A stretch of 64,000 nucleotides of DNA from a phage. Under the pieces are notes generated by a model. It was given only the letters and a program-made list of their open reading frames with translations. It was not told the origin of the DNA and made no database searches. Location of the stretch: NCBI GenBank assembly GCA_014686905.1, contig GCA_014686905.1_4093.1; one strand, given 5' to 3'. Both the position numbers and the translations under genes were made by a program. Within the stretch, counting starts at the first letter, position 1. The number at the start of each line of letters is the position of its first letter. This document shows positions 1 through 64,000 of the stretch, in pieces.

Positions 1-110
1 GAATCGATTCTAACGCATTAAACTGATTATCTGATACATCGCCCTAGCTGGTGGCGTTAAGGTCGTTAGAAAGCGATTGAGAGTGTTTAAAGTATTTTGC
101 AAAAAGTAAT

Positions 111-180
111 AAAAAGTACTTGCATGATTAAGAGATTAGCGTATAATGTTTTACATCGAAAGGGGAAACGGTTCTCCTTC
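111..180 (+). promoter_or_regulatory. sigma70-like early promoter plus 5' leader stem-loop
   Basis: A-rich upstream, TTGCAT ~120-125, TATAAT 142-147, imperfect hairpin 161-178. Confidence 0.5.
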
Positions 181-202
181 CAAATCAAAGGAATCAAAAC
201 AA

Positions 203-429
203 TGGCTATTATCATTACTCGCGTATCTGGTACTACTGGCAATTCTTCTACTGTTGCAGTCATTACTAACAAGGCAGGTGCGGAATTGCAAAATGCAATG
301 AATACCTGGGCCGTTAATGAGTTCGGTCAGTGGGCAAGTGTAGCATACATTGAAACCTATCAAGTGCCGACCATTAGTTTAACGGATCTTGGTGTGGAAC
401 GTATCCTTTGCTTGGATGAATTAAATTAA
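203..429 (+). CDS. hypothetical small early protein (75 aa)
   Basis: ATG 203 after promoter and leader; in-frame with track ORF 97..429. Confidence 0.6.
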
Positions 430-430
430 A

Positions 431-496
431 AAAGTACTTGCAAAGTAAATCGAATAAAGTATAATACATTACATCAAGGGGAGAAATGATTCTCCC
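431..496 (+). promoter_or_regulatory. sigma70-like early promoter plus 5' leader stem-loop
   Basis: TTGCAA 438-443, 16-bp spacer, TATAAT 460-465; hairpin GGGGAGAA/TTCTCCCC 477-496. Confidence 0.6.
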
Positions 497-514
497 CACT
501 ACAAGGAAACTAAT

Positions 515-658
515 ATGAAAACTTGTCAATGTGGTAAAAAATCTATTACTGGTTTAAAGCGGGGCGTTGCTCTTTGCCAGTACCATTATAATTTACAAGT
601 ATGGGGTAAAGAATGGGCCGACCAGGTGGAAGCAATTAAGAAAGCAAAAAGTAAGTAA
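515..658 (+). CDS. small Cys-rich protein (47 aa)
   Basis: RBS AAGGAA then ATG 515; MKTCQCGKK...; below track size cut-off. Confidence 0.45.
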   Translation: MKTCQCGKKSITGLKRGVALCQYHYNLQVWGKEWADQVEAIKKAKSK

Positions 659-664
659 AAATAT

Positions 665-706
665 TATCACAGTACTATTGACATAGTTTGATAGTACTGG
701 CATAAT
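665..706 (+). promoter_or_regulatory. sigma70-like promoter
   Basis: TTGACA 678-683, 17-bp spacer, CATAAT 701-706. Confidence 0.55.
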
Positions 707-747
707 AGATTTTATCAAGACAACATATTAATTTAAGGAATACTAAA

Positions 748-1071
748 ATGGCTAAAACTATCATTAACACCGTTTCCCTGGCTGCAATCCGTGCAATCAA
801 TGTTGACGGTAAACGTTGGACTGATTCATATGGCAATACTTATCATTCTTGTCATGTAAGCGTCGAACTGGATAACGGTTTGAATGTTCTGGCGGTTGAA
901 TCATTTACTTATGGCTATGAAGATGCATATCAACAAACGGCGTTAGATCTATTAAAGGAATCAGTAGACGGGCTTAATACTGATGAAACCTCCCTTACTC
1001 GTTTGTGCAATGATCTTAATATCCCGTTGCATTGTACTGTACAGAATGTTAAACGCAAAAAAGATCTTTAA
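748..1071 (+). CDS. hypothetical protein; paralog of 7149..7472
   Basis: RBS AAGGAA; shares RWTDS-GNTYHSC...FTYGY block with 7149..7472. Confidence 0.65.
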   Translation: MAKTIINTVSLAAIRAINVDGKRWTDSYGNTYHSCHVSVELDNGLNVLAVESFTYGYEDAYQQTALDLLKESVDGLNTDETSLTRLCNDLNIPLHCTVQNVKRKKDL

Positions 1072-1151
1072 TTAGCTTTACTTTATGCAGATACTTTGAT
1101 ATAGTGTCTGCATAGGGGAAAGAAATTAAATTAACTTAAGAGGATCGTATA

Positions 1152-1421
1152 ATGAAAAATATCAGTACTTTAATCGATGCAGGTACACATGTTCGGCGGT
1201 CTATGGTTGCAACCAGTACTACAAAACAAGTAGCGAGCGGTTATCTTGTATTTGTGCACGATGGTAAACTCCTGGAACGTTCAATCAATTTTGATGTTAA
1301 AAACAATTGCCGTTTTATTATCTTTAAGCGTGAACAATATAAAATTGATTTACCAGCAAAGCCCATTAGCGGGGCGTACAACGTGCAATCATTGTTTGAG
1401 CGTCAACCTTACACCTATTAA
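1152..1421 (+). CDS. hypothetical protein (89 aa)
   Basis: RBS AAGAGGA upstream of ATG 1152. Confidence 0.55.
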   Translation: MKNISTLIDAGTHVRRSMVATSTTKQVASGYLVFVHDGKLLERSINFDVKNNCRFIIFKREQYKIDLPAKPISGAYNVQSLFERQPYTY

Positions 1422-1472
1422 TCAAAACATCGTTAGCGGTCGATTTAGGCCGCTTGTATTGGGGATTATACC

Positions 1473-1643
1473 ATGAACGTTAATCAAGTACTGAATGAGA
1501 TCGAAAGCATCATTAAACCAATGAAACGCATTGATGCTATGTTAACACCGGAAGAATGCCGCCTTTATGAGCGTTACAGTGTGGAACAAGCCCAGGAAAT
1601 GGCCCGTATCCGTCCGGTTGCCAGTACTGATAAGGCGGCGTAA
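1473..1643 (+). CDS. hypothetical small protein (56 aa)
   Basis: ORF below track cut-off; stop overlaps next start. Confidence 0.35.
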   Translation: MNVNQVLNEIESIIKPMKRIDAMLTPEECRLYERYSVEQAQEMARIRPVASTDKAA

Positions 1644-1644
1644 T

Positions 1645-1854
1645 ATGCTTACTGTACAGGATAAGATCGACATCTTAAAGGTTAATATGTATGTGATTGA
1701 TGCCGTACCTGGTAAAGTATTTGCATACGATGATTCTAATCGCAGTCCGTTTTATTGCAGTCATGTAGTTGGATACGTGCCGTTGGCGTATGTTATAGAA
1801 AGAGTGGTTGATGCAGCATACAAACATTTTTTAGAAAATAATACTTGCAATTAG
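1645..1854 (+). CDS. hypothetical protein (69 aa)
   Basis: internal ATG of track ORF 1567..1854, directly after stop of 1473..1643. Confidence 0.45.
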   Translation: MLTVQDKIDILKVNMYVIDAVPGKVFAYDDSNRSPFYCSHVVGYVPLAYVIERVVDAAYKHFLENNTCN

Positions 1855-1903
1855 TTTTCAGTACTGTATAATGATTTACATCGAGAGCGGGAATAGTTCC
1901 CGC
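1841..1903 (+). promoter_or_regulatory. sigma70-like early promoter plus 5' leader stem-loop
   Basis: TTGCAA 1845-1850, 16-bp spacer, TG-n-TATAAT 1867-1872; hairpin GCGGGAA/TTCCCGC 1887-1903. Confidence 0.6.
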
Positions 1904-1924
1904 CTCACTTTTAAGGAATATGAA

Positions 1925-2071
1925 ATGAAAGCATCAAAAAAGAGTAATACTAAGAAAGCATGTTCACCTTTCGCTGGGGTATTCCCTTTACGTTTCGTTG
2001 ATGAAGTGGTTTCCTACCCGCCTGGCCTTACTCCTGAGATGGTAGAAAGTTTGCGTAAATCTAAAAAATAG
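1925..2071 (+). CDS. hypothetical small protein (48 aa)
   Basis: RBS AAGGAA 1913-1918, ATG 1925. Confidence 0.5.
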   Translation: MKASKKSNTKKACSPFAGVFPLRFVDEVVSYPPGLTPEMVESLRKSKK

Positions 2072-2134
2072 TACTTGCAATTAGTTTTTAAACGCGTATA
2101 ATGTTTTACATGAAGGGGAGAAATGATTCTCCCC
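2066..2134 (+). promoter_or_regulatory. sigma70-like early promoter plus 5' leader stem-loop
   Basis: TTGCAA 2075-2080, TATAAT 2097-2102; hairpin GGGGAGAA/TTCTCCCC 2115-2134. Confidence 0.6.
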
Positions 2135-2152
2135 AATAACAGGAGAAACAAA

Positions 2153-2305
2153 ATGAAACAATATAATGCTCGGTTTGATGTTACTATCGGTAACGGCAAA
2201 GGTCAATTCTCTTTCAGTACTCGCAAAAGTTATACAGAAAACTTCCTGCGTAATTGTGCACTGACCGCCGCTCAAATTAAACATTATTTTCAGGCTAAAA
2301 AATGA
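2153..2305 (+). CDS. hypothetical small protein (50 aa)
   Basis: RBS AGGAGA, ATG 2153 (internal Met of track ORF 2123..2305). Confidence 0.5.
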   Translation: MKQYNARFDVTIGNGKGQFSFSTRKSYTENFLRNCALTAAQIKHYFQAKK

Positions 2306-2391
2306 AATCATTTGCTTACTATAGTTCTGCGGTGATCGGTGCATTGATCGCGGCGTTGTTAGTAACCTATCTATTCTTTATGGTGATTTAA
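2302..2391 (+). CDS. putative hydrophobic micro-protein (29 aa)
   Basis: ATGA overlap with upstream stop; MKSFAYYSSAVIGALIAALLVTYLFFMVI looks like one TM helix. Confidence 0.3.
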   Translation: MKSFAYYSSAVIGALIAALLVTYLFFMVI

Positions 2392-2535
2392 ATGAATCCA
2401 ACAGGCTTAAATTATAAAAGTTGTTCGGCGTTTACGAAAGCAAATAAAGCGAATGCACGTAAAGCGAAAGTACAGGAGTACATCAAGCAAGGCATGACGC
2501 GAAAGGCGGCGATTCTAAAAGCTAAAAATAAATGA
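2392..2535 (+). CDS. putative basic micro-protein (47 aa)
   Basis: ATG immediately after previous stop; Lys/Ala-rich. Confidence 0.3.
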   Translation: MNPTGLNYKSCSAFTKANKANARKAKVQEYIKQGMTRKAAILKAKNK

Positions 2536-2640
2536 AAAAAGTGGTTGACTCCGGTCAGCCATTTTGCTATTATATATTCATTGAGAGATAGCTCACTAGC
2601 CCACAGGGTGCATAAGTGTATCTATTATATAAGTATTGAG
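2536..2640 (+). repeat. REP-A intergenic element copy 1 (terminator-like hairpin plus conserved box)
   Basis: hairpin TGGTTGAC-TCCG-GTCAGCCA then T-run; conserved GCCCACAGGGTGCATAAGTGTATCTATT. Confidence 0.6.
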
Positions 2641-2654
2641 TACTGAAAACTATT

Positions 2655-2725
2655 TTTAAAAAGTACTTGCAAACTATCTCAATAAGCGTATAATGTTTTA
2701 CATCGAAAGGGGAAACGGTTTCCCC
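2655..2725 (+). promoter_or_regulatory. sigma70-like early promoter plus 5' leader stem-loop
   Basis: TTGCAA 2667-2672, TATAAT 2689-2694; hairpin GGGGAAAC/GTTTCCCC 2709-2725. Confidence 0.6.
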
Positions 2726-2745
2726 TGGTAATAAGGAAACAAATC

Positions 2746-3087
2746 ATGACTATCTCAATTGCTCAATCTAACTTTGAAAATGAAATCATCGCCCAGGCAC
2801 TGCGTTTAAATGATGGTCGGGCCGAAATTAATTACGGTTTCAATTCAGGCGGTTGCGAAAACTATCAGTACTTTGTAACGGCTGATGGCGGTGTCCTGGG
2901 TATCAATACAGTTATTGTAAACATCCAAAAAATTAATTTCAATGATCCAGACGATAGCCAGTTTTACATCACTGGCGTAGACGTGAACTATGAGGATGAC
3001 TCACTAACTGATGATCACACTGGCGAGCGGTTAGAAAGTGCATACGGTGAAGATGATTATCAGTCCGGTCCAGAAGATTTCGAATAA
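2746..3087 (+). CDS. hypothetical acidic protein (113 aa)
   Basis: RBS AAGGAAAC, ATG 2746. Confidence 0.65.
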   Translation: MTISIAQSNFENEIIAQALRLNDGRAEINYGFNSGGCENYQYFVTADGGVLGINTVIVNIQKINFNDPDDSQFYITGVDVNYEDDSLTDDHTGERLESAYGEDDYQSGPEDFE

Positions 3088-3090
3088 TAT

Positions 3091-3160
3091 AAAAAATAGT
3101 TTGACAATAGATTATAGTACTGTATAATAGTTTACATCAAGGGGAGAAAAACTTCTCCCC
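3091..3160 (+). promoter_or_regulatory. sigma70-like early promoter plus 5' leader stem-loop
   Basis: TTGACA 3101-3106, TG-n-TATAAT 3123-3128; hairpin GGGGAGAA/TTCTCCCC 3141-3160. Confidence 0.65.
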
Positions 3161-3182
3161 ACTAACAGAGAGAGAAAACAAA

Positions 3183-3395
3183 ATGGCTAATATCCGGTCG
3201 AAATTAAAAAATGCAAAACAAGTTTTATTTTCAGATCATGAATACTTTAATAAAGATATTACAGGAGTTACAAGTATCAAGGAAGTAAAAGAAAAAACCG
3301 GCGTTTTGTGTGATGTGCGATTAGTTGGAACATTTGGGAATAACGTGCTATATCGCTGCGGTGATTACAATTTTACACTGACTATCATTAACTAA
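3183..3395 (+). CDS. hypothetical protein (70 aa)
   Basis: RBS AGAGAGAGAAAA, ATG 3183. Confidence 0.6.
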   Translation: MANIRSKLKNAKQVLFSDHEYFNKDITGVTSIKEVKEKTGVLCDVRLVGTFGNNVLYRCGDYNFTLTIIN

Positions 3396-3399
3396 AAAT

Positions 3400-3443
3400 A
3401 TTATCACAGTACTATTGACATAGTTTGATAGTACTGACATAAT
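3400..3443 (+). promoter_or_regulatory. sigma70-like promoter
   Basis: TTGACA 3415-3420, 17-bp spacer, CATAAT 3438-3443; near-duplicate of promoter at 665-706. Confidence 0.55.
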
Positions 3444-3478
3444 AACTTTTATCAACTACACTACTAAGGAATTAAAAA

Positions 3479-3658
3479 ATGGCTATCATCGCAAAAACTG
3501 AAATCGTTGGTCTGGATTCTATCATCATGACGTTTGAAGATCAAAAAGGTATGTATGTAGTTTCCTATGGTGATTATGTTCGGGAGTATGAAACGGTAGA
3601 CGAAGCCTTTGAAAGTTATATTCGCCAGGTGAATAAAGCATACGATGACTACCGCTAA
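3479..3658 (+). CDS. hypothetical small protein (59 aa)
   Basis: RBS AAGGAA, ATG 3479; below track cut-off. Confidence 0.5.
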   Translation: MAIIAKTEIVGLDSIIMTFEDQKGMYVVSYGDYVREYETVDEAFESYIRQVNKAYDDYR

Positions 3659-3669
3659 AATATATTACC

Positions 3670-3713
3670 AGTACTATTAAATCTATTGACAACGTTTGAT
3701 AGTACTGTATAAT
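3670..3713 (+). promoter_or_regulatory. sigma70-like promoter
   Basis: TTGACA 3686-3691, TG-n-TATAAT 3708-3713. Confidence 0.55.
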
Positions 3714-3757
3714 AAGTTTTATAAACAGTAGTTAACTTAACCTAAGAGAGAAACAAA

Positions 3758-3901
3758 ATGATCGCACTGGATTCATTCATCGACGCAGTACTGGCAAAAA
3801 CTGGCGAGGATCTGACCGCAGAACAATACGCGATGATCGAGCAATGTCAGCAAAACGGTAAATCGGTGAAAGATACTGTTAAGATTATCCGCAAGATGTA
3901 A
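3758..3901 (+). CDS. hypothetical small protein (47 aa)
   Basis: RBS AGAGAGAAA, ATG 3758; followed by hairpin. Confidence 0.45.
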   Translation: MIALDSFIDAVLAKTGEDLTAEQYAMIEQCQQNGKSVKDTVKIIRKM

Positions 3902-3907
3902 TATTAT

Positions 3908-3935
3908 AGCCCACTGGTTAACGCTGGTGGGCTTT
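3908..3935 (+). terminator. putative intrinsic terminator
   Basis: hairpin AGCCCAC...GTGGGCT then TTTAAT; weak U-tract. Confidence 0.4.
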
Positions 3936-4006
3936 AATCATTTACCCTATACAATGCCAGTACTAAACCGTTTATCTCATTAGAATGCGTTACAGGACGT
4001 TTAACA

Positions 4007-4204
4007 ATGATTAGCATGAAATCAGTACAAAAACAAATAGAAACATTATCAAAAATTAAACGTAAACAATACTCCTTAGAATATACAATCAATGGTAACT
4101 ATCATCTAATGAAAGAAAATAATTTTATAGTCATTGATGAATCATTGCAAATCATTAGTATAGTACTGAAAGCATTAATCAATGACAGAAAAAAATTAAA
4201 ATAA
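4007..4204 (+). CDS. hypothetical Lys-rich protein (65 aa)
   Basis: track ORF; weak RBS. Confidence 0.4.
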   Translation: MISMKSVQKQIETLSKIKRKQYSLEYTINGNYHLMKENNFIVIDESLQIISIVLKALINDRKKLK

Positions 4205-4294
4205 TTGTTGACATACAATGCCAGTACTGGCATAATACTTACATCAAGACGAGAACGTCACCAACCCATAGGGTGCACAAATGTAACTATATAA

Positions 4295-4370
4295 TATCGA
4301 TCAATAAATGATCAAAAAAGTACTGGATCAATTTAGCATAAGGCGTATAATTCTGATCAATTCTTGATCA
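4295..4370 (+). promoter_or_regulatory. cluster of five GATC sites (TGATCAA-type repeats) in a long non-coding leader
   Basis: GATC at 4299, 4310, 4326, 4355, 4366 inside the ~330-bp non-coding stretch 4205-4532. Confidence 0.35.
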
Positions 4371-4532
4371 AAGGCAATAAACGTAGTTGAAATTATATAG
4401 AAAGTACAAAGGCGTTACCATTCGTGGTAATGCTGGGGAATATGTAGTATCATACGGTTTGAATAAAATCAGTACTAGTAGTATAATCGTAGCATTGCAG
4501 TACTATAGTATTTTTATAATGAGGTTAAAATA

Positions 4533-4790
4533 ATGGCTGTAGGATTTGCGAAGGACGGGGCCGAACAAGACGAGATTAACGCAGTGATTCAGGCCGCCGT
4601 AAACCACGCTAGAAAGCAAATTAACGCACAAATAGAATCACTGGTACATTGCCTCGACTGCGGCGATATAATCCCTGAGAAACGACGCCAGGCCGTTAAG
4701 GGATGTAAGTACTGCATAACTTGCCAGGAGGATCATGATAGTACTTTTAAACGTCCCCCGCGTAATTGTTGGCATAGATCTATGAGATAA
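4533..4790 (+). CDS. TraR/DksA-family C4 zinc-finger protein
   Basis: CLDC-x17-CITC (CxxC-x17-CxxC) spacing typical of TraR/DksA; RBS GAGG. Confidence 0.6.
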   Translation: MAVGFAKDGAEQDEINAVIQAAVNHARKQINAQIESLVHCLDCGDIIPEKRRQAVKGCKYCITCQEDHDSTFKRPPRNCWHRSMR

Positions 4791-4825
4791 AAAGTATTGA
4801 CAGTACTGAAAGATAGTGTATAATA
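4791..4825 (+). promoter_or_regulatory. sigma70-like promoter
   Basis: TTGACA 4798-4803, 16-bp spacer, TG-n-TATAAT 4820-4825. Confidence 0.6.
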
Positions 4826-4853
4826 TTTTATATCTTAACTGAGGATTGAAATC

Positions 4854-5210
4854 ATGGGAATACAACATATCACGCGTACTACTGACAATGGCGAGATCAC
4901 TGGCTATCAAGTACAGGGCAAAGTAGCACAATTGCAGTACTGGTTTGTTAAACGTGGAATCATTGCACCGGATCTTGATTATGACCGTGTAGCGTTTATT
5001 GATTCTCTTTATGTTGATCCTGATAGTCGGGGCAATGGTGAAGGTAACGAATTAATGAATGCCTTTATTGATGCCGCCGATGATTCAGATTGTATCATTT
5101 TAGAATGCGATACAGGAGAAGATAACGCCTTCAATCTTAAAGAATGGTACGAAGGTTTCGGATTCGAGGTACTGATCGATAGTGAATATCCTATCATGAT
5201 TTTATCATAG
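4854..5210 (+). CDS. putative GNAT-like acetyltransferase (118 aa)
   Basis: RGNGEGNELMNAFIDAA resembles GNAT motif A; RBS GAGGA. Confidence 0.45.
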   Translation: MGIQHITRTTDNGEITGYQVQGKVAQLQYWFVKRGIIAPDLDYDRVAFIDSLYVDPDSRGNGEGNELMNAFIDAADDSDCIILECDTGEDNAFNLKEWYEGFGFEVLIDSEYPIMILS

Positions 5211-5216
5211 TACTTG

Positions 5217-5280
5217 CATTTAGTTTTCAGTACTGTTATAGTACTTACATCAAGGGGAAACATCTTCCCCTACTAAGAGG
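5217..5280 (+). promoter_or_regulatory. early promoter plus 5' leader stem-loop
   Basis: TTGCAT 5224-5229, weak -10 TTATAG; hairpin AGGGGAA/TTCCCCT 5262-5280. Confidence 0.5.
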
Positions 5281-5288
5281 AAATAAAA

Positions 5289-5477
5289 ATGGAAAACTTA
5301 TCAAGTATTTTAGTACAAGATGATTTCGGTAATCCTGGAAGTGCTATCATTGTTCGGGGTAATAAAGCAACGTTTGTTATTGCTGGTGGACCTGTACAGC
5401 GTAGCATTAAAAATAATGCTGTTACCATTAATAATGTACGCTATCGCTTAGATAAAGAATTGATTCATAAACTTTAA
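5289..5477 (+). CDS. hypothetical protein (62 aa)
   Basis: RBS AAGAGGAAA, ATG 5289. Confidence 0.6.
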   Translation: MENLSSILVQDDFGNPGSAIIVRGNKATFVIAGGPVQRSIKNNAVTINNVRYRLDKELIHKL

Positions 5478-5544
5478 AAAGTATTTGACAATAGATTATA
5501 GTACTGTATAATAAGTTACATGAAGGGGTGAAATGATTCTCCCC
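5476..5544 (+). promoter_or_regulatory. sigma70-like early promoter plus 5' leader stem-loop
   Basis: TTGACA 5485-5490, TG-n-TATAAT 5507-5512; hairpin 5525-5544. Confidence 0.6.
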
Positions 5545-5561
5545 ACTAAGAGGAAAGAAAA

Positions 5562-5774
5562 ATGCAAGGTCAACTAATCGTTCGTAAATGGTCTGATACT
5601 AACGAAAAACCGTGGGATGTACAATACATCGGACCGGATGGGGTATCACGTTATCAGCCTGGCGTAACGCATAGTACTGAGCAATTCGCAAACGCTCACC
5701 GCGAACGCCTGTTAGAATCCATGAAACAGGGATTCTGTGAAAAATTCATTCAAGATCATTGGCTGAAAGATTAA
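5562..5774 (+). CDS. hypothetical protein (70 aa)
   Basis: RBS AAGAGGAAAG, ATG 5562. Confidence 0.6.
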   Translation: MQGQLIVRKWSDTNEKPWDVQYIGPDGVSRYQPGVTHSTEQFANAHRERLLESMKQGFCEKFIQDHWLKD

Positions 5775-5791
5775 TATAAGGAGTACAGCTT

Positions 5792-5884
5792 ATGCAAATG
5801 AATCCGATGATTATTGTTTTAGCTGTACTTATGATCATTCATGCAATAGTAGAAGTATTAACGCAATCAGGAGTAATAAAATGA
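5792..5884 (+). CDS. putative hydrophobic micro-protein (30 aa)
   Basis: RBS AAGGAG, ATG 5792; MQMNPMIIVLAVLMIIHAIVEVL looks like one TM helix. Confidence 0.3.
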   Translation: MQMNPMIIVLAVLMIIHAIVEVLTQSGVIK

Positions 5885-6054
5885 TTCAAGTAGAATTATC
5901 AGTACTGAAAGATCTGTTTTATCGGTTAGGTACTACTGGCGAGTATCCTAAAAGTGATACCGCAAAACTTTTTGTATCACTCGACTTATGGCAACGCGAA
6001 CAATTAGTAATGTCCTGGCGTAAAGGTAAAGCAGATAGCGAGGTGAAAGCATGA
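5881..6054 (+). CDS. hypothetical small protein (57 aa)
   Basis: ATGA overlap with previous stop; RBS AGGAG. Confidence 0.4.
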   Translation: MIQVELSVLKDLFYRLGTTGEYPKSDTAKLFVSLDLWQREQLVMSWRKGKADSEVKA

Positions 6055-6200
6055 AAGAATTCTTATTCGAAGTAGTGTTTCAAGGTGTCGGTAGTAACCA
6101 ACTGATTCGCTCAAGTGGTTACAATGTTAACCAGGCATGGAATAACATTAAACAAATGTACCCGAACGCTATCACCTATCGCAACCCGAAACAAGTTTAA
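6051..6200 (+). CDS. hypothetical small protein (49 aa)
   Basis: ATGA overlap; RBS GAGG. Confidence 0.4.
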   Translation: MKEFLFEVVFQGVGSNQLIRSSGYNVNQAWNNIKQMYPNAITYRNPKQV

Positions 6201-6210
6201 AAATAATTGA

Positions 6211-6300
6211 AAAAGGGATTGACTCCGGTCAGTCCCTTTGCTATTATATACGCATAGAAACAAATCAGCCCACAGGGTGCATAAATGTATCTATTGTTTG
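6211..6300 (+). repeat. REP-A intergenic element copy 2
   Basis: hairpin GGGATTGAC-TCCG-GTCAGTCCC 6215-6236 flanked by A-run and T-run; conserved GCCCACAGGGTGCATAAATGTATCTATT. Confidence 0.6.
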
Positions 6301-6330
6301 CTGGTGGCTAGTACTGAAAACTATTTTTAA

Positions 6331-6366
6331 AAAAGTACTTGCATTGTACTTAGAATCAAGTATAAT
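6331..6366 (+). promoter_or_regulatory. sigma70-like promoter upstream of ORF-free structured leader
   Basis: TTGCAT 6339-6344, 16-bp spacer, TATAAT 6361-6366; downstream hairpin ACGGGG...CCCCGT 6380-6405. Confidence 0.5.
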
Positions 6367-6447
6367 GTTTTACATCAGGACGGGGAACGAAACAAGTAAC
6401 CCCGTTAAGTAGTCCAGGAGTAAGACATAAGAAAACCTCCCCTGATA

Positions 6448-6482
6448 AAATAGTTTGACAATAGAAAGTAAACGAGTATAAT
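6448..6482 (+). promoter_or_regulatory. sigma70-like promoter
   Basis: TTGACA 6455-6460, TATAAT 6477-6482. Confidence 0.55.
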
Positions 6483-6515
6483 ACTTACATCAACCACTGA
6501 TAAGGAAACATTAAA

Positions 6516-6791
6516 ATGCGGATTCTACTGACAGCTAACGAAATCGAACAAGTACTGACTACTAACCTGGAAGACTGGAAACGTGAAGCAGATATCCAGG
6601 CGGTTCAACGGCTTAACGATGAGTTAACGCCGGATGACTTAAGCAAGATTGTAGATCCTCAATTCTACGAAGATATCCACGACACCGCGTTAAGCGTCGA
6701 GGATGTACTAGATAAGCACTACATTGATATTGATTTGCAGGTTTACGGTCGTAAAAACTTTATCACTATTCACGACATTTACAATAATTAA
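6516..6791 (+). CDS. hypothetical acidic protein (91 aa)
   Basis: RBS AAGGAAAC, ATG 6516. Confidence 0.65.
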   Translation: MRILLTANEIEQVLTTNLEDWKREADIQAVQRLNDELTPDDLSKIVDPQFYEDIHDTALSVEDVLDKHYIDIDLQVYGRKNFITIHDIYNN

Positions 6792-6855
6792 GTATTGACA
6801 AAGTATCTTAGTACTGTATAATAGTTTACATCGAGAGGGGGAATGGTTCCCCTCC
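6789..6855 (+). promoter_or_regulatory. sigma70-like early promoter plus 5' leader stem-loop
   Basis: TTGACA 6795-6800, TG-n-TATAAT 6817-6822; hairpin GAGGGGGAA/TTCCCCTC 6835-6855. Confidence 0.65.
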
Positions 6856-6877
6856 TAACAAAGAGAGAGAAATAAAA

Positions 6878-7060
6878 ATGGCTAAATGCACTATCTGTAA
6901 GAAAGAAATCGTATTAGTTCCAAGTGCCCGTGAACGTGCCGCTCGGTTCGGTGGCAAACCGTCAGACTATACAAAAATGTTTACTGTCCATGCAGCTTGC
7001 CAGGTAGCAAAACGTTCACAAGAAAGCGTAGAATTAATGCGTAAACTTTCCAAAAAATAA
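6878..7060 (+). CDS. hypothetical protein with CxxC pair (60 aa)
   Basis: RBS AGAGAGAGAAA, ATG 6878; CTICKK...HAAC. Confidence 0.55.
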   Translation: MAKCTICKKEIVLVPSARERAARFGGKPSDYTKMFTVHAACQVAKRSQESVELMRKLSKK

Positions 7061-7126
7061 GTATTGACAAAGTATCTTAGTACTGTATAATAGTTTACAT
7101 CAAGTGAGGGGAAACGGTTCCCCTCC
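7060..7126 (+). promoter_or_regulatory. sigma70-like early promoter plus 5' leader stem-loop
   Basis: TTGACA 7064-7069, TG-n-TATAAT 7086-7091; hairpin GAGGGGAAAC/GTTCCCCTC 7106-7126. Confidence 0.65.
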
Positions 7127-7148
7127 TAACAAAGAGAGAGAAATAAAA

Positions 7149-7472
7149 ATGGCTATGATCCTTGCCCAGAAAGTAGAACTGAAAATTGTAACCTCCTTTG
7201 ACATTAAAGTTAATCGGTGGACTGATTCACACGGCAATACTTACCACTCTTGCTACGTGTCTGCGTTAATTGGTGATCGTTGGGAAGACCTGGGACATGA
7301 AACCTTTACATACGGTTACGGCACACAAGGCGAATACACGGGCTTGGAGATCATTAAAGAAACCGTTATAGGTTTCAACCCGAAAGAAAAAGTTATTCAC
7401 CGCATCGAAAAAGAGATTAACAAAGAAATAACAGTTCGATACAACGATGTAAAACGTAAGAAAGACATGTAA
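7149..7472 (+). CDS. hypothetical protein; paralog of 748..1071
   Basis: ATG 7149 after RBS; shares RWTDSHGNTYHSC...FTYGYG block. Confidence 0.65.
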   Translation: MAMILAQKVELKIVTSFDIKVNRWTDSHGNTYHSCYVSALIGDRWEDLGHETFTYGYGTQGEYTGLEIIKETVIGFNPKEKVIHRIEKEINKEITVRYNDVKRKKDM

Positions 7473-7495
7473 TAGAATCCATTTAAAGTACTATT

Positions 7496-7534
7496 TGACA
7501 TTGCCCAGATAGTACTTTATAATAGACTCTAACT
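7496..7534 (+). promoter_or_regulatory. sigma70-like promoter
   Basis: TTGACA 7506-7511, 17-bp spacer, TATAAT 7529-7534. Confidence 0.55.
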
Positions 7535-7567
7535 TGTAGTACTAACTCAACTAATAGGATGTATACC

Positions 7568-7963
7568 ATGATTACTAAATTCTACGCTACCCGTGAAGCT
7601 GCCCGTATTGTTGCACGCGAGGAAGGAGCAGCATTTAAAGACATGGGCAAAGATGCACCGAAAGGTCAACGCTGGGCCGTACAGTTCAAAGAAATCTCTG
7701 ATATCGTGAATTCACCGGAGCCAGTACTAACAGCAGCAGAACTAAAACGAGCGGATTTACTGGCGGCAGTACTTAACGCACAAGATGAATTTATCGCTGA
7801 TTCTGATATCAAAGTACAGACAAACCATACCGCTTGGACTCACGCGGATCACCTGGCAAACCTTAAGCGTCCAAGTGAACTGGTACGCAACCAGAAAGAG
7901 ATCCGACACGACCGTAAGGGTAATCGTGTAACAGTATACAGTAAACGCCGCCAGGTTATCTAA
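7568..7963 (+). CDS. hypothetical protein (131 aa)
   Basis: RBS AGGA then ATG 7568 (alternative start 7559). Confidence 0.6.
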   Translation: MITKFYATREAARIVAREEGAAFKDMGKDAPKGQRWAVQFKEISDIVNSPEPVLTAAELKRADLLAAVLNAQDEFIADSDIKVQTNHTAWTHADHLANLKRPSELVRNQKEIRHDRKGNRVTVYSKRRQVI

Positions 7964-7985
7964 TAACTTGCAGTACTAACAACAC

Positions 7986-8010
7986 GGCGGGATCAGTTCC
8001 CGCCTTTTTT
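7986..8010 (+). terminator. rho-independent terminator
   Basis: hairpin GGCGGGA-TCAG-TTCCCGCC followed by TTTTTT. Confidence 0.75.
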
Positions 8011-8025
8011 ATAGGATAAACTAAA

Positions 8026-8280
8026 ATGATTAAGGTACAACTATCTAAAGATAATATCTTGCGGGTACACTATAAAGCACCACAGAGAATCATCACAAAG
8101 GCCGTACAGCTTGCTAATGAGTTTATTAATGGTAACCTATTACCAAGGAAGTTAAGCAACGGAAAACTGCGTGTAATCGATGTAGACACTAACAACAGAA
8201 TAGTAATAGAGAACACAGGAAAGATAAACCTTTATGAACATCAACAATATAATAAGAAAATAAAACTAATATCACGTTGA
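8026..8280 (+). CDS. hypothetical basic protein (84 aa)
   Basis: RBS AGGA, ATG 8026. Confidence 0.55.
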   Translation: MIKVQLSKDNILRVHYKAPQRIITKAVQLANEFINGNLLPRKLSNGKLRVIDVDTNNRIVIENTGKINLYEHQQYNKKIKLISR

Positions 8281-8333
8281 CAGTACTCAATTGTTTTAGT
8301 ATTATGTACACATACCAACACGGGAGAAACAAA

Positions 8334-8552
8334 ATGAAATTATCTAAAATCGAAAAGAAAACTATTGATGAAGCAGTTAAGCACGGTTATACCTTTCGTA
8401 ATGATTCACATTTTACCAATTTTCAACAAGGCCAAAGGACTATTAAAAAACTAATTGACAAAGGTTTATTAGTTAAAGTAGATAACGGTAACGGCATTGA
8501 GTATCAGCCAACCCAAGACGCATTATCTTTAAAGAAATATGCAATTATCTAA
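8334..8552 (+). CDS. hypothetical protein (72 aa)
   Basis: ATG 8334 after duplicated promoter/RBS block 8277-8333. Confidence 0.5.
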   Translation: MKLSKIEKKTIDEAVKHGYTFRNDSHFTNFQQGQRTIKKLIDKGLLVKVDNGNGIEYQPTQDALSLKKYAII

Positions 8553-8609
8553 TTGACAGTACTCAAATGTTTTAGTACTATATGTACATACCAACACGGG
8601 GGAAACAAA

Positions 8610-8852
8610 ATGATTACTTTAGAAAAACGTATCAAAGAAACTACATCGCTGGTGGAACTGTTAACAGTACTGAAATGTAAAACAACACCATTCAGCACGC
8701 CGGACTTTATTAATATGGTTGATGTTAATGGTCGCTATCGTATCACGGTCGAACAAGGAGCGGCGAAAGTATTCAGTACTAAAAACACTAAGGAAGTGAT
8801 CCACGCCGTTAATGTTAAAAAAGTAGTTGCAATTGATAGTAAAGTACTGTAA
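8610..8852 (+). CDS. hypothetical protein (80 aa)
   Basis: ATG 8610 after duplicated promoter/RBS block 8553-8609. Confidence 0.5.
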   Translation: MITLEKRIKETTSLVELLTVLKCKTTPFSTPDFINMVDVNGRYRITVEQGAAKVFSTKNTKEVIHAVNVKKVVAIDSKVL

Positions 8853-8883
8853 TATAGTTTCATTAACTCAAGGAGAACATGCA

Positions 8884-9468
8884 ATGCGTAATTATACTAA
8901 ATTCATCCGTACCCTGTCAGAAATGGAAACTAACAAAGAGATCCTTTCAGCTTGTCGGTTAGCTGGACTGGAGATCATCGGGGCGGGATCTTCCCGTATA
9001 GTTTTCGCTTTAAATGATCGGTTAGTGATTAAGGTCGCCAATTGTGATGCGGGTGTAGAACAAAATGAAACTGAATGTAAGGTATGGAATTTTTTAGACT
9101 ATGACCGCCCTCAATTGAAACAGTACTTTGCTAAAGTGCATATGCATTTAAGCGATCCTGATAATATGTTTATCGTTATGGATCGGTTGAGTACTGCAAG
9201 CAAAGGCAGTGTAAAGCACGTTAACGCGTGCAACGAATTAAAGTACAATATTAAACGTAATGCAATTGAACGCCAGCACCGCTTTGCTGATGCACTACAA
9301 CACGTTGATGATACACTGTCAACACTAACGATAAGAGATATCAGAAAACAGAATATCGGCCAGGATCGCAACGGCCTTATTAAAGTACTTGATTACGGTT
9401 TAACCCGCAATATCTGGAATCAGTACTATAAAAAGCGGGATGTAAAAGCCGTAACTATAACACGATAA
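8884..9468 (+). CDS. minimal protein-kinase-like protein (194 aa)
   Basis: Gly-rich loop GAGSSRIVF, VIKVA lysine, catalytic-loop-like RDIRKQN, DFG-like LDYG with kinase-like spacing; RBS AGGAGA. Confidence 0.55.
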   Translation: MRNYTKFIRTLSEMETNKEILSACRLAGLEIIGAGSSRIVFALNDRLVIKVANCDAGVEQNETECKVWNFLDYDRPQLKQYFAKVHMHLSDPDNMFIVMDRLSTASKGSVKHVNACNELKYNIKRNAIERQHRFADALQHVDDTLSTLTIRDIRKQNIGQDRNGLIKVLDYGLTRNIWNQYYKKRDVKAVTITR

Positions 9469-9477
9469 AAAAGATTA

Positions 9478-9575
9478 AAAAAGGGATTGACTTCGGTCAG
9501 TCCCTTTGCTATTATATATTCATTGAGAGATAGCTCACTGACCCACAGGGTGCATAAATGTATCTATTATATAAG
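9478..9575 (+). repeat. REP-A intergenic element copy 3
   Basis: hairpin GGGATTGAC-TTCG-GTCAGTCCC 9483-9504 then T-run; conserved box CCCACAGGGTGCATAAATGTATCTATT. Confidence 0.6.
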
Positions 9576-9600
9576 TATTCAGTACTGAAAACTATTTTTA

Positions 9601-9671
9601 AAAAAGTACTTGCATTGTACTTAGAATCAAGTATAATGTTTTATATCGAGAGGGGGAAATGGTTCTCCCTC
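9601..9671 (+). promoter_or_regulatory. sigma70-like early promoter plus 5' leader stem-loop
   Basis: TTGCAT 9610-9615, TATAAT 9632-9637; hairpin 9648-9671. Confidence 0.6.
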
Positions 9672-9691
9672 AAAGAATAAGGAATAAAATC

Positions 9692-9913
9692 ATGACTACA
9701 ATGACTTGCATTTACGCTTCCAATCTTCTGAATGATGCGGCCTTTAATGTTGATTCAGAATATCAATGTTATCGGGATGAAAATAAAAAAGTTTTTGTAG
9801 TTGATAATAATGGTTTCCATATTGAATTACAATCCGGTTTCACTGGTGTTGATGGTAAATCAGTATGGGGCGTACAGGATGATAACGGTACATATCATTT
9901 TAAACGTAATTAA
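9692..9913 (+). CDS. hypothetical protein (73 aa)
   Basis: RBS AAGGAATAAA, ATG 9692 (internal Met of track ORF 9659..9913). Confidence 0.55.
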   Translation: MTTMTCIYASNLLNDAAFNVDSEYQCYRDENKKVFVVDNNGFHIELQSGFTGVDGKSVWGVQDDNGTYHFKRN

Positions 9914-9975
9914 GTATTGACAAAGTATCTTAGTACTGTATAATAGTTTACATCAAGGGGAGAATAGTTCTCCCC
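9911..9975 (+). promoter_or_regulatory. sigma70-like early promoter plus 5' leader stem-loop
   Basis: TTGACA 9917-9922, TG-n-TATAAT 9939-9944; hairpin GGGGAGAA/TTCTCCCC 9957-9975. Confidence 0.65.
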
Positions 9976-9997
9976 GATACTAAAAGGAAACAAAATT

Positions 9998-10270
9998 ATG
10001 TCCAGCTACTCCGCTACTATGATCATTAAAGATATGAACGGTAATCCTACTTCTGCTGGTGGATCATTTGGAAACATTAATTTAGATGGTCGGTTATCCA
10101 TGCAATCAGCCATCGATGCAGCGAAAGAAGTTTTTAAGAATGAATGTACTGTTAGTAAGCTGGATTATATGGGATTCGCTATCGAGAAAACTAATCGTTT
10201 TGTGAACTACAAAAATCCACTGATGATTGATACTAACCTGAAAGCTAACGAAGTGGGGTACTTATTATGA
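9998..10270 (+). CDS. hypothetical protein (90 aa)
   Basis: RBS AAAGGAAAC, ATG 9998. Confidence 0.6.
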   Translation: MSSYSATMIIKDMNGNPTSAGGSFGNINLDGRLSMQSAIDAAKEVFKNECTVSKLDYMGFAIEKTNRFVNYKNPLMIDTNLKANEVGYLL

Positions 10271-10458
10271 CAGTAGAAGAAGTTAAAAAAGTACTGGCAG
10301 TACTACGCTATCATAATCATTGCAAGGTGAAGAATGATCCTGATTATGTTGATTCATCCCTGGAGGAAGACACATTAAACGCAATAAGCCATATGCAAAC
10401 ATTAGCAAAGCGTATGACCGAAAAGAATAGACCGGACTATATCGGAAATAAAATTTAA
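10267..10458 (+). CDS. hypothetical protein (63 aa)
   Basis: ATGA overlap with upstream stop. Confidence 0.5.
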   Translation: MTVEEVKKVLAVLRYHNHCKVKNDPDYVDSSLEEDTLNAISHMQTLAKRMTEKNRPDYIGNKI

Positions 10459-10526
10459 AAAGTACTTGCATTGTAGTTAGATTAACGTATAATGTTTTAC
10501 ATAGAGCGGGGGAATAGTTCTCCCGC
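10456..10526 (+). promoter_or_regulatory. sigma70-like early promoter plus 5' leader stem-loop
   Basis: TTGCAT 10466-10471, TATAAT 10488-10493; hairpin GCGGGGGAA/TTCTCCCGC 10506-10526. Confidence 0.6.
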
Positions 10527-10544
10527 CAGTCCAGGAGATACACC

Positions 10545-10808
10545 ATGAACACTATCGAAATCACTATCAATGCACACGTATACGACAACGTAGTACTGCA
10601 AACTACTATGACCGCTAATGATACCAGTACTTTGCGGAATACTGTTATTAGTGCCGTATGTGCCGCTATCGGTGATGTCGCCCTGGAAAATGCAGAACAC
10701 ATCAACGACGGTTTCACTATGTGCAAACGTGATAACGCAAAACATATCATCGTAGAAGGTTACGGCGGTGTAGAATATAATCTTTATATGAAAAAAGTAC
10801 TTGCATAA
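10545..10808 (+). CDS. hypothetical protein (87 aa)
   Basis: RBS AGGAGA, ATG 10545. Confidence 0.55.
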   Translation: MNTIEITINAHVYDNVVLQTTMTANDTSTLRNTVISAVCAAIGDVALENAEHINDGFTMCKRDNAKHIIVEGYGGVEYNLYMKKVLA

Positions 10809-10857
10809 TAACTAAAACAAAGTATAATGTTTTGCATAGGGGGAGATATCCTCCCCC
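10791..10857 (+). promoter_or_regulatory. sigma70-like early promoter plus 5' leader stem-loop
   Basis: TTGCAT 10801-10806, TATAAT 10823-10828; hairpin GGGGGAG/CTCCCCC 10838-10857. Confidence 0.6.
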
Positions 10858-10875
10858 ACTAAAAGGAGTAATAAA

Positions 10876-11100
10876 ATGGCTAACTTTGATGAACTGATGC
10901 GGGAAGTAGCTAACCTGGCAGAAGAGAAAAAATCATTCGATTCTATCTATAACACCGCTCACCGTGATTCAGTACTGGCATGTACTCAGGATCAAAAAGA
11001 TGAACTAATCGCCACATATCATGAAGCATGGAAGTACTACCGCCAATGGGAGAAAGAAGAAAGCGAGTCTACCATCAACGGCATCAATAATCTAATCTAA
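10876..11100 (+). CDS. hypothetical protein (74 aa)
   Basis: RBS AAAGGAG, ATG 10876. Confidence 0.6.
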   Translation: MANFDELMREVANLAEEKKSFDSIYNTAHRDSVLACTQDQKDELIATYHEAWKYYRQWEKEESESTINGINNLI

Positions 11101-11176
11101 AAGTTTTATTTCAGTACTATTGACATAGCTTGATAGTACTGATGTAATAACTTTACTAACTACAAGGGGAAACATA

Positions 11177-11434
11177 ATGGAACAGTTCACACAATATCGG
11201 GTAAATCCTCAAGCTATGGCCTACGTAGAAGACCATAAAACGTTACCAGTACTAACACCAATTAAAGGCCATATCTATCGTGCAATGTCATGGAATACGG
11301 CCCAGGATGGATATACTACCGCTGGCGTGGGTATGTATTGCGGGAATGGTGAATGGTTTGATCCAAATAATCCGGTAGCCATTGACAGTACTGAAAAAAT
11401 GAAATGGGCCGACTACATCGAAGATATTTCATAA
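11177..11434 (+). CDS. hypothetical protein (85 aa)
   Basis: promoter TTGACA...TGTAAT upstream; RBS AGGGGAAA. Confidence 0.6.
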   Translation: MEQFTQYRVNPQAMAYVEDHKTLPVLTPIKGHIYRAMSWNTAQDGYTTAGVGMYCGNGEWFDPNNPVAIDSTEKMKWADYIEDIS

Positions 11435-11501
11435 AACTATTTGACAGTACTAACCAGTAATGTATAATGTTTTACATAGAGCGGGGGAATAGTTCTCCCG
11501 C
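11435..11501 (+). promoter_or_regulatory. sigma70-like early promoter plus 5' leader stem-loop
   Basis: TTGACA 11441-11446, TG-n-TATAAT 11463-11468; hairpin 11480-11501. Confidence 0.6.
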
Positions 11502-11523
11502 CAATAGTTTGGAGTAAAACATT

Positions 11524-11724
11524 ATGTCTATCGCTATCGCCCTGGTTGAAGTACTGAAAGAAGCTAAAGCCAACCTTATCGATGTACAGATTAAGGAATT
11601 GCAAAATGGTTTAATCGGCTGTACTTGTACCGCTGGTGGAGCGGCAGACTATCGGGAATTCGAATCACTTGAATCGATGGTCCGTTATCTTACCATGATC
11701 GTAGAAGATTGGAGAATCATCTAA
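11524..11724 (+). CDS. hypothetical protein (66 aa)
   Basis: RBS GGAG, ATG 11524. Confidence 0.55.
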   Translation: MSIAIALVEVLKEAKANLIDVQIKELQNGLIGCTCTAGGAADYREFESLESMVRYLTMIVEDWRII

Positions 11725-11737
11725 CAAAAAAGAATAA

Positions 11738-11830
11738 AAAAAGGGATTGACTCCGGTCAGTCCCTTTGCTATTATATACGCATAGACAAAAACTAGCCCA
11801 CTGGGTGCAGGAGTGTATCTAAAATATATA
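11738..11830 (+). repeat. REP-A intergenic element copy 4
   Basis: hairpin GGGATTGAC-TCCG-GTCAGTCCC 11743-11764 then T-run; diverged box GCCCACTGGGTGCAGGAGTGTATCTA. Confidence 0.55.
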
Positions 11831-11969
11831 GTTAATAACGGTGAGTAACTATCTGCTGGTGGGGTGAAAACTATTAATAAAAAAGTATTGACAAAGTATA
11901 TCAGTACTGCAATAATGTATCTCGTAGGGCGGCAATGGTGCGACGGCCCACAAAGTTAGGAGATTCAAA

Positions 11970-12302
11970 ATGAGTACTTCAATCGCTATCGTTAAAGCTT
12001 TCATCCGTACCAATGTTTCATCTGTATTCATCGACGGTCTGGATCGGGAAGTAGAATACTCAATCATTATCGCACAGACTGCAAACGGTGCTCGGTATAT
12101 CCTTAATGATAGTGAAGCAAATCACTACTACTTCACTAAAGCCACTGGCTTTAAACGCATCGATGCTGATGTAGTATACGCTAAGATGAATAAGCTGGTA
12201 GACAAGATTAACGCGAAAGGTACTATCGATTTACAGTACTGGAACGAAACCTATCCAGAATATGGATCTCACCGTTACCTGAATCCAGGTATTAAAATGT
12301 AA
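11970..12302 (+). CDS. hypothetical protein (110 aa)
   Basis: promoter TTGACA...GCAATAAT upstream; RBS AGGAGA. Confidence 0.6.
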   Translation: MSTSIAIVKAFIRTNVSSVFIDGLDREVEYSIIIAQTANGARYILNDSEANHYYFTKATGFKRIDADVVYAKMNKLVDKINAKGTIDLQYWNETYPEYGSHRYLNPGIKM

Positions 12303-12370
12303 AAAGTACTTGCATAGTACTTAGAATCAAGTATAATGTTTTACATAGAGAGGGGGAAATGGTTCTCCCT
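12301..12370 (+). promoter_or_regulatory. sigma70-like early promoter plus 5' leader stem-loop
   Basis: TTGCAT 12309-12314, TATAAT 12331-12336; hairpin 12347-12370. Confidence 0.6.
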
Positions 12371-12391
12371 CCTAAATTAAGGAGTTTTATC

Positions 12392-12793
12392 ATGACCTTC
12401 TCAATCAATTCCTTCGCTGACGTTTTAGTACTGGCTCGGACTTTTGGTAAAGATGCACTGGAGTACGCTGTAAGTAATGGTACTATCCAACCGGAACAGT
12501 GCCGCATCATTGGAAACTGCAAACGTTGGGCGGTATCCAATACTATTGCACTGGAAAACTTCCACGATGGCAACAATGAATATTCTGTTGATGTAGTATT
12601 CGAAGCCGTTGATCTCGGCGGTATCTATAATACTAACCTGAATGATGTGCGTATCGTTCGCACGGGGTTCGGTGCTTATGATGTATCTATCCGTGAAGCT
12701 ATGGACACCGGATACATTAGCAAGGACTTACTTGCTCACATCATGCAGCTGTGTACGGAACGTAACGAAGCACGCACTATCTTAGGACTGTAA
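12392..12793 (+). CDS. hypothetical protein (133 aa)
   Basis: RBS AAGGAG, ATG 12392 (internal Met of track ORF 12359..12793). Confidence 0.6.
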   Translation: MTFSINSFADVLVLARTFGKDALEYAVSNGTIQPEQCRIIGNCKRWAVSNTIALENFHDGNNEYSVDVVFEAVDLGGIYNTNLNDVRIVRTGFGAYDVSIREAMDTGYISKDLLAHIMQLCTERNEARTILGL

Positions 12794-12817
12794 GCGTTAC
12801 ACATCACCAAACATCAT

Positions 12818-12840
12818 AGGCCGCCTTGTAGCGGCCTTAA
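12818..12840 (+). terminator. putative intrinsic terminator
   Basis: hairpin AGGCCGC-CTTGTA-GCGGCCT; weak T-tract. Confidence 0.4.
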
Positions 12841-12861
12841 CTATATCAGGAGTACATACAC

Positions 12862-13071
12862 ATGATCTATACAGTATACAGCGTTCTAGGCACTATTGCA
12901 GGCGTACATGATAACGTCGATAGTGCTATGCGTACAGTACTGCAACAGGTTCCACTAAAGCCTAAGACCATTAAGCAGATGACAGCACGACTAACCAGGG
13001 CGACCGATGGCGTGGAAGTATGGCAGGACTACGGGGATACACAGATAATCGTTAGCGTAACGAAGGATTAA
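12862..13071 (+). CDS. hypothetical protein (69 aa)
   Basis: RBS AGGAG, ATG 12862. Confidence 0.5.
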   Translation: MIYTVYSVLGTIAGVHDNVDSAMRTVLQQVPLKPKTIKQMTARLTRATDGVEVWQDYGDTQIIVSVTKD

Positions 13072-13097
13072 TGCGTAAAGGGATCTAGTACTGATTC

Positions 13098-13166
13098 AGA
13101 AAAAAGTCAAGGCGTTTTTAAAATTATGCGTTAAAAAAATGCATAGGTAATCCCTTGACTTTTTTG
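13098..13166. repeat. inverted repeat in non-coding junction
   Basis: AAAAAAGTCAAGG ... CCTTGACTTTTTT separated by ~40 nt; several AAAGGG boxes downstream. Confidence 0.5.
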
Positions 13167-13290
13167 AAATAAAAGGGATTGGACTATGGCAAAATGCGTA
13201 GGGGGCTAAAGGGCGGGTAACCTTAGCGACTTCGATAAAGGGGTATTACGAATAAAATGTTATTGACTTTTTATATGAATCGTATAAAAT

Positions 13291-13518
13291 ATGATCGATA
13301 ATAATTTTAAGGGAGTCCCTATGCGTATTTTAACTAAAGAACAGCACCACGAAAGACTTATCAATAACATGGCTATGATAATGTATAAGTCCCATGACCG
13401 TGGTATTGCCTATAAGCGTGAATTAATTATGGCACTATTCATTGGAACTAACTTTCAGGAAAGGTATGTCAACGATTGGATTTGGTATTTAATTGAAGAT
13501 ATAACGAGTAAACTATGA
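13291..13518 (+). CDS. LGTNYQ-family mini-protein
   Basis: motif FIGTNFQERY; RBS AAGGGAG. Confidence 0.6.
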   Translation: MIDNNFKGVPMRILTKEQHHERLINNMAMIMYKSHDRGIAYKRELIMALFIGTNFQERYVNDWIWYLIEDITSKL

Positions 13519-13715
13519 AAATGCGTATTTTAAATAAAGAAGAATATCAATCACTGTTACGTAAAAACTTCACAAAGATTTATAATACAGACACACACGT
13601 AGAACGAATGGAGTTATACCTTTTGATTACATTGGGAACAAACTATCAGGGTAGATGGGTGTGGCAATATATGGATACATTGAAAAATAAAATATTGTCC
13701 ACGAGGAAACAATGA
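13515..13715 (+). CDS. LGTNYQ-family mini-protein
   Basis: motif TLGTNYQGRW; ATGA coupling. Confidence 0.6.
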   Translation: MKMRILNKEEYQSLLRKNFTKIYNTDTHVERMELYLLITLGTNYQGRWVWQYMDTLKNKILSTRKQ

Positions 13716-13921
13716 AAACTATAACACGAACCCAATCATACGGTCTTATCTTGAAATACATGGACTTAATGGTGGATATCAGCAAAGACCTGCCTAAAAC
13801 TGAAATTGAAGTTGCAAGAGCAGAGATCCGCATGTTGGCTGTACTGAACACAAACCATCAGGAAGATTATGTTGAAGAATGGATTCGATTTTTAATTCAA
13901 GATATAAAGAGTAAATTATGA
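13712..13921 (+). CDS. LGTNYQ-family mini-protein
   Basis: motif VLNTNHQEDY; ATGA coupling. Confidence 0.6.
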   Translation: MKTITRTQSYGLILKYMDLMVDISKDLPKTEIEVARAEIRMLAVLNTNHQEDYVEEWIRFLIQDIKSKL

Positions 13922-14133
13922 TTATTATAGAAAACTCATATCAATATACTGAACGCATCGCTGCCAGACAACTTGAAATCCTCATAATATACGAAGAGAC
14001 TTCTGATTTAAACTTAGCCGAGGTATTGGAAAATGAAATACTTTTGGGTGCATTCTTGGGAACAGACTATCAGGAGTATTATGAGGAAAAGTATTTGTCA
14101 TCTCTTGAGAAATACATCAGGAGTAAATTATGA
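13918..14133 (+). CDS. LGTNYQ-family mini-protein
   Basis: motif FLGTDYQEYY. Confidence 0.6.
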   Translation: MIIIENSYQYTERIAARQLEILIIYEETSDLNLAEVLENEILLGAFLGTDYQEYYEEKYLSSLEKYIRSKL

Positions 14134-14342
14134 TTATATTAACACCTGAAGAATATAAGAAACGTTTTAATTCTGTCCAGACTGAAATATTACTTATATA
14201 CCTTTCAAATGCAGACCTTAACTTATCAAGGGCAATGGAGAAGGATTTACTTATGGGTGCATTTTTGGATACAGACTTTCAGGTGTATTATGTAGGGGAA
14301 TACTTAATTGCACTCCAGAATTACATTAGGAGTAAACTATGA
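14130..14342 (+). CDS. LGTNYQ-family mini-protein
   Basis: motif FLDTDFQVYY. Confidence 0.6.
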   Translation: MIILTPEEYKKRFNSVQTEILLIYLSNADLNLSRAMEKDLLMGAFLDTDFQVYYVGEYLIALQNYIRSKL

Positions 14343-14566
14343 AACATTTAAGTAATATTGAGAAGATGAGAATTATCATTGATGCATTAAACAAATACGA
14401 TACCCTTTTACAAATAAAAGGTTTAACTCGATTGGAACACAAGATAAACACCACCGATGTACGCATGTTGGCTGTACTGGGGACGAACTTTCAGGAAGAG
14501 TATGTTGTTGCACACATAGTTGCACTCACTAATTACATAATGGACAAATGTAATGAACATCATTAA
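14339..14566 (+). CDS. LGTNYQ-family mini-protein
   Basis: motif VLGTNFQEEY. Confidence 0.6.
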   Translation: MKHLSNIEKMRIIIDALNKYDTLLQIKGLTRLEHKINTTDVRMLAVLGTNFQEEYVVAHIVALTNYIMDKCNEHH

Positions 14567-14777
14567 TAACTTTGAATACGAGGCCCGTGCTAAGAGTGCC
14601 AGAAAAAAAGAGAACACCATTTACTTCACTATGATGTACTTACAATGGACTGAAATTGAAGAAAAGGTTGCTGAAGTTTGGATGTTGGAATTCATGGGGA
14701 CGCAGTATCAGAATAGGTTTGCGGGTGAGTATATCAATGTTCTTATGAAACAAATAGAAAGAAAGGAAAAGAACTAA
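14553..14777 (+). CDS. LGTNYQ-family mini-protein
   Basis: motif FMGTQYQNRF. Confidence 0.6.
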   Translation: MNIINNFEYEARAKSARKKENTIYFTMMYLQWTEIEEKVAEVWMLEFMGTQYQNRFAGEYINVLMKQIERKEKN

Positions 14778-14935
14778 TGGTTTTCATTAACATATCTGAC
14801 CAACTCGATACTAAACTAGAAGTCGAGCAGAGTGAGGGATGGATGCTGTACTTTCTTGGAACTTCTCATCAGAATTTTTATATCCATGAACACATAGTTG
14901 CACTCAAGAATTACATTATGGACAAATGCAAATGA
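14777..14935 (+). CDS. LGTNYQ-family mini-protein (short, 52 aa)
   Basis: motif FLGTSHQNFY; ATG shares A with upstream TAA; below track cut-off. Confidence 0.5.
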   Translation: MVFINISDQLDTKLEVEQSEGWMLYFLGTSHQNFYIHEHIVALKNYIMDKCK

Positions 14936-15189
14936 AATACTTAACACAAGATGAATATTCACTTAGAATTCGAAAGCTCACCCCAGAAGCAAGAGTAATC
15001 TACGATGACCCCACCCTTACATGGAACCAAATGCGAGCTAAAGTTAATGAGCTATGGTTGCTGTACTTTATGGGGACTCAATATCAAGATAAGTTTTGCA
15101 AAGAATTTGTCGATCAATTAATGAATGTTATACAGGATAAACTAGATGAATATTGGCTCGCAAAACATGAAGACTTTATCAGGAGTTGA
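14926..15189 (+). CDS. LGTNYQ-family mini-protein
   Basis: motif FMGTQYQDKF. Confidence 0.6.
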   Translation: MQMKYLTQDEYSLRIRKLTPEARVIYDDPTLTWNQMRAKVNELWLLYFMGTQYQDKFCKEFVDQLMNVIQDKLDEYWLAKHEDFIRS

Positions 15190-15418
15190 GTATCAAACTG
15201 CCCTCTTCTCTCTTATTAACACCCTTAGAAAAAACAATGCATTACATGGTGCACCTGAAGTGGATGTTATCAACGGTGATGTTTATCTTATGAAATTCAT
15301 TGGAACAAACTATCAAGATCTGTTCATTCAACGATACTTGGCATCATTAAGAAACCAAATCCAATATAAAACCCAGAGAGCCAAAAAAGAATGGAATAAA
15401 CAATGCGACAAAGACTAA
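15167..15418 (+). CDS. LGTNYQ-family mini-protein
   Basis: motif FIGTNYQDLF; start uncertain (15146 or 15167). Confidence 0.5.
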   Translation: MKTLSGVEYQTALFSLINTLRKNNALHGAPEVDVINGDVYLMKFIGTNYQDLFIQRYLASLRNQIQYKTQRAKKEWNKQCDKD

Positions 15419-15651
15419 ATCACAAAATGTATTGTAAACTATTGCAGACACTGGCACAGAAACACTATGACACGGTATCTGAAATATTACCCTATGATAT
15501 CATGCGTTTACTTCACTGTGAGGCCGAGATGCTTGTACTGATGACAGGCACTGATAAAACAGCAATCGCCAGATCGATAGAGCAATATATTGATGCACAC
15601 TGCCAACACATGAGAACCGAAATCTGGAGGAAAGAGAATGATAATTCTTAA
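15403..15651 (+). CDS. LGTNYQ-family mini-protein (degenerate motif)
   Basis: motif LMTGTDKTAI; same size and array position. Confidence 0.5.
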   Translation: MRQRLNHKMYCKLLQTLAQKHYDTVSEILPYDIMRLLHCEAEMLVLMTGTDKTAIARSIEQYIDAHCQHMRTEIWRKENDNS

Positions 15652-15853
15652 TGAGTATCAGTATCATTGGAGGTTACAAACTATCAAATCAAAAGTGTAT
15701 AGTATTGTGTTAAACAAATCTATTGCACAAGAGGACAAATGTGTTATAATAGCTGAAATGAAGTTGGGTGTATTCGTAGGGACAAACTATCAAAACATCT
15801 ACACTGACGTATTATTAAGTTCCTTACGTAACAAGGTGGTATCCAAAATATGA
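15638..15853 (+). CDS. LGTNYQ-family mini-protein
   Basis: motif FVGTNYQNIY. Confidence 0.6.
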   Translation: MIILNEYQYHWRLQTIKSKVYSIVLNKSIAQEDKCVIIAEMKLGVFVGTNYQNIYTDVLLSSLRNKVVSKI

Positions 15854-16068
15854 GAAATTTACAAGGCTTTGAATACATCAGACTCCTGAAAACATGTGGA
15901 AGCAGAAGGAGAATGATATCAAGCGATAAGAGCATCCAAGCTAACCTTAAGCACGCACTAGTAACTGAACTCTATGTAGGTGCACTCTTAGGCACAAACT
16001 ATCAACAAATGTATGTAGATCTATGGATTGACGCTCTACAGAAAGAGGTTAAAAGTAAATGCAAATGA
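15850..16068 (+). CDS. LGTNYQ-family mini-protein
   Basis: motif LLGTNYQQMY. Confidence 0.6.
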   Translation: MRNLQGFEYIRLLKTCGSRRRMISSDKSIQANLKHALVTELYVGALLGTNYQQMYVDLWIDALQKEVKSKCK

Positions 16069-16277
16069 TTAATTTAAGTAAAGACGAATTTTATGTTATA
16101 CTGGCGAAAACTTATCCAGCACGTAAGGCCGTTTATGATAGTCACATTATTGAACCCTCAAAGAAGTTGATTTTAGTAAATGAGATAAAGATGCTTTCAG
16201 TCTTAGGAACAAACTATCAAGAGAATGCTGTACTGATGTTAATTGATGCCCTCCAGCGAGAGGTTAAACGTAAATGA
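16059..16277 (+). CDS. LGTNYQ-family mini-protein
   Basis: motif VLGTNYQENA. Confidence 0.6.
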   Translation: MQMINLSKDEFYVILAKTYPARKAVYDSHIIEPSKKLILVNEIKMLSVLGTNYQENAVLMLIDALQREVKRK

Positions 16278-16504
16278 AAATGATTCATTTAACTTACCAT
16301 GAATATCAAAAACGTTTAAATGCATCCAGAGATATAAGGATTCAAATATTCAATAACAAAAGATTGAAGCCTGATATCAGAAAAATCAAAATTATAGAAG
16401 CAGAGTTATGCAACTTTCTAGGGACCAACTATCAGGCAGGTAAGGTAAAAAACTATCTTAGAGAACTAATGAATAGTATTGAAAATAAATGTAAGGGTAA
16501 TTAA
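16274..16504 (+). CDS. LGTNYQ-family mini-protein
   Basis: motif FLGTNYQAGK. Confidence 0.6.
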   Translation: MKMIHLTYHEYQKRLNASRDIRIQIFNNKRLKPDIRKIKIIEAELCNFLGTNYQAGKVKNYLRELMNSIENKCKGN

Positions 16505-16505
16505 C

Positions 16506-16745
16506 ATGAAAATGATTAAATTATCTCAAGCAAAATATAAAGAACGCCTGGTGAAAATTGCACCTGGACTTAATGAAATCCATCACGGAGAAGTCATTAA
16601 ACACGGAAATAAGATGATTAAGAAACTTGAGTTAAAGGTGGGTGCATTCATAGGAACAAACTATCAGGAGTATTATGTAGATGAATACATAATCGCACTT
16701 AAGAGATACATTGGAAGAAAACTATATCTACAAACTAAAGAATAG
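16506..16745 (+). CDS. LGTNYQ-family mini-protein
   Basis: motif FIGTNYQEYY; ATG 16506 chosen over upstream track start. Confidence 0.55.
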   Translation: MKMIKLSQAKYKERLVKIAPGLNEIHHGEVIKHGNKMIKKLELKVGAFIGTNYQEYYVDEYIIALKRYIGRKLYLQTKE

Positions 16746-16774
16746 TATTGAAAATAAATGTGAGGTTGATGAAC

Positions 16775-17038
16775 ATGCAAATGATCAATTTAAGTAAAGA
16801 TGAATATACCGAGCGTATGACAAAAATTACGCACAAACGTAATACAATCTATCACAACCCAGAAATTCAACACAGTAAGAAAATGATTATGATGCGTGAG
16901 TTAAAGATGGGTGTATTCTTAGGAACAAACTATCAAGATACAGAAGTAAATCGCTTAATCGCGGAGTTACTACTGGAAATCAGAGGTAAGCTGTACTTTC
17001 ATCAAATGACCCAACCACTGAGGTGTACTAAGAAATGA
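16775..17038 (+). CDS. LGTNYQ-family mini-protein
   Basis: motif FLGTNYQDTE; 5' region near-duplicate of 16479-16510. Confidence 0.55.
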   Translation: MQMINLSKDEYTERMTKITHKRNTIYHNPEIQHSKKMIMMRELKMGVFLGTNYQDTEVNRLIAELLLEIRGKLYFHQMTQPLRCTKK

Positions 17039-17250
17039 TCAACATCACATTGCAAGAAAGATTCATCCGAATCAACTATGCAATTACCAAATTAGATGCT
17101 ACTATAGGATTCCAAAGTCTACCATACAAAACCAGATTGTTATTAGAGTGTGAAGCTAAGTTGGGTGTACTGTTAGGGACGCAACACCAACAACGATATG
17201 TGGAAATCTGGATTGACCTTTTAACCCAAAATATATATGAGAGAATGTAA
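17035..17250 (+). CDS. LGTNYQ-family mini-protein
   Basis: motif LLGTQHQQRY. Confidence 0.6.
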   Translation: MINITLQERFIRINYAITKLDATIGFQSLPYKTRLLLECEAKLGVLLGTQHQQRYVEIWIDLLTQNIYERM

Positions 17251-17481
17251 ATGCAAAATGAAATGATATACTTAACGAATGAAGAATTTCAAGAGAAGAT
17301 GTTAAAAACCAAAAACATTACTCTTAAGTTCGTTCCAAATCAATCAATATCTGAAGTATCTGCAAATGTATTGTTTCAGAAGCTACCATACGTTCTTGGA
17401 ACTGATAAACAAGAATTTATGGTTCAAAATATGATTGAACATCTTATAATGAGTATTAAGGAAAAAGTTAATGCAAAATGA
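17251..17481 (+). CDS. LGTNYQ-family mini-protein
   Basis: motif VLGTDKQEFM; first 26 nt identical to next copy. Confidence 0.6.
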   Translation: MQNEMIYLTNEEFQEKMLKTKNITLKFVPNQSISEVSANVLFQKLPYVLGTDKQEFMVQNMIEHLIMSIKEKVNAK

Positions 17482-17725
17482 AATGATATACTTAACCTAT
17501 AATGAATACGTCGAGAGATTAGTTCGTGCCAAGAGATATACCAATAAACGTCCAATTGACCTAAACCAAACCCCAGCAGAAAGGAGTGCAGAAGTATTAT
17601 TCCAATCACTACCATATCTTCTGGGAACTGATAGACAAGAGGAATATGTTGCACGTATGATTAGATATCTTAAAATCACTATTAAGGAAAAAGTAAATGC
17701 AAATGAAATACTTAACAGACGATGA
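17471..17725 (+). CDS. LGTNYQ-family mini-protein
   Basis: motif LLGTDRQEEY; recent duplicate of 17251..17481 with read-through tail. Confidence 0.6.
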   Translation: MQNEMIYLTYNEYVERLVRAKRYTNKRPIDLNQTPAERSAEVLFQSLPYLLGTDRQEEYVARMIRYLKITIKEKVNANEILNRR

Positions 17726-17948
17726 GTTAAAAGAACGACTAATTAAATCAAGAAAACATACAAATCAACTTCCAAACGACACAAACAAGTCTCCAGCGGA
17801 AAGGAGTGCAGAAGTTTTATACATTCAACTCATGTACTTTCTTGGCACTGACAGACAAGAGTATTACATTGAAAGTATGCTTCGATATCTTAAATTCTCT
17901 ATAAAGGAAAAGATACATGATCAAGTATTTAAAAATCCTAACAGTTAA
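17697..17948 (+). CDS. LGTNYQ-family mini-protein
   Basis: motif FLGTDRQEYY. Confidence 0.6.
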   Translation: MQMKYLTDDELKERLIKSRKHTNQLPNDTNKSPAERSAEVLYIQLMYFLGTDRQEYYIESMLRYLKFSIKEKIHDQVFKNPNS

Positions 17949-18159
17949 TGAATATCATAAGATTGTAATGAAAACTAATAGTGATTACGCTAAAAAATCA
18001 AACCCAAAGTACATACTGGAACACACATTTGAAGAACGTCAATTAGCTTTAGTTGAAGCAAAACTTCTTGCACTATTAGGAACAAACTATCAGGAAGAAT
18101 ACAATAGAAAACTAATATACCTTTTAACTAAACATATAAGAAAAAGAAAAAATGCATGA
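17917..18159 (+). CDS. LGTNYQ-family mini-protein
   Basis: motif LLGTNYQEEY. Confidence 0.6.
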   Translation: MIKYLKILTVNEYHKIVMKTNSDYAKKSNPKYILEHTFEERQLALVEAKLLALLGTNYQEEYNRKLIYLLTKHIRKRKNA

Positions 18160-18386
18160 AACACTTGACAGATGATGAACATGGGCTTATAGTAATGGAT
18201 GTAATCAACATCGAATACAAAAAGTTGATACGCTATCGTTGTTATGAAGATAAGCAACTCGTTCTAGCAGAACAGAAGTTGTTTCGACTCTTAAACACAA
18301 ACTACCAAGCACAATACGAAGAATCGTATATGTACCTTTTGGCGAGGAAAGCAAAAAGAGATTATGAAAATTTTAAGCAAAGGTGA
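18156..18386 (+). CDS. LGTNYQ-family mini-protein
   Basis: motif LLNTNYQAQY. Confidence 0.6.
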   Translation: MKHLTDDEHGLIVMDVINIEYKKLIRYRCYEDKQLVLAEQKLFRLLNTNYQAQYEESYMYLLARKAKRDYENFKQR

Positions 18387-18585
18387 TTCAGTAATATTAC
18401 TTATAGAGAGTTCAAGTAAATTCTTAAACATAACACTGTCTGATATAGATGAAGATGACAAAGAAGTACTGAGAGCAGATTTAAGAGTACTGTTACATAT
18501 CGGAACAAACCTACAAGAAGAATATGTAGAGTGCTACATCAATGAACTTAAAGAATCAGTACTGAGAAAATGCAAATGCAAATGA
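18364..18585 (+). CDS. LGTNYQ-family mini-protein
   Basis: motif HIGTNLQEEY. Confidence 0.6.
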   Translation: MKILSKGDSVILLIESSSKFLNITLSDIDEDDKEVLRADLRVLLHIGTNLQEEYVECYINELKESVLRKCKCK

Positions 18586-18803
18586 AAATCATTACCGATG
18601 TAGAATACCTAACAATCATAAATGGACTGTTTTTGAAGCTCTTCGTCATTAACACATCAGATATACCAGATATGGATAAAATTATTAAGAGAAATGAAGT
18701 CTATGTTCTAGCTACCCTTGGAACGAACTATCAAGAACACGACATTAAAGATTATATTAATACACTTAAACGAGCTATTGAACTAAAATGCCAAAACCAC
18801 TAG
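18582..18803 (+). CDS. LGTNYQ-family mini-protein
   Basis: motif TLGTNYQEHD; ATGA-coupled start 18582 (track start 18570). Confidence 0.55.
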   Translation: MKIITDVEYLTIINGLFLKLFVINTSDIPDMDKIIKRNEVYVLATLGTNYQEHDIKDYINTLKRAIELKCQNH

Positions 18804-19003
18804 GAACAGCAGAATACATTGAACTCATGGGATTACACTTCTCATCCTTTCAGAAACTTATGCGAGAATCAAAGAATGATTTAGAATATACCATCAGAGG
18901 TTCCGATTTAAGAATGCTTCTCACCCTAGACACAGATTCCCAAGAGCGATTTGTCAATGAGCATATTAGAGCACTTTTAATGGAAATTAAAAGTAAACTA
19001 TGA
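18788..19003 (+). CDS. LGTNYQ-family mini-protein
   Basis: motif TLDTDSQERF. Confidence 0.55.
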   Translation: MPKPLGTAEYIELMGLHFSSFQKLMRESKNDLEYTIRGSDLRMLLTLDTDSQERFVNEHIRALLMEIKSKL

Positions 19004-19215
19004 AGATAATATCAAACCAAGAGTACTTGGCACTATTCAGGAAGAATAATCACAAATATATGGCACTTGATTCAAGAACTGATATAAGTGAACTTGAAAA
19101 AAATCTTTTGCGTTCAGATATGATAGTACTGACACTCTTAGGAACACAGCATCAAGAGAGAACTGTTAATTCACACATAGGTATTCTTATACAGATTGTA
19201 CAGGAAAAGATATGA
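19000..19215 (+). CDS. LGTNYQ-family mini-protein
   Basis: motif LLGTQHQERT. Confidence 0.6.
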   Translation: MKIISNQEYLALFRKNNHKYMALDSRTDISELEKNLLRSDMIVLTLLGTQHQERTVNSHIGILIQIVQEKI

Positions 19216-19433
19216 GAATCATATCACAACAAGATATTCTTAAGTTCACAAGGGTTCATGCATCTGAATTTGATGCTATATTATCAAAAAGTTACAATGA
19301 CCCTTATACACAAGATGTACATTACAGTGAATTATGGATGTATATACTTTTAGGTACAAATAAGCAAGAGCAAGCCGTACAGAAGTATTTGACAGCTTTA
19401 CGTGATGCTACAGCTAATGGAGTATGTGTTTAA
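19212..19433 (+). CDS. LGTNYQ-family mini-protein
   Basis: motif LLGTNKQEQA. Confidence 0.6.
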   Translation: MRIISQQDILKFTRVHASEFDAILSKSYNDPYTQDVHYSELWMYILLGTNKQEQAVQKYLTALRDATANGVCV

Positions 19434-19434
19434 T

Positions 19435-19677
19435 ATGAAAGTACTGACAGAACTAGAAATGTATCATAGATTTAATAAGTACTATCATTTACTTAAGCCT
19501 ATACAGAGGATTAAATGTCCATTTGAAGAGAAACAGGTTTTAATCTATGAGCACAAGTTCTTTGTATCATTAGGTACAGATCAACAAGAGTACTATTTGA
19601 CGTTGTACTTGATTACATTAATAGATTTAATTCACTATAAAACCAAACAAGCTAATAAAGAGAAATATGAAAACTAA
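19435..19677 (+). CDS. LGTNYQ-family mini-protein
   Basis: motif SLGTDQQEYY; ATG 19435 right after upstream TAA. Confidence 0.55.
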   Translation: MKVLTELEMYHRFNKYYHLLKPIQRIKCPFEEKQVLIYEHKFFVSLGTDQQEYYLTLYLITLIDLIHYKTKQANKEKYEN

Positions 19678-20011
19678 TATACAACTCAAGGTATATAAAT
19701 CATTTGAACATACATATATCAAAAGTAGTCTATGTAGAGATGTAATGGATTACAAGGGTAAGCCATTCACAATTACCTATGATTCTTATGTTAGTGATTT
19801 ATATATATCATTTGTTAATTACGAAAATAAAATATACAAGCACGTTGATATTAAAGATTTAAGTACTTTATCACCAGAGGAATACTTTCAGGAATCATTA
19901 GTATGGGATTTAGAGTTTCCTATGCCATTAGTACATAAGATGATAGTACTAATGAAAGAATCTAAACAGGAGCCTAATGGTGATTATGAAGAACACACAG
20001 TTGAGTATTAA
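19667..20011 (+). CDS. FQxS-family protein
   Basis: motif PEEYFQESLVWD. Confidence 0.6.
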   Translation: MKTNIQLKVYKSFEHTYIKSSLCRDVMDYKGKPFTITYDSYVSDLYISFVNYENKIYKHVDIKDLSTLSPEEYFQESLVWDLEFPMPLVHKMIVLMKESKQEPNGDYEEHTVEY

Positions 20012-20381
20012 AAGTACTGATAATACTAAGAGTTATACAAGCTCAAGTACTGTGACAATCGAAGTGAATTCTATTAATGCTGGTAATGCAGTAGATAAGT
20101 TCTTTATTGCTCAAGGGTACAGGAAAGATATTCATCAATATTGTTCAGTATATGGGGAGTACAATAGTACTGAAGATATAATTTATTGGTCAACACATCA
20201 AGATTATATAACTAAAATTGGCGTTCCAGATGTTAGTACTTTATCTGAAGAAGAATACTTTCAGTACAGCTTAGTACATGATGTACCTATACCTTTAGGG
20301 TTAATCAAGGGTATGCAGGAAGAGGTTCATAAGCTTAAATCCATGAGTTCAGGTACTTTCATTAGAACAGTGCAATACTAG
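19986..20381 (+). CDS. FQxS-family protein
   Basis: motif EEEYFQYSLVHD; start uncertain, overlaps upstream gene. Confidence 0.5.
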   Translation: MKNTQLSIKSTDNTKSYTSSSTVTIEVNSINAGNAVDKFFIAQGYRKDIHQYCSVYGEYNSTEDIIYWSTHQDYITKIGVPDVSTLSEEEYFQYSLVHDVPIPLGLIKGMQEEVHKLKSMSSGTFIRTVQY

Positions 20382-20440
20382 CTTGACAGTACTTTTCATT
20401 ACTGATATAGTACACTAACGTTAATCATAGGGTAAAAATT

Positions 20441-20686
20441 ATGTTAAATTTTTTAAATTTCCTTATCGTTTTGTGTATTGTTCTTGGGATTGCACCATTT
20501 GTATTGTATTTCATGGATTCAGATGAAATGCAGAAGATGAATTGCACAAGGACAGGACAGAGTAGAGAAGAGACGATTCTTATGCCTGTTACGGTTATTG
20601 TTAACAACATGCCCATTACAAACATGGTCCCTACCCTAACGACAACGTACCAGTACTCTTGTGCTGACGGTGAGAGGTGGAGATGA
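20441..20686 (+). CDS. hypothetical protein with N-terminal hydrophobic helix
   Basis: MLNFLNFLIVLCIVLGIAPFVLYF; not a family member. Confidence 0.45.
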   Translation: MLNFLNFLIVLCIVLGIAPFVLYFMDSDEMQKMNCTRTGQSREETILMPVTVIVNNMPITNMVPTLTTTYQYSCADGERWR

Positions 20687-21003
20687 AATTTAATATAGCA
20701 AAAACATCGAGTATATGTATTTTTGGTTATGCTGATGAGTTAGGTGATATTGACATTCTTTTGTACAAAAAGGATGGTGTTATGCATTTCAAGTACCAGG
20801 ATGAAGAGGCAGACAATTATCCTTTACCTAATTTAGTACAAATGCAGGAAGATGAATTATTCCAGTACAGCTTAGTATACGACATTGATATTTGCACGAT
20901 GCCAGTACTAATTAGTATTCAAAAAGTGATGCTCGATATGTATGATAAGCTAATACAAGGTACATCAGGGAGAATCATTGAAATCGATATACAAGACAAT
21001 TAA
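20683..21003 (+). CDS. FQxS-family protein
   Basis: motif EDELFQYSLVYD; ATG 20683. Confidence 0.6.
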   Translation: MKFNIAKTSSICIFGYADELGDIDILLYKKDGVMHFKYQDEEADNYPLPNLVQMQEDELFQYSLVYDIDICTMPVLISIQKVMLDMYDKLIQGTSGRIIEIDIQDN

Positions 21004-21196
21004 TCAAGAATGGAAGACCCAAAAGTACAGGGAATTCAACAGGAATTTTACAAAAGATGCATTGAATTTAAAAACAACAGAGTTTGATATGTTTATTTTT
21101 CTTGGAACACGTTCACAAGAACAATTTGTTCATTATTATATAAATTCGTTGCGAACGGAGATAGTATGCAAAACACAGGGTATTATAAAAAGGTAA
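20978..21196 (+). CDS. LGTNYQ-like mini-protein (outlier copy)
   Basis: motif FLGTRSQEQF; no in-frame ATG near 5' end, possible TTG start. Confidence 0.35.
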   Translation: MKSIYKTINQEWKTQKYREFNRNFTKDALNLKTTEFDMFIFLGTRSQEQFVHYYINSLRTEIVCKTQGIIKR

Positions 21197-21432
21197 ACCA
21201 ATATTTGTACGCTACAAAGTACAGGGATTTTTGTTTAAAGGGTGGTGATGAAGATTTTTCTTTGCGATTATCAGAATTTAATCTGTTATTTTATCTTGGT
21301 ACAAAAGAACAAGAAGAAATGGCACAGAAATTTATCAAGCACCTTTTACAAAAAATTAATATGCAAATTTTGATGCTTAAGTTACAGAATGAGATAAATG
21401 AATATGAATCCAGAAATAGTTCAGGATCTTAA
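21166..21432 (+). CDS. LGTNYQ-like mini-protein (outlier copy)
   Basis: motif YLGTKEQEEM. Confidence 0.5.
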   Translation: MQNTGYYKKVNQYLYATKYRDFCLKGGDEDFSLRLSEFNLLFYLGTKEQEEMAQKFIKHLLQKINMQILMLKLQNEINEYESRNSSGS

Positions 21433-21790
21433 AAAAGTAATATTTCTTTTGAATACCAGAAGTGAATTGTATACAGAGTTAAAAGAGATTAATGCATTTT
21501 ATCAGAATTTTGTAATCCAAGAGATCAGTGATTTAATTACAGATGCATTATTTGAATTATCGGAGAAATACAAAGGTTCAGAGTTCAGTGTTAAGAATGT
21601 TATTCGTCCAAGTGCAAGGAAAATTATATTATCACATTTTACATTTGACAATAAAGATTTATTCAGTCATAATCCAAGTACAGCTTTATATTTTATTCCT
21701 GATTCAGACAAAAATCATCCTATTCATTACGGATGGATTTTGTCATATATAGTACAAGGAAAGGAGTATCCTATTAAATGGAAAGATTAG
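21398..21790 (+). CDS. hypothetical protein (130 aa)
   Basis: track ORF; no family motif. Confidence 0.5.
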   Translation: MNMNPEIVQDLKKVIFLLNTRSELYTELKEINAFYQNFVIQEISDLITDALFELSEKYKGSEFSVKNVIRPSARKIILSHFTFDNKDLFSHNPSTALYFIPDSDKNHPIHYGWILSYIVQGKEYPIKWKD

Positions 21791-21938
21791 GGCGATTAGA
21801 TTATTACACAATTAATACAAATTATTTGTTGCGTAATATAAAATCCGATTACAAAATATGGATAAAGAACAGAGATAGCATGTGTTATGAATTTTATTTA
21901 GATTATGCTATCAAACGATTTTTAAGAGAAGAACATTA

Positions 21939-22142
21939 ATGCAAAAGATTAATACGATAACATTAAATGCATTACAGGATTCATTATTAGATAGTATTAA
22001 GATGTATTACAATATACATTTGAAGGGTGGTATTGATAATTACGATTATTATTTGAGTTTAATTACATTTGAGCACCTTTCAGTACAGGACAGGATTTTA
22101 CATCCTACAAATCCTAGGTATCCATCGATAGGTAAATTATGA
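21939..22142 (+). CDS. hypothetical protein (67 aa)
   Basis: track ORF, ATGA-coupled to next gene. Confidence 0.45.
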   Translation: MQKINTITLNALQDSLLDSIKMYYNIHLKGGIDNYDYYLSLITFEHLSVQDRILHPTNPRYPSIGKL

Positions 22143-22687
22143 ATGAGATAGAGTTATTAGCACACAAGATAAGTACAATAATGCTTATCCTCAATAACAA
22201 CCATCCTATATCGCATATAGATGGAATCCTGAGTCAGAGGACAGGTGGTAGTTTATATTTGTCCATAAACGCAGATATCGCAAGGAAATACATTGATATT
22301 GATGTTGAAATCGAATATGATACAACGGGGATTGTTGATGTAGGTGCATTAATCAGTTCAAATCCAGTATCAGCATCCCCATTGACCAAAGATGTTAGTA
22401 CAGGATTCGAAGGATATTTGTGGTACAATACCAATGATGATTATTTTATATATCAGCATTCCAATACAAATTATGATGAAGACAAATTTCAGTTCATAGA
22501 CCCTTATGATGAAGCTGGCGTATTCCAACAATCATTAATCACAAAACCGCATGAGATGATGTATCTAATGTTATTCAGTACAATGCATTTGAATCCATTA
22601 ATTAAAGGTTTAAAATTTTATATTCAATTAAATTTAGTCCATGTAGTTTATGATTTATTAATGCAAGGATATAGTTATGAAGTATAA
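22139..22687 (+). CDS. FQxS-family protein
   Basis: motif DEAGVFQQSLIT. Confidence 0.55.
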   Translation: MNEIELLAHKISTIMLILNNNHPISHIDGILSQRTGGSLYLSINADIARKYIDIDVEIEYDTTGIVDVGALISSNPVSASPLTKDVSTGFEGYLWYNTNDDYFIYQHSNTNYDEDKFQFIDPYDEAGVFQQSLITKPHEMMYLMLFSTMHLNPLIKGLKFYIQLNLVHVVYDLLMQGYSYEV

Positions 22688-22988
22688 AATGATGTATACC
22701 CCAGATATGATTTATGTTGAATTAGAAGATGATGACGATGGGTGGAATTTGATTTATTCAAGAAGTTCAGGTTGGTACATGGCACATTTAAATGATTCGA
22801 TAGTTACAGATTATTTTGTAGATTTCAATACATTATCCGATGAAGAATTGTTCCAACAGCAATTAGTGATTGACACGGGTGGTTATGATGTCTTATTATT
22901 AAAAAAGATACAGAAAGCTGTTATTGATTTTAAGCCCATGATATGGCAAAGGAAATATTATGACCTCGAAGTACCGTACCAGCAATGA
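22677..22988 (+). CDS. FQxS-family protein
   Basis: motif DEELFQQQLVID. Confidence 0.55.
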   Translation: MKYKMMYTPDMIYVELEDDDDGWNLIYSRSSGWYMAHLNDSIVTDYFVDFNTLSDEELFQQQLVIDTGGYDVLLLKKIQKAVIDFKPMIWQRKYYDLEVPYQQ

Positions 22989-23526
22989 AATTCAGTACAC
23001 CTACGCTAATGCAATCCTTATGGGACAAAAGTTAGCTTGTATTGTTGCAGCCTTATATAATGCCCAGAAATATCACAAGCGTCATTTCCACAAATGTATT
23101 GGTATTATTCCATCGAAGTACAATACATATATTGCGTGCACGAGTCATTTTGATAAACGATTCAATACACCTGATACCCCAAATTCCCGTAGTGTTATTA
23201 GTCTTTTGGATTTCGCACCTGGTGCTGTTATTGGAAAGAATGATTTAGAGTACGCATGGTATAATAAAAATGCCCCATTAGTAATGGTAACATATGATAA
23301 AGAAACGAACAAAACAATAGAGTACAATACATATAAATCAGAGGAAGAATTTTTCCAAGGTTCAATGCTTGTACCAGTGCGTTTGTTATTTTATAATGTC
23401 ATAATGAGTACAGTACACAATAGTCCATTACACAAGAATCACAAAATTAATTTCAATTTTTGTGCTTATGCGATTGATGGTGTGTATGAGTGTTTAATGG
23501 AGGTATTGAGTTATGAAGCTGAATAA
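22960..23526 (+). CDS. FQxS-family protein
   Basis: motif EEEFFQGSMLVP. Confidence 0.55.
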   Translation: MTSKYRTSNEIQYTYANAILMGQKLACIVAALYNAQKYHKRHFHKCIGIIPSKYNTYIACTSHFDKRFNTPDTPNSRSVISLLDFAPGAVIGKNDLEYAWYNKNAPLVMVTYDKETNKTIEYNTYKSEEEFFQGSMLVPVRLLFYNVIMSTVHNSPLHKNHKINFNFCAYAIDGVYECLMEVLSYEAE

Positions 23527-23854
23527 TACATTTGATATTAATAAGTTAAGAGAATGGTTTTATAGTATTGAAATTGAAGCCATCCCGTATCATAGATATG
23601 AACAATATAATTTAACCAGTATTGATATCAGTGAGTTGTACGCGTATTATCAAAGTGCATTAGAGATGCATAAGTTATTTTTGAGTACAGATTTTGTTCT
23701 AAATTACAATTTTGAGGAATTTAAAAATTATAATTTAGTACAGAAATATGTAGTAGCAAAGTACATGTACCTTCAAGGAATTACAAGTATAGTGGAATTC
23801 AATACAGTCCTTGCTTTAGTTGAGGTAATTTTATGCAGTACATGTATGATTTAG
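23513..23854 (+). CDS. hypothetical protein, possibly degenerate family member
   Basis: weak motif LYAYYQSALEMH. Confidence 0.45.
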   Translation: MKLNNTFDINKLREWFYSIEIEAIPYHRYEQYNLTSIDISELYAYYQSALEMHKLFLSTDFVLNYNFEEFKNYNLVQKYVVAKYMYLQGITSIVEFNTVLALVEVILCSTCMI

Positions 23855-24339
23855 AGTTCAGCTTAGATGCTGCATTTAAATATGTTCACAAGATAGAAAC
23901 AATATACAGTACATTATGTGCAATAAAATCAGTAACAGAAGAGCTTGATGTTGGTGAAAAATATCAGGTATGGAATAATACATTTTTAAATAAAGAACGT
24001 TGCTCTACGGGGTTTAATATTTTAACATTTAATCCCAGCAATTGTTACCCAGAGAAGCATGAACGTTATCCGAATGACGACATGTGGTTTGAGTACAAAG
24101 AAGATTGTGATATGTCGTTCATTGAAGTTCCTGATGATTTTAATGCACAAGATTTAACAGACGAGTGGTGGTTCCAGCAGAATTTAGTCCACGATGATAT
24201 TGATTTATTTTTTTATGTAGTATTTAAAATGCTTTATCACAACAATATAGTACAAGATAGTGTGTTTTTTTCATGTCTATATATTGATGATTTGTACAAT
24301 GAAATTCAAATCAACATGCCCAGCACGCCTGTATCGTAA
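23833..24339 (+). CDS. FQxS-family protein
   Basis: motif DEWWFQQNLVHD. Confidence 0.55.
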   Translation: MQYMYDLEFSLDAAFKYVHKIETIYSTLCAIKSVTEELDVGEKYQVWNNTFLNKERCSTGFNILTFNPSNCYPEKHERYPNDDMWFEYKEDCDMSFIEVPDDFNAQDLTDEWWFQQNLVHDDIDLFFYVVFKMLYHNNIVQDSVFFSCLYIDDLYNEIQINMPSTPVS

Positions 24340-24421
24340 GATATGGGCTTTTTTCGTTTTGGTATTGACAAAGAAGTGCAAAGCTGTTATCATGTGTAAT
24401 CATTTTAAAGGAGAACATATA

Positions 24422-24934
24422 GTGAGTTTCATAATCCCAAGTACATACGAAGATGCATCAAGTGCAGTTCATAAGATTCATTATATTTTTAATTTAATTA
24501 TTAGATCTGCAAAAATTAAAATGTATGCACCTCTTGTGACAAATAATCGAAATGAAGAAATTTTTATTAGCACAGACAAAATTATTTTTCCATATTTCAA
24601 TGAAGATAGATTGTGGTTCATACATTTAGCTGCATTACAAAAATATAAGATGTCAATTCGTAATAATTTGGTTATACCGTTATATCATCCAGATATTGGA
24701 GAGGATGAGTATTTTCAGTACAGTACAGTACATCGCCATGAAGATATCTTTGTTGCTATGCTTATTGCTAAATTGAACACCGTTGATTTGGAGTACCACA
24801 AATACAATAATAAATCATGTAAGATCATAATCCCTGCATTCATAGCTCTTTATGATTATGTGGTGCATAACAAAAAAGATGATACATATGCTTTCAATGA
24901 AGAGTATTTGGATTTTTTTAAGGATAACATATGA
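24422..24934 (+). CDS. FQxS-family protein
   Basis: motif EDEYFQYSTVHR; putative GTG start 24422 after RBS AAGGAGA (track start 24260 overlaps upstream gene). Confidence 0.5.
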   Translation: MSFIIPSTYEDASSAVHKIHYIFNLIIRSAKIKMYAPLVTNNRNEEIFISTDKIIFPYFNEDRLWFIHLAALQKYKMSIRNNLVIPLYHPDIGEDEYFQYSTVHRHEDIFVAMLIAKLNTVDLEYHKYNNKSCKIIIPAFIALYDYVVHNKKDDTYAFNEEYLDFFKDNI

Positions 24935-25470
24935 GCAGTACAACAGTATCAAAAGTACAGAAAGCAATGTCATTCAATGAAATTGGTACATTTAAAGATA
25001 AGATCATTGATTGCCTTGAATACATGATTTGTAGTAATATCGAAAGTATCGAGATATTTAACAAGACAAATCGCTCTTACCATATGATGTACATTGCAAA
25101 CAATAATGGTATCATTCCATTTATTTCGGATAGTACAATATGGTACGCATGTGATACGAAAAAATACACAGCAGGTTCGTATAGCTTAGGGTCACATACG
25201 GAATTGATTATTCCTGAGCATTGTATGCAAGAAGAAGAATATTTTCAAATGCAATGTATACATTCACCATTAGTGTTGTTTAGTTTATATATTATACCTT
25301 ATATCACCAAATGTGTTCATGAGAATAAAGCTCCGTGGAATCATGAATTTGTATCGTTGAAGTTATTGTATAATGTATTAGTAGAATATTATGATTACAG
25401 GCACAATGGTACAATCAGTGATGTATGGGATTTTGAATCGCTAAGGGTGAAAACATACACAGGTGAATGA
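24931..25470 (+). CDS. FQxS-family protein
   Basis: motif EEEYFQMQCIHS. Confidence 0.55.
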   Translation: MSSTTVSKVQKAMSFNEIGTFKDKIIDCLEYMICSNIESIEIFNKTNRSYHMMYIANNNGIIPFISDSTIWYACDTKKYTAGSYSLGSHTELIIPEHCMQEEEYFQMQCIHSPLVLFSLYIIPYITKCVHENKAPWNHEFVSLKLLYNVLVEYYDYRHNGTISDVWDFESLRVKTYTGE

Positions 25471-25471
25471 T

Positions 25472-26086
25472 ATGACCAGAATTAAAATGTATGATTTGAT
25501 GCTGTACAGTAAAATTGCCATTCCAGTGCTTAATAAAGTGCTGGATGCATTCATTGCCAAATACCCTGAGAATTCAGTGTTATGTATTCCATTTAGTGTT
25601 CCAGATAAAGATGATATATTCCAAGTGAATGTCAGTACACGTGGTATTACATTGCAGCAGAAATATATGGATACGGAATATTATGGAATAAAGTTGGATT
25701 CAGTACAGGGTTCTAAATCAGCCTATGATTTTTTTGTTCCTAATAACATCGAGTCATGGGAAACAAACATTTCAAAGAAAGATGAAAATGATGTTCCTAT
25801 TAGTGGTGTGTTCAACAATAAAGTTTTTTATTATTACGAAACCGACAAATTCCCTGAAGAGTTATATTACAATTCAGAAATGAATGAAGATGTAGATGCA
25901 TTCATGTTTCAATTATCGTTAGTACATGATATCATTGATGTTCAAGAGTTAAGAGCAGAAATCAATTTAGCTAAAGAGTTATCGGACATGCTCCCACCGT
26001 TTAGTATGCTTTTTTGTGAAGGAGGTTATTTTTCAAAAGAAGTGTTTGAACATTTCGTAGATGTTGTAAAAGGGTTGGATATATAG
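25472..26086 (+). CDS. FQxS-family protein
   Basis: motif DAFMFQLSLVHD. Confidence 0.55.
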   Translation: MTRIKMYDLMLYSKIAIPVLNKVLDAFIAKYPENSVLCIPFSVPDKDDIFQVNVSTRGITLQQKYMDTEYYGIKLDSVQGSKSAYDFFVPNNIESWETNISKKDENDVPISGVFNNKVFYYYETDKFPEELYYNSEMNEDVDAFMFQLSLVHDIIDVQELRAEINLAKELSDMLPPFSMLFCEGGYFSKEVFEHFVDVVKGLDI

Positions 26087-26087
26087 T

Positions 26088-26282
26088 ATGCTTATAATTG
26101 ATATTAAACAAAAATACCGTAAGTTTGATTGGTTCACCGATAGTTTCCAGCTTGAATTATTACATATGAATATCAGTGAAACATTATGTGCAGAAACACA
26201 AGATGAATTTGATGATAGAGTGATGAACATAGTAATGCTTTCTTGCTTTAAACATTTTGGTTATTTTTTCGGACAGAATTGA
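26088..26282 (+). CDS. hypothetical protein (64 aa)
   Basis: track ORF. Confidence 0.4.
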   Translation: MLIIDIKQKYRKFDWFTDSFQLELLHMNISETLCAETQDEFDDRVMNIVMLSCFKHFGYFFGQN

Positions 26283-26290
26283 GGTAAAAA

Positions 26291-26806
26291 ATGCATCAAC
26301 ACAAGCATCATTCATATGATTTTGCAATTAACATTATGAAGTTCATTCGAGCGTTGGAGGATGGGAAGCTTAGTCATAAGTACACCAAAGTGGGTGACAA
26401 TTGGTTCAGAAATGATTCCGAGTTCAGTTGTCATAAAATCGTGTATAGTAATCAGTACAGTGCCAATTACCTACAAGATGTAGTGATGTGTTTTGAATAC
26501 GTGTTGCAGTTCAGGGGTTCAATCCAAGATGAGTTGATGGAGCACATGTACATCCGATACCTTCCAATGCTCAAAGATGAAAATGTATTATTAAATTCAA
26601 TATACCAACGAGTTCGTGAAATTGAGTGCAGGGATATATTAGATACAGAAGAATCGTATTTCCAGCAATCCCTGATTTATGCACCTGATTTATTACAGGT
26701 ACATAATTTGTTTAATACATTACGTCAAAACATCAGTACAGACATATTTTTGTCATTATCGGATTATGATACATTTGTCAAAGATTTAGAGGAAATAGGT
26801 TTATGA
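26291..26806 (+). CDS. FQxS-family protein
   Basis: motif EESYFQQSLIYA; RBS GAGGTAAAAA. Confidence 0.6.
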   Translation: MHQHKHHSYDFAINIMKFIRALEDGKLSHKYTKVGDNWFRNDSEFSCHKIVYSNQYSANYLQDVVMCFEYVLQFRGSIQDELMEHMYIRYLPMLKDENVLLNSIYQRVREIECRDILDTEESYFQQSLIYAPDLLQVHNLFNTLRQNISTDIFLSLSDYDTFVKDLEEIGL

Positions 26807-27144
26807 GTCGATTTTCGGTTTGTGTGGTAAACATAAAAAGTGATGGTAGTTTAATTGAATTAGATGTATATGATGATGATAATGCATATGGTATTAAAGT
26901 ACAGGATAATGATGTGCAGTTCAGTTCAAGAACAAATTTTGAAAATCCAGTCCAAGTTCCTAATTTCATAGAAGATGAAGCAGCACGTTTCCAATACGAA
27001 ACGGCCTTTGATAATGTACATATGCATATTATTATGCAACAAAGTTTAGTTCAATTAGTTCCTTTGTTCAGACAAAATATATATGTACATGAAGTGTCGA
27101 TTAATGGCATTCAAAGTTCCGTATTGTTCGATACAAATATGTAA
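26803..27144 (+). CDS. FQxS-family protein (variant)
   Basis: motif EAARFQYETAFD. Confidence 0.5.
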   Translation: MSRFSVCVVNIKSDGSLIELDVYDDDNAYGIKVQDNDVQFSSRTNFENPVQVPNFIEDEAARFQYETAFDNVHMHIIMQQSLVQLVPLFRQNIYVHEVSINGIQSSVLFDTNM

Positions 27145-27154
27145 GGAAAGTACA

Positions 27155-27706
27155 ATGAGTTCAATGAGTTTATTAGATACATTAGAAAAAGACAGAAGTG
27201 CAATTAAGCGTTTAAAAGAGCAAGTACAAAAGATTGTATACAACGTTGATAAGTTTGAAGTCCCAGGAAGATTTGGTGATATTTCCCATACGGAGATCAA
27301 ATCCCTTAAGTCAGATTTGTTGATTAAAAATAAAAATGGGTTGATTTTAGTTTTGAGTTCAGATATGATGGGGGCAACACATAGTTATAATGCAGTATCG
27401 GTGCGTTCAGAGTGTGAAGGTATATATCTATCACAGGGTTTCAATAGCGAGACACAGGTTTGTTTTTGTGATGCAGTACATGACCCTATGAAGTTCACGA
27501 GAAGTGAAGCCCAAGCGTTATTAGAGCTATCAGACGAGAGTTTGTTTCAGTACAGTACAATGTATGACAATGATAAGCTTCGTTGTATGTACGCTGTAAA
27601 GCATTATACACAGGAGTTTTCTGGATTTGCATACCTTTTAGTTAGAACCAATACCAGATATATTGATATGTTAGAAGATTACATCGATAAAGTTGTTAAT
27701 GTATGA
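27155..27706 (+). CDS. FQxS-family protein
   Basis: motif DESLFQYSTMYD; RBS AAGGAAAG, ATG 27155. Confidence 0.55.
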   Translation: MSSMSLLDTLEKDRSAIKRLKEQVQKIVYNVDKFEVPGRFGDISHTEIKSLKSDLLIKNKNGLILVLSSDMMGATHSYNAVSVRSECEGIYLSQGFNSETQVCFCDAVHDPMKFTRSEAQALLELSDESLFQYSTMYDNDKLRCMYAVKHYTQEFSGFAYLLVRTNTRYIDMLEDYIDKVVNV

Positions 27707-27728
27707 TGTATTATTATGTGATGGGATA

Positions 27729-27896
27729 ATGCTGATGAAAGAGTTATTTGAAGATCAGTTCAATACATATGTGGATAATATTCTTTATTCCAGCCGTGCT
27801 AGTCAACGAGGAAATCGTGCTTACAATATAGATTACCTATTAGTGGTGCTGAGTTCACAGTACACCTACGCTGTACAGAGGACATATTATGAATAA
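27729..27896 (+). CDS. hypothetical small protein
   Basis: track ORF 27693..27896; start uncertain. Confidence 0.3.
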   Translation: MLMKELFEDQFNTYVDNILYSSRASQRGNRAYNIDYLLVVLSSQYTYAVQRTYYE

Positions 27897-28092
27897 TTTT
27901 AGAGATGTTGCTAAGGAGAAGTTCAAGTGCAGTTTAGATTTTGGGTTAAATGATTTTCTGACATGCACAATGTACAGGAATGATGATTATGAGCAATCCG
28001 TAATTTCGTTGCACAGATATTTCGAAATAATTTACGCAAGATATCTTAGAAGGTTAGAGGGAATAGGGGATTGGAATTATGATTACGTTTGA
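27889..28092 (+). CDS. hypothetical small protein (67 aa)
   Basis: track ORF. Confidence 0.4.
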   Translation: MNNFRDVAKEKFKCSLDFGLNDFLTCTMYRNDDYEQSVISLHRYFEIIYARYLRRLEGIGDWNYDYV

Positions 28093-28303
28093 AGAGCCGG
28101 AAGTGGCATATTGCTTTAGTGTGAAAGGTTTTGAATTCATGATGGATTCTATTTTGAAGGATACATATTTGGTTCAGATTGCAGTTGCAGATAATACAGA
28201 TAATGCATTACAGCGAGTATTGAATATATACGAGAGGACGAGTCGAAGGCTTTGTGCAATGAAAAGGATTGAAGAAATCAAGGTTTCTAGGCTGAATAAA
28301 TAG
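28079..28303 (+). CDS. hypothetical small protein (74 aa)
   Basis: track ORF. Confidence 0.4.
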   Translation: MITFEEPEVAYCFSVKGFEFMMDSILKDTYLVQIAVADNTDNALQRVLNIYERTSRRLCAMKRIEEIKVSRLNK

Positions 28304-28500
28304 AGACGTTTCATTTTGACAGGCCGCAGGGGGGGTCAAAAAAATTTCCGCTGAAAAACATGCTAAGGTATATGTTTAATATAAAGTTTTATATTGTGTT
28401 TTTCAGAGTACAGTTCATGTTTCCTGAAACAAAAAATACCCCGCCGCCGAACGTTCTCCTTATATTGGGGTTTACCTTATTAATTATAGTAGAGATTAAG

Positions 28501-28878
28501 ATGGAAATAAAATATAATGAATTTTGTGCAAGGACATGGATGTACACTGGTGAGTTAGTTACGCACTCTAACTTATACAAGGGTGATTTAAACTACGCTA
28601 GGGACAAGATTTTAAAGTACTGGAATGCTGACTTTTATTTGATGGATTTTAGTACTGGGTTTAGGGGTAAAGCAACCGAGATGTTGGACTATACAGTACT
28701 TGATGATGCTGCACTGTTTCAGGCGGCATTAGTATTTGATAAGAAGTACATCTGTACATTAGAAGAGATGATTGAATTACAGCGTAGAATTAAATGTATT
28801 CACAGGGAATGTATAGATATCTGGTGCAGTACTGGTGAAGATGATTTTTGTAATCATTTCAATCTAGGGGAAGTGTGA
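28501..28878 (+). CDS. FQxS-family protein
   Basis: motif DAALFQAALVFDKKY; C-terminus near-identical in pattern to 29407..29763 and 29760..30119. Confidence 0.55.
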   Translation: MEIKYNEFCARTWMYTGELVTHSNLYKGDLNYARDKILKYWNADFYLMDFSTGFRGKATEMLDYTVLDDAALFQAALVFDKKYICTLEEMIELQRRIKCIHRECIDIWCSTGEDDFCNHFNLGEV

Positions 28879-29039
28879 TGGAATTTGATTTTTTAATATC
28901 AGTACATTCTTTTAAGCACAGTTATCAGTACTTTTGTAATTTAAACAAAGGTGATTTGATTATGGATACAGATACAGAGGCTGTATACAGTTCTAATATT
29001 CTGTACAAATTCAGTACTAATCTGAAGGAGATTTTATGA
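28878..29039 (+). pseudogene. truncated FQxS-family fragment
   Basis: first ~28 codons near-identical to 29407..29763, then diverges and stops before the FQ motif. Confidence 0.45.
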
Positions 29040-29407
29040 AAAAAGAAATTAGAATTCAATTCGGTATGAGGAAAAAAGAGGTCATCTGTACACTGAATCA
29101 TGCGGTCGTGGAAAGCCTTGGTGGTGCATTACAAAAATTCTCCCATTTTGTTCTTGTACTATATGAAAATGGGTCTTTTAAAATCTTCACATATGATGAT
29201 TCAAAAAATTACCGTAATGATTTTGTAAATCTGACAGTACTGTCAGAAGAGGAATTCTTTCAGGAAAGTACTGTCTGGAATTTACCAGGAGCACCAATTG
29301 AATACGTCCGTGCTACACAGGCAGAAATGATCAAAGTAATGCAGAACTATCCAGAAGATTATATGACTAAGTTTCCTGAATCTATTTATGTAGAGGTTGA
29401 GTACTGA
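29036..29407 (+). CDS. FQxS-family protein
   Basis: motif EEEFFQESTVWN. Confidence 0.6.
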   Translation: MKKEIRIQFGMRKKEVICTLNHAVVESLGGALQKFSHFVLVLYENGSFKIFTYDDSKNYRNDFVNLTVLSEEEFFQESTVWNLPGAPIEYVRATQAEMIKVMQNYPEDYMTKFPESIYVEVEY

Positions 29408-29763
29408 TGGAATTTGATTTTTTAATATCAGTACATACTTTCAAGCACAGTTATCAGTACTTTTGTAATTTAAACAAAGGTGATTTAATGCACAGTGCAA
29501 ATGAGTATATTCATTACACTCAGGGTAAATTTACATTCATTGATTACAGTTCATTACAGTATCCACACCAAGATATGCCGGACTATACATTAATGGATAC
29601 CGCAGAACTATTCCAAGAATCATTAGTATTTGATAAGAAGTACTTGTGTACATTTGAAGAAGTTATTGCAATACAAAATGAAATGAAAGAGTATGCTGCT
29701 TTGCATAAACCCAATGCAAGTATTAATCAAGAATACAAATTCAATTTAGGAATTCAAGAATGA
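29407..29763 (+). CDS. FQxS-family protein
   Basis: motif TAELFQESLVFD. Confidence 0.6.
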   Translation: MEFDFLISVHTFKHSYQYFCNLNKGDLMHSANEYIHYTQGKFTFIDYSSLQYPHQDMPDYTLMDTAELFQESLVFDKKYLCTFEEVIAIQNEMKEYAALHKPNASINQEYKFNLGIQE

Positions 29764-30119
29764 CATATGATTATTCTATGTACTATTATAAGTTACCTAA
29801 AGGATGGGACTTGTGCTGTAATCTTATTAAGGGCGACTCGGAACATGAGTTGAGTTTATATATGCATTACAAAGATTCTTGTTTTAAATTTATTCATGTA
29901 TCACATGACGACTATGACTATGAATCTGAGAGTCTTATAGATTATACAGTACTGGACGATGGTGAACTATTTCAGGCTGCATTAGTGTTTGATAAGAATA
30001 AGTACTCCTGTACATTTGAAGAAATGGTTTCTTTGCAAAATGAAATGAAGAGATTTGAAAAAGAAAACGTATTTAATCCATCCCCATCAAGAACGAATAA
30101 TTATTATTTCAATATATGA
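29760..30119 (+). CDS. FQxS-family protein
   Basis: motif DGELFQAALVFD. Confidence 0.6.
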   Translation: MTYDYSMYYYKLPKGWDLCCNLIKGDSEHELSLYMHYKDSCFKFIHVSHDDYDYESESLIDYTVLDDGELFQAALVFDKNKYSCTFEEMVSLQNEMKRFEKENVFNPSPSRTNNYYFNI

Positions 30120-30128
30120 GATTATAAA

Positions 30129-30599
30129 ATGACATTACAGAGTTCATTGGAAAAAGCAAAGAAGATTCATGAGTACATGAATATGGCAAAAGAAGGTTCA
30201 GTTTACGGTGTTTTCAAAGACACAAGTACTCAATATTATGTACCGGATAACCTCCTTTATAATGACTGCTCAGATACAGAAACGTGCATACTAGATACCG
30301 ACCCTAATGATTATGAATGCTTCATTAATATGCATAATGAGTACATGGTCTATATTAATGATACAGATACCATCAACAGTACTGACAGCGATTCCAATGA
30401 CATTATAATTCCGAGTGAAGTACTGGAAGGTCCGTGGGATAGTGAAGAGTATTACTTCCAACAAAGTACTGTATATGATAATGAAGTACTTGATGTTATT
30501 ATAATTATGTGGTACTTTAAAAGTATTGGTTCTGGGAACTTCTATTTCGATTACAAATACGTAAAGAAAACTGTAGATAACGGTATTAACAGGGGTTGA
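30129..30599 (+). CDS. FQxS-family protein (subfamily with GPWDSEEYYFQ)
   Basis: motif LEGPWDSEEYYFQQSTVYD. Confidence 0.6.
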   Translation: MTLQSSLEKAKKIHEYMNMAKEGSVYGVFKDTSTQYYVPDNLLYNDCSDTETCILDTDPNDYECFINMHNEYMVYINDTDTINSTDSDSNDIIIPSEVLEGPWDSEEYYFQQSTVYDNEVLDVIIIMWYFKSIGSGNFYFDYKYVKKTVDNGINRG

Positions 30600-30600
30600 A

Positions 30601-31071
30601 ATGAGTTTAGAAAGAGCATTAGAGATTGCGAAGTTAATTGATTTATGCAGCAAAGAAATTGTAGCAAATTGTCTTAATGGATATCTATTCAAGGAAGGTA
30701 AATCATATTGTCGAATGAGATACGATGACAGTAGTGAGTACATTCACATGTATGAAGAAAACTTAGATTCTTCTGAAACAACACTCAATGGGTGTGATGT
30801 TAATTTGGAAGATAATTACATGTACTTCTGTCGTGATGCTGATATTTTAATACAAGATTCTGACATTATATCTGGTGCAGCAGAGAAACATCTTCCGTAT
30901 TCAGTACTGGATAATGACTGGGGAAGTGAAGAGTACTACTTCCAGCAGAATACTATCTACGAGGAAGATGTACTTGACAAGCTTGTCATTCTGTGGTACT
31001 TTAATAATACAGATTGTCCTAGCTTCTATTTGGACTTGGATCTACTACGAGTTATTAAAGAGGATATATGA
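30601..31071 (+). CDS. FQxS-family protein (GPWDSEEYYFQ subfamily)
   Basis: motif DNDWGSEEYYFQQNTIYE. Confidence 0.6.
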   Translation: MSLERALEIAKLIDLCSKEIVANCLNGYLFKEGKSYCRMRYDDSSEYIHMYEENLDSSETTLNGCDVNLEDNYMYFCRDADILIQDSDIISGAAEKHLPYSVLDNDWGSEEYYFQQNTIYEEDVLDKLVILWYFNNTDCPSFYLDLDLLRVIKEDI

Positions 31072-31511
31072 GTTTAGCAAGTGCACTTGAACTAGCACAC
31101 AGAATACATCACTTCCACGATAACATAAAAAGTGGGTTCTATGGTGATAAAGTAAGTGCATTTGGTGATGAGTATTATCTATCAGGTATAAAGACATACT
31201 CTGATGATATTTTACTTATGGGACAGGATAAAGACAATACTATACAGTACTCTTCATGTAGTCAATATACTAATTTTTTTGTATATATTCCAGGTACTAA
31301 GATTACTTTTGACACAACAAATACACCTGTTGACTTCGGGGTACTTGATGGCCCGTGGGGTACTGAAGAGTATTACTTCCAACAGAGTCTCATTTTTAAC
31401 CAAGAAATTCTTGATTCCTTGGTTGTGTTGTGGTACTTTAAGGAATTGAATTTTGAACCATTCTTTCTTGACTGGGGAGCATGTGAATATTTAAGTACAG
31501 GGGATTTGTAA
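31068..31511 (+). CDS. FQxS-family protein (GPWDSEEYYFQ subfamily)
   Basis: motif LDGPWGTEEYYFQQSLIFN. Confidence 0.6.
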   Translation: MSLASALELAHRIHHFHDNIKSGFYGDKVSAFGDEYYLSGIKTYSDDILLMGQDKDNTIQYSSCSQYTNFFVYIPGTKITFDTTNTPVDFGVLDGPWGTEEYYFQQSLIFNQEILDSLVVLWYFKELNFEPFFLDWGACEYLSTGDL

Positions 31512-31999
31512 TGTCATTACAAAGTGCATTGAAAGAAGCAAAGAAGATTCATGAGTACATGATTATGGTACAGGAAGGTTCAGTACCAGGTGTATATAAA
31601 ACATCTGATACTGAATTTTTTGTAAAAGACCGTGACGATTATGACGAGTCCGAGATATGTGCAGAAACATTAGTACTGCACACTGATACTGGTGACAGTG
31701 ATAACTGTGAATATCATATGTACAATCAGTACATTAGTTATTGCCGTAATGAAGATATTACCATCTACAACACAGATAGTGATGCTGATGACACTATCAT
31801 TCCTTATTCAGTACTGGAAGGACCGTGGGATAGTGAAGAATATTACTTCCAGAATAGTACGTTGTACAATGAAGAAGAATTAGATGTTATTGTAATTATG
31901 TGGTATTTCAAAAGTATTGACTCCAGTAGTTTCTATTTTGATTATGAATATGTAGAGAATACTGTAGGAGAAGGTAATGTCATTACAAAGTGCTCTTGA
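31511..31999 (+). CDS. FQxS-family protein (GPWDSEEYYFQ subfamily)
   Basis: motif LEGPWDSEEYYFQNSTLYN. Confidence 0.6.
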   Translation: MSLQSALKEAKKIHEYMIMVQEGSVPGVYKTSDTEFFVKDRDDYDESEICAETLVLHTDTGDSDNCEYHMYNQYISYCRNEDITIYNTDSDADDTIIPYSVLEGPWDSEEYYFQNSTLYNEEELDVIVIMWYFKSIDSSSFYFDYEYVENTVGEGNVITKCS

Positions 32000-32429
32000 A
32001 AAAGCAAAAGAACTACATGGATACTTTGACGATATAAAGGCAGGAAAGTTCAAAGAAGTGTACAAAGCCGAGAACGGCAACTACTACAAGGATGAAATGT
32101 ATAATAACTCCGTTGGTGTAAGGGTTATTCTTGGGTTGAATTCCAATAGTCCTATATCGTTTTCTGAATACAATAGAGATGCAGAATTTATTAGTTATGT
32201 TGAAAATGGTAGCATTCGTTTTATTAATCGCAAAAAACCATTAATTTTGAATTATGAAGTACTGGAAGGTCCGTGGGATAGTGAAGAGTATTACTTCCAA
32301 AACAGTACTGTTTACGATGATGAAGTACTTGAAGCATTAGTTATTATGTGGTACTTAAAGAGTGTTAACTGTCCTCGATTTTATTTGGATTTCGAAGAAC
32401 TTCGTAAAGATCCAGAAGGTATAGAATGA
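31977..32429 (+). CDS. FQxS-family protein (GPWDSEEYYFQ subfamily)
   Basis: motif LEGPWDSEEYYFQNSTVYD. Confidence 0.6.
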   Translation: MSLQSALEKAKELHGYFDDIKAGKFKEVYKAENGNYYKDEMYNNSVGVRVILGLNSNSPISFSEYNRDAEFISYVENGSIRFINRKKPLILNYEVLEGPWDSEEYYFQNSTVYDDEVLEALVIMWYLKSVNCPRFYLDFEELRKDPEGIE

Positions 32430-32740
32430 AAAACTTATTCAGTGTTCAGTACGTCCCTGGTGAAATTAGTTTATTGTATCTGTTTGATCATGATAATTCA
32501 TTATTACTAGTAGTAAAGAAATGCCAAGCTAGTTCGTTTGTTGAATACATTCACGATAGTGAATATATACCTGATTTTTTAGAGTGTGATTATTACGATG
32601 AACATGAATCATTTATTTTCCAGGAATCTCTCGTATGGGATAAATCGATCAACTTCTTTACGTTAATTGAATTACAAAAGCAGGTGAAGTATCATTGGGA
32701 TTATTTAATCACACAGGATTACATTGAGATAGAAATATAA
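32426..32740 (+). CDS. FQxS-family protein
   Basis: motif HESFIFQESLVWD. Confidence 0.55.
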   Translation: MKNLFSVQYVPGEISLLYLFDHDNSLLLVVKKCQASSFVEYIHDSEYIPDFLECDYYDEHESFIFQESLVWDKSINFFTLIELQKQVKYHWDYLITQDYIEIEI

Positions 32741-33048
32741 TGACTAAAAATGAATTTGATTCACTTTGTACGGTTTATAATTCATTGACAGAAATACCTG
32801 ACTTTATTAATTACATTTCAGCTTTAAATCAAATTATGCATAGTTTTGAACAATCGTTTGAAGAGAAATATGCTGGTAGAAAAGTTCTATGTCATATGTC
32901 AATGTACTTAGGAGATGGTGAGCCTTACACTACAAGTACTACATGTGAAATAAAAAAATATAATATATTATTGGGGACAATAGAATTCACAGTATCCAAT
33001 GGTGGTAGTTATATGTACTTTAGAGATGGAGTGGTTGAATTATTATGA
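32740..33048 (+). CDS. hypothetical protein (102 aa)
   Basis: track ORF; no clear family motif. Confidence 0.45.
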   Translation: MTKNEFDSLCTVYNSLTEIPDFINYISALNQIMHSFEQSFEEKYAGRKVLCHMSMYLGDGEPYTTSTTCEIKKYNILLGTIEFTVSNGGSYMYFRDGVVELL

Positions 33049-33494
33049 GTTACGAAAGTGCAATCAAGAAAGCAAATGATATTCTACGCGTCGTTAAATT
33101 CTTCAAAGAAAATCCTGAATACTTAGCTGATGAAAACCATGATCACGATGAGAGATTGAGACGAAAAATTGTCGCTTTATTTGACACTAATGCGGATAAT
33201 TATAGTCTAATTGAGTTAGCATACGATTATATTTCATTGAACCGAAACGGCAATATAGTTAATATAGAAAGACATGCAACTGAAGAATCTTTTAAAATTT
33301 CAGATATTTTATCCCTGAGTACTGAAGAAGGGTACTTCCAGGGTAGTACTGTTTATGAACAAGGAACACTTGACAATCTATGCACATTCAGTGTAATATA
33401 TCAGAAATCTGTACTAGATGTATTTTATCTTGACACTGCTGAACTGGATACACTAACCAATTTTGTTACTACTGAAGAGGCTACATTCGAGTGA
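33045..33494 (+). CDS. FQxS-family protein
   Basis: motif EEGYFQGSTVYE. Confidence 0.6.
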   Translation: MSYESAIKKANDILRVVKFFKENPEYLADENHDHDERLRRKIVALFDTNADNYSLIELAYDYISLNRNGNIVNIERHATEESFKISDILSLSTEEGYFQGSTVYEQGTLDNLCTFSVIYQKSVLDVFYLDTAELDTLTNFVTTEEATFE

Positions 33495-34027
33495 TGAAAG
33501 TTAACATCAATGACTTTGATGCATTACAAGATTTATCAAAAAAGATTCGCACCATTGTACCAGTACTCAAAAAATGCAGTACTGGTTTAATCGATCCTAG
33601 TACTGTTGTTAATGAGAAGTACAATTTTCATTATGTATTACAGGGTACTGGGGCATTCCAGAAGTGTGAGGTGCGTGAGACACACGTAATTGATACATCA
33701 TTGTTTTCTATTGGTGCACCTGTGTCGAATAATACTATTTTCCTAGACAACGCTGGAAATATTCAACAATTAACATTTAAGAAAAGGAAAAAGAACAATA
33801 ACATTGGTGTGTATGCGATGAAGTGGGGTCAACCTGATTTGAAGCGTGAAATTCACATCCCTAAGTACAATTACAATGCATTTGACGAACAGTGTTTTCA
33901 ACTATCGTGTACTGACCCTGACTATGCTATCATTCAGTTCTATATGGAATTGCAGATAGCATTTAACAGTAATTTGTATATTAACTTATTGGCGATTAAC
34001 ATTGATGAAGTATTCAAAAACATTTAA
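33494..34027 (+). CDS. FQxS-family protein (variant)
   Basis: motif DEQCFQLSCTDP; ATGA coupling. Confidence 0.5.
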   Translation: MKVNINDFDALQDLSKKIRTIVPVLKKCSTGLIDPSTVVNEKYNFHYVLQGTGAFQKCEVRETHVIDTSLFSIGAPVSNNTIFLDNAGNIQQLTFKKRKKNNNIGVYAMKWGQPDLKREIHIPKYNYNAFDEQCFQLSCTDPDYAIIQFYMELQIAFNSNLYINLLAINIDEVFKNI

Positions 34028-34040
34028 TCGAATTGAATAC

Positions 34041-34223
34041 ATGAGAACTGTGAGTGCAGTGTGGGACATATGGTTCACTACTAAACCAAAAATGGATTAC
34101 CATGACTTTAAGCTCTTGTTCTTCGTTGGCTCTAACAAACAGGATGTTGCAATGAAGGGTTATATTCAGCACTTACAGGAACTAATCCAGAAGAGAATAT
34201 ATGAAAATAATAGACCAAAATGA
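34041..34223 (+). CDS. LGTNYQ-like mini-protein (outlier copy)
   Basis: motif FVGSNKQDVA; start uncertain. Confidence 0.4.
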   Translation: MRTVSAVWDIWFTTKPKMDYHDFKLLFFVGSNKQDVAMKGYIQHLQELIQKRIYENNRPK

Positions 34224-34392
34224 CATTGCTAAACTATTCAATATATATTCTACTAGAATGATGCAAACAGACTCATATAGTACTGAATTCAAAGAGTTGA
34301 AAGTCCTGATGTACTTGGGAACCCAATATCAGGAACAAGTTATTTTGGAATATATTAATTCGCTGAAGAAGGATATCCGTTATGTACGATGA
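34201..34392 (+). CDS. LGTNYQ-like mini-protein (outlier copy)
   Basis: motif YLGTQYQEQV. Confidence 0.5.
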   Translation: MKIIDQNDIAKLFNIYSTRMMQTDSYSTEFKELKVLMYLGTQYQEQVILEYINSLKKDIRYVR

Positions 34393-34942
34393 TTTAGATA
34401 TTGCGTTTGAACGTATGGTAATTTTAATGCAATGTGCAGAAATGCATGAAACAATCCGTCGCACCAAAGGGATTGAATATACAAGTAAACTATTCTCATA
34501 CGAAAGTCGTCGAGGGATGGATCATTTTTACTGCACTGATTGTTCAAAGTTTTCAGTACTGAAATATTATCATCCTACTGTTTCCAATAATAGTTTAATA
34601 TCCACATATGACGGTGATCTGTTTAGTGTAATGTATGACACATTACATCCATCAATTTCAATCTATAAAGATTGCGATAGTAGTTTATCGTATATAATTG
34701 AAGATTACTTATCTCCTAATACTGAAGAGAATATTTTTCAGAACAGTGTGTTGCATGATGAATTAAGTATAAAATGCATCTATATGTTCAATAAGTTAAA
34801 AGAGTACGCCGATAATAATTACTTAATTGATAAGTTAGCAGTATTGTCTGTTTCCGTTTTTAATACAAATGACATTGATATGAAATACTATAATGAGATT
34901 TGTAAAGTACATCATATGTATAAGGAACTATTATGTCAATAA
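34382..34942 (+). CDS. FQxS-family protein
   Basis: motif EENIFQNSVLHD. Confidence 0.55.
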   Translation: MYDDLDIAFERMVILMQCAEMHETIRRTKGIEYTSKLFSYESRRGMDHFYCTDCSKFSVLKYYHPTVSNNSLISTYDGDLFSVMYDTLHPSISIYKDCDSSLSYIIEDYLSPNTEENIFQNSVLHDELSIKCIYMFNKLKEYADNNYLIDKLAVLSVSVFNTNDIDMKYYNEICKVHHMYKELLCQ

Positions 34943-35535
34943 ATGCAAATAAATGTTGTAGTGCAGATGTGCATTTGTTTTTTAAGAAATTAGCAAATGA
35001 TATTATATATATGCAGGAAATGATTTATCACAAACGAGCGGATTTAGAAAAAGCATTAGTACAGTTCTCATTTATGCTTGATGGTGATATATTTCTAGAG
35101 AGTGATGCATTGCGAATAGTATTAGACAAAAATGCTAAAAGATTTTTATTTCATATAGATAATAAATTATGTTCCTCCGTATGTCGTACTTTTTATAATC
35201 GTGATTCGGACTTATATCAATTCCTTTATTCTAAAGGTGCAGTAGAAGCATCATATGGTGATGGTTATGCCCTAGGAAAGAGTATTCCATTTATGAAATC
35301 ATTTAAAATAGAACACATCAGTACTGATGAAGATGCAATGTTCACAAATGATATAACTATGGGACGTGAAGATGCAATGCGATATATTACAAATTCTATG
35401 TATACATTCTTTCAACGAACAGAATTTGATAATGTATATATATCAAATGTAAATATTTTCAATGACCTGTGTCAGTACTTGAGAAGTGTTTGTAATTTCG
35501 ATGAAAGCTATTGTAAGCTATATACTGAGGTATAA
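34933..35535 (+). CDS. hypothetical protein (200 aa)
   Basis: track ORF; no clear motif. Confidence 0.5.
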   Translation: MSINANKCCSADVHLFFKKLANDIIYMQEMIYHKRADLEKALVQFSFMLDGDIFLESDALRIVLDKNAKRFLFHIDNKLCSSVCRTFYNRDSDLYQFLYSKGAVEASYGDGYALGKSIPFMKSFKIEHISTDEDAMFTNDITMGREDAMRYITNSMYTFFQRTEFDNVYISNVNIFNDLCQYLRSVCNFDESYCKLYTEV

Positions 35536-35540
35536 AACAA

Positions 35541-35903
35541 ATGAACACATTAAGTATTACATACTATACAACTAAAAAATTAGTTACTTGTTTAATATCT
35601 TTGAAGACAAACCATGATGATATGTTTGATATGGCTGCATATGAATTAGAATTATCAGAAGATGGCTTCAAGAGCTATGAAGTATATAGCTATGTCCGTG
35701 AAGATGTAATTGACACTACACTAATGCAAGAGGATGAGTTATTCCAAGAAAGTTTAGTATGGGATAATAAGTACGATTGTAACTTTGATTTCTTATGTTT
35801 AATCCAGAAAGAAATGAAAAGAATCTTTGATAATTATCCAATCAAACGTTTCAGTACTGCACCTGAGCAATATAAAAGGATTATATTCACCTATGAAGAT
35901 TGA
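35541..35903 (+). CDS. FQxS-family protein
   Basis: motif EDELFQESLVWD. Confidence 0.6.
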   Translation: MNTLSITYYTTKKLVTCLISLKTNHDDMFDMAAYELELSEDGFKSYEVYSYVREDVIDTTLMQEDELFQESLVWDNKYDCNFDFLCLIQKEMKRIFDNYPIKRFSTAPEQYKRIIFTYED

Positions 35904-36270
35904 ATTTGAAGTTATTACATATAGTATAGGTGATGGTATCCGTTGCTATGTACAAGCAAGGCATATGGTTCCTGATGATAAACTGTCACCCAAAAGCTTC
36001 TGTATCACACAAGATCTCTTAGATATCAACGGAGAGTACAAGTACATATATTATCTTACTAAGGGTTATTGTAGTACACGTGGTTTTAATATTGTAGCTG
36101 TTTCTAGAGATGAAATTGATGATTTAACTGAGTACGGGGAAGAAGAGATGTTCCAGTACAGTACTGTTTTTAATGAACTGGATGTGTTTCTGTTACGAAA
36201 AATACAACACATTATGCAAGAATGTTTGCATCATAAGAGAGGTATTGTATGCGACGTGAATCTGAATTAG
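35893..36270 (+). CDS. FQxS-family protein
   Basis: motif EEEMFQYSTVFN; ATG 35893. Confidence 0.55.
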   Translation: MKIEFEVITYSIGDGIRCYVQARHMVPDDKLSPKSFCITQDLLDINGEYKYIYYLTKGYCSTRGFNIVAVSRDEIDDLTEYGEEEMFQYSTVFNELDVFLLRKIQHIMQECLHHKRGIVCDVNLN

Positions 36271-36590
36271 TTAAAGTAATGTACGCTACTCATATTAAAC
36301 TACTACTTGTTAAATTTGATTATAATAAAAAACATAATGATTTCTATACTTTAATTCGTGATGAAAATACATTCTCCTTGCGATGCAACAATATACCCTT
36401 GAAGATAAATGATTTTACTTCACTTGACGAGGGGGAATTATTTCAAGAATCATTAGTTTTTAATAGTAATATAAAAATTGATATAGAAGTTATTAAAAAA
36501 TACCAGATTCTATTGAACAAAATTATGAATTGTTATCCATGTGAAATAGGTGGTCATATGCAGTTCAAATCAAAAATGTATGAATTATGA
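36249..36590 (+). CDS. FQxS-family protein
   Basis: motif EGELFQESLVFN. Confidence 0.55.
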   Translation: MRRESELVKVMYATHIKLLLVKFDYNKKHNDFYTLIRDENTFSLRCNNIPLKINDFTSLDEGELFQESLVFNSNIKIDIEVIKKYQILLNKIMNCYPCEIGGHMQFKSKMYEL

Positions 36591-36597
36591 GGTTTAT

Positions 36598-37134
36598 ATG
36601 TTAGATAAAAAAATGAACTCTGGAACCCAATATAATCATCTTAAGTTGGATACATTCGAATCAGCTATCAGTACAGCACAAGATATAATTGATATTATCA
36701 AGTTCATTAAAGAAGATAAGTTCAAATGTTTGAAAATACTAAATCGTTCAATGTACCGTGATAAAAATATTCATGTATCAGTACGTAGACCGAAAGATCA
36801 AGAAAGTGGGAGAGATTTCTATAACAACAGTGAGCAGTTCGAATGTGAATATGATCCAGAATTTAGAGGTGGTTTCATGTGTTACAGTATGAAGGATACC
36901 TCACACATTGAGATACGTTCATCGAAAGGTGGCATACGTACATTAGAGTTTATTGATATAGTTTTAAATCAGGAATACTACTTTCAACTATCATTATTGT
37001 TTCCTGCATACGATTTAGGAGTTCTATTCATGTATAAGTACTTTCATGAGCACTGGAATGAAGACTTCTATCTGGACTTAGAAGATTACCAATTAGTTTG
37101 GAAAGAAATGGTAGAACTTCGCAACCCATCTTGA
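36598..37134 (+). CDS. FQxS-family protein
   Basis: motif NQEYYFQLSLLFP; ATG 36598. Confidence 0.55.
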   Translation: MLDKKMNSGTQYNHLKLDTFESAISTAQDIIDIIKFIKEDKFKCLKILNRSMYRDKNIHVSVRRPKDQESGRDFYNNSEQFECEYDPEFRGGFMCYSMKDTSHIEIRSSKGGIRTLEFIDIVLNQEYYFQLSLLFPAYDLGVLFMYKYFHEHWNEDFYLDLEDYQLVWKEMVELRNPS

Positions 37135-37193
37135 CACCCTCCGATTCTTTGTGATATAATCTCTTTATATTAATTGTAAAGGGTTATATCACA

Positions 37194-37670
37194 ATGTCCA
37201 AAGACCTATCATTTAGCAATGCACAAAAAATAGCAAAAGACATTATCAGGGTTTATAAATTCCTTACAAATGTTACTGAAGATTTTTCCGTAGGCAAACA
37301 TACAGTCAAAAAACGAAATGGATACCTTTCCTTTATGGATGGGTTACTCTATAGTTCAGATGAATCAACTTGTAGTATTAGAGTGCTTGATGAAGTACCA
37401 AGTGGTGATTTTATTTCATACCATTTCCCAAGTTCAGATAATTTCAAATACTACAATCATCATCTTATAAATGAAGGATTTGATACGGCTGAAATTAACA
37501 CTGAAGAAGAGTTCTTCCAGTACAGTACTGTGTATCCAGAGAGGATTGTTTTCAGTTCAGTGATTTACACTGCCCTTAAAAATGAACTAAATTCAGATAG
37601 TGATCATTTCTACTTGGACCTGAACAATCTCGATTGTATTATTGAGTACCTGGAGAAAAATGGTTTATGA
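37194..37670 (+). CDS. FQxS-family protein
   Basis: motif EEEFFQYSTVYP; promoter-like TTGACA...GATATAAT at 37129-37165. Confidence 0.6.
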   Translation: MSKDLSFSNAQKIAKDIIRVYKFLTNVTEDFSVGKHTVKKRNGYLSFMDGLLYSSDESTCSIRVLDEVPSGDFISYHFPSSDNFKYYNHHLINEGFDTAEINTEEEFFQYSTVYPERIVFSSVIYTALKNELNSDSDHFYLDLNNLDCIIEYLEKNGL

Positions 37671-38161
37671 TTACTACAGAATATGATTACGATGGTGTTT
37701 TAGAATTTGCAGAAAATATCTATCGCATTGCAAAGGAGTTCAGAAGTCCTGACCCATTTGGTGGTATGTTCGAATACGATGAGTTCAGTTCATCTAAAGG
37801 AAGACTAGCATTTACTAATGGTAGAGGTAATCAAATCTACGCGGAGTACTTTGATGATAATGACTTTCATTACAAAGCAGAATACATTTCATATTGCCCT
37901 GGGTCTGATTTGAAGATTAATATTGACAATTATAGAGAAGCAGTATTTGTTAAGTATGATGATTTAGTGCTCATGTCAGAGGAAATGTACTTTCAGGGTT
38001 CTTGTATTCATGATGTAAAAGTACTTAATGCTATGTTATTTTATGGTGCACTACTTCATCATTACAAATACAAACAACGATTCTTTTTAGATTTAGTAGT
38101 ATACTATAAATGCGTGGATTATTTGAATGCAAAATACGACAACAATTCAGTACATGACTGA
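37667..38161 (+). CDS. FQxS-family protein
   Basis: motif EEMYFQGSCIHD. Confidence 0.6.
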   Translation: MITTEYDYDGVLEFAENIYRIAKEFRSPDPFGGMFEYDEFSSSKGRLAFTNGRGNQIYAEYFDDNDFHYKAEYISYCPGSDLKINIDNYREAVFVKYDDLVLMSEEMYFQGSCIHDVKVLNAMLFYGALLHHYKYKQRFFLDLVVYYKCVDYLNAKYDNNSVHD

Positions 38162-38489
38162 TGGTACTGAATACTTTGTTTCAAGATATGTAATCAACCA
38201 CAACCATTATGTGACCTATATTCCAGAATACAATCAATTTTATATCCAGATTTATCAATATAATGGAAAGATAAATGATATATATTCAGAAATAAAAATC
38301 CCTGATTATAGTACTTTATCAGAAGAGGAATTGTTTCAGCAGAGCACTATCAGTACTGAAGATGTGTACAAAATAATGGAATACCAGAAGGTACTTAAAT
38401 ATTTTCATGAAGCAAATGATATACAAATCGATATTGTTAAACCGTGGTGTTACAATACATATGAGGTAAATTATGTTAGAAATGATTAA
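38154..38489 (+). CDS. FQxS-family protein
   Basis: motif EEELFQQSTIST; ATG 38154. Confidence 0.55.
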   Translation: MTDGTEYFVSRYVINHNHYVTYIPEYNQFYIQIYQYNGKINDIYSEIKIPDYSTLSEEELFQQSTISTEDVYKIMEYQKVLKYFHEANDIQIDIVKPWCYNTYEVNYVRND

Positions 38490-38886
38490 AATTATGCAAC
38501 GTTGTGTTGTTGACCAACACGGGATATATGGATATCGTTTAAGTGCTCCTATTGACAAAAATAAAACAACCTATGTAAGCTATAATGCTGTACAAGGATT
38601 TGATATATTCATTAGTACTAATTATCAAATCAAACAAGCTAAAGATGTGTCTATAATGACCCCTGATGAGTTATTTCAGTACAGCTTAGTCTTTCCTACA
38701 TGTATCGATTTACAACGTCTAGGAGCGATACAGAAGGTTTTACGCGAACATAAAGTACAACCCAATAAAGTCACACACATTCCAGAAACAATCTTCAAAA
38801 CCATAGAAGTAGAAACTCCTGATTATATGTTAAGTGATGATGAGTACTACGAGAAACACTTCCCTGGTAAAGTTTGGAGAGACTAA
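38473..38886 (+). CDS. FQxS-family protein
   Basis: motif PDELFQYSLVFP. Confidence 0.55.
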   Translation: MLEMIKIMQRCVVDQHGIYGYRLSAPIDKNKTTYVSYNAVQGFDIFISTNYQIKQAKDVSIMTPDELFQYSLVFPTCIDLQRLGAIQKVLREHKVQPNKVTHIPETIFKTIEVETPDYMLSDDEYYEKHFPGKVWRD

Positions 38887-39377
38887 TGAACCGAAAGTAC
38901 AGAGAAACTATGAAGTTCGCTAGGGAGTGTTTAGAAGTGTTTGAGTTCATCAATGCTCATAAAGATTTACTCCATAGATACATTGCAATCAGTGAGACAG
39001 ATGACCATAGGTACATATGTTCTCGAATTCAAGATAAGATATATAAGATTGTGTTCTCGGAAACATACACAGATACATCTAATTCACTATATGATTTTGC
39101 ACGTACTGATTACGTTTCATACAAATCTTGGTCTGATAGTATTAAAATTGTGCACAAGCAAAATACATTTTATTCTTTTCTTACGGACATTTCCGAAGAA
39201 AGTTACTTTCAAAACAGTTTAATTTATACAGAAAAAGAACTCAAAATGTTATATATTATGTCGTACTTTAAAAAGTACTGCAAATTTAATACATTATCTT
39301 TTGAGATTTCTGCAATGAAAGTATTCATTAAAAATGTAAAAGAATTAAAGAGGGCTTTTAATGTACATAGAAAATGA
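38886..39377 (+). CDS. FQxS-family protein
   Basis: motif EESYFQNSLIYT; ATG shares A with upstream TAA. Confidence 0.55.
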   Translation: MNRKYRETMKFARECLEVFEFINAHKDLLHRYIAISETDDHRYICSRIQDKIYKIVFSETYTDTSNSLYDFARTDYVSYKSWSDSIKIVHKQNTFYSFLTDISEESYFQNSLIYTEKELKMLYIMSYFKKYCKFNTLSFEISAMKVFIKNVKELKRAFNVHRK

Positions 39378-39903
39378 GAATGTAAAATGCATTACTGAAA
39401 TTTGTATAAAATTAATGAAAATTTTCATTAACCCAAAATACAAAAAACGTTCATTACATCATAATATTGATGAGCATTGTACCATTAATATACTAGGTAG
39501 TATTCTTGATGTAAAATATGATGGTAGAATGTTATTTGGCATAAGAGAAGAGAAAATAGATGATGCATTCTTTTCCTGTAAAGATAAATTTGAACCTTCT
39601 GATTATAAAGTAATTATTCGTGATGATAGCATCTACATTAGTAGTGATTATTCAAATTACTTCGATAAAATATACAATGAAAACGTTGACTACCATTATG
39701 AAATGATAGATTTACCAGTAACAGACATTGATATGGAGAGAATCAAATTTTCATTATCAGATAATGAGTACTTAGGTATACAAACATATTATTCACTACA
39801 AGGAAAGATTCCACCTGCTATGTATATAAGGATTGAGATTGGTAATGTATTCAATGATAAGGTTATATCTATTGCTGATAAAATATTGAGGGTTGAATTA
39901 TGA
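39361..39903 (+). CDS. hypothetical protein (180 aa)
   Basis: track ORF; no clear motif. Confidence 0.5.
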   Translation: MYIENENVKCITEICIKLMKIFINPKYKKRSLHHNIDEHCTINILGSILDVKYDGRMLFGIREEKIDDAFFSCKDKFEPSDYKVIIRDDSIYISSDYSNYFDKIYNENVDYHYEMIDLPVTDIDMERIKFSLSDNEYLGIQTYYSLQGKIPPAMYIRIEIGNVFNDKVISIADKILRVEL

Positions 39904-40463
39904 ATATCAATGATTACCAATTTCATAGGCTTGAATTTCGTCATTGTGTTGCATTTGCAAAAACATTGATGTGCATCATTGACACTCTTTCATCCAAACA
40001 ATTTCGTAAGGATAATGATTTATTTCTGAAAAAAGGTCGTGTAACATCAACCGATATCGGTATTGAACTATTTGTTGATATCAGTGTTGATACCGGAGAC
40101 AGTACAAGGGTTGGTTGTATAGGTCATATTGGTACACATTGCTTCACATGGAATCCAAATACAAGTCAAGTACGAATTGATTATAGAAATTCACGTTGGG
40201 TTGATCTTAGTACTGAATCAGATTTAGAATCAGCTATGTTCCAGCTAAGTTTAATTCACAATCCTAATGAACTTCTTTACATTATTACTTTCAGTTATCT
40301 GTTACAAAACTACAATAAACCATCAGGTTTTTTTATAGAATCAGATATAGATGAAATTATGGAAGAGATTCCCAGTTTAAAGGATATTCTGGAAGAAAAA
40401 GATTTCTATGAAGACTTAAGAGATTTATACGACATGCACTTGGAGTTATTTAAGAATGGATAA
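39900..40463 (+). CDS. FQxS-family protein
   Basis: motif ESAMFQLSLIHN. Confidence 0.55.
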   Translation: MNINDYQFHRLEFRHCVAFAKTLMCIIDTLSSKQFRKDNDLFLKKGRVTSTDIGIELFVDISVDTGDSTRVGCIGHIGTHCFTWNPNTSQVRIDYRNSRWVDLSTESDLESAMFQLSLIHNPNELLYIITFSYLLQNYNKPSGFFIESDIDEIMEEIPSLKDILEEKDFYEDLRDLYDMHLELFKNG

Positions 40464-40974
40464 AGATGATATTCTAATTAGACTAATTAATAGTTTAATA
40501 AAGTTCTCAAATAATGATGTCGATACATACAAAGTAGGGGATATTGAATACAAATCATTTGGTATGTACGGTGAGGATAAAACATATTATGCGTCAATGA
40601 AATTTCAAGATTTTCACGAGATGTTAATATCGTTATCATATGAAGATGTTGATCCAAGATGGAGTTCCAGTATTTCACTATCGAGAATGGTAATTCGTAG
40701 TAAGCATCGTTATATTTCGTCAAAGAATACTCCTAACTTGATTAATATTGTGTTGAATGAAAATACAAATCCCCTATCTAAACATGATATCGTACCGTTA
40801 ACCGATGAAGTTCTTTTTCAATTGAGTACCATTTGTGATGAAGATGTGATATCATGTATGAAAATTTATGAGAAGGTTGGGAGTGATATTCCTATGAACT
40901 ATTACCTAACTATAGATGGAACGTACCTTCGAGATGATGTTTTAGCGTACATTGACAGTGTTTTACCAAAATAA
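40456..40974 (+). CDS. FQxS-family protein
   Basis: motif DEVLFQLSTICD. Confidence 0.55.
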   Translation: MDKDDILIRLINSLIKFSNNDVDTYKVGDIEYKSFGMYGEDKTYYASMKFQDFHEMLISLSYEDVDPRWSSSISLSRMVIRSKHRYISSKNTPNLINIVLNENTNPLSKHDIVPLTDEVLFQLSTICDEDVISCMKIYEKVGSDIPMNYYLTIDGTYLRDDVLAYIDSVLPK

Positions 40975-41000
40975 AGACCCGTATGGGTCTTTTTGTGTTT
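40975..41000 (+). terminator. rho-independent terminator
   Basis: hairpin AGACCC-GTAT-GGGTCT followed by TTTTTGTGTTT. Confidence 0.7.
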
Positions 41001-41061
41001 ATGGCTTTACAAGAGCATTCAGGTGTGTTATACTTGATTTTAACTAGAGTTGGAGGAATCT

Positions 41062-41628
41062 ATGAGTACTGAATTAATTAAAGAAGTCACATTACTTCTG
41101 AAGCATTGTTTTAAGTTCATTCCTGATACTGGCTCACGCCAGTACATTAAAGTTAATGAGAAATATAACATCAATATCCTTGTATCTGAAACTGCGAGCA
41201 GTTATGCTAACATTGAGTTGGATTCTGAAGAAAAATATACAGTATTACAAATCATAGCAGATGTACAACGTAAACAAGATTATCGTTCTTCATTTTACAA
41301 CGATCATCTGTGTGTTTGCTCAAACTTCAGTGAGAATAAAATTGTGTATAAGAATTTATACACACATGAAGTGATTGATACATATAATTATAAAATTTCA
41401 TCTGATGAATACAATGTTCTAATGTTCAACGCAAACCTTTTGTATGATGCCAGTACTGTACGCTGTTTAGAGTTAGCATATAAAATTCCAAAGATCATGG
41501 AAAGAAAAGATTTGATTCACTTTAAAACTATTTTAAAATACAGTACAAAAGAATTAGAGGATTTAGTACAGGCTCTTAAGAATTTCATTAATGAACATGT
41601 ACCTGTTAAATTCGAGGATGCACAATGA
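41062..41628 (+). CDS. hypothetical protein, possibly degenerate family member
   Basis: RBS GGAGGA, ATG 41062; weak motif NVLMFNANLLYD. Confidence 0.5.
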   Translation: MSTELIKEVTLLLKHCFKFIPDTGSRQYIKVNEKYNINILVSETASSYANIELDSEEKYTVLQIIADVQRKQDYRSSFYNDHLCVCSNFSENKIVYKNLYTHEVIDTYNYKISSDEYNVLMFNANLLYDASTVRCLELAYKIPKIMERKDLIHFKTILKYSTKELEDLVQALKNFINEHVPVKFEDAQ

Positions 41629-42209
41629 ACCATATCAGAACTAAAATTTTGAGACTCATGCATGACATTGCAGAACTTTCAGAGATTCATGACATTACAG
41701 AAATTGTTGAATTTGATAATTATCGACTGAAAATTGAAAACAAATCCAAACATCGTTTTGGTTCAGTTCAGTTGGATGTATATAAAACTTATGAATTTTC
41801 TAAAAAAATTAAAAGTTCATGGGATACGATTACTATGTACATTCGCACATCCAGAAATCGTGAACGTATTGGTTCTATTTCTTATAATATGGTATTTGCG
41901 AATGCATTACATGAAAAAATGAATAAAATTGTAGAATCTAATTTCAGTGAAGATGATGGTTTTATTGGGTTGGATGTTCCACCAGAATTAGACCAAAGTG
42001 AAGATATTCGAGATGCATTCATTTTCCAGAAATCCTTGTTGGACAATTACAAAGAATTCGAGTACTTAATGCTTTGTTACGATACTGCAAAAATTCTTGA
42101 TTGTGGTGAACTAGTTATGTACAATGATTTTATCAATTGCAAGACTGATGTTCTGAATACACTACTTCAAAATATAGAATCTGTTAAGGAAAAATATGAA
42201 CGCTTATAG
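41625..42209 (+). CDS. FQxS-family protein
   Basis: motif RDAFIFQKSLLDN. Confidence 0.55.
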   Translation: MNHIRTKILRLMHDIAELSEIHDITEIVEFDNYRLKIENKSKHRFGSVQLDVYKTYEFSKKIKSSWDTITMYIRTSRNRERIGSISYNMVFANALHEKMNKIVESNFSEDDGFIGLDVPPELDQSEDIRDAFIFQKSLLDNYKEFEYLMLCYDTAKILDCGELVMYNDFINCKTDVLNTLLQNIESVKEKYERL

Positions 42210-42777
42210 TTATATGACAGAACGCCATCAGTTATTATATGATATCAGTAAAAAAATGCTATCAATTGTTGGTAGTGCGAAAGAAATTGAAAAACAATAT
42301 CTCATCCGTGATGTATCAATTTCATCCAAATGTTGGTCAAATGAATATTACGACCACGGTATTCTTACTATTTCTGGGGCCAGAAATATTTGTATTGTAA
42401 AAAATAAAAGTAAAAGTAATGAAGAGTGTGAGATTAGAACCGATATACAAATTAAGGATGATGGAAGTTTTTCACATCACCCATTCCATATTAGTACTAT
42501 TGGTGTTTTATATAATATTAAAGTACTATTCGGTGATGAAGAGTATGTGTTAAAAGCTATCAATCCAGATTCAAGTACAGTTGAAGAAGAACTGTTCCAG
42601 ATGAGCACTGTTATACCTGAAGAGGTTCTTAGTACTGTTGTTTTTTGTAGTTTAATTTATCATACATACAAAAAGAACCAATTCGATTTCCACATTTTAG
42701 GAACGTACATCTTCAATACTTTGAATGTTGATCGTTTAAAAGCATTAAATGCAGCAATGGATAAGGTGCTACAATGA
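42196..42777 (+). CDS. FQxS-family protein
   Basis: motif EEELFQMSTVIP. Confidence 0.55.
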   Translation: MNAYSYMTERHQLLYDISKKMLSIVGSAKEIEKQYLIRDVSISSKCWSNEYYDHGILTISGARNICIVKNKSKSNEECEIRTDIQIKDDGSFSHHPFHISTIGVLYNIKVLFGDEEYVLKAINPDSSTVEEELFQMSTVIPEEVLSTVVFCSLIYHTYKKNQFDFHILGTYIFNTLNVDRLKALNAAMDKVLQ

Positions 42778-43202
42778 CAAGAGATGATTGTTTGTACATA
42801 TGGGATATAATTGAAACTACACTTTCAAATCCAGAAAATTATAAAACAAAAAAAAGACAACGACACAAAATATGGATAGATTTGTTCGTTGAGGGCATAC
42901 ACGCAGTGACTATTTGGGATTCACCGAGGGCATCAGCATCTACTCTATTGGACAATGAATGCATTGATTGCATTAATTCCACTTTTCATCTCTACGGTAC
43001 TACATTTTTCGGTACATTTCTGGATATTGAAAGTAAAGATGATATTGATTCACTTGCGTTACAATACCAAGTACTGTATAATACTAAATTAATTTACGAT
43101 TTAGTACTAGCTTCTTATGTGTATAAATTAATGATGAAATATAATCATATTTCTGTTTCAGTTTATACTAAGGATATTCTTTCATTAAGAGACAAAACAT
43201 GA
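42774..43202 (+). CDS. hypothetical protein (142 aa)
   Basis: track ORF; motif not evident. Confidence 0.45.
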   Translation: MTRDDCLYIWDIIETTLSNPENYKTKKRQRHKIWIDLFVEGIHAVTIWDSPRASASTLLDNECIDCINSTFHLYGTTFFGTFLDIESKDDIDSLALQYQVLYNTKLIYDLVLASYVYKLMMKYNHISVSVYTKDILSLRDKT

Positions 43203-43708
43203 GTTTATTAAATGCACGCGAATTAGTTGAGATGTATGAGATTTTGTCTTCATATAAAAATTCTCATGGAGATGTGATTCTCGACAAAAAGTTCCATGTC
43301 AGTGTTGAACATATATCAAATATAGATATGATTTCTTTGGTGGAAAGTAATAAGTCAGGTCTTGAACGCGATATCATGCGTTTGATTTATATTCCCAAAC
43401 CATCATATACTAATGATAGTTCAATTAGTAATGAGACATTCATGTATAGTCCTGGTACGGATTCTACTATAGTATCGCTGTCCAATAAATCAATGGGTAC
43501 TTTCCAATTCATCTATACCAGTACTGATAACATTGAAGAAATTGAATTTCAAAACAATACATTAAGTCCATGTAGTAGTGTTATAACCTTTATGTCATAT
43601 CTATGGTCAACTAAAACAAGTGCTGTTGTATATAGTTCAAATTATACACAAGATAGTATTGTTGAATCATATAAAGTTCTAAAGGAATACTATGAAAATA
43701 ACAAATGA
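43199..43708 (+). CDS. FQxS-family protein (variant)
   Basis: motif EEIEFQNNTLSP. Confidence 0.5.
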   Translation: MSLLNARELVEMYEILSSYKNSHGDVILDKKFHVSVEHISNIDMISLVESNKSGLERDIMRLIYIPKPSYTNDSSISNETFMYSPGTDSTIVSLSNKSMGTFQFIYTSTDNIEEIEFQNNTLSPCSSVITFMSYLWSTKTSAVVYSSNYTQDSIVESYKVLKEYYENNK

Positions 43709-44273
43709 TTTTATTAAAAGTGTAGTACACCCTATGCTTAGTATTATGAAAAAAATACAGAATCTACCGGAAGATAACGATTACAAGTTTAATCGTTTTG
43801 ATTCAGATGTGTTTTGTATTGAAATTGAAATTAATAACAATCGCAATTTACATTTAAAATTCAAAGAATCGTCAAGTCCGTACTACAACTTTGATATGAA
43901 TTTTAAAATAGATACTGACATTGAAGAAAACGTAATATCAAATCATACTAGCAAAAATGGTTTTATGCATAGAACTACTATGTACAATAATAAAAATAGT
44001 ATTATATCTAAATGGAATCATCAATTCACTAAAATTTGTGAAATTGAATATAGTGATTTTGGTGAAGAGAATTACTTTCAGTTAAGTACAATTCATGAAC
44101 TTCCACCGTATGATTATGTTAAAACATGGTTTGATATTCATAATATAATTGATGATGCAATCAAACTTCCATTTGGTGTGTCAATATCATATACTGCTCC
44201 TAAAACATTTGTTTTTACTGAAGATATGATTATGAAAAAGATATGGGCAATTATCCCACTTATGATGGATTAA
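43692..44273 (+). CDS. FQxS-family protein
   Basis: motif EENYFQLSTIHE. Confidence 0.55.
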   Translation: MKITNDFIKSVVHPMLSIMKKIQNLPEDNDYKFNRFDSDVFCIEIEINNNRNLHLKFKESSSPYYNFDMNFKIDTDIEENVISNHTSKNGFMHRTTMYNNKNSIISKWNHQFTKICEIEYSDFGEENYFQLSTIHELPPYDYVKTWFDIHNIIDDAIKLPFGVSISYTAPKTFVFTEDMIMKKIWAIIPLMMD

Positions 44274-44334
44274 ATTCGTACCAGGGGTTGACTCTGGTAT
44301 TTTTGTATGATACATTGTCCTAAAGGAGAATTTT

Positions 44335-44886
44335 ATGAACTACAATCATGATCTTTTTACATTATGTGCATCCAAATGTGTTGATGGATGGACAGATAAA
44401 ATCAATACCATAATTCATCGATATCTGGTCTTTAGTTCTCGTGCACGAAGTGAGGGGGCTATGGATTTCAAATATACACTATCTATTGATGGTGTAACTA
44501 TCCATGCAGACGAAGAACGTCTGAGCATTAATTTGTATGATTCCTGTGTATTTGCTATTCACCAAAAGATGGGGAAAGGATGGGGTTGTAATAACATTAA
44601 CTCAAAAGCTATCTTTTGGGTTGGTCACCACCAGACAGTACTTGATCCTTCAATCAAATCTAATCTTTTATCCGATAATATGGTTTATGATTTATTGTAC
44701 TCCGAAGAACAACATTTTCAGTTAAGTACATTACATGATCTGGCACAGTACGAGGATTGTTACAAAACATTAGAACTATGCCATTCCCTTGAACTTAAAG
44801 ATAAATTGATACAAGTTTACCCTTCATTCTTTCATGAAGAAGTACAAAGTACACTAGATCATATTTTATATGGATACGATAAATGA
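44335..44886 (+). CDS. FQxS-family protein
   Basis: motif EEQHFQLSTLHD; RBS AAGGAGAA. Confidence 0.6.
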   Translation: MNYNHDLFTLCASKCVDGWTDKINTIIHRYLVFSSRARSEGAMDFKYTLSIDGVTIHADEERLSINLYDSCVFAIHQKMGKGWGCNNINSKAIFWVGHHQTVLDPSIKSNLLSDNMVYDLLYSEEQHFQLSTLHDLAQYEDCYKTLELCHSLELKDKLIQVYPSFFHEEVQSTLDHILYGYDK

Positions 44887-45485
44887 GAAAAAGTTATCAA
44901 GAAGCTATTGACTTAATTCGTGAAGTTATCAAGGTGGCTCCTGCTGCTATTGAGTTCAAGAAGTCCATATACAAGAAGTATGGTTCAATGTCGAGTATGT
45001 GCTTTCAAAAGAAACGTAGAGCATTCACTACCCAGTACTGGAATGATTCTATCATCCTGAGCAATGAGACTCAGCGTATTTTAACACTAGAATCTGAACC
45101 TAATGAGTACGGGGAAGGGAACATTTGTGTACCTGATTATGATGAAATTAACTTCAACTGCGGTGATTTTGAAACAACATTATTACTTCATGAGGGTTAT
45201 CCAGAAGGTGATGTATTAGCTGAGTACAATCCAAAAACTAAAATTCTCAAAAGAGGAATCCAGTTCACTATTAATAACAAAGATGATGTTCAAGCAGCAC
45301 TGATGCAACTGAGTACAAGTGAACCTATCACTATTAGTGTAGAAGAGTTATGGGGAATTATTTCAGTACTCAATGAGTGCTACAAAGTAAAATCATTGCG
45401 TAAACACAGCATTATATTACATACCAATATGGCAAATATAAAATGTAAGCACATTCAAGAAATGGTGGTTCCAGATGGACTTTAA
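44883..45485 (+). CDS. hypothetical protein, possibly degenerate family member
   Basis: weak motif VQAALMQLSTSE. Confidence 0.5.
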   Translation: MRKSYQEAIDLIREVIKVAPAAIEFKKSIYKKYGSMSSMCFQKKRRAFTTQYWNDSIILSNETQRILTLESEPNEYGEGNICVPDYDEINFNCGDFETTLLLHEGYPEGDVLAEYNPKTKILKRGIQFTINNKDDVQAALMQLSTSEPITISVEELWGIISVLNECYKVKSLRKHSIILHTNMANIKCKHIQEMVVPDGL

Positions 45486-46059
45486 AGAAATTGAAAGTAA
45501 ATTAAAGTACTTCAAAGATATCAAACTTCTTTGGAAAAAGTATAAAGTTGATTACAATTTCAGTGATGATGAGACAATAAAATACATTGAGATTAATATC
45601 AAAATCAAGTTCAAGAATAATAATTATGGTGAAGTAACCTTAAATCATACTGGTATATCACTCAAGGACTATGATGGTACAACACTCGCATATTTTGACT
45701 TCACACCAGAACCAGGTGAAACACTACTTAGTGAGATAAATTCCTATGACATGGAAGTGTTCGGCGGGAATCCGTTACTGTTCCGACTTTCTGAAGAGTG
45801 GAGTGAAGAGTACTACACTTACAAAGATGGTGTAGTACTTGATATTCATGGAGAAGTTGTGAATGACTTGGAAGAACGTTTGTTCCAAGAATTGTGTGTT
45901 TCAAATACTTCATATGCATACAATCATATCCTTGACATGTTTGATTTATATAGTAAAATAGATGCTGAAATGAAGGCACATGGTATTCATTACCTTACAA
46001 TTAACGACTATGCTCAACTCGAAACCGCTGTGAAAGCATTGACTAAAGTACTGAAATAG
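45475..46059 (+). CDS. FQxS-family protein (variant)
   Basis: motif EERLFQELCVSN. Confidence 0.5.
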   Translation: MDFKEIESKLKYFKDIKLLWKKYKVDYNFSDDETIKYIEINIKIKFKNNNYGEVTLNHTGISLKDYDGTTLAYFDFTPEPGETLLSEINSYDMEVFGGNPLLFRLSEEWSEEYYTYKDGVVLDIHGEVVNDLEERLFQELCVSNTSYAYNHILDMFDLYSKIDAEMKAHGIHYLTINDYAQLETAVKALTKVLK

Positions 46060-46068
46060 GAATGAAAT

Positions 46069-46482
46069 ATGAAACTGTATCATGCGAGTACTGTAAAAAT
46101 TGATAACTTTTATATCCCGTATGGTGGTCTTCATATGGGAGGTAAACACAGTGCTTTGGAAGCTGCATTACGCAAGCTGAGAAGCCCACTGAACGTAGTA
46201 GACGCATGTACAGTATACTTGCATACCTTAGAAGTTGATGTTGATAACGTGCTTCTGTGTGAAGATTTAGGCAGTGATGATGAGTGGCGTTCACTTATTG
46301 AGAATTGCACTGCTCAAGGTTATGATGCTGTTCAGTACAAAAATGATTACGAGCCAGACAATGTTCCTAGCTTTATGATTTGGGATGCATCTAAAGTTCG
46401 CATCATTGAAGTTGATGCTATGCATATGGATGAAGCTGAAATGATTATCGAAGATTTTCTTGATGAATATGAAGGTGTATAA
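46069..46482 (+). CDS. hypothetical protein unrelated to array families (137 aa)
   Basis: RBS GGAATGAAAT, ATG 46069; acidic C-terminus; function not recognised. Confidence 0.55.
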   Translation: MKLYHASTVKIDNFYIPYGGLHMGGKHSALEAALRKLRSPLNVVDACTVYLHTLEVDVDNVLLCEDLGSDDEWRSLIENCTAQGYDAVQYKNDYEPDNVPSFMIWDASKVRIIEVDAMHMDEAEMIIEDFLDEYEGV

Positions 46483-47018
46483 TGTCTGAACCGATGGTAG
46501 CACTGGCACGTACAAAATTACTATTAAAGATTGGTGAGATTTTTACGGTTCTTCTGTCCAATAATATTGATATCACTGAGCTAGATATTAAGCAACCGTG
46601 GGAAGTGACTATGTTCTCGGCGTTCCACCGATTGTCATATAAAGGTGAAAGTGTTCTTGATTTTAACCCTAAAGCAAAATTCATAGATTATGCTGCGTTG
46701 TACAGAGAGTTGCACAGAAATATTTATTCCGGTTGTATAACCAATAACTTCAAAGAAATTAAAGTTCAAACTGCATCACATGAGTTCAATGATTTACTTT
46801 ATCCAGAATTTAATCTAACGGAAGAATTACTCTTTCAGTACTCGTTAATTCTCACAAATCTCGAAACACTAGAGTTCTACAAAGAGTTAGTAGATATTTT
46901 TATGAATACACGACTTTCAAAAGATATTGTGATATTCTGGTATACAGAGCATGTTACGGAGGAATTGCTTACTGAATTTCTTCTAAATATGACAGCTATA
47001 AAGGAGAAGTTATGTTAG
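46482..47018 (+). CDS. FQxS-family protein
   Basis: motif EELLFQYSLILT. Confidence 0.55.
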   Translation: MSEPMVALARTKLLLKIGEIFTVLLSNNIDITELDIKQPWEVTMFSAFHRLSYKGESVLDFNPKAKFIDYAALYRELHRNIYSGCITNNFKEIKVQTASHEFNDLLYPEFNLTEELLFQYSLILTNLETLEFYKELVDIFMNTRLSKDIVIFWYTEHVTEELLTEFLLNMTAIKEKLC

Positions 47019-47485
47019 ATATTTTAGGAAACATCGATACTGCAAATTATTTTATCCAGGACGCACTGTTCAATACAGTTCAACAAGGATTAGAAGTTCG
47101 TCATAACGTTTACCAAGGTGATGGTTATTTCGTTGATATTGTTGAGGCACGAAAGAATACGTTTAATGTTAACATTACAACACTGGGTAGACAGAACATT
47201 GCACGAATTTTAGTAAGTAAAGATGAAATTGTATTGAGATACAGTGCTAAGTTTATGTTGACTTATAAGAAAAAAACTGATATGTTCAGTACTAATTTAT
47301 TTGATGAGCCATTTGACCTTGAAGATATTGAAGCTACTTTCTTTACTCAAAGTACTATGGTAAAATACACTGATGTTCAATTTTCTGCTGATGTAATGTC
47401 AGAAACATTACAAATGATCAAGGTATTATTTTATGCATTTGAGCAATTTAGAGAAGAAAGAAACAAGGTTAACAACCACAGATGA
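47012..47485 (+). CDS. FQxS-family protein (variant)
   Basis: motif EATFFTQSTMVK. Confidence 0.5.
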   Translation: MLDILGNIDTANYFIQDALFNTVQQGLEVRHNVYQGDGYFVDIVEARKNTFNVNITTLGRQNIARILVSKDEIVLRYSAKFMLTYKKKTDMFSTNLFDEPFDLEDIEATFFTQSTMVKYTDVQFSADVMSETLQMIKVLFYAFEQFREERNKVNNHR

Positions 47486-47498
47486 ACTAATAGAGGCG

Positions 47499-47846
47499 AT
47501 GACTAAGGAGTCAAAATACCACAAAGGGATTCGTCTATATTTTATAGATATTGGTTCAATGGAAGGCATATACATTTATGGTTCACAATCTTTATCTTAT
47601 GATGTAATGCCAAAAAAACATGTAAAAATCTTTTTAGGTTCAAATAAAAAAACTTTCTTGACAATTAATGATAAAAACGTTATTATGAATTCGTTGGGTC
47701 ATGATAAGGTGGAAATTGATCTAAACACACTGGAGGATATTGATTTTTTTCAATACGAGTGTTTAGGTGTTGACTTACATGGCATTAGTAGCGATATGAT
47801 AAAATCATTAATCAAATATTTCGAAGGTGTTCATAAATGTATCTAA
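47499..47846 (+). CDS. FQxS-family protein (variant)
   Basis: motif DIDFFQYECLGV; ATG 47499 after RBS AGAGG. Confidence 0.5.
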   Translation: MTKESKYHKGIRLYFIDIGSMEGIYIYGSQSLSYDVMPKKHVKIFLGSNKKTFLTINDKNVIMNSLGHDKVEIDLNTLEDIDFFQYECLGVDLHGISSDMIKSLIKYFEGVHKCI

Positions 47847-48334
47847 CTAAATCAATGAAAAATTCATTTGATAAAATCAAGAGTTGTCTTGATGGGGAAA
47901 ATATTACAAGTGTTACACAAACTGCTGACCAAATTCAAAGCAGTTCAAGTGATTGCACTGTTATTTTTGGTTTACATAGTCTGCGTTTATCAATAGTAAA
48001 TAATATTGACAACACTGCTATTGTAATCACACCATGCAATATTCAAAATGAAAATGGTGTATATCTTCATCACATGGGAACAGTATTTCACATTTTCAAT
48101 TCAAACGAAAACATTGTTAAGGAATACAATACTCTTAATATTGATTCAGGTGAATTATTTCAAATGAGTACTTTGTACTCATGTAATTTTACAGATACTT
48201 CATGTATTTTGCCATTTTTCTTGGAAATTATTAAGAAAATGGAAAATTTAAAACGTGAATACAATAAAGAAATGGTTCCTGAAGCTATATTAAATATTAC
48301 TAATGCTATAGAGAAGTATAATGCAGTGACTTAA
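47837..48334 (+). CDS. FQxS-family protein
   Basis: motif SGELFQMSTLYS. Confidence 0.55.
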   Translation: MYLTKSMKNSFDKIKSCLDGENITSVTQTADQIQSSSSDCTVIFGLHSLRLSIVNNIDNTAIVITPCNIQNENGVYLHHMGTVFHIFNSNENIVKEYNTLNIDSGELFQMSTLYSCNFTDTSCILPFFLEIIKKMENLKREYNKEMVPEAILNITNAIEKYNAVT

Positions 48335-48376
48335 TAAAAACGCACATGGAGTGCATTAGAAGATCAAGGATAGATC

Positions 48377-48850
48377 ATGGAGATTAAAACTGTTGAAAAT
48401 GGGAAAATTGATGACATTTTAGAGTTGGACGCATTCAAAGTTCATGATATAATGTTTAATGTGAAGGACATTATTCAATGTCTATTTTTGTGTAGCAAGA
48501 CAATGCATGATTTTTTTCACAACCCAAATACTAACGTTTTTATACTAACAATCAGTACTGAAAACTCGTTTATCATGGGTATGCCTATGAGTACAAATGA
48601 ACAATATATTGATTGTGTTATTCGTAATAACGATAGTATTACGCCACAATCTGAAGTACGTAAAAAGAAAAACACCTACACAATCAAAGATGATAAAATT
48701 ATGATGTGCTGTAGTAAAGGGTTTATATTAGATAATTTTATTGTAAAAGACAGTTATCACGACTTTAAAGTATCTGAAAATCAATCCAATGTAGTTCTTT
48801 ATGCGAGTGACATAGAAAGTCTAACAGTTAAAGATCCCAGTTTGGAGTAA
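48377..48850 (+). CDS. hypothetical protein (157 aa)
   Basis: RBS AAGGA, ATG 48377. Confidence 0.5.
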   Translation: MEIKTVENGKIDDILELDAFKVHDIMFNVKDIIQCLFLCSKTMHDFFHNPNTNVFILTISTENSFIMGMPMSTNEQYIDCVIRNNDSITPQSEVRKKKNTYTIKDDKIMMCCSKGFILDNFIVKDSYHDFKVSENQSNVVLYASDIESLTVKDPSLE

Positions 48851-48852
48851 GT

Positions 48853-48984
48853 ATGGCTAAGAAAGTAAACAATTTCGTACAGAAACACATGAATGAGTTT
48901 AACAAGCCTCAGACACATGTGGATCGTAAAAAAGAAATGAAAAATGGTAAAGTAAAACACAAGTCGAGATTTATTCTCGACTAA
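48853..48984 (+). CDS. putative small basic protein (43 aa)
   Basis: RBS GGAGTAA, ATG 48853; Lys-rich; terminator hairpin at 3' end. Confidence 0.35.
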   Translation: MAKKVNNFVQKHMNEFNKPQTHVDRKKEMKNGKVKHKSRFILD

Positions 48985-48990
48985 TTTTTT
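48963..48990 (+). terminator. putative intrinsic terminator
   Basis: hairpin TCGAG-ATTTATT-CTCGA then TAATTTTTT. Confidence 0.55.
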
Positions 48991-49013
48991 GTCTAAATTT
49001 ATGAGGATTGTAT

Positions 49014-49862
49014 ATGTTAGATATTTCAGATTTTCTTAATTTTAAAAAGTATTCAGTACTTGAACATATCAACGAATTTCTGAATTCTACTACACCATTT
49101 GGTATCAGTACATCAGATGCATACGATGGATATACAATCTTCCCATACAATGACTTTCAAATTTCCGTCAAAAAAGGTTTTACAAAAGAAGTTGCAATTC
49201 GTGATGTAGTAATGTATAGCGATTCTTCTATTTCTTACTGTCATGACGTGAACAAGTTTGAATCTCTTTCAACACCTAATTGTTCATACTACAAATCCCA
49301 TGACACGATGATGTATAAAGAACAACATATCAATGGTGTTTCGTTCTATAAAACTAGCAGTGATAAATCATATACATCTAGAGATGATTTTGGAAAATAC
49401 ACATGTACTATGCACACGGATAATGAAAAAACAAATTACACTCATTCATTCGAGTCCAAATTCCAAGAGAGTGAAGTTTCAAATATCACTATACAAGAAC
49501 AGGTTTCAGAAGGCATTGTATATCGTAGTACTGCATTCTTTCGCATGAAAGATATTGCCACAGGCAGACCAATGATGTACAATATTGACATATACATGAA
49601 AGGTGATATATCCGAAGTAGTGATTAGTACTGGTTATCGTGAAAAATATACAGTTACAATGGAATCACCAGATGCATCATTAGTTCACCTCTTTAACAAT
49701 TTATATACATTCCAATTCGAACTTAGTTTCGATCCAAATGAATATCAAATATTTGATATATTAAAAAGTAATATTATTAATAAGTTAGAATATTACTACA
49801 AGTTAGGTGGTAAGATGTGCATAGTTAATACTATGTTACATAACATAAAAGAAACATTATAA
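49014..49862 (+). CDS. hypothetical protein (282 aa)
   Basis: RBS GAGGA; Ser/Thr/Tyr-rich; ATG 49014 (track TTG start 49008). Confidence 0.55.
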   Translation: MLDISDFLNFKKYSVLEHINEFLNSTTPFGISTSDAYDGYTIFPYNDFQISVKKGFTKEVAIRDVVMYSDSSISYCHDVNKFESLSTPNCSYYKSHDTMMYKEQHINGVSFYKTSSDKSYTSRDDFGKYTCTMHTDNEKTNYTHSFESKFQESEVSNITIQEQVSEGIVYRSTAFFRMKDIATGRPMMYNIDIYMKGDISEVVISTGYREKYTVTMESPDASLVHLFNNLYTFQFELSFDPNEYQIFDILKSNIINKLEYYYKLGGKMCIVNTMLHNIKETL

Positions 49863-49878
49863 ATCTGGAGGATTTGGT

Positions 49879-50172
49879 ATGGATACTAAATTCAAAATTA
49901 TTTTTAAAACTAAGCCGTATATTCCACATACAGCAGAACGTTTTATACCACATGGTGCTGAGGAAATTATTCACCAAGATGGTACTAAGTTATACCTTGT
50001 TCCTTGTTCTTATGAACGTGCAGTAGAAATGTTACTAATGAATGCTAGACTATGCAAAAACAAGTACATTAGTTACCTATACAATGAACATATTTTAGAT
50101 TTCAATGATGAAAATATGTTCATTCTAGCAATTGAGGATTTTGATAACTGGTACAATATTATTAAAATCTAA
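49879..50172 (+). CDS. hypothetical protein (97 aa)
   Basis: RBS GGAGGA, ATG 49879. Confidence 0.55.
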   Translation: MDTKFKIIFKTKPYIPHTAERFIPHGAEEIIHQDGTKLYLVPCSYERAVEMLLMNARLCKNKYISYLYNEHILDFNDENMFILAIEDFDNWYNIIKI

Positions 50173-50243
50173 TGAAAATAATGTGAACATATTAGATTCT
50201 TGTGATATAATGTTCACATCTTTTTTTGATAACGGAGATATAG

Positions 50244-50630
50244 ATGAATACAAGTTCAGTCCTAAAAGCAATTGGTGGTGTTTTACTCATTGAAGTAAAA
50301 GGTGAGCCAAAGCTATGCTGTTTAGAAGATATGAAGAATACAAAACACTTCAGTACTGGTCAGATTTTCAATGCCATTCGTATTCTAAATGACAAATCCA
50401 TTGCTGATTATGGAAAAGTTTGGCCTGTATATCAAAATGCTGATGGTGATATCAGTACTGATTGGAAAACAATTGAGGCGGTACGACAAAGTTGTGAGAG
50501 TGATTGGGACTTCATTGTTGAAGTTTGTGATCAACTACAAGAAGATGTTCCAGAAATTGTTGAACGAAAAGAAGTTCTAGCACGACTTGAAAAATTCCGT
50601 CACGGAACACTACAGTATGACACAATCTAA
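50244..50630 (+). CDS. hypothetical protein (128 aa)
   Basis: promoter-like TTGTGATATAAT upstream; RBS ACGGAGA. Confidence 0.55.
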   Translation: MNTSSVLKAIGGVLLIEVKGEPKLCCLEDMKNTKHFSTGQIFNAIRILNDKSIADYGKVWPVYQNADGDISTDWKTIEAVRQSCESDWDFIVEVCDQLQEDVPEIVERKEVLARLEKFRHGTLQYDTI

Positions 50631-50679
50631 TCTGCTTATTAAAAATATCTAATTAACATTATATAAAAGGAATTTAAAA

Positions 50680-50985
50680 ATGGAAGACAATGGAATGAAA
50701 TTTGATATGTTTGAAGGTGTACCAGAGTTCGATTTCAACAAACTTGAAGAAGGTGAGGAATCAGAACTAGTTAGTGTTACACTTAAAGCAGATTCTAAAA
50801 AGAAATATTCATCATCAGTACGTTCACGTTCACAAGAAGAATACGAAACATTTATTGAAAGTATTCATTATGAAACATTCCATCACGCAGATGGAACTCC
50901 ATATGAAGTACGTGTAACAGTACTGAAGCCTGAAGTAAATCCAATGGAAAATCTACGTCCTGTTTACTGCTGGGCAAGTCACTAA
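50680..50985 (+). CDS. hypothetical acidic protein (101 aa)
   Basis: RBS AAGGAA, ATG 50680. Confidence 0.55.
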   Translation: MEDNGMKFDMFEGVPEFDFNKLEEGEESELVSVTLKADSKKKYSSSVRSRSQEEYETFIESIHYETFHHADGTPYEVRVTVLKPEVNPMENLRPVYCWASH

Positions 50986-50991
50986 TAAACC

Positions 50992-51026
50992 AAAGGACGG
51001 GATTTGTTATCTCGTCCTTTTTTTGT
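50992..51026 (+). terminator. rho-independent terminator
   Basis: hairpin GGACG...CGTCC followed by TTTTTTTT. Confidence 0.7.
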
Positions 51027-51036
51027 CTGGAGATGT

Positions 51037-51891
51037 ATGAAACTTTATCTAATCGTTGACTACAATAAGGATTATGCTGGTAACTTCACCGAAGATTCGG
51101 ATGGATATTGCACATCGACTAATGTCAATGTACGTAGCAGTAGTGCTCATGAACATGAATCTTGTAAAAATCTAAAAGATTTTATCGCATACCGAGCATT
51201 TGAAAAGAACTTCTGCCGCAGTAGATATTCGAAGTTTGAGTACCCGTTAATTGATGTTCCTGATGATTTAATGTTCCAGTTAATGCTAACTGGAGTTCAA
51301 GATTATGATTACATAGCATATAATCATATTACTAAGAAAATTTATATTGGTACATCATCACATGACACTTCTATGTATGCATCATGCCCAGATGATCGAA
51401 TGAATGATAGAAAATCATACTATAGTGGATCAGTTGGTTTAAATGATTCATTAAATAAAAATATATTCTTTGAGTATGTTTATGATTACCATCATGAGAA
51501 AAAAGAACGTGAAGATTACTGTATAGCAATTGATAGTACTAATGGTTATGAAGACGTGAAAGAAGCACTTATGCCGTACATTATTGAAAAGTACTACAAA
51601 GATTTTCAGTACTGTAGTAATTTTCTAATCAGAAATTCTATTATAATCGGTCGCCAATCTAGTGCATACTCTCAGTACTATAATGATTCACCAGTAGCAT
51701 CGGCAAATGAAATGTGTGATATTTTACAAATTCCACGTGAAGATATGGCATTCATTTTTACATCTTTTATTGAAGATGATGAGTTGTATATTAAAAATAA
51801 ACACCGTTTCATGCCAAGCAAGATTGAGGTTATTCGAAGTTTTAGTGTTGATATACTAACAAATTTCACAGAAAAAACCGAATATAACTGA
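51037..51891 (+). CDS. hypothetical protein (284 aa), possible distant FQxS relative
   Basis: RBS GGAGA, ATG 51037; motif DDLMFQLMLTGV. Confidence 0.5.
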   Translation: MKLYLIVDYNKDYAGNFTEDSDGYCTSTNVNVRSSSAHEHESCKNLKDFIAYRAFEKNFCRSRYSKFEYPLIDVPDDLMFQLMLTGVQDYDYIAYNHITKKIYIGTSSHDTSMYASCPDDRMNDRKSYYSGSVGLNDSLNKNIFFEYVYDYHHEKKEREDYCIAIDSTNGYEDVKEALMPYIIEKYYKDFQYCSNFLIRNSIIIGRQSSAYSQYYNDSPVASANEMCDILQIPREDMAFIFTSFIEDDELYIKNKHRFMPSKIEVIRSFSVDILTNFTEKTEYN

Positions 51892-51920
51892 GACAAATGA
51901 TAAGTTAATGATATAATATA

Positions 51921-51953
51921 AGGTGACAACATAATATGTTGGTCACCTTTTTT
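51921..51953 (+). terminator. rho-independent terminator
   Basis: hairpin AGGTGACAACAT-AAT-ATGTTGGTCACCT followed by TTTTTT. Confidence 0.8.
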
Positions 51954-52496
51954 AATCCTGAAAGGTTCCCATAAGGAAATGATTAAAAGCCTAATCCACT
52001 CGAAAATGTAGAGGGTAGATGAGTAGTCCTTTCAGTACGAACAGCAGATGAAACCCGTTAGATGATGGCATAGTTTGAACCACTCACGGCAATGCGGCTG
52101 TATAAAGAACTCCAATAGGATAAAGAGAGTTCCTCGATAGACATATAAGGATCGCACCTTACCAATTATCTAAGGGAGATTTCATAAGAAATATGCGGTC
52201 GGAATTATACAATATAGTTGCGTCCAAATTTTGTGAAATCAAATACAAGTACTGGTCATATGGTATTTGTATTATGTGTCGGGATGTTTAAGACCGACGA
52301 CCGTTGCTACAAGAACCGCGATAGAGAGAAACAGAGCAACCCGCTTTCGTCTCGTAAGAGAATTCGTGATATGAACTATGTGAAGGCCACCAGCGTCAAA
52401 TTTTTTTGTTCTTTCCCCTGCGGGGGGGGGATGAAATATGCTCAAGCAAACCCCGTCAATATTAATTAAAAGAAAATAGTACTTGTAGAATTAGAC
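51954..52496. other. ORF-poor, relatively GC-rich island with G9 homopolymer
   Basis: ~540 bp without RBS-led ORF between strong terminator and next promoter; GGGGGGGGG at 52418-52426. Confidence 0.5.
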
Positions 52497-52571
52497 ATGC
52501 GTAGCATGATAATTCTACTGATGTTGATGCAATCAACGTCACGTATATTCATTGATGTTTCCATAGGAATA

Positions 52572-53117
52572 ATGATGGCATTTATTAGAAAAGAAAAAAC
52601 TGTTACTTATAAAACTTTGAATTTTGATGATTGCATTAATCAATCACAAGACGAAGATATCTTTACTGGATATGTGGTTATTAAAGAAAAAGGATGCATT
52701 TCTTATATAAAGGAATTACAAAATGGAATTGAAGTGACTTCAGTTAAATTACTTCCTACTCAAAAACCAACAATATCAAAAGCCCAGTATGGTAATTATT
52801 TTGAAGAAAGATATAGTAATAATTCAATAAGTGTTAAGGCTCATATTATTAAAGGAGAACTAGAAGGAGAATATAGAAAATACAACCCACAAGGAAAATG
52901 TGTTTGGGTTAAATACTTCAATTCAGGATATGATGTAACATCTGAAATTATAGAATTCTTGGGTTTAAAATGTACCCCTGAGACTATTCATGATTACAAG
53001 TTCAATACTGAAGAAGAGTTTAATCTGATGATGCGTTACGGTTCACATTTTAAATTTTTATATGAATATAACATTGACAGTAGTACTTTTGATAAGATAG
53101 TACACAACTGTCTCTAA
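52572..53117 (+). CDS. hypothetical protein (~181 aa)
   Basis: RBS AGGAA then tandem ATGs 52572/52575; track start 52497 lies too close to promoter. Confidence 0.5.
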   Translation: MMAFIRKEKTVTYKTLNFDDCINQSQDEDIFTGYVVIKEKGCISYIKELQNGIEVTSVKLLPTQKPTISKAQYGNYFEERYSNNSISVKAHIIKGELEGEYRKYNPQGKCVWVKYFNSGYDVTSEIIEFLGLKCTPETIHDYKFNTEEEFNLMMRYGSHFKFLYEYNIDSSTFDKIVHNCL

Positions 53118-53133
53118 CAAAAGGAATTATATA

Positions 53134-53655
53134 ATGTCGAAGAAGGATGCTTCGAAAAAACATTCAGTACATTTCAGTACTGGAAAGGACAACTGGACAA
53201 CTCCCAAAGATTTCTTTGAAGATTTGGATGAGTTATGGGGATTTACACTTGATGCTGCTTGTGTTGATGAGACTGCATTGTGTGATAACTATTTTACACC
53301 TGATGATAATTCTCTTGAACAAGACTGGGGAAAAAATATTGTTTGGTTAAATCCCCCATATAGTGATTTAAAAACTTGGTTAGCCAAGGCAGTAGATGCG
53401 TATAATAAAGGTGCTACAGTACTGATTCTAGTACCATCCAGGACTGATACAATAGCATTTCAGGAATATGCAGCCAAAATATGTGATTGTATTTGTTTTA
53501 TCAAAGGTAGATTACGTTTTGGTATTCCAGAAGAACCTGATAAGAAAACAGATTCAGCACCATTTCCTTCGTGTCTTATAGTCCTTGATAAGTACTTAAC
53601 CACTGCTAAAATCAATTATCTTAAATCTCTTGGATTGGTGATGAAGAATTTATGA
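53134..53655 (+). CDS. phage-type Dam-like DNA N6-adenine methyltransferase
   Basis: NPPY catalytic motif (VWLNPPYSD) and overall layout of small phage Dam-family MTases; RBS AAAGGA. Confidence 0.7.
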   Translation: MSKKDASKKHSVHFSTGKDNWTTPKDFFEDLDELWGFTLDAACVDETALCDNYFTPDDNSLEQDWGKNIVWLNPPYSDLKTWLAKAVDAYNKGATVLILVPSRTDTIAFQEYAAKICDCICFIKGRLRFGIPEEPDKKTDSAPFPSCLIVLDKYLTTAKINYLKSLGLVMKNL

Positions 53656-54185
53656 AAGAAACATGTATATTATCATTTATGAGATGTAACCCAGTCCACA
53701 ATGGTCATGGTTTAGTTTTTGAAAAGGCCAAAACATTACAAGAACAGTACAATGCAGATTTGAAAATATATCTAAGCACCAGTACTGACAATATAAAAAA
53801 CCCACTCCCACCTGAACTAAAAATGTATTATACAGAGGGATTCTATCCTTCAGTGCAAGAGAACATCTACACAGAAGACAATCTATTTGATATAATGAGA
53901 GAACTGGATGGAAAGTACTTAGATGTTCTTTTCATTTGTGGTTCTGACCGTATTGATTCTTTTCAAAAAACTCTTGACATGTACAATGGTAAGTTGTATA
54001 ATTTTTGTAGTATAAAAGCAATTCAGGCAGGTATTGACCGTAATGTAAGTCAATATAGCTCAACACAAATGCGTAACTTCGCAAAAAATGAAGATTTTGA
54101 TAGTTTTCGTGAGTTTTTACCTGGAAATGACGAGGACTTAAAAATACAATTATTTGAAGACGTTATAAAATACATGAGGAAATAA
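53652..54185 (+). CDS. HxGH-motif nucleotidyltransferase (NMN adenylyltransferase-like)
   Basis: NPVHNGHGLV (HxGH) near N-terminus and SSTQMR (SxTxxR-like) near C-terminus; ATGA coupling to MTase. Confidence 0.55.
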   Translation: MKETCILSFMRCNPVHNGHGLVFEKAKTLQEQYNADLKIYLSTSTDNIKNPLPPELKMYYTEGFYPSVQENIYTEDNLFDIMRELDGKYLDVLFICGSDRIDSFQKTLDMYNGKLYNFCSIKAIQAGIDRNVSQYSSTQMRNFAKNEDFDSFREFLPGNDEDLKIQLFEDVIKYMRK

Positions 54186-54187
54186 TT

Positions 54188-54481
54188 ATGTCAGTACTGT
54201 TCAAAACCAATCCAGTACTTTGGGATCAAAATGAGCAATCAGGATTTCGTTCCATCCATGTTGAATACAAAGGTAATACTGTAGTTGCAATTATTGCTAA
54301 CAAAACTCTAGGAAACTGGACTGCACAGGTTGTTCCTATGGGATATTCTTACACATCTGATGAGGTACAATTCCTGGCTGAACTATATCGCCAAGTGCCG
54401 TTTATCATTAATGTACTAGAAGGTAATGATACATTATCACATGCAGATGTGATTAATTTTCTTGGAAACTTGCATGTGTGA
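54188..54481 (+). CDS. hypothetical protein (97 aa)
   Basis: RBS AGGAAATAA, ATG 54188. Confidence 0.5.
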   Translation: MSVLFKTNPVLWDQNEQSGFRSIHVEYKGNTVVAIIANKTLGNWTAQVVPMGYSYTSDEVQFLAELYRQVPFIINVLEGNDTLSHADVINFLGNLHV

Positions 54482-54761
54482 TGAAATAAATCTTACAGGA
54501 TATTTTTTACAAGAATCAATGATTAAATTTAGTGAAAAATTTTCAGTACTGGATGGTATCGAAATGTGGCATGTCAAACCACTGTTCCACACTTTCAGTA
54601 AAGAGCACAAAATGTTATTGACTGAAGCGAGTAAATCAAATAACATATGTGAAATCAAAATTGGTGTAAATGTCTATAAAGGGATGGTTATCTTTTTTGA
54701 CAATAACAGCAACTACTTTTATATTGTTAAGGAGCATTACGTTGACAAATACAAATACTAA
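54474..54761 (+). CDS. hypothetical protein (95 aa)
   Basis: ATG 54474 overlapping upstream stop. Confidence 0.4.
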   Translation: MCDEINLTGYFLQESMIKFSEKFSVLDGIEMWHVKPLFHTFSKEHKMLLTEASKSNNICEIKIGVNVYKGMVIFFDNNSNYFYIVKEHYVDKYKY

Positions 54762-55356
54762 TACATACTTCCGTTATCTTCGCTTAGGTCTTTCCCTACG
54801 TCCGATCCGTGGAAAGTGCGATTCACTCGCTGACCTTGACTATGCATATGCATTACATCATGAAGGTGTACAGTATGTATTGGGTGATTATGGTGAATTT
54901 GAAGAAACAAATGACAGTACTGGAATTAATGCTGGTGTAGAAAATCTTAACAACATTGCTAACAGTTCTCGCCATGACATTGTGTTACAGATTCAAAACT
55001 TTATTGAGCAGCACACAGGTAAACGTGTTTGGTGCTATGTCGGCACTGATGCACAAATGTCAATTTCATTCGGTAACGATGAAGGATATGTTGCACAGCT
55101 TATTATGGATTTTGAATCTGAAGAGAAGTTTTTAGAATTCAAAGAAAAGATTATTCAGTCACTTGTTGATATGGGTATCCCCGAAGATAAAATGCCAGAA
55201 GTTCAAAACATTGATGAATTTGTTTTGATTCCATCTGATGAGAAATATGATGCAATGTTTACTGCCCTTAATATTCCAGGAGTTATTGTGGAGTACTTTG
55301 ATGATGGTGATGATAGTATCTATATCGATCTAGATGACGATGACGACGATGAATAA
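54742..55356 (+). CDS. hypothetical protein with poly-Asp C-terminal tail
   Basis: RBS AAGGAG 54729-54734 then TTG 54742; ends DLDDDDDDE; start uncertain. Confidence 0.4.
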   Translation: MTNTNTNTYFRYLRLGLSLRPIRGKCDSLADLDYAYALHHEGVQYVLGDYGEFEETNDSTGINAGVENLNNIANSSRHDIVLQIQNFIEQHTGKRVWCYVGTDAQMSISFGNDEGYVAQLIMDFESEEKFLEFKEKIIQSLVDMGIPEDKMPEVQNIDEFVLIPSDEKYDAMFTALNIPGVIVEYFDDGDDSIYIDLDDDDDDE

Positions 55357-55363
55357 TGTACAT

Positions 55364-55390
55364 AGCCCGACATAAGTTCGGGCTATTTTT
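55364..55390 (+). terminator. rho-independent terminator
   Basis: hairpin AGCCCGA-CATAAGT-TCGGGCT followed by ATTTTT. Confidence 0.8.
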
Positions 55391-55402
55391 GTAAGGGGAT
55401 AT

Positions 55403-55678
55403 ATGAATTATAAAGTTCTACAATATACATACAGTGTTTTGTTTGATTTACATCATAATGGCAGAAATACCAACACAGTTCGAGAAGACTCATTCACATT
55501 TAAAATATGGATTGAATACTTAGAGATGATACGTGCATACTTTATTAACACTGAAATAGTTATTCATGGTAAAAAACAGAAGGTACTACATGTTAATAGT
55601 TATGGTGGTAGATTAAAACTATCATATTTCAATAATAATATAAATGAAATATATTCTATTGATTTGGCAGATTTATGA
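55403..55678 (+). CDS. family-D small protein
   Basis: N-terminal LQYTYSVLFDL block shared with four downstream paralogs. Confidence 0.55.
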   Translation: MNYKVLQYTYSVLFDLHHNGRNTNTVREDSFTFKIWIEYLEMIRAYFINTEIVIHGKKQKVLHVNSYGGRLKLSYFNNNINEIYSIDLADL

Positions 55679-55941
55679 ATTATAAAGATTTCCTACTAAC
55701 ATACAAGATTATTCGAGATTTAGCACACGACAATGATAGCCCTAGTCTAGAAGACACATGCACTGAAATGATTCATACGATTCGTGGTAAGATTAAAAAA
55801 AAATTCAGTACTGTTATTATTGGTGATGACCATGCAGAATTTTCTGATATAATCATTAGACGTGATGGTAAAGTTGAGGTTCAGTACTACACTGATTTTG
55901 GATTTACCAGTATTCCGTTGGAGATATTCCCTTGGGATTAA
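55675..55941 (+). CDS. family-D small protein
   Basis: LLTYKIIRDL; ATGA coupling. Confidence 0.55.
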   Translation: MNYKDFLLTYKIIRDLAHDNDSPSLEDTCTEMIHTIRGKIKKKFSTVIIGDDHAEFSDIIIRRDGKVEVQYYTDFGFTSIPLEIFPWD

Positions 55942-56243
55942 ATTTAAATGATATACAATTCACTTATAAGATCCTATATGATTTGTATGATGTATACCTT
56001 GTTAGTAACAACATAGGTTCACATAACCGATCCAAAGAACAACCATTTATTGATTTATATATTGAGTACTTAGATTCAGTAGGTGAATATATAAAAAAGA
56101 ATTACAGTACTTTTATCGATGGAAATGATAAATTCGATTTCTATGGTGTGCAATCATATAATGGTATAATCCATGTTCAATTTCAGGAAATAACCGATAG
56201 GGGATTTATCGAGATTAAAGTTGTGAAGTTGGTGAATTTATAA
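55932..56243 (+). CDS. family-D small protein (non-ATG start)
   Basis: IQFTYKILYDL; no in-frame ATG anywhere in ORF, TTG start assumed. Confidence 0.45.
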   Translation: MGLNLNDIQFTYKILYDLYDVYLVSNNIGSHNRSKEQPFIDLYIEYLDSVGEYIKKNYSTFIDGNDKFDFYGVQSYNGIIHVQFQEITDRGFIEIKVVKLVNL

Positions 56244-56253
56244 GAGGTTACAT

Positions 56254-56565
56254 ATGTTATTAAATGATATACAATTCACATACAAATTTTTGTATATCCA
56301 ATACGCTACGGTTGATGCTGGCGAATATCTCTACAGTGAAATCTATCGTTCGGTATGGATAAAGTTTTTGGATGAATTACATGAATATTACCATGATTTG
56401 TGTATAGTTCGTGATAATAAAATATACAAATTCCGCGATATTGTTAGTCATAGCGGTAAGCTACGATTGGAATTAAGTACTGATAGTGATGTTGATTGGA
56501 TTGGTGTAAATTTACTGGAGTTGGAGAATGAAAAACAACTTAAAGGAAATACAAGTATTTTATAA
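56254..56565 (+). CDS. family-D small protein
   Basis: IQFTYKFLYIQ. Confidence 0.55.
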   Translation: MLLNDIQFTYKFLYIQYATVDAGEYLYSEIYRSVWIKFLDELHEYYHDLCIVRDNKIYKFRDIVSHSGKLRLELSTDSDVDWIGVNLLELENEKQLKGNTSIL

Positions 56566-56812
56566 ATTCTTATACTTATCATATGTAAAAGATGAGTACT
56601 ATGAAAGTGTGTATTATTTTTTATGGCAACATTACCGTACTATAGTAAGAGATTTATATATAGGAAAATCTATCATATCCAATGGTGAAAAATGTACCTG
56701 TACGGATGTAGTTAGTTTTAATGGTTCTTTAACACTGTGTTTCAGATGCGATAATAATAGTGGGTCATTTTCATTAAACGTATATCAGTTAGAAGGAATA
56801 AATTTTGAATAA
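56528..56812 (+). CDS. family-D small protein
   Basis: IQVFYKFLYLSY. Confidence 0.5.
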   Translation: MKNNLKEIQVFYKFLYLSYVKDEYYESVYYFLWQHYRTIVRDLYIGKSIISNGEKCTCTDVVSFNGSLTLCFRCDNNSGSFSLNVYQLEGINFE

Positions 56813-57005
56813 ATGTCCATATTGTAACAGTACTCAATTAGCTCGTTTCCGTTTAGATTCAGACTGGGCGACTGGTGCTGGTGATTTCTTCCCTATTAAT
56901 GATGATGCGGAATACACCGAAGAACAGCACAAAGATTTTGATAAATCATGGCGACCTGACATTGAGTGCATTTATTGCCTTAATTGTGAGCGTGTTCATG
57001 ACTAA
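56805..57005 (+). CDS. C4 zinc-ribbon small protein
   Basis: CPYCNS ... CIYCLNC. Confidence 0.5.
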   Translation: MNKCPYCNSTQLARFRLDSDWATGAGDFFPINDDAEYTEEQHKDFDKSWRPDIECIYCLNCERVHD

Positions 57006-57261
57006 AGCTGAACTAATAGTTCATACATATAAAATGATATCAAGTACTGAGTTATCATATAGTGCAGATAATCCAGTACTGGATTATTTTGTTGAATTAT
57101 TGAAAGAGCATTATATTGGTAAATCACTGAATATTAATAATATTAATTTCACTATAACGGATGTGGGACCAGGAAAAAACGTACTAATTGTATGTATTAC
57201 TTCAACTGGTAACCCATTATACCCAATATCAGTAATTTTTGAGGTATTAGGTGATTTATGA
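57001..57261 (+). CDS. hypothetical protein (86 aa)
   Basis: internal ATG of track ORF 56875..57261 overlapping upstream stop. Confidence 0.45.
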   Translation, partial: TKAELIVHTYKMISSTELSYSADNPVLDYFVELLKEHYIGKSLNINNINFTITDVGPGKNVLIVCITSTGNPLYPISVIFEVLGDL

Positions 57262-57548
57262 ATATCATATTAATACAAAAAACATATACTCTACTGATGA
57301 AAGAATATACTAATACTTATGATGAAAAGTGCAGTGCAAATCATAATATGTATGAATTCATTACTCAAGAGTACAGGGATTATATATATGCTGTGTTAGT
57401 GGGTAGATATTTCAGTACTAGAAAATACCCAAAACTTCAAATAGTTGATGTTTCTTTTTATTTCAATGGTCATATTACTATTCATAGTTTAGACCAAGAT
57501 TCAACAACGTACTTAAACTTTTCATTTGATGAGGTAATATTTTTATGA
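57258..57548 (+). CDS. hypothetical protein, possible family-D relative
   Basis: IQKTYTLLMKEY N-terminus. Confidence 0.5.
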   Translation: MNIILIQKTYTLLMKEYTNTYDEKCSANHNMYEFITQEYRDYIYAVLVGRYFSTRKYPKLQIVDVSFYFNGHITIHSLDQDSTTYLNFSFDEVIFL

Positions 57549-57721
57549 GAACAGTATTTTTTATCTGGAGTCTTTTTTCATTGGCAGTACTGACAGTATG
57601 TGGGATTTGTTTCCTTTCATCAATTAATACTTGGTATATCAATTTACTATTTCCATTTGTCGGTGTTGGTTTAGGGTTTACTTTGCATAGTGTATGTAAG
57701 GATTACAATGAGAACAAATGA
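57545..57721 (+). CDS. putative small membrane protein (58 aa)
   Basis: two hydrophobic stretches (FFIWSLFSLAVLTVCGICFL, LLFPFVGVGLGFTL); below track cut-off. Confidence 0.35.
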   Translation: MRTVFFIWSLFSLAVLTVCGICFLSSINTWYINLLFPFVGVGLGFTLHSVCKDYNENK

Positions 57722-57986
57722 AGTACTTATTGCTGAAACAATGAAGATGATTTACAATATCACGTCAGCACAGAATATGCCCTATCCAACTAAGTCTTTA
57801 TTGAGGACTGTGTATCTGGGGATAGTACAGGAGTACTACAAATCCAAGCACCGAAGCATTATTAGTGTTTATCGTGATTATGAAAGGATTCGTATTTTAT
57901 TCTGGAACAAGAATCGAGTACGTTCTGAATGTGACCTAGTGGACTTTAAATTAGAGAATCTTTATTGCTATAAACAGGGACAATAG
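57708..57986 (+). CDS. hypothetical protein
   Basis: track ORF 57690..57986, internal ATG. Confidence 0.4.
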   Translation: MRTNEVLIAETMKMIYNITSAQNMPYPTKSLLRTVYLGIVQEYYKSKHRSIISVYRDYERIRILFWNKNRVRSECDLVDFKLENLYCYKQGQ

Positions 57987-58044
57987 TTTAATTCATGATA
58001 TAATAATGGGTAAGGAACAATAATTAACACAAGGAGTGTGTGAA

Positions 58045-58773
58045 ATGCTTGACCGTATCCGTTTCGCTACAGAGATGGCGAATGAATTAAACATGGCAAA
58101 TTTCCAAATGTTAACATCAGTAATGGCTGAACATGCATGTGCTTATTCTGTAAGTGGTGTGCAGTGTGGTCAGGAGAATATGTTAGCAGATGTTTATAGT
58201 GAAGTGCAAAGTAAGCAATATAGTGTAAAGACATATAAGGATAAGTTTGTTAGTCTTTATATGAACGAAGATATTGCCGAAGACCGTAAATTCACTGATT
58301 TTATTATTGAACGCCGAGTATCAGGTGTATCTAATCCTAATGCATCAAGCGAGGAAGTTTTTGCAGAAGTACTGAAAGATATATACGAAAATGAATTAAA
58401 AAGTAAGAATCATTACAATGTACGTGAAACTAACACAGTGCTCTTGGGATATGATGAAGACGAAGAATACTATTATTTTCGTATGACTGAAGTTCCTTTT
58501 GAATACAAATCTCCATATACAACTACAGTGAAAGAATTTACTGAAAAAAGTAAAAACTTCATGAAGCATGAAGGAAATCGTTGTAGTATAAATGGTTATG
58601 ACGAAAATGGCATTCACATTTATGAATGGGTTCACCCAAATTGTCAGACATACACTCGTTGCTTGAAAAAACGTTATAATTTAGAAGAGCATGAATCATT
58701 CTATTTTAAAGTTAAGAAGCAAGGTTATACTCGCCCCGCCGATTCTGAATTGATGGGTATGATATATTTCTAA
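58045..58773 (+). CDS. hypothetical protein (242 aa)
   Basis: RBS AAGGAG 58030-58035 then ATG 58045; track starts at upstream GTG. Confidence 0.55.
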   Translation: MLDRIRFATEMANELNMANFQMLTSVMAEHACAYSVSGVQCGQENMLADVYSEVQSKQYSVKTYKDKFVSLYMNEDIAEDRKFTDFIIERRVSGVSNPNASSEEVFAEVLKDIYENELKSKNHYNVRETNTVLLGYDEDEEYYYFRMTEVPFEYKSPYTTTVKEFTEKSKNFMKHEGNRCSINGYDENGIHIYEWVHPNCQTYTRCLKKRYNLEEHESFYFKVKKQGYTRPADSELMGMIYF

Positions 58774-58783
58774 GGAAACTTCT

Positions 58784-59065
58784 ATGGATTTTTATCTACA
58801 CACATGGACATACGAACAATATATTACATTATATCTTGAAATTATTAACACAGAACCTAGGTGTGGTTGTAGGTTCGCAGATATCATAAAAGAGTATGCT
58901 GACGAGTTCGAGTTTGTGTATCTTGGGTCTGATATATTTGTAAAAAGTGTAGGTAAAACCGGACGAATCACTGATATAGATTACGACACTGTTAGTGTGA
59001 ATTTCTATGTTGATTTTCCTGATGCTGGCGTTGATGGTGTATATTGTCTTTATGAAATAATTTAA
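58784..59065 (+). CDS. hypothetical protein (93 aa)
   Basis: track ORF. Confidence 0.5.
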   Translation: MDFYLHTWTYEQYITLYLEIINTEPRCGCRFADIIKEYADEFEFVYLGSDIFVKSVGKTGRITDIDYDTVSVNFYVDFPDAGVDGVYCLYEII

Positions 59066-59072
59066 ATTCTTA

Positions 59073-59097
59073 GGCCAGCGTTTGCTGGTCTTTTTTC
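59073..59097 (+). terminator. rho-independent terminator
   Basis: hairpin CCAGC-GTTT-GCTGG followed by TCTTTTTTC. Confidence 0.7.
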
Positions 59098-59109
59098 GCA
59101 GGTACAAAG

Positions 59110-59412
59110 ATGTTCAGTATAGATTTAATTAACAGTACTATCAAAATGTTGGCTGATTTGGTGAGACAATCCAATGGAACTTTATATCCATCAATGTATA
59201 AAATGTTTGACCGATACATCAAGGATTGTAACATATCATTATATGGACTTGCTGTTGATATAGACGATTACTATGGAATTAATACTTCATATAAAACAGG
59301 AATTTTAATTGGTATTAATATAAAGATGGGGTATTTACCTTATTACTGTATAGGATTACCAGATAATACTTTTGTAGAATATCCAGCCAGTACTATTAAA
59401 TTAAGAGGATAA
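59110..59412 (+). CDS. hypothetical protein (100 aa)
   Basis: track ORF. Confidence 0.5.
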   Translation: MFSIDLINSTIKMLADLVRQSNGTLYPSMYKMFDRYIKDCNISLYGLAVDIDDYYGINTSYKTGILIGINIKMGYLPYYCIGLPDNTFVEYPASTIKLRG

Positions 59413-59419
59413 AACTAAA

Positions 59420-59998
59420 ATGAATGTATTAGAATTAAGTACTAAGCTGATTAGTATGCGTAATGAGTGGTACGATTGGTTTTATAATGGTACTGATATG
59501 GATTTTTCAAAATATCCATTTATGGAATCAGGATGTGATGCAAGATACCGCTGGTTGAGCAAAGATTGTTCTGGTTTACATATTCTAGTTGACGATAGTG
59601 GTCAGGGAATTATAAAAGATTTACTTCAAGTTGAACAACTCGTCCATGATAATTGGTGTGATAACGATCCATACCTTGGAAATATGATTTATGTAAGTGA
59701 AGATGATTGCATATTCGTTATCCAGCGTCATGGTAATTCTATGTTTTATGTAGCAGATAGCAGTACTCCAGAAGGTGCAGCAGCCGATGGACTTATGCCT
59801 AAGATTGATATATTGGAATTTGGATTACCTGAGCACTTCCAGATTAGTACTTTATACGATATTCCACCACTTGAGTTCTTTGAAGAATTTAAATTGTACT
59901 ACAATGATCTTCAAAAATTGAGTACTGATCGACGCATTGAAATAACTGTTAAGTACATGGACGGAACGAAATTAACTGATACGGGGATAGAATTTTGA
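59420..59998 (+). CDS. FQxS-family protein (dispersed copy)
   Basis: motif PEHFQISTLYD; RBS AGAGGATAAA. Confidence 0.55.
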   Translation: MNVLELSTKLISMRNEWYDWFYNGTDMDFSKYPFMESGCDARYRWLSKDCSGLHILVDDSGQGIIKDLLQVEQLVHDNWCDNDPYLGNMIYVSEDDCIFVIQRHGNSMFYVADSSTPEGAAADGLMPKIDILEFGLPEHFQISTLYDIPPLEFFEEFKLYYNDLQKLSTDRRIEITVKYMDGTKLTDTGIEF

Positions 59999-60684
59999 TT
60001 AAAGATTTAGATAGAATTTTATATGTACTAAGGGGTGTAATTACATTACATCCACAAATCAATCGAATTGAAAGTACATTTCAGTTGGAGTCAAGAGAAA
60101 CTCCATATTCACATATATCAAATGTAGTTGGTTCACTCAGTACTGAAGACTCGTCTTACGATATTTGTGTATGTGAAGTACAACCAAGTTCGGATCTTGG
60201 ATTTGCTATTTTTGATAAAGATCAAAATCTCATTAGTATGTTTCAGTGCAATAATCCTTTTTGGAAAACATGCCTGTATCCAGAGTGGGCTATGCTTGAT
60301 CCAACCAAGAGTACCATTAAAGTTTATGACTCTAAAAATGATGAAGTCGTTATTGATTTGGATGAGTCAATGTCAGAGGAAGAACACTTTCAGCTAATGA
60401 TGATGCGTGCTATGCCGGAATACAATGCAATGATTAACACTGTGCAATACATTAAGGATACCATGCCAGCGTTGCGTACACATGAGTTTTGTCATCCGGT
60501 ATTGTATGAACATCTAGATTTAGACTTCAGTACTATTAAATTTAAAGATAGTGTTAAAAAATATATTCAAGAGAATGTTAAATTTGATTTTATTAGTACT
60601 ATGAACAATAATCCAAAAACTAATTTTAGGCATCAGTACAATGAATCTTTGTCTAATGGACGTGATACCAGTTGGTGGAAATAA
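59995..60684 (+). CDS. FQxS-like protein (dispersed variant)
   Basis: motif SEEEHFQLMMMRA; ATGA coupling. Confidence 0.5.
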   Translation: MIKDLDRILYVLRGVITLHPQINRIESTFQLESRETPYSHISNVVGSLSTEDSSYDICVCEVQPSSDLGFAIFDKDQNLISMFQCNNPFWKTCLYPEWAMLDPTKSTIKVYDSKNDEVVIDLDESMSEEEHFQLMMMRAMPEYNAMINTVQYIKDTMPALRTHEFCHPVLYEHLDLDFSTIKFKDSVKKYIQENVKFDFISTMNNNPKTNFRHQYNESLSNGRDTSWWK

Positions 60685-60685
60685 T

Positions 60686-60949
60686 ATGAATATTCAAGAT
60701 AGATTACAATTACTGTACACACTTGAACAGGCTGCTTATGATCTTGTTCGAAAAATCTCAGATGAACTACCTAAAGGAACTAAAGTTCGTGTACGTGAGA
60801 TGAATTATTTTTCTGGAGTAATTGAAGAACAAGTACTAACAGTGAATAAAGTAACATACTATGAATCTGAGTTGTCTATTCAGTGTGAATCTGATGATGG
60901 ATTAATATCATATTATGGAACTGATGTAGATATAGAGGTAATAAAATGA
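60686..60949 (+). CDS. hypothetical protein (87 aa)
   Basis: ATG 60686 (internal Met of track ORF 60641..60949). Confidence 0.45.
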   Translation: MNIQDRLQLLYTLEQAAYDLVRKISDELPKGTKVRVREMNYFSGVIEEQVLTVNKVTYYESELSIQCESDDGLISYYGTDVDIEVIK

Positions 60950-62088
60950 CCCTTTTGCAAATATATGAAGATTTAATGCACTTATGTAATACAAACGATG
61001 CATTCTTTTATGTGGATCATAAAAGTCCTGCTGGTGGCACGTATCGTGTATTCAGTTATCGTCTAGCATCATACACTGATTTCATGCAACCAAATGCGTT
61101 GGAAACCCGTGGCTCTATGTGGGAAATTGATGAAGAAGGTGAAATGATACGTTGTGCAGCACGTACAATGAAAAAGTTCTTCAATGCTTACGAGAATCCT
61201 GCTACAATGTTCCCTGCTAACACCACATGCGATGACATTGCGGTAGTGATGCCTAAGTTGGATGGTTCGATTATCAGTACTTACCGTGATAATGATGGTG
61301 AGATTCGTTGTAAATCACATACTGCATTGTATTCTGACCATGCGATTAACAGTACTCGACTTATTAACGAGAACCAGAATTTGTATCAGTACATCGACGA
61401 AGCGGAACGTTTAGGTTACACAGTTAATATGGAGTATACAAGCCCAGAGTACCGAATTGTATTACCATATCAGGTAGAACAACTGTTTGTACTGAACGTT
61501 CGTCATCGTGTGAGTGGTGAGTTGCTATGTGGTAAAGCACTACGTGATAAGTTTCCATGTCTTGCACAGTACAGTACTAATATGACTGGAAAAGATATTC
61601 ATCACACTTTTCCGGTACGAAATACCTTCCGTGAAAGCGTGGAGGAAGTTCATAAAATGCTTGATATTGAGGGTTTTGTGTGCATCCTAAATAATGGGAC
61701 AATGTGTAAAATAAAGACTGACTGGTACAGTTCATTACATCTTACAAAAGATAGTATTATTATTGATTCTCATTTATATGAAGCAGTATTAAATGGTTCA
61801 AGTGATGATTTAAAACAATTGTTCAGTACTGATGAATATGCTATGCAAAAGATATTAAGAATGGAACAATTGGTATTTTCGTGCTATAATGCATTACAAG
61901 ATGAAGTAGAAAGCTTCGTCAAGGAACACAAGCACTTGGAGCGAAAGGAATTCGCAATGAAGGTTCAGGAGTGTTTAACTAATGAACTGAATCGTCAGGG
62001 CTTGGCCTTTGCAATGTATAACAATAAGAAAGTTGATTACAAAGAGACTCTTATAAAATACATGAAAATTGTACTAAAGGATTTTTAG
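60946..62088 (+). CDS. rnlA: RNA ligase 1 (T4 RnlA-like)
   Basis: 380 aa; T4 RnlA-like N-terminus (FFYVDHKSPAGGTYRVFSYRLASYTDF) and nucleotidyltransferase KxDG motif (MPKLDGSII). Confidence 0.85.
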   Translation: MTLLQIYEDLMHLCNTNDAFFYVDHKSPAGGTYRVFSYRLASYTDFMQPNALETRGSMWEIDEEGEMIRCAARTMKKFFNAYENPATMFPANTTCDDIAVVMPKLDGSIISTYRDNDGEIRCKSHTALYSDHAINSTRLINENQNLYQYIDEAERLGYTVNMEYTSPEYRIVLPYQVEQLFVLNVRHRVSGELLCGKALRDKFPCLAQYSTNMTGKDIHHTFPVRNTFRESVEEVHKMLDIEGFVCILNNGTMCKIKTDWYSSLHLTKDSIIIDSHLYEAVLNGSSDDLKQLFSTDEYAMQKILRMEQLVFSCYNALQDEVESFVKEHKHLERKEFAMKVQECLTNELNRQGLAFAMYNNKKVDYKETLIKYMKIVLKDF

Positions 62089-62118
62089 TACTATCTAGCC
62101 TAAGCACAAGGAGAAGTG

Positions 62119-62373
62119 ATGGCTAAACCTAAGTATAAAAATGACGGTTCCCTTTCTCCGACTGAGTTCAGGAAAATACAAGAAGAAATCGATGAATTAC
62201 AGCACAAACGCTCAATGAAAGGTGTGAAGATAAGTAAGAAACGAATCGAGAATACCTTCGGATGTAGTAGTACTGAATACAAGAAGAAAAGGAAACCAAA
62301 AGGTGTTAAGCCGAGAATACATGATGTAACTCGCTATACATCGAAACGTGAAAATAAATTTGACCCACTATAA
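62119..62373 (+). CDS. hypothetical basic protein (84 aa)
   Basis: RBS AAGGAGAAG; lies where alc/pseT.x genes sit in T4. Confidence 0.5.
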   Translation: MAKPKYKNDGSLSPTEFRKIQEEIDELQHKRSMKGVKISKKRIENTFGCSSTEYKKKRKPKGVKPRIHDVTRYTSKRENKFDPL

Positions 62374-62382
62374 GGAGTTCAT

Positions 62383-62613
62383 ATGAAAGTTGAAGTTCAG
62401 CATAGTATTGTTCAGGATATGTCAGTAGTTAAATTTCTTTCCTTGAAAGATTATTTCAGATGTATCAAGTTCCTAGAAGAATCTCAATTACAGTGGACCC
62501 CATTAAAGTACAGTTCATCCAATGATACTGCTAGTATTCGTTGTGATGAATCTGTACTTGTGAAAATCTCCAAACGATTTGGAGTAGGAAAAGTTAATGA
62601 GCACAGTAAGTGA
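62383..62613 (+). CDS. hypothetical protein (76 aa)
   Basis: RBS AAGGAG. Confidence 0.5.
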   Translation: MKVEVQHSIVQDMSVVKFLSLKDYFRCIKFLEESQLQWTPLKYSSSNDTASIRCDESVLVKISKRFGVGKVNEHSK

Positions 62614-62851
62614 CCTAAAATACTACAACAAAACTGCGGATACGTTTATTACTCATTTATATGAAGAATTTAGTCGTATCCGTAAGGAATATACAGGTAA
62701 ATGTATTTTATATAGTTCTTATCATAGTGGTGGAATTGAAAGTGCTTACATTACTAAAGTGAAGTTTTCTGATGACTATCAATTACTCTTTGAATTAGAT
62801 GATTGTTTCGTTATTGAAGCTTGTTTGATAGTGGATGTTCTAGATAATTGA
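62597..62851 (+). CDS. hypothetical protein (84 aa)
   Basis: track ORF. Confidence 0.5.
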   Translation: MSTVSDLKYYNKTADTFITHLYEEFSRIRKEYTGKCILYSSYHSGGIESAYITKVKFSDDYQLLFELDDCFVIEACLIVDVLDN

Positions 62852-62857
62852 GGACAT

Positions 62858-63172
62858 ATGAATAAAGAACTTGCATTTGAGAGGATCGAAAAGTTAAAGT
62901 ACATTGAAAAGGAACTAATAGAATCTGTCGAATCAATGGTCGAAGATTACGTTTTCGATTTTAAGAAAACATTGATTGGATGTAAAGTTAAATGCTGGGA
63001 TCATACAATCAGAGAATGGTTCAGTACTATAATTCTTGATGTTAAAGTATCGCGTACTGCTATTGGTAATTTAGTAAATGGTGAATGCTTTGTATACACT
63101 GAATACAATAACGGAACAAGAAACCTTTCAAGAGGATGGCACAAACTCGAAGATGTAGAATTCATTGAGTAA
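62858..63172 (+). CDS. hypothetical protein (104 aa)
   Basis: RBS GAGGA. Confidence 0.5.
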   Translation: MNKELAFERIEKLKYIEKELIESVESMVEDYVFDFKKTLIGCKVKCWDHTIREWFSTIILDVKVSRTAIGNLVNGECFVYTEYNNGTRNLSRGWHKLEDVEFIE

Positions 63173-63183
63173 CAAGGAGTAAT

Positions 63184-64000
63184 AATGCCAACTATCACAC
63201 TAACAGTTGGATTGCCTGGGTGTGGTAAAACTACATGGGCAGTGCAAGAGATTAAAAAAGCCAAATCCAAGACTATCAACATCAACCGTGATGATATTCG
63301 TGAATCTATGGCTGGGTCACATGATGCTTACAAATTCAACGATGCTAATGAGCAGTACGTAGATAATTTACAGTTCAGTGCAGCAAATTCAGCAGCAGAG
63401 AATGGTTGGAACATCATAGTATCCGATACAAACCTTAAACCACATTTCCGTAATCTCTGGAAAGTATGGGCTACAGATAATGGTTATGATTACAAAGAAA
63501 AGAACTTCTATGATGATTTTGTACCTAATGAAGACCGTGGTGCAGATGTTCATGAATTCTTTAAGATTAAAGAGTTCGTAAAACTTTGTAAGAAATATAA
63601 CCTCCAGCGTGAGCGTTCAGTACCAGATGATATCATTGACAAAATGGCAGATACGTACTATTATAGTAAAGCATTACACATTGGTTACTATGGTAATTCA
63701 CGCGAAGCTGCTATCATCGTTGATATCGATGGAACTCTTGCTCATAAATGGGGTCGTAATCCTTACGATGAAAGTACTGTTCTTCAGGATACACCTGATG
63801 AAGAAGTTATTTTGTCTATTATCGCTGAAGCAGTTTTTCATAAACGCAAGATTATCGTCATGAGTGGGCGTACTGAAGGGTGTCGTGCTGATACCGAACA
63901 GTGGCTTAAGAATTGGGGTGTTCCTTACGATGCATTGTTTATGCGAGATATCGATGATAAACGTCCTGATGATGTTGTAAAATTCGACCTGTACATGAAA
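63184..64000 (+). CDS. pseT: polynucleotide 5'-kinase/3'-phosphatase (T4 PseT-like), 3' end beyond window
   Basis: Walker A GLPGCGKTT at N-terminus, HAD phosphatase motif DIDGTLA downstream; RBS AAGGAG; not in track because ORF runs off window end. Confidence 0.85.

Follow-up and report, generated by a model that had tools for sequence, protein, structure and literature searches.

Promoter-early stem-loop (PeSL) cassettes have been described in the T4-type phages RB49 and phi1 (Arbiol et al. 2010, PMC2839356). They share with the repeated element analysed here a strong sigma70-like early promoter, an AT-rich upstream tract and a terminator stem-loop that may overlap the -35 box, as well as an intergenic location between small orphan genes of a plastic region, many repeated copies, and indel or replacement breakpoints between close relatives at the cassettes. 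The terminator-promoter part of the element, which occurs in a window of 64,000 nucleotides of phage DNA (the whole stretch that was analysed), is therefore of a known kind. PeSLs, however, lead straight to the following gene's Shine-Dalgarno sequence without a conserved transcribed RNA module, whereas here the promoter would launch a conserved structured RNA of ~50 nt and the gene relies on a second early promoter of the ordinary type. The lineage is also different, namely that of the Rak2-like jumbo phages. In our view the element is probably a dual-coded regulatory cassette from which this structured RNA starts as well, and the product would be the RNA module itself.

Several other systems resemble parts of the element. 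Intrinsic (Rho-independent) terminators such as those predicted by ARNold in phage G17 likewise consist of a GC-containing hairpin behind a stop codon, with an A-tract before and a U-rich tract after it; here, however, the U-tract is interrupted because promoter spacer and extended -10 are written into it, TTGAC is imposed on the 5' arm, and the hairpin is asymmetric between the strands. The jumbo phage PA5oct carries two highly transcribed ncRNAs, ncRNA001 and ncRNA002, in its long terminal repeat, each of which accounts for a share of the phage reads that varies with the time point, ~1-5% (Lood et al. 2020, PMC7318152). PA5oct is a related jumbo phage reliant on the host RNA polymerase, and its ncRNAs also lie in a terminal repeat; in contrast to the box RNA they are 236 and 451 nt long, and the box model detects no similarity in them (best score 6.5 bits). 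The resemblance is best read as analogy, not homology. Multi-copy sRNA families and protein-sponge RNAs of bacteria (e.g., Qrr1-5, CsrB/RsmY) are similar in having paralogous copies with a conserved core and a variable remainder, a strong promoter for each copy and, in some, a Rho-independent terminator. Unlike in these RNAs, it is the stems that are conserved here, rather than a single-stranded seed or loops with GGA, a motif that only about half of the P3 loops contain.

Predicted terminator hairpins and promoters in the early region

Judged by its sequence, the window belongs to an Asteriusvirus-like (Rak2-like) jumbo coliphage, i.e., a giant E. coli phage, and Asteriusvirus phages match it at 96% identity (BLAST). 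The element copies probably lie inside the direct terminal repeat, amid tiny early genes. A query of hairpin plus box finds four places in records of ~348-356 kb and eight in records of ~366-384 kb, which are long enough for both copies of the terminal repeat; one record of ~386 kb has four places. The terminal repeat of vB_Ec-M-J spans 1-21525. The region is bordered by AGTACT palindromes, probably sites for proteins.

The sequence-only reading had reported four hairpin-plus-box copies, and all of their features are present where it placed them (Table 1). The hairpin GGGATTGAC-TCCG-GTCAGTCCC is seen at 6215 and 11743, the covarying arms TGGTTGAC/GTCAGCCA of copy 1 at 2541, and a TTCG-loop variant at 9483 (three matches in the hairpin search, none expected in shuffles). 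The box CCCACAGGGTGCATAAATGTATCTA occurs within three mismatches at 2600, 6269, 9542 and 4265 (four matches, none expected) and with four mismatches at 11797. Further copies were sought with a covariance model, which was built from relatives and applied to both strands of the entire 64 kb with its filters disabled; it returned exactly five RNA modules, all on the + strand (E 6e-23 to 3e-8), the next best match having E = 0.75. The box at 4266, previously regarded as partial, belongs to a complete RNA module that lacks only the terminator hairpin, because the promoter in front of it, TTGACA-17-CATAAT, is an ordinary one. The box does not depend on the hairpin: in the window (4265) and in many relatives an ordinary promoter precedes it.

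We infer that the hairpin is an intrinsic terminator for the upstream genes. At all four copies a co-directional stop codon lies 3-16 nt before it, the predicted folds range from -16.9 to -19.5 kcal/mol (z -5.3 to -6.2), and homologous hairpins, including the copy 2 site, are annotated as ARNold terminators in G17. Such terminators punctuate the early region every 1.7-3.6 kb. A comparison of 21 distinct hairpin promoters across several genera shows covariation of the four outer pairs, none of which is ever unpaired (e.g., GC13/AT4/CG4); the inner pairs retain TTGAC, with only the 3' arm varying in a wobble-compatible manner. A conserved G.U pair makes the hairpin specific for the + strand, so that it is not symmetrically bidirectional and the suggested bidirectional terminator finds no support; the - strand folds at -6.4 to -13.2 kcal/mol, the T.G wobble becoming a C.A mismatch. 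Nor does any gene on the - strand seem to require termination at these sites. The T-run reported behind the hairpin exists but is short and interrupted (TTTGCTATTAT; U-tract UUUGCUAUUAU), because it also serves as promoter spacer and extended -10.

The same DNA is predicted to form a strong, near-consensus sigma70 promoter, in which an A-tract is followed by TTGACT in the 5' arm, 17 bp and TGn-TATTAT. The TTGACT-17-TATTAT arrangement claimed earlier is found, preceded by TG, at 4/4 copies, and the A seven nt past the -10, the predicted start, is invariant in the seed alignment (A2). The box is conserved in related phages, from which 73 distinct copies were compared: a promoter directly precedes the module in 70 of them, with TTGAC in 65/73, a 17-bp spacer in 54/73 and TGn in 52/73, and in nearly all promoter-bearing copies the -10 ends 0-3 nt from model position 1. 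In Yersinia phage fHe-Yen9-03, the homologous site is annotated as -35/-10 signals.

Table 1. Features of the hairpin-plus-box copies in the window
Feature	Position	Strand	Details
Copy 1 terminator hairpin	2538..2565	+	AAAGTGGTTGAC-TCCG-GTCAGCCATTTT; fold -16.9 kcal/mol, z -5.3; begins 3 nt past stop codon of ORF 2392-2535
Copy 1 embedded promoter (predicted)	2545..2573	+	sigma70-type; TTGACT 2545-2550, 17-bp spacer ending TGC, TATTAT 2568-2573; predicted start A2580
Copy 1 RNA module	2574..2628	+	covariance model, 71 bits
Copy 1 P1	2582-2585/2592-2595	+	pair counts
Copy 1 P2	2599-2602/2606-2609	+	pair counts
Copy 1 P3	2610-2612/2617-2619 (or also 2609/2620)	+
Copy 1 tail AUCUAU	2621-2626	+
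Copy 1 downstream region	2629..2745	+	AT-rich spacer, two AGTACT palindromes, next early promoter
Ordinary promoter (predicted)	4208..4236	+	TTGACA-17-TGG-CATAAT; no terminator hairpin; drives fifth box; predicted start A4243
Fifth RNA module	4240..4293	+	P1 GACG/CGTC; box 4265-4289; 39 bits, E 6e-11
Copy 2 terminator hairpin	6212..6239	+	-19.5 kcal/mol, z -5.6; begins 12 nt past stop codon of ORF 6051-6200
Copy 2 embedded promoter (predicted)	6219..6247	+	TTGACT-17-(TGC)TATTAT; predicted start A6254
Copy 2 RNA module	6248..6297	+	box 6269-6293; 34 bits, E 5e-9
Copy 3 terminator hairpin	9480..9507	+	TTCG loop; -18.5 kcal/mol, z -6.2; begins 12 nt past stop codon of weakly kinase-like ORF 8827-9468
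Copy 3 embedded promoter (predicted)	9487..9515	+	predicted start A9522
Copy 3 RNA module	9516..9570	+	P1 UGAG/CUCA; box 9542-9566; 69 bits
Copy 4 terminator hairpin	11740..11767	+	sequence and RNA fold; begins 16 nt past stop codon of ORF 11524-11724
Copy 4 embedded promoter (predicted)	11747..11775	+	predicted start A11782
Copy 4 RNA module	11776..11825	+	3-bp P1 UAG/CUA; box 11797-11821, GGAG loop in P3; 32 bits, E 3e-8

Predicted structure and conservation of the RNA module

The box coincides with the predicted transcript start region, which comprises a 5' hairpin (P1) followed by RCCC-N3-4-GGGU (P2), GC-N4-6-GU (P3) and AUCUAU. The P1 fold is supported by strong covariation, with double changes at 4/4 pairs (e.g., CG22/AU19/GC13, none unpaired). 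Of the cells, 93.7% are paired, compared with 11-52% when the partners of the whole structure are slid, in an alignment that was fitted to the model and favours the structure; independently of this alignment, a hairpin of at least 4 bp is present at the P1 position in 63% of copies and in 19% of shuffles. A convincing P1 is absent in about a quarter of copies, including copies 2 and 4 of the window, and in copy 2 an A-rich leader (AGAAACAAAU) takes the place of a degenerate P1 in the aligned rows. P2 is supported by pairing in every copy (closing pair A-U in 36, G-U in 32) and by a compensatory CCU...AGG change in two sequences. P3 is weakly supported. Substitutions in P3 and the tail, nearly all of which are wobble-neutral, speak for the fold; the low mean pairing probability of P3 (0.23) speaks against it. 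Compensatory events in P2/P3 are few because conservation is mostly in sequence, and the RNA module alone is not unusually stable (z -0.4 and -1.1).

P2, P3 and the tail are nearly invariant in Asteriusvirus, Alcyoneusvirus, Eneladusvirus and the GAP32 and CBB phages, which have little other nucleotide similarity, while flanks and loops diverge freely; the P2 loop has 12 variants and the P3 loop at least 36. No match to the module was found in Rfam, E. coli or the literature, and it appears to be an RNA undescribed until now that is common to a whole clade of jumbo phages.

It could be argued that the box has no function and merely hitch-hikes on a PeSL-like terminator/promoter cassette through recent duplication and gene conversion, thereby providing at most homology for recombination. 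PeSL cassettes act in this way in RB49 and phi1 (PMC2839356), copies 1 and 3 are 85% identical across 161 nt, flanks included, and the homology breakpoints against G17 and 121Q (BLAST) all fall at promoter cassettes, several with overlapping ends. This explanation is nevertheless quite unlikely, since it does not account for the near-invariance of P2-P3-tail across genera with divergent flanks, for the P1 sequence changes that keep pairing, or for modules that occur in either orientation and downstream of promoters of unrelated types.

The same conservation could also reflect a site in double-stranded DNA just past the promoter that is bound by a protein of phage or host origin and acts as an operator or roadblock on elongation from the embedded promoter, or in replication or packaging. 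The strong conservation of GGGTGC...GTATCTAT, its fixed position relative to the promoter, the flanking palindromes and the long inverted repeats formed by convergent box pairs in some relatives are consistent with such a site. The tolerated changes, however, are ones that preserve G-U/A-U pairs, and this solely on the + strand (R before CCC, A->G, U->C), the CCU...AGG double changes keep complementarity while the bases themselves change, neighbouring P1 shows RNA covariation, and the variable loop lengths (3-4 and 4-6 nt) would shift the spacing of half-sites. These strand-specific, wobble-compatible substitutions and the P1 covariation make a purely DNA-level site very improbable. Bidirectional terminator, promoter, small RNA and protein-binding site had been offered as alternatives. 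This interpretation is partly supported: terminator, promoter and RNA probably apply together, and a purely DNA-level protein site is disfavoured.

Predicted fate and proposed role of the transcript

Copy 1 is followed by the next early promoter (TTGCAA-16-TATAAT, 2667-2694), with a 5' GC stem-loop, ribosome-binding site and ATG 2746 behind it, and no terminator was found between module and promoter (2629..2745). Copies 2-4 share this layout, with the next promoters near 6339, 9610 and 11888. Each downstream gene has its own early promoter, and the embedded promoter is therefore not needed for gene expression. A DksA/TraR-type zinc-finger ORF (4533-4790) lies downstream of the fifth module. 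The discrete ~60-nt transcript envisaged by the sequence-only reading is not predicted for the window copies because none of them has its own terminator ahead of the following early promoter, and a discrete small RNA would thus need processing. For K64-1 and RaK2, a stand-alone gene of ~100 nt is predicted to encode this RNA, with the module opposite to the flanking genes and a strong terminator ~25 nt past it.

A cis-acting antitermination RNA of the HK022 put or lambda nut type, bound to its own polymerase with or without a phage factor, would allow transcripts from the embedded promoter to pass downstream hairpin terminators, while ordinary early-promoter transcripts stop. As in put and nut, small hairpins are arrayed near the 5' end of an early transcript, upstream of terminators. 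They have conserved stems and always lie at about +3 to +50 behind a strong promoter, and P2 and an alternative extended P3 are mutually exclusive, which would permit a switch. We regard this mechanism as unlikely. A boxA-like sequence was not found in the module, the loops are variable rather than specific (put RNA was compared by description only), and the P2 loop of 3-4 nt is not a boxB-like, GNRA-like pentaloop. Furthermore, stand-alone copies (K64-1, RaK2, CBB, Serratia phage BF and others) meet strong terminators within ~25 nt and face away from genes, so that read-through would yield antisense RNA only.

5'-terminal stem-loops such as that of ompA protect E. coli mRNAs. P1 starts 2 nt past the predicted start, a geometry known to confer such protection, all ordinary early promoters in the window also precede a 5' GC stem-loop, and the window copies run on into mRNAs. 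The module could accordingly be a mere 5' stabiliser or processing signal of early mRNAs (against RNase E or RppH, or for directed cleavage) with no role in trans. This is scarcely credible, as it leaves unexplained the near-invariant P2-P3-tail sequence, the stand-alone terminated copies that precede no gene, and the copies without P1.

In the dual-coded cassette that we favour, the A-tract, hairpin and U-rich tail would end transcription of the upstream early-gene block, and the same bases would act as a strong host sigma70 promoter with the A-tract as UP-like element, TTGACT in the 5' arm and loop, and the 3' arm and U-tract as the 17-bp spacer before TGn-TATTAT. RNA polymerase would then restart at the A seven nt downstream of the -10, and the first ~50 nt would fold into P1, which begins 2 nt from the 5' end, is free in sequence, has a purine-rich loop and may serve as a 5' clamp against decay, followed by the almost invariant P2, P3 and tail. 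Alternatively, a G.U-rich helix of 7 bp may form between the GGGU of P2 and the tail. The module would be an abundant immediate-early RNA, its starts, ends and abundance being predicted, whose conserved stems form the recognition site for a putative conserved protein partner, thereby acting as a decoy, sponge or RNP. In the window this RNA would extend into the following early gene as its long leader, and in relatives it would also be made as a terminated sRNA of ~100 nt. As a secondary role, the cassette repeats may provide homology for the PeSL-like shuffling of early-gene modules among related phages.

Occurrence and setting of the element

All features described in the sequence-only reading are present in the sequence, and the observation is genuine, well outside what chance would give. 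The hairpin GGGATTGAC-TCCG-GTCAGTCCC, or its variant with a TTCG loop, occurs three times in the window with 0 occurrences expected, and copy 1 carries the covarying, compensated arms TGGTTGAC/GTCAGCCA. The box is found within three mismatches at four positions (0 expected) and once more in copy 4, and all four hairpin copies contain TTGACT-17-TATTAT with a TG before the -10. Further copies were searched for in the whole window using a covariance model built from relatives, with filters off. This search revealed exactly five copies, all of which lie on the + strand (E 6e-23 to 3e-8), and no other match in the window was better than E = 0.75.

Coordinates of the element copies and of associated features in the window and in loci taken from relatives (L numbers)
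Feature	Genome or locus	Strand	Position (nt)	Remark
Copy 1	window	+	hairpin from 2538; box 2600	upstream stop codon ends at 2535
Copy 2	window	+	hairpin from 6212; box 6269	upstream stop codon ends at 6200
Copy 3	window	+	hairpin from 9480; box 9542	upstream stop codon ends at 9468
Copy 4	window	+	hairpin from 11740; box 11797	upstream stop codon ends at 11724
Fifth copy	window	+	4208-4293; box 4265	driven by an ordinary promoter
Ends of HSPs with G17 and 121Q	window		4205, 4807, 5228, 5475/5477, 6443/6497, 6884/7052, 9912/10010, 10504, 11874/11941	BLAST, window 1-14 kb
Ends of matches to related records	window		2523, 6199, 11830	at hairpin-plus-box copies
Convergent box pair	L007 (121Q)		826-961
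Convergent box pair	L040		1223-1360
Convergent box pairs	L050		279-418, 3282-3403
Convergent box pair	L029 (K64-1)		1270-1400
LexA box	L019 (CBB)		1864-1900
LexA box	L072 (BF)		3949
LexA box	L028 (fHe-Yen9-03)		6115
LexA box	L025		9968
LexA box	L050		6351-6371
LexA box	L040		11304
AGTACT, examples	window		2639, 2662, 6310, 6334, 9581, 9605
Chi	window	+	47, 3923, 5382, 6300, 8648, 10055, 11632, 11855, 61030
Chi	window	-	52387

In BLAST searches, the region 2400-12000 of the window matches the Asteriusvirus jumbo coliphages Turkey3 and CRJP21 over its full length with 96% identity, and mosaic matches extend to about 100 related records. Rak2-like jumbo phages (121Q, PBECO4, RaK2, K64-1, GAP32, CBB and others) are under development for phage therapy. 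Every plausible gene in the first 13.5 kb of the window is short and encoded on the + strand, and an early-promoter cassette is repeated at least 16 times between 100 and 12400, upstream of most genes there. The cassette consists of an UP-like A-tract, AAAAAGTACTTGCA or TTGACA, a spacer of 16-17 bp, TATAAT, GTTTTACATC, a GC stem-loop 5-8 nt past the predicted start and a ribosome-binding site. A query made of hairpin and box finds four places in records of about 348-356 kb and in one record of about 386 kb, and eight in records of about 366-384 kb, whose length suffices for both copies of the terminal repeat. From these counts, and because the direct terminal repeat of vB_Ec-M-J comprises nucleotides 1-21525, we infer that the terminal repeat covers roughly the initial 15 kb of the window and every copy of the element.

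Among the ORFs flanking the element copies, the one at 4533-4790, downstream of the fifth box copy, encodes a DksA/TraR-type C4 zinc-finger protein (Pfam PF01258, E 1.4e-10), and the ORF at 8827-9468, whose end adjoins the terminator of copy 3, has a weak, sub-threshold match to a protein kinase in Pfam. The other eight flanking ORFs matched no Pfam family. A separate strong terminator at 7986-8004 (GGCGGGATCAGTTCCCGCC followed by TTTTTT) has neither an embedded promoter nor a box; thus, the module is not carried by every terminator of the region. Several dispersed or tandem repeat families, apparently in coding DNA, are found at 14000-19600 and 30368-32424, including nine copies of a ~55-nt unit spaced by about 215-270 nt and five copies of a 142-218-nt unit spaced by about 450 nt. 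They probably reflect arrays of paralogous small genes.

The hairpin as predicted terminator and promoter

The hairpin RNA has a folding energy of -16.9 to -19.5 kcal/mol (z -5.3 to -6.2), and none of 200 shuffles was equally stable. In each copy, it begins 3-16 nt downstream of the stop codon of a co-directional ORF, and homologous hairpins of phage G17 are listed as ARNold terminators in the authors' annotation. The U-tract 3' of the window hairpins reads UUUGCUAUUAU or UUUUGCUAUUAU, that is, three to four U followed by an interruption, and reaches up to six U in relatives; a consensus scan accepted all four window copies. It had been suggested that the terminator could be bidirectional. The opposite strand, however, folds at only -6.4 to -13.2 kcal/mol, since the conserved T.G wobble turns into a C.A mismatch, which argues against termination in both directions.

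The proposal that the hairpin embeds a promoter has gained support. TTGACT-17-TATTAT matches the consensus at 10 of 12 positions in every hairpin copy, a TGC always precedes the -10 and a run of five to seven A lies upstream. In Yersinia phage fHe-Yen9-03, the homologous site is annotated as -35/-10 signals. When 21 distinct hairpin promoters with the same geometry, drawn from several genera, were compared, the four outer stem pairs were found to covary and to be always paired (e.g., GC13/AT4/CG4 and GC15/TA5/AT1). The inner 5' arm is fixed as TTGAC and the 3' arm alone varies, always in a pairing-compatible manner, which points to a double constraint, imposed by the RNA hairpin and by the -35 element. 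The U-tract continues into TGn-TATTAT, so that the same bases supply the promoter spacer and the extended -10, and the upstream A-run can double as terminator A-tract and UP-like element. The prediction that the hairpin functions as terminator and sigma70 promoter at once is thus well supported. Such compact dual coding, with a hairpin arm as -35 and a U-tract as spacer and extended -10, provides a design precedent for synthetic biology.

The hairpin/promoter part is of a known kind, namely PeSL-like, and in relatives it has already been annotated piecemeal as terminator or promoter. PeSL, the promoter-early stem-loop cassettes of the T4-type phages RB49 and phi1, combine strong sigma70 promoters with stem-loop terminators, and stem-loops overlapping the -35 box form one subclass (PMC2839356). 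In both systems, an early sigma70 promoter is fused with a stem-loop terminator in an intergenic AT-rich context. Unlike in PeSL, an RNA module of ~50 nt, a spacer and a second promoter intervene before the Shine-Dalgarno sequence and start codon of the gene; the ordinary early promoters of the window, like PeSL, do run directly up to the translation start signals of the following gene. Like PeSL, the cassettes mark the boundaries of insertions, deletions and replacements between close relatives. Nearly all homology ends in the window coincide with a promoter or hairpin cassette, and several pairs of HSP ends overlap, as expected from recombination between repeats. This cassette-bounded mosaicism matches modular shuffling of the PeSL type, and the cassettes would account for the mosaic differences among otherwise near-identical phages. 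The element could, in principle, be a pure recombination cassette; however, this explanation cannot account for the conservation of the box across genera while its flanks diverge.

Promoter, fold and arrangement of the predicted box RNA

Loci of 121Q, G17, RaK2, K64-1, GAP32, CBB, Serratia phage BF, Yersinia phage fHe-Yen9-03 and several metagenomic jumbo-phage contigs were scanned for the box, which yielded 51 distinct copies by pattern and 73 by covariance model. The model was seeded with 15 sequences of uniform geometry; a MAFFT alignment of all 47 misaligned the first stem, P1. Loose patterns of 14-15 nt gave mostly chance matches in IMG/VR, which were filtered out. A sigma70 promoter is present at 70 of the 73 distinct copies, and its -10 nearly always ends 0-3 nt from model position 1. 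TTGAC was found in 65 of the 73 copies, a 17-bp spacer in 54 and TGn in 52. A hairpin covers the -35 in only 46 of the 73 copies, and the remainder have ordinary promoters. Since promoters are nearly universal and hairpins are not, the conserved unit is taken to be a promoter together with the first ~50 transcribed nucleotides. An A seven nucleotides past the -10, invariant in the seed alignment, fits a fixed, predicted transcription start; in the window, the predicted starts are A2580, A4243, A6254, A9522 and A11782. The earlier suggestion of a small RNA therefore holds in part: the box is the start of a predicted transcript, but the window copies have no terminator before the next early promoter.

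The conserved 5' module is predicted to fold into three hairpins, P1, P2 and P3, of which P1 is supported by covariation. P1 begins 2 nt from the predicted 5' end and usually consists of 4-5 bp and a purine-rich loop of 6-7 nt (AGAUAG, GCGAAA, AGAACAA). Its stem occurs as UGAG/CUCA, UCCA/UGGA, UGGC/GCCG, AGACA/UGUCU, AGCA/UGCU, ACCAC/GUGGU and GACG/CGUC, with pairing kept throughout. In a model-fitted alignment of 71 distinct rows, double changes occur in all four P1 pairs (e.g., CG22/AU19/GC13, none unpaired), the paired fraction is 93.7% for P1 cells and, for the whole structure, 93.5% as compared with 11-52% with slid partners, and the observed covariation score was reached by no shuffle. 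Because this alignment had been fitted to the model, raw sequences were tested as well: a hairpin of at least 4 bp is present at the constrained P1 position in 63% of them versus 19% of shuffles, with a maximum of 32% across 200 shuffle sets. In about one quarter of the copies, window copies 2 and 4 among them, P1 is degenerate and an A-rich leader takes its place.

A short linker, usually CUAR, connects P1 to P2 (RCCC-N3-4-GGGU), which is paired in every copy; it is closed by an A-U pair in 36 rows and by a G-U pair in 32, and two sequences carry a compensatory CCU...AGG. In P3 (GC-N4-6-GU) and the following tail AUCUAU, changes are almost all wobble-neutral (U-A to U-G, G-U to G-C). Owing to its G.U pairs, the fold is possible only on the + strand, the sense that is transcribed. 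The loops are hypervariable, with 12 variants in P2 and at least 36 in P3, and the module alone is not unusually stable (z -0.4 and -1.1). The GGGU of P2 could alternatively pair with the tail in a 7-bp helix, GGGUGCA/UGUAUCU, which contains three G.U pairs and is pairable in ~90% of the family; the thermodynamic ensemble favours P2, with a mean pair probability of 0.58 versus 0.21. One suggestive covariation (A:U vs G:C) was found for an outer helix between the linker ACUAA/ACUGA and a downstream U(U/C)AGUAC, which is absent from many copies. The proposal that the element is a protein-binding site would, if the site were double-stranded DNA, explain a conserved box. Substitutions, however, follow a strand-specific pattern, some changes are compensatory and the loops vary in length, all of which speaks against a site of this kind.

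Three further candidates were rejected. In a pseudoknot between the P1 loop AGAUA and the tail UAUCU, the tail stays constant while the loops become GCGAAA, AGAACAA and others without compensation. A small ORF in the box (ATG/GTG; ATG-TAT-CTA...) varies from 1 to 40 codons between copies with no conserved reading frame; the copy at 4265 reads ATG-TAA, and the 'start' is CTG or missing in relatives. For a -10-like pause element, CATAAA is not conserved and is CAGGAG in copy 4.

The module is found in three arrangements and in 7-10 or more copies per genome. In arrangement A, an ordinary promoter is followed by the module, ~10 nt, AGUACUG, another ~10 nt and a strong intrinsic terminator, which is predicted to yield a stand-alone RNA of ~100 nt. 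This is the case in K64-1 (two copies), RaK2, CBB, BF and several metagenomic contigs. In K64-1, both copies are oriented against the flanking genes, have a bidirectional terminator in common with the upstream gene and adjoin, back to back, the early promoter of the gene downstream; the RNAs predicted there lie on the minus strand of the K64-1 record, at about 229240-229345 and 236620-236745. Arrangement B, the window type, comprises the hairpin with embedded promoter, the module, an AT-rich spacer of 30-65 nt, the next early promoter and the gene, with no terminator between module and gene. In arrangement C, seen for example in 121Q, K64-1 and metagenomic contigs, two convergent modules form long inverted repeats, and the folding energy predicted for the read-through RNAs is about -30 to -62 kcal/mol; the window contains no such pair. 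In all three, the module would be made from a strong promoter, whatever lies downstream, and every gene downstream of a window module has its own early promoter. This favours the module as a product in its own right and argues against a leader serving one particular gene. An antitermination RNA resembling put of HK022 or nut of lambda would be attractive for arrangement B; arrangement A, where the stand-alone copies carry their own strong terminator ~25 nt downstream, speaks indirectly against it. Moreover, no boxA-like match with at most one mismatch was found in five leader regions, and the variable P2 loop of 3-4 nt shows no boxB features.

Rfam 15 gave no family match for window 1-14000 at E up to 5, with two chance matches elsewhere, and the best Rfam match of the K64-1 stand-alone RNA reached 19.5 bits against a cut-off of 75, on its terminator part. 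In 5,426 complete E. coli genomes, BLAST with the RNA region retrieved nothing at E up to 1; neither a host homologue nor a long complementary target was seen. A pattern scan of the genomes of 185,579 bacterial species produced single matches in unrelated phyla, only one of which reached even E = 0.006 with the model, and these were dismissed as chance. The distant jumbo relative PA5oct possesses two highly transcribed non-coding RNAs in its terminal repeat (PMC7318152), which on comparison showed no homology with the box. For this region, the CBB paper names RpoD-like promoters with UP elements and no RNA element, and a search of the literature library used found neither a paper on the box RNA nor a transcriptome or early-transcription study of Asteriusvirus or other Rak2-like phages. 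As far as these comparisons show, the module would represent a structured RNA family that has not been described before and is confined to Rak2-like jumbo phages, a multi-copy candidate with a covariation-backed 5' hairpin that is not in Rfam.

Proposed mechanism and neighbouring motifs

In the proposed mechanism, the hairpin would terminate the upstream transcript, transcription would re-initiate from the overlapping promoter, and the conserved 5' module would then fold. These three steps are well supported by the sequence comparisons, and they yield a predicted punctuation map of the terminal-repeat early region, in which terminator-promoters reset transcription every few kilobases. As a fourth step, the module may act as an abundant immediate-early RNA bound by a conserved protein. 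Near-invariant stems with free loops, weak intrinsic stability, multiple copies with strong promoters and the probable location in the terminal repeat all suggest such a protein-recognised RNA. P1 could serve as a clamp at the 5' terminus, as its stem begins within 2 nt of that end, a geometry known to protect E. coli mRNAs. It is tentatively proposed, as a possibility that is rather doubtful, that the box is an undescribed, multi-copy immediate-early regulatory RNA family specific to Rak2-like phages, made as stand-alone sRNAs of ~100 nt and as terminator-promoter leaders, whose invariant G.U-rich stem module would capture a conserved protein, enterobacterial or phage-encoded, within the first minutes after infection. 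Candidate partners in this reading are RNA polymerase itself, a factor of RNA decay, a chaperone factor or a defence sensor. Should the RNA have a protein partner, it would add a new case in which RNA serves host takeover or anti-defence.

Several other motifs occur close to the element. The palindrome AGTACT is present 225 times in the whole window (17 expected), and CAGTACTG 49 times (0.7 expected). Typical places are the -35 flank of early promoters (AAAAAGTACTTGCA), the position directly before the -10 (TAGTACTGTATAAT) and ~10 nt past the box RNA, which suggests a putative regulator binding site or a motif linked to DNA modification. Near-consensus LexA (SOS) boxes, TACTG-N10-CAGTA or CTGT-N8-ACAG, directly follow the box RNA in several genera and are built of two AGTACTG motifs 10 nt apart; the window and K64-1 contain none. 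The Chi sequence 5'-GCTGGTGG-3' occurs nine times on the + strand and once on the - strand, and eight of the nine + strand sites lie in the first 12 kb, with ~0.2 expected. Co-oriented Chi enrichment was also observed in the early or terminal-repeat regions of G17, 121Q, K64-1 (8:1), RaK2, GAP32, CBB and fHe-Yen9-03 (6:0), and may tame RecBCD at the linear genome ends.

Follow-up and report, generated by a model that had tools for sequence, protein, structure and literature searches.

The stretch of phage DNA analysed here, 64,000 nt in length and called the window below, is 96–98% identical to Asteriusvirus jumbo coliphages, among them PBECO4, 121Q, G17, and Sharanji. Its plus strand carries an open reading frame at positions 8884–9468, which starts with ATG at 8884, ends with TAA at 9466–9468, and comprises 194 codons and the stop. 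The product was assigned to PHROG 4301, a family annotated as of "unknown function", with an E-value of 4e-42 and 145 bits over residues 3–188. A longer frame starting from the TTG at 8827 is unlikely, because all orthologues have a uniform length of 194 aa. The minus-strand ORFs located within the gene (8892–9041 and 9111–9371) are purely mechanical and were rejected for want of any support, and both Rfam and tRNA scans around the gene were empty. The features of the locus are given below, where residues are numbered on the 194-aa protein and domain counts refer to the family set defined further on.

8553–8581, plus strand: sigma-70-like promoter TTGACA-17-TACTAT, the closest strong one on the upstream side and the probable start of a two-gene transcript
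8610–8852, plus strand: 80-aa ORF directly upstream of the kinase gene, from the ORF list, with no Pfam match, probably co-transcribed
8870–8875, plus strand: Shine–Dalgarno sequence AAGGAG, read from the sequence, with the ATG 8 nt downstream
8884–9468, plus strand: coding sequence of the compact, protein-kinase-like product of 194 aa (PHROG 4301), assigned from the ORF, profiles, and structural model
8977–9006, plus strand: Gly-rich loop IGAGSSRIVF (residues 32–41), in which G33, G35, S36, S37, and R38 are kept family-wide, aligned to the G-loop of MKK7
9031–9033, plus strand: K50, the beta-3 lysine in LVIKVA (VIKV), present in 182/182 domains, on the predicted strand 47–52
9073–9075, plus strand: E64, the alpha-C glutamate of the motif G57-x2-Q60-N61-x2-E64, present in 180/182 domains, on the predicted helix 55–73
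9337–9354, plus strand: catalytic loop D152-I-R-K-Q-N157, aligned to HRDxKxxN of MKK4/7 and FGFR
9391–9399, plus strand: D170-Y-G172 within LDYG, the DFG equivalent, with Asp in 180/182 and Gly in 178/182 domains, aligned to the kinase DFG
9406–9465, plus strand: short C-terminal helix (residues 175–182) and tail, from predicted secondary structure, with Y182 in 136/182 domains
9480–9507, plus strand: terminator-like hairpin 12 nt past the stop (−18.5 kcal/mol, z = −4.4), at the same place as a terminator annotated in G17

The 194-aa protein is 100% identical to XMR00950.1 of phage Turkey3 and 92–99.5% identical to its counterparts in 34 further records of E. coli and Salmonella phages. The identity is 36–39% to proteins of Klebsiella (RaK2 and Muenster), Salmonella (Munch), and Erwinia jumbo phages, and a related-locus search using the alignment of close relatives gave phage 121Q only. 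The kinase prediction is not new, since it is already present in public annotations and in one paper. The identical Turkey3 protein is annotated as "serine/threonine-protein kinase PknA", while the names "protein kinase domain-containing protein" (ph0011, and PBECO4 in UniProt) and "putative protein kinase" (Munch, Muenster, fENko-Kae01, and SE_PL) are given to others. A CDS of fEgEco12 that lies under a 3.5-kb match, and may be the orthologue, is called "serine/threonine-protein kinase PRP4". The paper on Sharanji lists the orthologue WNN14351.1 as a kinase of unknown function (PMC11895373). Experimental work on the PHROG 4301-type compact kinase family was not found in the literature, and the gene is an uncharacterised example of the phage-encoded compact kinases. 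Such kinases were called uncommon in a preliminary description of this DNA, which does not agree with the size of the family. A HMMER scan of 1.84 billion representative proteins detected 2,086 relatives of this family alone at E ≤ 1e-3, each a cluster representative, with 252 of them at E ≤ 1e-10, and many similar small phage proteins are contained in BFVD. The compact family is also large in metagenomes.

Residue conservation was counted in 182 near-full-length domains, which were obtained from the best 160 representatives of the 2,086 relatives clustered at 50% identity. The preliminary description placed the kinase motifs in canonical order and spacing, and all of the motifs that it listed were located where it had put them, with E64 as an addition. 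Besides its glycines, the Gly-rich loop retained R38 in 178/182 domains, and S36 and S37 are likewise fixed in a family-specific manner. Family-specific conservation was also observed for Q60 (178/182) and N61 (176/182), both at the start of helix C, and for G159 (178/182). In the segment RDIRKQN (residues 151–157, positions 9334–9354), D152 (codon 9337–9339) is Asp in 177/182 domains and Glu in four more, while position 157 (codon 9352–9354) is Asn in this phage group and Asn, His, Ser, or Gln across the 182 domains. This segment was originally described as resembling a catalytic loop. The Arg that precedes D152 is not conserved, and neither are the remaining non-catalytic residues; positions 151, 154, and 155 are variable across the same 182 domains. 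The +2 position of HRDxK is occupied by Arg in I-R-D-I-R-K-Q-N, with a Lys at +3, and close orthologues have I-D-I-S-K-T-N instead. Two alleles of the loop, RDIRKQN and IDISKTN, hence exist among orthologues of more than 88% identity; they differ at the non-catalytic positions 151, 154, and 156, and the latter replaces the former even in orthologues of 93% identity. Because of such variation, only the D and N of RDIRKQN carry weight. The DFG-like LDYG was described as lying about 20 residues later, and the spacing between D152 and D170 was indeed 18 residues; D166 and D184 of PKA are also 18 residues apart. The middle residue of DYG is Tyr or Phe in 155/182 domains. At the level of sequence, the near-invariant pattern of Lys, Glu, Asp, Asp, and Gly argues for a working phosphotransferase over a pseudokinase.

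The top Pfam match of the 194-aa protein was Pkinase (PF00069; E = 1.3e-3), whose score of 18.6 bits does not reach the gathering score of 31.7. Pkinase was matched at E ≤ 0.1 by 7 of 43 relatives, for which the best E-value was 5.7e-6. When the single protein was compared with the PDB sequences using phmmer, 57 protein kinases were present among the 60 matches listed, and the catalytic loop and DFG were aligned motif on motif. A profile of 11 relatives aligned positions 29–181 to residues 21–170 of MKK7, from the G-loop to beyond DFG (E = 3e-4), and a profile of 43 relatives matched FGFR1/2 and BTK in register with E = 1e-4 to 6e-4. MKK4 was also matched by the family profiles, within the range of 1e-4 to 3e-4 that includes FGFR1 and MKK7. 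For the Muenster orthologue, the GenBank record gives an HHpred match to 6J5T_M at 99.9% probability. The preliminary description also named the RIO and Kdo kinases next to protein kinases as families to be searched; protein kinase profiles matched, whereas no match to RIO or Kdo kinases was obtained. For the 194-aa protein, none of the RIO Pfam families gave a profile match, and no match to the APH Pfam family was listed at E ≤ 10. YrbL-PhoP_reg (PF10707), a kinase-like family of approximately 200 aa, was not listed either for the 194-aa protein or among the families of the 43 relatives, and a tandem-domain relative (P0031) scored 29.4 bits against its cut-off of 31.5. PADLOC detected nothing beyond a weak generic kinase similarity to PD-T4-6.

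A structural model of kinase-type fold was obtained with AlphaFold from an alignment of 43 sequences, with a pLDDT of 93.4 and a pTM of 0.89. Its N-terminal part consists of two helices, the strands 30–34, 38–42, and 47–52, the long helix 55–73, and the strand 96–100, which follow the order found in kinases. The C-terminal part is composed of the helices 108–121 and 129–145, the catalytic loop, the strands 158–160 and 166–168, DYG, and the short helix 175–182. Read in kinase terms, the predicted N-lobe is normal and is followed by a hinge and by helices D and E before the catalytic loop. A Foldseek search of the PDB with this model gave OSR1, PfPK5, MEK1, PknA/B, Lpg2603, and APH(2'') at E of approximately 1e-4 and TM of approximately 0.45, and hundreds of kinase structures were matched in the fold searches. 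These values indicate a fold that is kinase-like, yet not close to any solved structure. The model is bilobal, as are the members of the protein-kinase-like superfamily, and the catalytic residues are kept at 97–100% in the 182 domains. The in-register profiles, the confident kinase-type model, and the near-invariant Lys, Glu, Asp, and Asp bear out the earlier description of the protein as kinase-like. We regard the protein-kinase-like fold as highly probable, and consider it likely that the protein is an active phosphotransferase.

The chain stops 22 residues after DYG, and this portion contains only one short helix and a tail. The activation segment, the APE motif, and helices F–I are thus absent from the predicted protein, together with the Asp of helix F and the Arg of helices G–I. 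The unit of approximately 190 aa constitutes the entire protein in most relatives, and the domains end at the same point family-wide. In many other relatives, complete domains are repeated head to tail with 2–4 per polypeptide, such as three copies in P0021 and four in P0022. The tandem repetition and the whole-protein occurrence therefore indicate an autonomous domain and not a truncated annotation. The word "minimal" applied to this protein in the preliminary description is well chosen, since no more than about 22 residues come after DYG and the domain recurs as a self-contained unit of about 190 aa in the tandem arrays. The tandem-array relatives include P0021, P0022, P0028, P0030, and P0032, and their metagenomic contigs reach about 180–310 kb. 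Pfam detected no fused domain on the long relatives except for sub-threshold YrbL and AceK matches in one protein. Another relative, P0077, shows a nucleotidyltransferase-like GS...DxD motif in its N-terminal segment as judged by eye.

The canonical Ser/Thr/Tyr kinases (PF00069, PF07714, and PknB/PknA) share with the 194-aa protein the G-loop, Lys, Glu, Asp/Asn, and Asp-x-Gly in the same order and spacing. In contrast to them, it lacks the activation segment, APE, the helix F Asp, helices G–I, and the conserved Lys of HRDxK, and its Pfam match is sub-threshold. With the length of PKA as a measure, it is approximately 90–110 residues shorter than the canonical domain. RIO1/RIO2 and the archaeal tRNA kinase ArkI keep more of the C-lobe helices, and they are cellular enzymes of ribosome biogenesis or tRNA, not phage proteins. 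The structural likeness to APH is limited to the shared core, as no residues are left for the APH C-terminal subdomain. HopBF1 was set alongside by description as a very small protein of kinase fold. Its structure, presumably PDB 6PWD, was not among the top matches listed in the fold searches. Unlike the present protein, HopBF1 is secreted as an effector by pathogens of plants and animals and acts on the HSP90 of eukaryotes. It is nevertheless an active minimal kinase of little sequence similarity to the canonical kinases, and it serves a parasite in attacking its host (PMC9950578).

The T7 kinase gp0.7 (PF27024) resembles the 194-aa protein in general design: it is phage-encoded and early, as is inferred here, and its compact domain combines N-terminal helices with a G-loop, a lysine strand of the form VIKV, and a D-x4-N loop. 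In the T7 sequence, likewise, the chain either stops or passes into another domain shortly after the DFG-equivalent Asp, without the C-lobe helices F–I, and phosphorylation of host proteins is the role expected for both. In BFVD, the entry "Protein kinase [Pantoea phage vB_PagP-SK1]", which we take to be a T7-type kinase, gave a TM of 0.55 to the model versus 0.45 or less for the PDB kinases. The T7 kinase, with a kinase domain spanning residues 1–242, disarms defences by phosphorylation (PMC13645617). It differs in possessing a DPV motif and a C-terminal shutoff/DNA-binding domain (PMC13645617), whereas the 194-aa protein has DYG and ends at residue 194. Membership in the T7 kinase family was rejected, as the hhalign probability was 2% with T7K alone and 0.3% with a profile of 10 T7K sequences, the alignment being an insignificant one of the N-lobe. 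Similarly, the 194-aa protein showed no match to phrog_2828, the T7 kinase family, at E ≤ 1, while T7K itself gave 1.6e-169. The T7K homologues reported for jumbophages had been detected by the HMM of PHROG 2828 using a cut-off of E ≤ 1e-10, and they have a DP(V)-type motif (PMC13645617). The 194-aa kinase falls below this cut-off, and those homologues are therefore a different gene. Indeed, the same phage group has a separate T7K-like gene (WNN14432.1 in Sharanji), which is not present in the 64-kb window. Weak tblastn matches of T7K in the window at 56651–56791 and 25081–25317 are spurious, because the ORFs located there are not kinase-like.

The orthologous gene of vB_Ec-M-J (EcMJ_042, 16690–17274) is located within an annotated direct terminal repeat (1–21525), and that of Muenster is within a terminal repeat predicted by PhageTerm (1–20030). 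A terminal repeat of 20.7 kb was reported for Sharanji (PMC11895373). The kinase gene occurs twice in those records that include both repeats. Between positions 1 and 16000 of the window, 29 near-consensus sigma-70 promoters were detected on the plus strand, to which the gene belongs, versus 5 on the minus strand, and ten of the promoters in this region are perfect (TTGACA-16/17-TATAAT). The G+C content is 35–41% in the first ~13 kb of the window versus 30–32% beyond. In addition to the promoter at 8553–8581, a weaker one (TTGCAA-17-TAATAT) was read from the sequence at 8827–8855, which is below the scan threshold. No terminator-like site was seen between the 8553 promoter and the kinase gene. 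The 80-aa ORF preceding the gene is conserved in Asteriusvirus, and a weak relative of it adjoins the Munch kinase gene upstream (37% over 43 aa, E = 9e-6). Transcript data for the kinase gene were not found in the literature or databases. Since the gene resides in a direct terminal repeat amid near-consensus sigma-70 promoters of the same strand, we reasonably infer from the sequence that it is expressed early by the host RNA polymerase, as part of a two-gene transcript.

Several minor observations were made on the organisation of this region. Almost every small gene in the terminal-repeat part has its own promoter. The stem of the hairpin at 9480–9507 holds the −35 box of the next promoter (9487–9515), and this arrangement belongs to a 36-nt element, AAAGGGATTGACTYCGGTCAGTCCCTTTGCTATTAT, which occurs three times on the plus strand (6212–6247, 9480–9515, and 11740–11775). 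The element AAAGGGATTGACTYCGGTCAGTCCCTTTGCTATTAT consists of a 12-bp GC-containing hairpin (−18.5 kcal/mol, z = −4.4) and a sigma-70-like promoter whose −35 box TTGACT is within the stem. It looks like a composite terminator–promoter placed between early genes. The intergenic regions 8277–8333 and 8553–8609 are near-identical, each containing a promoter and a ribosome-binding site; as a result, the first 20 residues in the translations of the TTG-start ORFs are nearly identical (MTVLNCFSIMYTYQHGRNKM and MTVLKCFSTICTYQHGGNKM). The content of Ser+Thr+Tyr in the predicted proteins was 16.0% for ORFs of the terminal-repeat part, in 1–14160, and 18.6% for 14160–64000 (Mann–Whitney p = 0.0017). This depletion resembles the one that the T7K paper describes in T7-like phages carrying a promiscuous kinase, where early proteins are affected, but it was dropped as evidence because it is confounded by the higher G+C content and by crude gene calling.

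Taken as a whole, the analysis inclines us, by a modest preference, to view the gene product as an early compact protein kinase of Ser/Thr type that would phosphorylate host, and perhaps phage, proteins for takeover or anti-defence. Mg-ATP would bind in the cleft between the two lobes, where the K50–E64 pair would position the phosphates, D170 and N157 would bind the metal, and D152 would serve as the base. The residues of GSSR and QN, together with the short helix after DYG, probably form a shallow substrate site. The location in the terminal repeat would supply two copies of the gene per packaged genome, and the protein is probably made by the host RNA polymerase soon after DNA entry, because host-type promoters follow one another where the gene is located. 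We favour host proteins as substrates by analogy with T7K and HopBF1. More tentatively, the family may represent a distinct ultra-compact kinase module widespread in large phages (more than 2,000 clusters at 50% identity), with a core of approximately 160 residues and two N-terminal helices but no helices F–I, and often with 2–4 copies per polypeptide. It might then operate alongside the T7K-like enzyme as a further early kinase, having its own set of host or defence targets or, instead, a non-protein substrate set by the GSSR and QN motifs. Phage kinases were recently shown to be broad anti-defence weapons by the example of T7 kinase (PMC13645617), and this jumbo group possesses both a T7K-like kinase and an unrelated compact one. 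If the latter is active, it would be a second and independently evolved phage tool for phosphorylation, whose targets could reveal new host vulnerabilities or defence systems, and it would indicate how far the kinase fold can be reduced without loss of catalysis. Should it prove to be just one more promiscuous early kinase, it would be a routine addition to a known class.

The main rival to a protein kinase is an active phosphotransferase of kinase-like fold whose substrate is not a protein, such as a small molecule, a nucleotide or signalling molecule, a lipid, a sugar, or RNA. It takes this place because the parts that bind peptides are absent and because APH scores equally in the fold searches, though we judge it rather unlikely. 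The elements that hold the peptide in canonical kinases (activation segment, P+1 loop, and helices F–G) are missing, and APH(2'') ranks alongside protein kinases in both fold searches. The invariants near the active site (S36, S37, R38, Q60, N61, and G159) have no kinase-wide meaning, no Lys exists at +2 of the catalytic loop, and the metal-binding Asn is replaced by His, Ser, or Gln within the family. On the other hand, the sequence profiles match protein kinases and not the APH, choline-kinase, or Kdo-kinase families, and the helical substrate subdomain at the C-terminus of APH-type enzymes is absent here as well. Other very compact kinases, namely T7 kinase and HopBF1, act on proteins; RIO kinases are also compact and phosphorylate proteins. 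A loss of kinase activity, leaving a nucleotide-binding scaffold or decoy, or a change of chemistry to AMPylation or glutamylation as in SelO and SidJ, would fit with the absence of helix F, around which the core of canonical kinases is organised, and with the variation of the metal-binding Asn. Pseudokinases typically lack one or more of the catalytic residues. In the 182 diverged domains, however, the Lys, Glu, both Asp, and the Gly of DYG are almost totally kept, which is the hallmark of canonical phosphotransfer. This conservation pattern makes a pseudokinase or other chemistry quite unlikely, although precedents for the latter exist in the kinase fold, SidJ for example (PMC9950578). That the motifs are a chance resemblance in a protein that is not kinase-like can be regarded as effectively refuted. 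Such an idea could draw on the sub-threshold Pfam match of the single sequence and on a poor AlphaFold model (pLDDT 48) built from 11 close sequences, but it conflicts with the in-register profile matches, the confident model of kinase topology from 43 sequences, and the hundreds of structural matches to kinases, as well as with the fact that it is specifically the motif residues that are near-invariant.

A further reading does not concern the catalytic chemistry but the neighbourhood of the gene. An 84-aa protein encoded at 8026–8280 on the plus strand has a ParE-like toxin fold (PF24732; 42.6 bits, gathering score 24.4), and it could form one early module with the kinase, which would control or complement a toxin-like factor for host shutoff. 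Five lineages have a PF24732 gene on the upstream side of the kinase gene, 0–1.4 kb away and always within 1.5 kb; the kinases of the other lineages are only 37–52% identical to the present one, and the intervening genes differ between lineages. All of these phages constitute one related jumbo group, however, and the arrangement could merely reflect common descent. The ParE-like gene is absent from the 5.5 kb around the kinase genes of Munch and Kaldavass, the apparent fusion suggested by the JGI name "RelE" on P0192 is not confirmed by Pfam, and the five lineages are a small part of the 2,086 family members. We therefore consider such a module improbable, and the compact kinase directed at host proteins remains our preferred view. 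The five lineages are represented by the window, L009 (where 4 nt separate the two genes), Muenster, L012, and L013/L014. The ParE-like gene is found at 5745–5996 in L009, 1563–1811 in L007, 3351–3599 in L012, and 2003–2251 in L013. Its product is better conserved than the kinase, with identities of 79% and 65% versus 52% and 37%. In the window, L009, and Muenster, the gene before the ParE-like one is a homologue of the 134-aa ORF at 7559–7963.

What the first reader, a model, noticed from the sequence alone, without database searches (positions are those of the whole stretch)
13291..19677. Array of 29 LGTNYQ-motif mini-proteins
Twenty-nine head-to-tail ~70-aa genes, mostly with ATGA stop/start overlap, share a central hydrophobic-[LFM]-G-T-[NDQ]-[YFH]-Q-[ED]-x-[YF] motif. 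Adjacent copies are recent duplicates (17251 and 17471 begin with 26 identical nt; 16479 and 16748 share their 5' ends). Four outlier copies (20978, 21166, 34041, 34201) lie inside the FQxS array, so the two families move together. Function unknown.
Basis: seen in the sequence. Interest (0 to 1): 0.8.

Follow-up and report, generated by a model that had tools for sequence, protein, structure and literature searches.

The report
Tandem small-protein family in jumbo coliphage
A giant E. coli virus carries 29 back-to-back genes (33 in all) for a family of ~70-residue four-helix proteins; the genes are real and under selection, but the family's function is unknown, and its position and its widely differing surfaces point to an early-expressed set of protein binders.

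Summary
The window comes from an Asteriusvirus jumbo coliphage, 97% identical to G17 and Sharanji. Positions 13321-19677 hold 29 contiguous same-strand genes of one family, and four more copies lie at 20978, 21166, 34041 and 34201.

The family is protein-coding. AlphaFold gives a four-helix bundle at pLDDT 97. Orthologue dN/dS is 0.30-0.37. The invariant Thr, Gly and Gln use all their synonymous codons, and there is no DNA-level tandem repeat.

The copies are old, not recent. Paralogues have a median 28% identity and a maximum of 57%, yet each is kept as an orthologue across the genus. Copy number in the array ranges from 20 to 29.

The array starts 98 bp after the inner end of the ~20.7-kb direct terminal repeat. 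It sits behind a sigma-70-like promoter, in a one-directional region dense with consensus early promoters.

No Pfam, PDB, PADLOC or fold match was found. The only match is phrog_4148, of unknown function. The family is confined to Asteriusvirus and uncultured relatives.

The conserved positions are the hydrophobic core and the helix 3/helix 4 turn. Surfaces vary widely (pI 4.3-9.9).

My best reading, at about 0.4, is an early, translationally coupled set of small binders that act on the host or on its defences. Tandem arrays were mentioned in passing for 121Q and phAPEC6. Interest is moderate.

The parts
13074..13223 (+). Inner end of the direct terminal repeat (DTR). Window 13223 corresponds to base 1 of the G17 genome record. 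A locally GC-rich segment lies here.
   Evidence: G17 positions 1-20668 are 100% identical to 350150-370817. G17 1-150, reverse-complemented, equals window 13074-13223 at 100%. DTR size was measured experimentally in relatives (PMC6563267, PMC11895373, PMC13070987).
13263..13290 (+). Sigma-70-like promoter (TTGACT, 16-nt spacer, TAAAAT) just upstream of the array
   Evidence: Consensus scan, 10 of 12 matches. This is a prediction only.
13321..13518 (+).
   Evidence: HMM 68 bits. AAGGGAG Shine-Dalgarno sequence before 13321. G17 annotates the same start.
13515..13715 (+). Array gene 2
   Evidence: HMM 66 bits; ATGA overlap
13712..13921 (+). Array gene 3
   Evidence: HMM 76 bits; ATGA overlap
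13918..14133 (+). Array gene 4 (pI 4.3)
   Evidence: HMM 65 bits; pI
14130..14342 (+). Array gene 5 (49% identical to gene 4)
14339..14566 (+). Array gene 6
   Evidence: HMM 78 bits
14553..14777 (+). Array gene 7
   Evidence: HMM 76 bits
14777..14935 (+). Array gene 8 (short, 52 aa, lacks helices 1-2)
   Evidence: HMM 63 bits, profile positions 11-73
14926..15189 (+). Array gene 9 (this allele differs from Sharanji's, 81% nt identity)
15146..15418 (+). Array gene 10 (this allele differs from Sharanji's, 78% nt identity)
15403..15651 (+). Array gene 11 (divergent motif, GTDKT plus an insertion)
   Evidence: HMM 62 bits
15638..15853 (+). Array gene 12
   Evidence: HMM 76 bits
15850..16068 (+). 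Array gene 13
   Evidence: HMM 83 bits
16059..16277 (+). Array gene 14 (the protein that was modelled)
   Evidence: AlphaFold pLDDT 97.3, pTM 0.83
16274..16504 (+). Array gene 15
   Evidence: HMM 84 bits
16506..16745 (+). Array gene 16 (ATG 16506 preferred over TTG 16479)
   Evidence: G17 and Sharanji annotate the equivalent start
16775..17038 (+). Array gene 17 (47% identical to gene 16)
17035..17250 (+). Array gene 18
   Evidence: HMM 70 bits
17251..17481 (+). Array gene 19
17471..17725 (+). Array gene 20 (57% identical to gene 19, the closest pair; the first 26 nt are identical)
17697..17948 (+). Array gene 21
   Evidence: HMM 83 bits
17917..18159 (+). Array gene 22
   Evidence: HMM 70 bits
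18156..18386 (+). Array gene 23
   Evidence: HMM 56 bits
18364..18585 (+). Array gene 24
   Evidence: HMM 72 bits
18570..18803 (+). Array gene 25
   Evidence: HMM 79 bits
18788..19003 (+). Array gene 26
   Evidence: HMM 66 bits
19000..19215 (+). Array gene 27
   Evidence: HMM 74 bits
19212..19433 (+). Array gene 28
   Evidence: HMM 72 bits
19435..19677 (+). Array gene 29 (ATG 19435 preferred over GTG 19402)
   Evidence: G17 annotates the equivalent start
20978..21196 (+). Outlier member with a TTG start, not annotated in G17 or Sharanji
   Evidence: HMM 69 bits. No CDS at this place.
21166..21432 (+). Outlier member
   Evidence: HMM 63 bits
34041..34223 (+). Weak outlier member (VGSNKQ; the start may be 34005)
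   Evidence: HMM 25 bits, E=7e-7; motif
34201..34392 (+). Outlier member
   Evidence: HMM 45 bits

Best explanation
The array is an old, lineage-specific tandem expansion of one small soluble protein, a ~70-residue four-helix bundle.

The 29 genes are read in one direction as a polycistronic unit. Transcription would start at a host-type promoter 40 bp past the end of the terminal repeat, with possible read-through from the strong early promoters in the repeat. Translation is coupled: stop and start codons overlap, and the Shine-Dalgarno sequence of each gene is embedded in the 3' codons of the gene before it.

The conserved residues build the hydrophobic core and the Gly-Thr-Asn-x-Gln-Glu turn that joins helix 3 to helix 4 and pins down the N-terminal strand. 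Everything exposed differs between paralogues, with net charge from -8.5 to +8.7.

Inferred: the array supplies, early in infection, a panel of about 30 differently surfaced binders. Each would neutralise or redirect a different protein, most plausibly variable host defence, toxin or takeover targets. Gain, loss and allele swapping of members between phages would then tune the panel to different hosts.

Shown: the genes are real, selected, folded, arrayed and diversified. Predicted: expression timing. Inferred: the binder or anti-host role.
For: Coding and fold:
- AlphaFold pLDDT 97.3, four helices.
- Orthologue dN/dS is 0.30-0.37 against five phages.
- Core columns have omega 0.13-0.24 and paralogue-variable columns 0.38-0.43, so even the variable surfaces are kept within each orthologue line.
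- All synonymous codons are used at the invariant Thr, Gly and Gln.

Operon and coupling:
- Junction overlaps.
- SD-like 4-mers precede 18 of 29 starts against a 10% background, p=2e-11.
- No gaps, and only chance-level terminator-like matches within the array.

Early context:
- The array starts 98 bp after the DTR end.
- About 19 consensus sigma-70 promoters lie in the 13 kb upstream, ten of them matching 12 of 12.
- Upstream neighbours include a DksA/TraR zinc finger, a GNAT acetyltransferase and a ParE-like domain protein.
- For the related phage CBB the promoter-rich region next to the terminal repeat was proposed to be early host-takeover genes (PMC5259590).

Diversified repertoire:
- pI 4.3-9.9.
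- Paralogues have a median 28% identity.
- The array holds 20-29 copies among relatives.
- Alleles are mosaic: 100%-identical genes sit next to 77-81% ones.

Not structural: no array-sized protein appears among the 62 phAPEC6 virion proteins (PMC7247149).

Old and retained: a distant uncultured relative keeps at least 12 members at the same syntenic position.
Against: - There is no direct evidence of expression, timing or any binding partner.
- No similarity to any known inhibitor, anti-defence or host-takeover protein.
- The array's own promoter is only a 10-of-12 match, and such matches occur at chance frequency in this AT-rich DNA.
- An omega of about 0.4 on surface columns shows no net positive selection of the kind expected in a fast arms race.
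- Conserved polar residues (E10, E42, T51, Q54, E55) could instead form a common functional site.
- Loss of up to nine members in viable phages shows that individual copies are dispensable.
Confidence: 0.4

Rival explanations
1. The proteins are partners (adaptors, chaperones or inhibitors) of the phage's own second expanded family. That family is the 110-225-residue FQxS proteins that follow the array. The two families would form cognate pairs or mixed complexes.
For: - FQxS has 39 members in the window, directly downstream of the array.
- Four LGT copies are embedded in the FQxS region, at places conserved in PBECO4, 121Q and A4.
- In the distant relative L010 the two families are interleaved gene by gene.
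Against: - The main LGT array is contiguous, with no FQxS gene inside it, so pairs are not adjacent.
- Copy numbers do not co-vary: 33 and 39 in the window against 25 and 37 in A4.
- No fusion protein of the two domains was seen among the 92 family representatives.
Confidence: 0.15
2. They are small regulators of nucleic-acid transactions, either DNA- or RNA-binding or RNA-polymerase-binding factors. Each paralogue would tune a subset of phage or host genes.
For: - They are small helical proteins in an early region.
- About 40% (13 of 31) of the members are basic, with pI above 8.5.
- Large expansions of small putative transcription factors are known in phage G (PMC7824862).
Against: - No Pfam HTH hit.
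- Many members are acidic, down to pI 4.3 and charge -8.5, which does not fit a shared nucleic-acid-binding role.
Confidence: 0.1
3. The array is largely dispensable duplicated DNA. It would be retained because the headful-sized capsid must be filled (the capsid and genome ratchet of Hua et al.), and the proteins would have little or no function.
For: - Hua et al. cite a tandem array in 121Q as evidence for genome growth by duplication (PMC5646251).
- Copy number varies from 20 to 29 in viable phages.
- Omega is higher than for the terminal-repeat genes (0.31-0.34 against 0.14-0.18).
Against: - dN/dS is well below 1 in every comparison, and below 0.25 on core columns.
- Only a few reading frames appear broken in the other phages (3-4 of 29 blastn matches per comparison with 121Q, UE-S1, ph0011 and A4).
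- Every paralogue is kept as an orthologue across the genus and in a distant relative.
- Translation signals are maintained.
Confidence: 0.1
4. They are virion or inner-body proteins, packaged with the DNA and injected into the host.
For: 121Q and phAPEC6 show an inner body in bubblegram imaging (PMC5646251, PMC7247149). Paralogous inner-body families exist in phiKZ (PMC12676376).
Against: The phAPEC6 virion proteome of 62 proteins contains nothing of 8-10 kDa, and nothing between gp347 and gp549, where the array lies. The genomic context is early genes, not the structural module.
Confidence: 0.03
5. The motif comes from a repeated DNA element read in a fortuitous frame, and there is no gene family.
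For: None found.
Against: - Tandem Repeats Finder sees no ~215-bp repeat.
- Conserved residues use all synonymous codons.
- dN/dS is below 1.
- The fold is predicted confidently.
- Profile hits occur only in one frame of one strand.
Confidence: 0.01

Closest known systems
Lineage-specific tandem expansions of small proteins in jumbo phages, for example the ~35 zinc-ribbon copies of Bacillus phage G (Iyer et al. 2021, PMC7824862). [quoted passage not shown] 2017, PMC5646251) and the 'array of closely related genes' noted in phAPEC6 (PMC7247149).
   Same: Dozens of tandem, same-strand paralogues of a small domain in a phage genome over 300 kb. They are interpreted as products of tandem duplication and have no experimental function. 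The 121Q remark may refer to this very array or to its FQxS neighbour.
   Different: The fold is different: a four-helix bundle with no zinc ligands. The earlier papers give no family definition, structure, selection analysis or position relative to the terminal repeat.
Host-takeover or early modules at phage genome ends: the SPO1 terminal-redundancy module, T5 pre-early genes, and Tre genes of Twort-like phages (own knowledge). Also the proposed early region of phage CBB (PMC5259590).
   Same: Many small genes of unknown function, all in one direction, next to or within long direct terminal repeats, and driven by host-type promoters.
   Different: The array lies just outside the repeat, not in it. 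It is one paralogous family in a tightly coupled operon, not a set of unrelated genes each with its own promoter. Early expression has not been shown.
Polyimmunity loci: tandem arrays of diversified small immunity proteins in bacteria and some viruses (Zhang, Iyer, Aravind; own knowledge).
   Same: Tandem arrays of small paralogues with a conserved scaffold and divergent surfaces. The idea is that each neutralises a different toxin variant.
   Different: No sequence or fold relation to SUKH, Imm or colicin-immunity families. No cognate toxin gene is adjacent. The array is in a lytic phage.
Poxvirus 'genomic accordions': transient amplification of a host-range gene (own knowledge).
   Same: Tandem copy-number change of a viral gene, thought to act against the host.
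   Different: Accordions are recent, near-identical copies made for dosage. Here the copies are at most 57% identical and individually conserved, so this is an ancient diversified repertoire.

Membership tests
PHROG phrog_4148 (unknown function) | Significant match to the family profile over most of its length | tested here: met
   30 of 31 members match, best E=2e-26. Member 1 covers profile positions 1-70 of 74. 15 members also hit phrog_28039.
Any Pfam-A, NCBIfam or PADLOC family | Score above the curated or significant threshold | tested here: not met
   Only scattered single-member hits with E of 0.0006 or worse.
Proteins with a solved structure | Sequence-profile or fold match to a PDB chain | tested here: not met
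   [not shown]
Helix-turn-helix DNA-binding proteins (Xre or LuxR type) | Tri-helical HTH fold, with a basic recognition helix conserved across the family | tested here: not met
   [not shown]
Polyimmunity or colicin-type immunity proteins | Homology to an immunity family (SUKH, Imm, Im7/Im9) | tested here: not met
   [not shown]
Polyimmunity or colicin-type immunity proteins | Tandem array of diversified small paralogues | tested here: met
   29 contiguous genes with median 28% identity.
Polyimmunity or colicin-type immunity proteins | Binding and neutralisation of a cognate toxin | not testable with these tools
   This needs biochemistry or multimer modelling.
Genomic accordion (recent dosage amplification) | Near-identical copies, with copy number differing between very close isolates | tested here: not met
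   Maximum paralogue identity is 57%. The window, G17, Sharanji and PBECO4 all have 29 copies.
Terminal-repeat-encoded early (host-takeover) module | Located inside the direct terminal repeat | tested here: not met
   The repeat ends at window 13223 and the array begins at 13321.
Terminal-repeat-encoded early (host-takeover) module | Transcribed early from host sigma-70 promoters | tested here: inconclusive
   A 10-of-12 promoter match lies at 13263-13290, and there are many 12-of-12 promoters upstream. No transcript data exist.
Virion or inner-body proteins | Detected in purified particles | tested here: not met
   Absent from the published phAPEC6 virion proteome (PMC7247149 Table 1). Small proteins can escape mass spectrometry.

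The most novel reading that the evidence does not exclude
The LGT-x-x-Q family (33 copies) and the adjacent FQxS family (39 copies) matched no solved (PDB) fold; the FQxS model is only moderately confident (pLDDT 77.5). Both are confined to one clade of giant coliphages. Together they could form a matched, combinatorial two-component system: a library of small four-helix modules that pair with a library of larger alpha/beta modules. Such a system would create many distinct specificities against variable host immunity, as a phage-encoded 'repertoire' with no described counterpart.
Probability: 0.1. Interest if true: 0.8.

Novelty: new member of a known kind. Interest (0 to 1): 0.45.

Why it matters
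More than 80% of the genes in Asteriusvirus jumbo phages have no assigned function. About 10% of the gene count in this region belongs to just two expanded families.

This work shows several things about the 29-gene array:
- It encodes a confidently folded protein that is under purifying selection and has no detectable relative.
- The duplications are ancient, and each copy is kept.
- The array sits at the boundary of the terminal repeat, in a predicted early region.

That turns a block of 'hypothetical proteins' into a defined, testable candidate for host-range or anti-defence function. If the members prove to be specific inhibitors, they would be a source of about 30 new small protein binders, and a clue to how these phages, which are being proposed for therapy, cope with diverse E. 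coli strains.

If deletion shows no phenotype, the array becomes a clean example of genome inflation by duplication.

Tried and rejected
- Pfam, NCBIfam, PADLOC and PDB-sequence searches of all members gave nothing.
- An exhaustive HMMER search of 1.84 billion representatives gave 92 hits. All are small LGT-motif proteins except P0179, which proved to be a eukaryotic RhoGAP-like repeat protein and therefore spurious.
- I looked for the family outside Asteriusvirus by tblastn. Only 36 Escherichia or Salmonella jumbo-phage records hold it.
- I tested one-to-one pairing of the two families by copy number. They do not co-vary.
- I considered an HTH or LuxR-like reading of the motif from memory. 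It was rejected on the fold search and the charge spread.
- I considered the G-T-N-x-Q-E motif as a catalytic site. Its position at the helix 3/helix 4 turn, with Asn/Asp at the N-cap position and Glu three residues later, fits a structural capping box.
- The literature search found no functional study. There are only passing mentions of tandem arrays.

Full report
**Source of the window.** Megablast of 13291-19677 finds 36 phage records, all Escherichia or Salmonella jumbo phages of about 350 kb. The best are G17 and Sharanji (genus Asteriusvirus) at 97.3% identity over the full length. Every gene under the match is annotated 'hypothetical protein' in every record.

**The observation.** The ORF list shows 29 head-to-tail ORFs of 52-96 aa on the + strand.
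- A profile built from them and run against all six-frame ORFs of the window recovers 33 members, all on the + strand. These are the 29 array genes plus 20978, 21166, 34201 and a weak one at 34041. The next best ORF scores E=0.46. All-against-all phmmer puts 32 of them in one cluster.
- Thr of the motif is invariant. Gln and a downstream Leu are each present in 30 of 31 members, and Gly in 27 of 31.
- Strict ATGA overlaps occur at 11 of 28 junctions, or 16 of 28 if a proximal ATG is used. The 26 identical nucleotides at 17251 and 17471 are real.
- Three starts are better placed downstream (13321, 16506, 16775), as in the G17 and Sharanji annotations.

**Is it coding?** Yes, on five independent grounds.
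- AlphaFold2 with the paralogue alignment gives pLDDT 97.3 and pTM 0.83 for the 72-aa protein at 16059. It has four helices (8-17, 19-27, 33-47, 54-71) and a beta-bridge between residue 4 and the invariant Thr51.
- Orthologue comparisons with PBECO4, 121Q, UE-S1, ph0011 and A4 give concatenated dN/dS of 0.30-0.37.
- The invariant Thr is written with all four codons, Gly with all four and Gln with both. Tandem Repeats Finder sees no repeat of about 215 bp. Conservation therefore acts on the protein, not the DNA.
- SD-like 4-mers precede 18 of 29 starts against a 10% background (p=2e-11).
- Two recurrent junction types show dual coding. '...(R/K)SKL*' is encoded by AGGAGTAAAyTATGA, which supplies both the Shine-Dalgarno sequence and the ATGA overlap for the next gene. 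'...KCK*' is encoded by AAATGCAAATGA, which supplies the 'MQM' N-terminus of the next gene.

**Age and dynamics.**
- Paralogues are 28% identical at the median and 57% at most (genes 19 and 20).
- Neighbours are slightly more alike than non-neighbours (32% against 28%, permutation p<0.0002), and the closest pairs are adjacent (4/5, 13/14, 16/17, 19/20/21, 22/23). This is the signature of tandem duplication, but old duplication.
- Each paralogue has its own orthologue, usually 90-100% identical, in sister phages.
- The contiguous array holds 29 copies in the window, G17, Sharanji and PBECO4. It holds about 27 in ph0011, 26 in UE-S1, 23 in 121Q and 20 in A4.
- Identity along the array is mosaic. 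Against Sharanji, genes 9 and 10 are 81% and 78% identical while many other genes in the array, including genes 11-14, are 99.5-100% identical. That indicates allele exchange.
- dN/dS of the array (0.31-0.34) is about twice that of the terminal-repeat genes (0.14-0.18). It equals that of the downstream FQxS region (0.29-0.33).
- Within the family, core columns have omega 0.13-0.24 and paralogue-variable columns 0.38-0.43. The divergent surfaces are therefore still conserved within each orthologue line, with no net positive selection.

**Genomic position.** The G17 record contains both copies of the direct terminal repeat. Positions 1-20668 are 100% identical to 350150-370817.
- G17 base 1 maps exactly to window 13223. 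So window 1-13223 is the inner 13 kb of the repeat, and gene 1 of the array starts 98 bp beyond it.
- The repeat length is supported experimentally: by read coverage for G17 (PMC6563267), by PhageTerm for Sharanji at 20,668 bp (PMC11895373), and by PhageTerm plus restriction mapping for fEgEco12 at 20,993 bp (PMC13070987).
- The repeat part of the window carries about 19 near-consensus sigma-70 promoters. Ten match 12 of 12, and most share a GTACTG element before the -10 box. It also carries repeated hairpin-promoter units.
- Its genes include a DksA/TraR zinc finger, a GNAT acetyltransferase and a ParE-like domain protein.
- The array has one weaker promoter-like site (TTGACT, 16-nt spacer, TAAAAT, at 13263-13290) and no internal gaps.
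- All genes across the whole 64 kb run the same way.
- For the related phage CBB the equivalent promoter-rich region was proposed to be the early, host-takeover region (PMC5259590).

Early expression here is a prediction, not a result.

**Distribution.**
- An exhaustive HMMER search of 1.84 billion representative proteins finds only 92 clusters. All are 52-122 aa with the G-T-x-x-Q motif, apart from one spurious eukaryotic repeat protein.
- tblastn finds the family in only 36 phage records.
- A 101-kb metagenomic contig (L010) from a much more distant relative has 40-60% protein identity in syntenic genes, and no isolate matches its array. It keeps at least 12 contiguous members just downstream of the orthologue of the last repeat gene. 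Further members there are interleaved with FQxS genes.

**What the protein looks like.**
- Conserved positions are hydrophobic at helical spacing (M3, L6, Y11, L15, I25, V38, L45, L49, Y57, V58, Y61, I62, L65, I69). The conserved polar positions are E10, E42, G50, T51, N52, Q54, E55 and K72.
- Gly50 ends helix 3. Asn/Asp52 and Glu55 fit an N-cap/N3 capping box for helix 4. Thr51 bridges to the N-terminal strand. I infer this from the secondary structure, without coordinates.
- pI runs from 4.3 to 9.9 and net charge from -8.5 to +8.7.
- A conserved scaffold with very different surfaces argues for diversified protein-protein recognition. It argues against a shared enzymatic or nucleic-acid-binding role.

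**Comparison with known families.** There is no Pfam, NCBIfam, PADLOC or PDB-sequence match.
- The phAPEC6 virion proteome contains no array protein.
- Two papers mention tandem arrays in these phages in one sentence each, as evidence for genome growth by duplication. Neither offers any analysis (PMC5646251, PMC7247149).

**Verdict.** The array is a real, ancient, lineage-specific expansion of a small four-helix protein that matched no solved (PDB) structure. It is organised as a translationally coupled operon at the inner border of the terminal repeat.
- The most likely role, at about 0.4, is an early-expressed panel of diversified binders acting on host or defence proteins.
- Pairing with the FQxS family (0.15), small regulators (0.1) and near-neutral duplicated filler (0.1) remain open.
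- The phenomenon, a tandem paralogue array in a jumbo phage, is a known kind and was noted before. The family definition, fold, selection pattern and position are new, so I rate it a new member of a known kind, of moderate interest.

Noticed in passing
[not shown]
   Followed up: partly
window 13074-13260: The inner end of the ~20.7-kb direct terminal repeat maps to window 13223. It lies in a locally GC-rich stretch (GCGTAGGGGGCTAAAGGGCGGGTAACCT|TAGCGACTTCG) in otherwise AT-rich DNA, possibly the terminase processing site. A distant metagenomic relative still matches this stretch at about 65% identity.
   Followed up: partly
window 678-11916: About 19 near-consensus sigma-70 promoters, ten of them perfect TTGACA-16/17-TATAAT. 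They share an A-rich upstream element and an (A)GTACTG motif just before the -10 box. Almost every small gene of the repeat has its own copy.
   Followed up: partly
window 2545, 6219, 9487, 11747: A hairpin-plus-promoter unit is repeated four times: AAAGGGATTGACTyCGGTCAGTCCCTTTGCTATTATAT. It is a terminator-like stem whose loop region contains a -35 box, followed by a -10 box.
   Followed up: no
window 8026-8280: An 84-aa protein with a ParE-like toxin domain (Pfam PF24732, E=6e-11), with no obvious antitoxin partner identified. It is 85% identical to its counterpart in the distant relative L010, far more conserved than its neighbours.
   Followed up: no
window 4533-4790, 4854-5210, 8827-9468: A DksA/TraR C4 zinc-finger protein, a GNAT acetyltransferase, and a weak protein-kinase-like match that falls below the Pfam cut-off. 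All lie inside the terminal repeat and are plausible host-takeover functions.
   Followed up: no
window 60946-62088: A T4 Rnl1-type RNA ligase (both Pfam domains, E about 1e-16), the kind of enzyme that repairs tRNA cut by host anticodon nucleases.
   Followed up: no
window 20978-21196: A family member with a TTG start and a 69-bit profile score has no CDS at the equivalent place in the G17 and Sharanji annotations. It is probably a missed gene.
   Followed up: partly
window 14926-15418: Genes 9 and 10 are only 78-81% identical to Sharanji and G17, while genes 11-14 just downstream are 99.5-100% identical and gene 7 is 99.1% (gene 8 is 93.6%). This is a local allele replacement, from recombination between phages or between paralogues.
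   Followed up: partly
L010 14699-15100: In the metagenomic relative, one 133-aa ORF gives two hits to the family profile. This suggests a fused double-domain member.
   Followed up: no
window 55403-57261: A small third paralogue family of four ~90-130-aa proteins (55403, 56254, 56528, 56899).
   Followed up: no
G17 record 25040-31028 (L003); phAPEC6 gp003-gp010, gp549, gp551: Another tandem family outside the window: ~41-kDa proteins annotated as 'DNA condensation proteins'. Several were detected in the phAPEC6 virion proteome.
   Followed up: no
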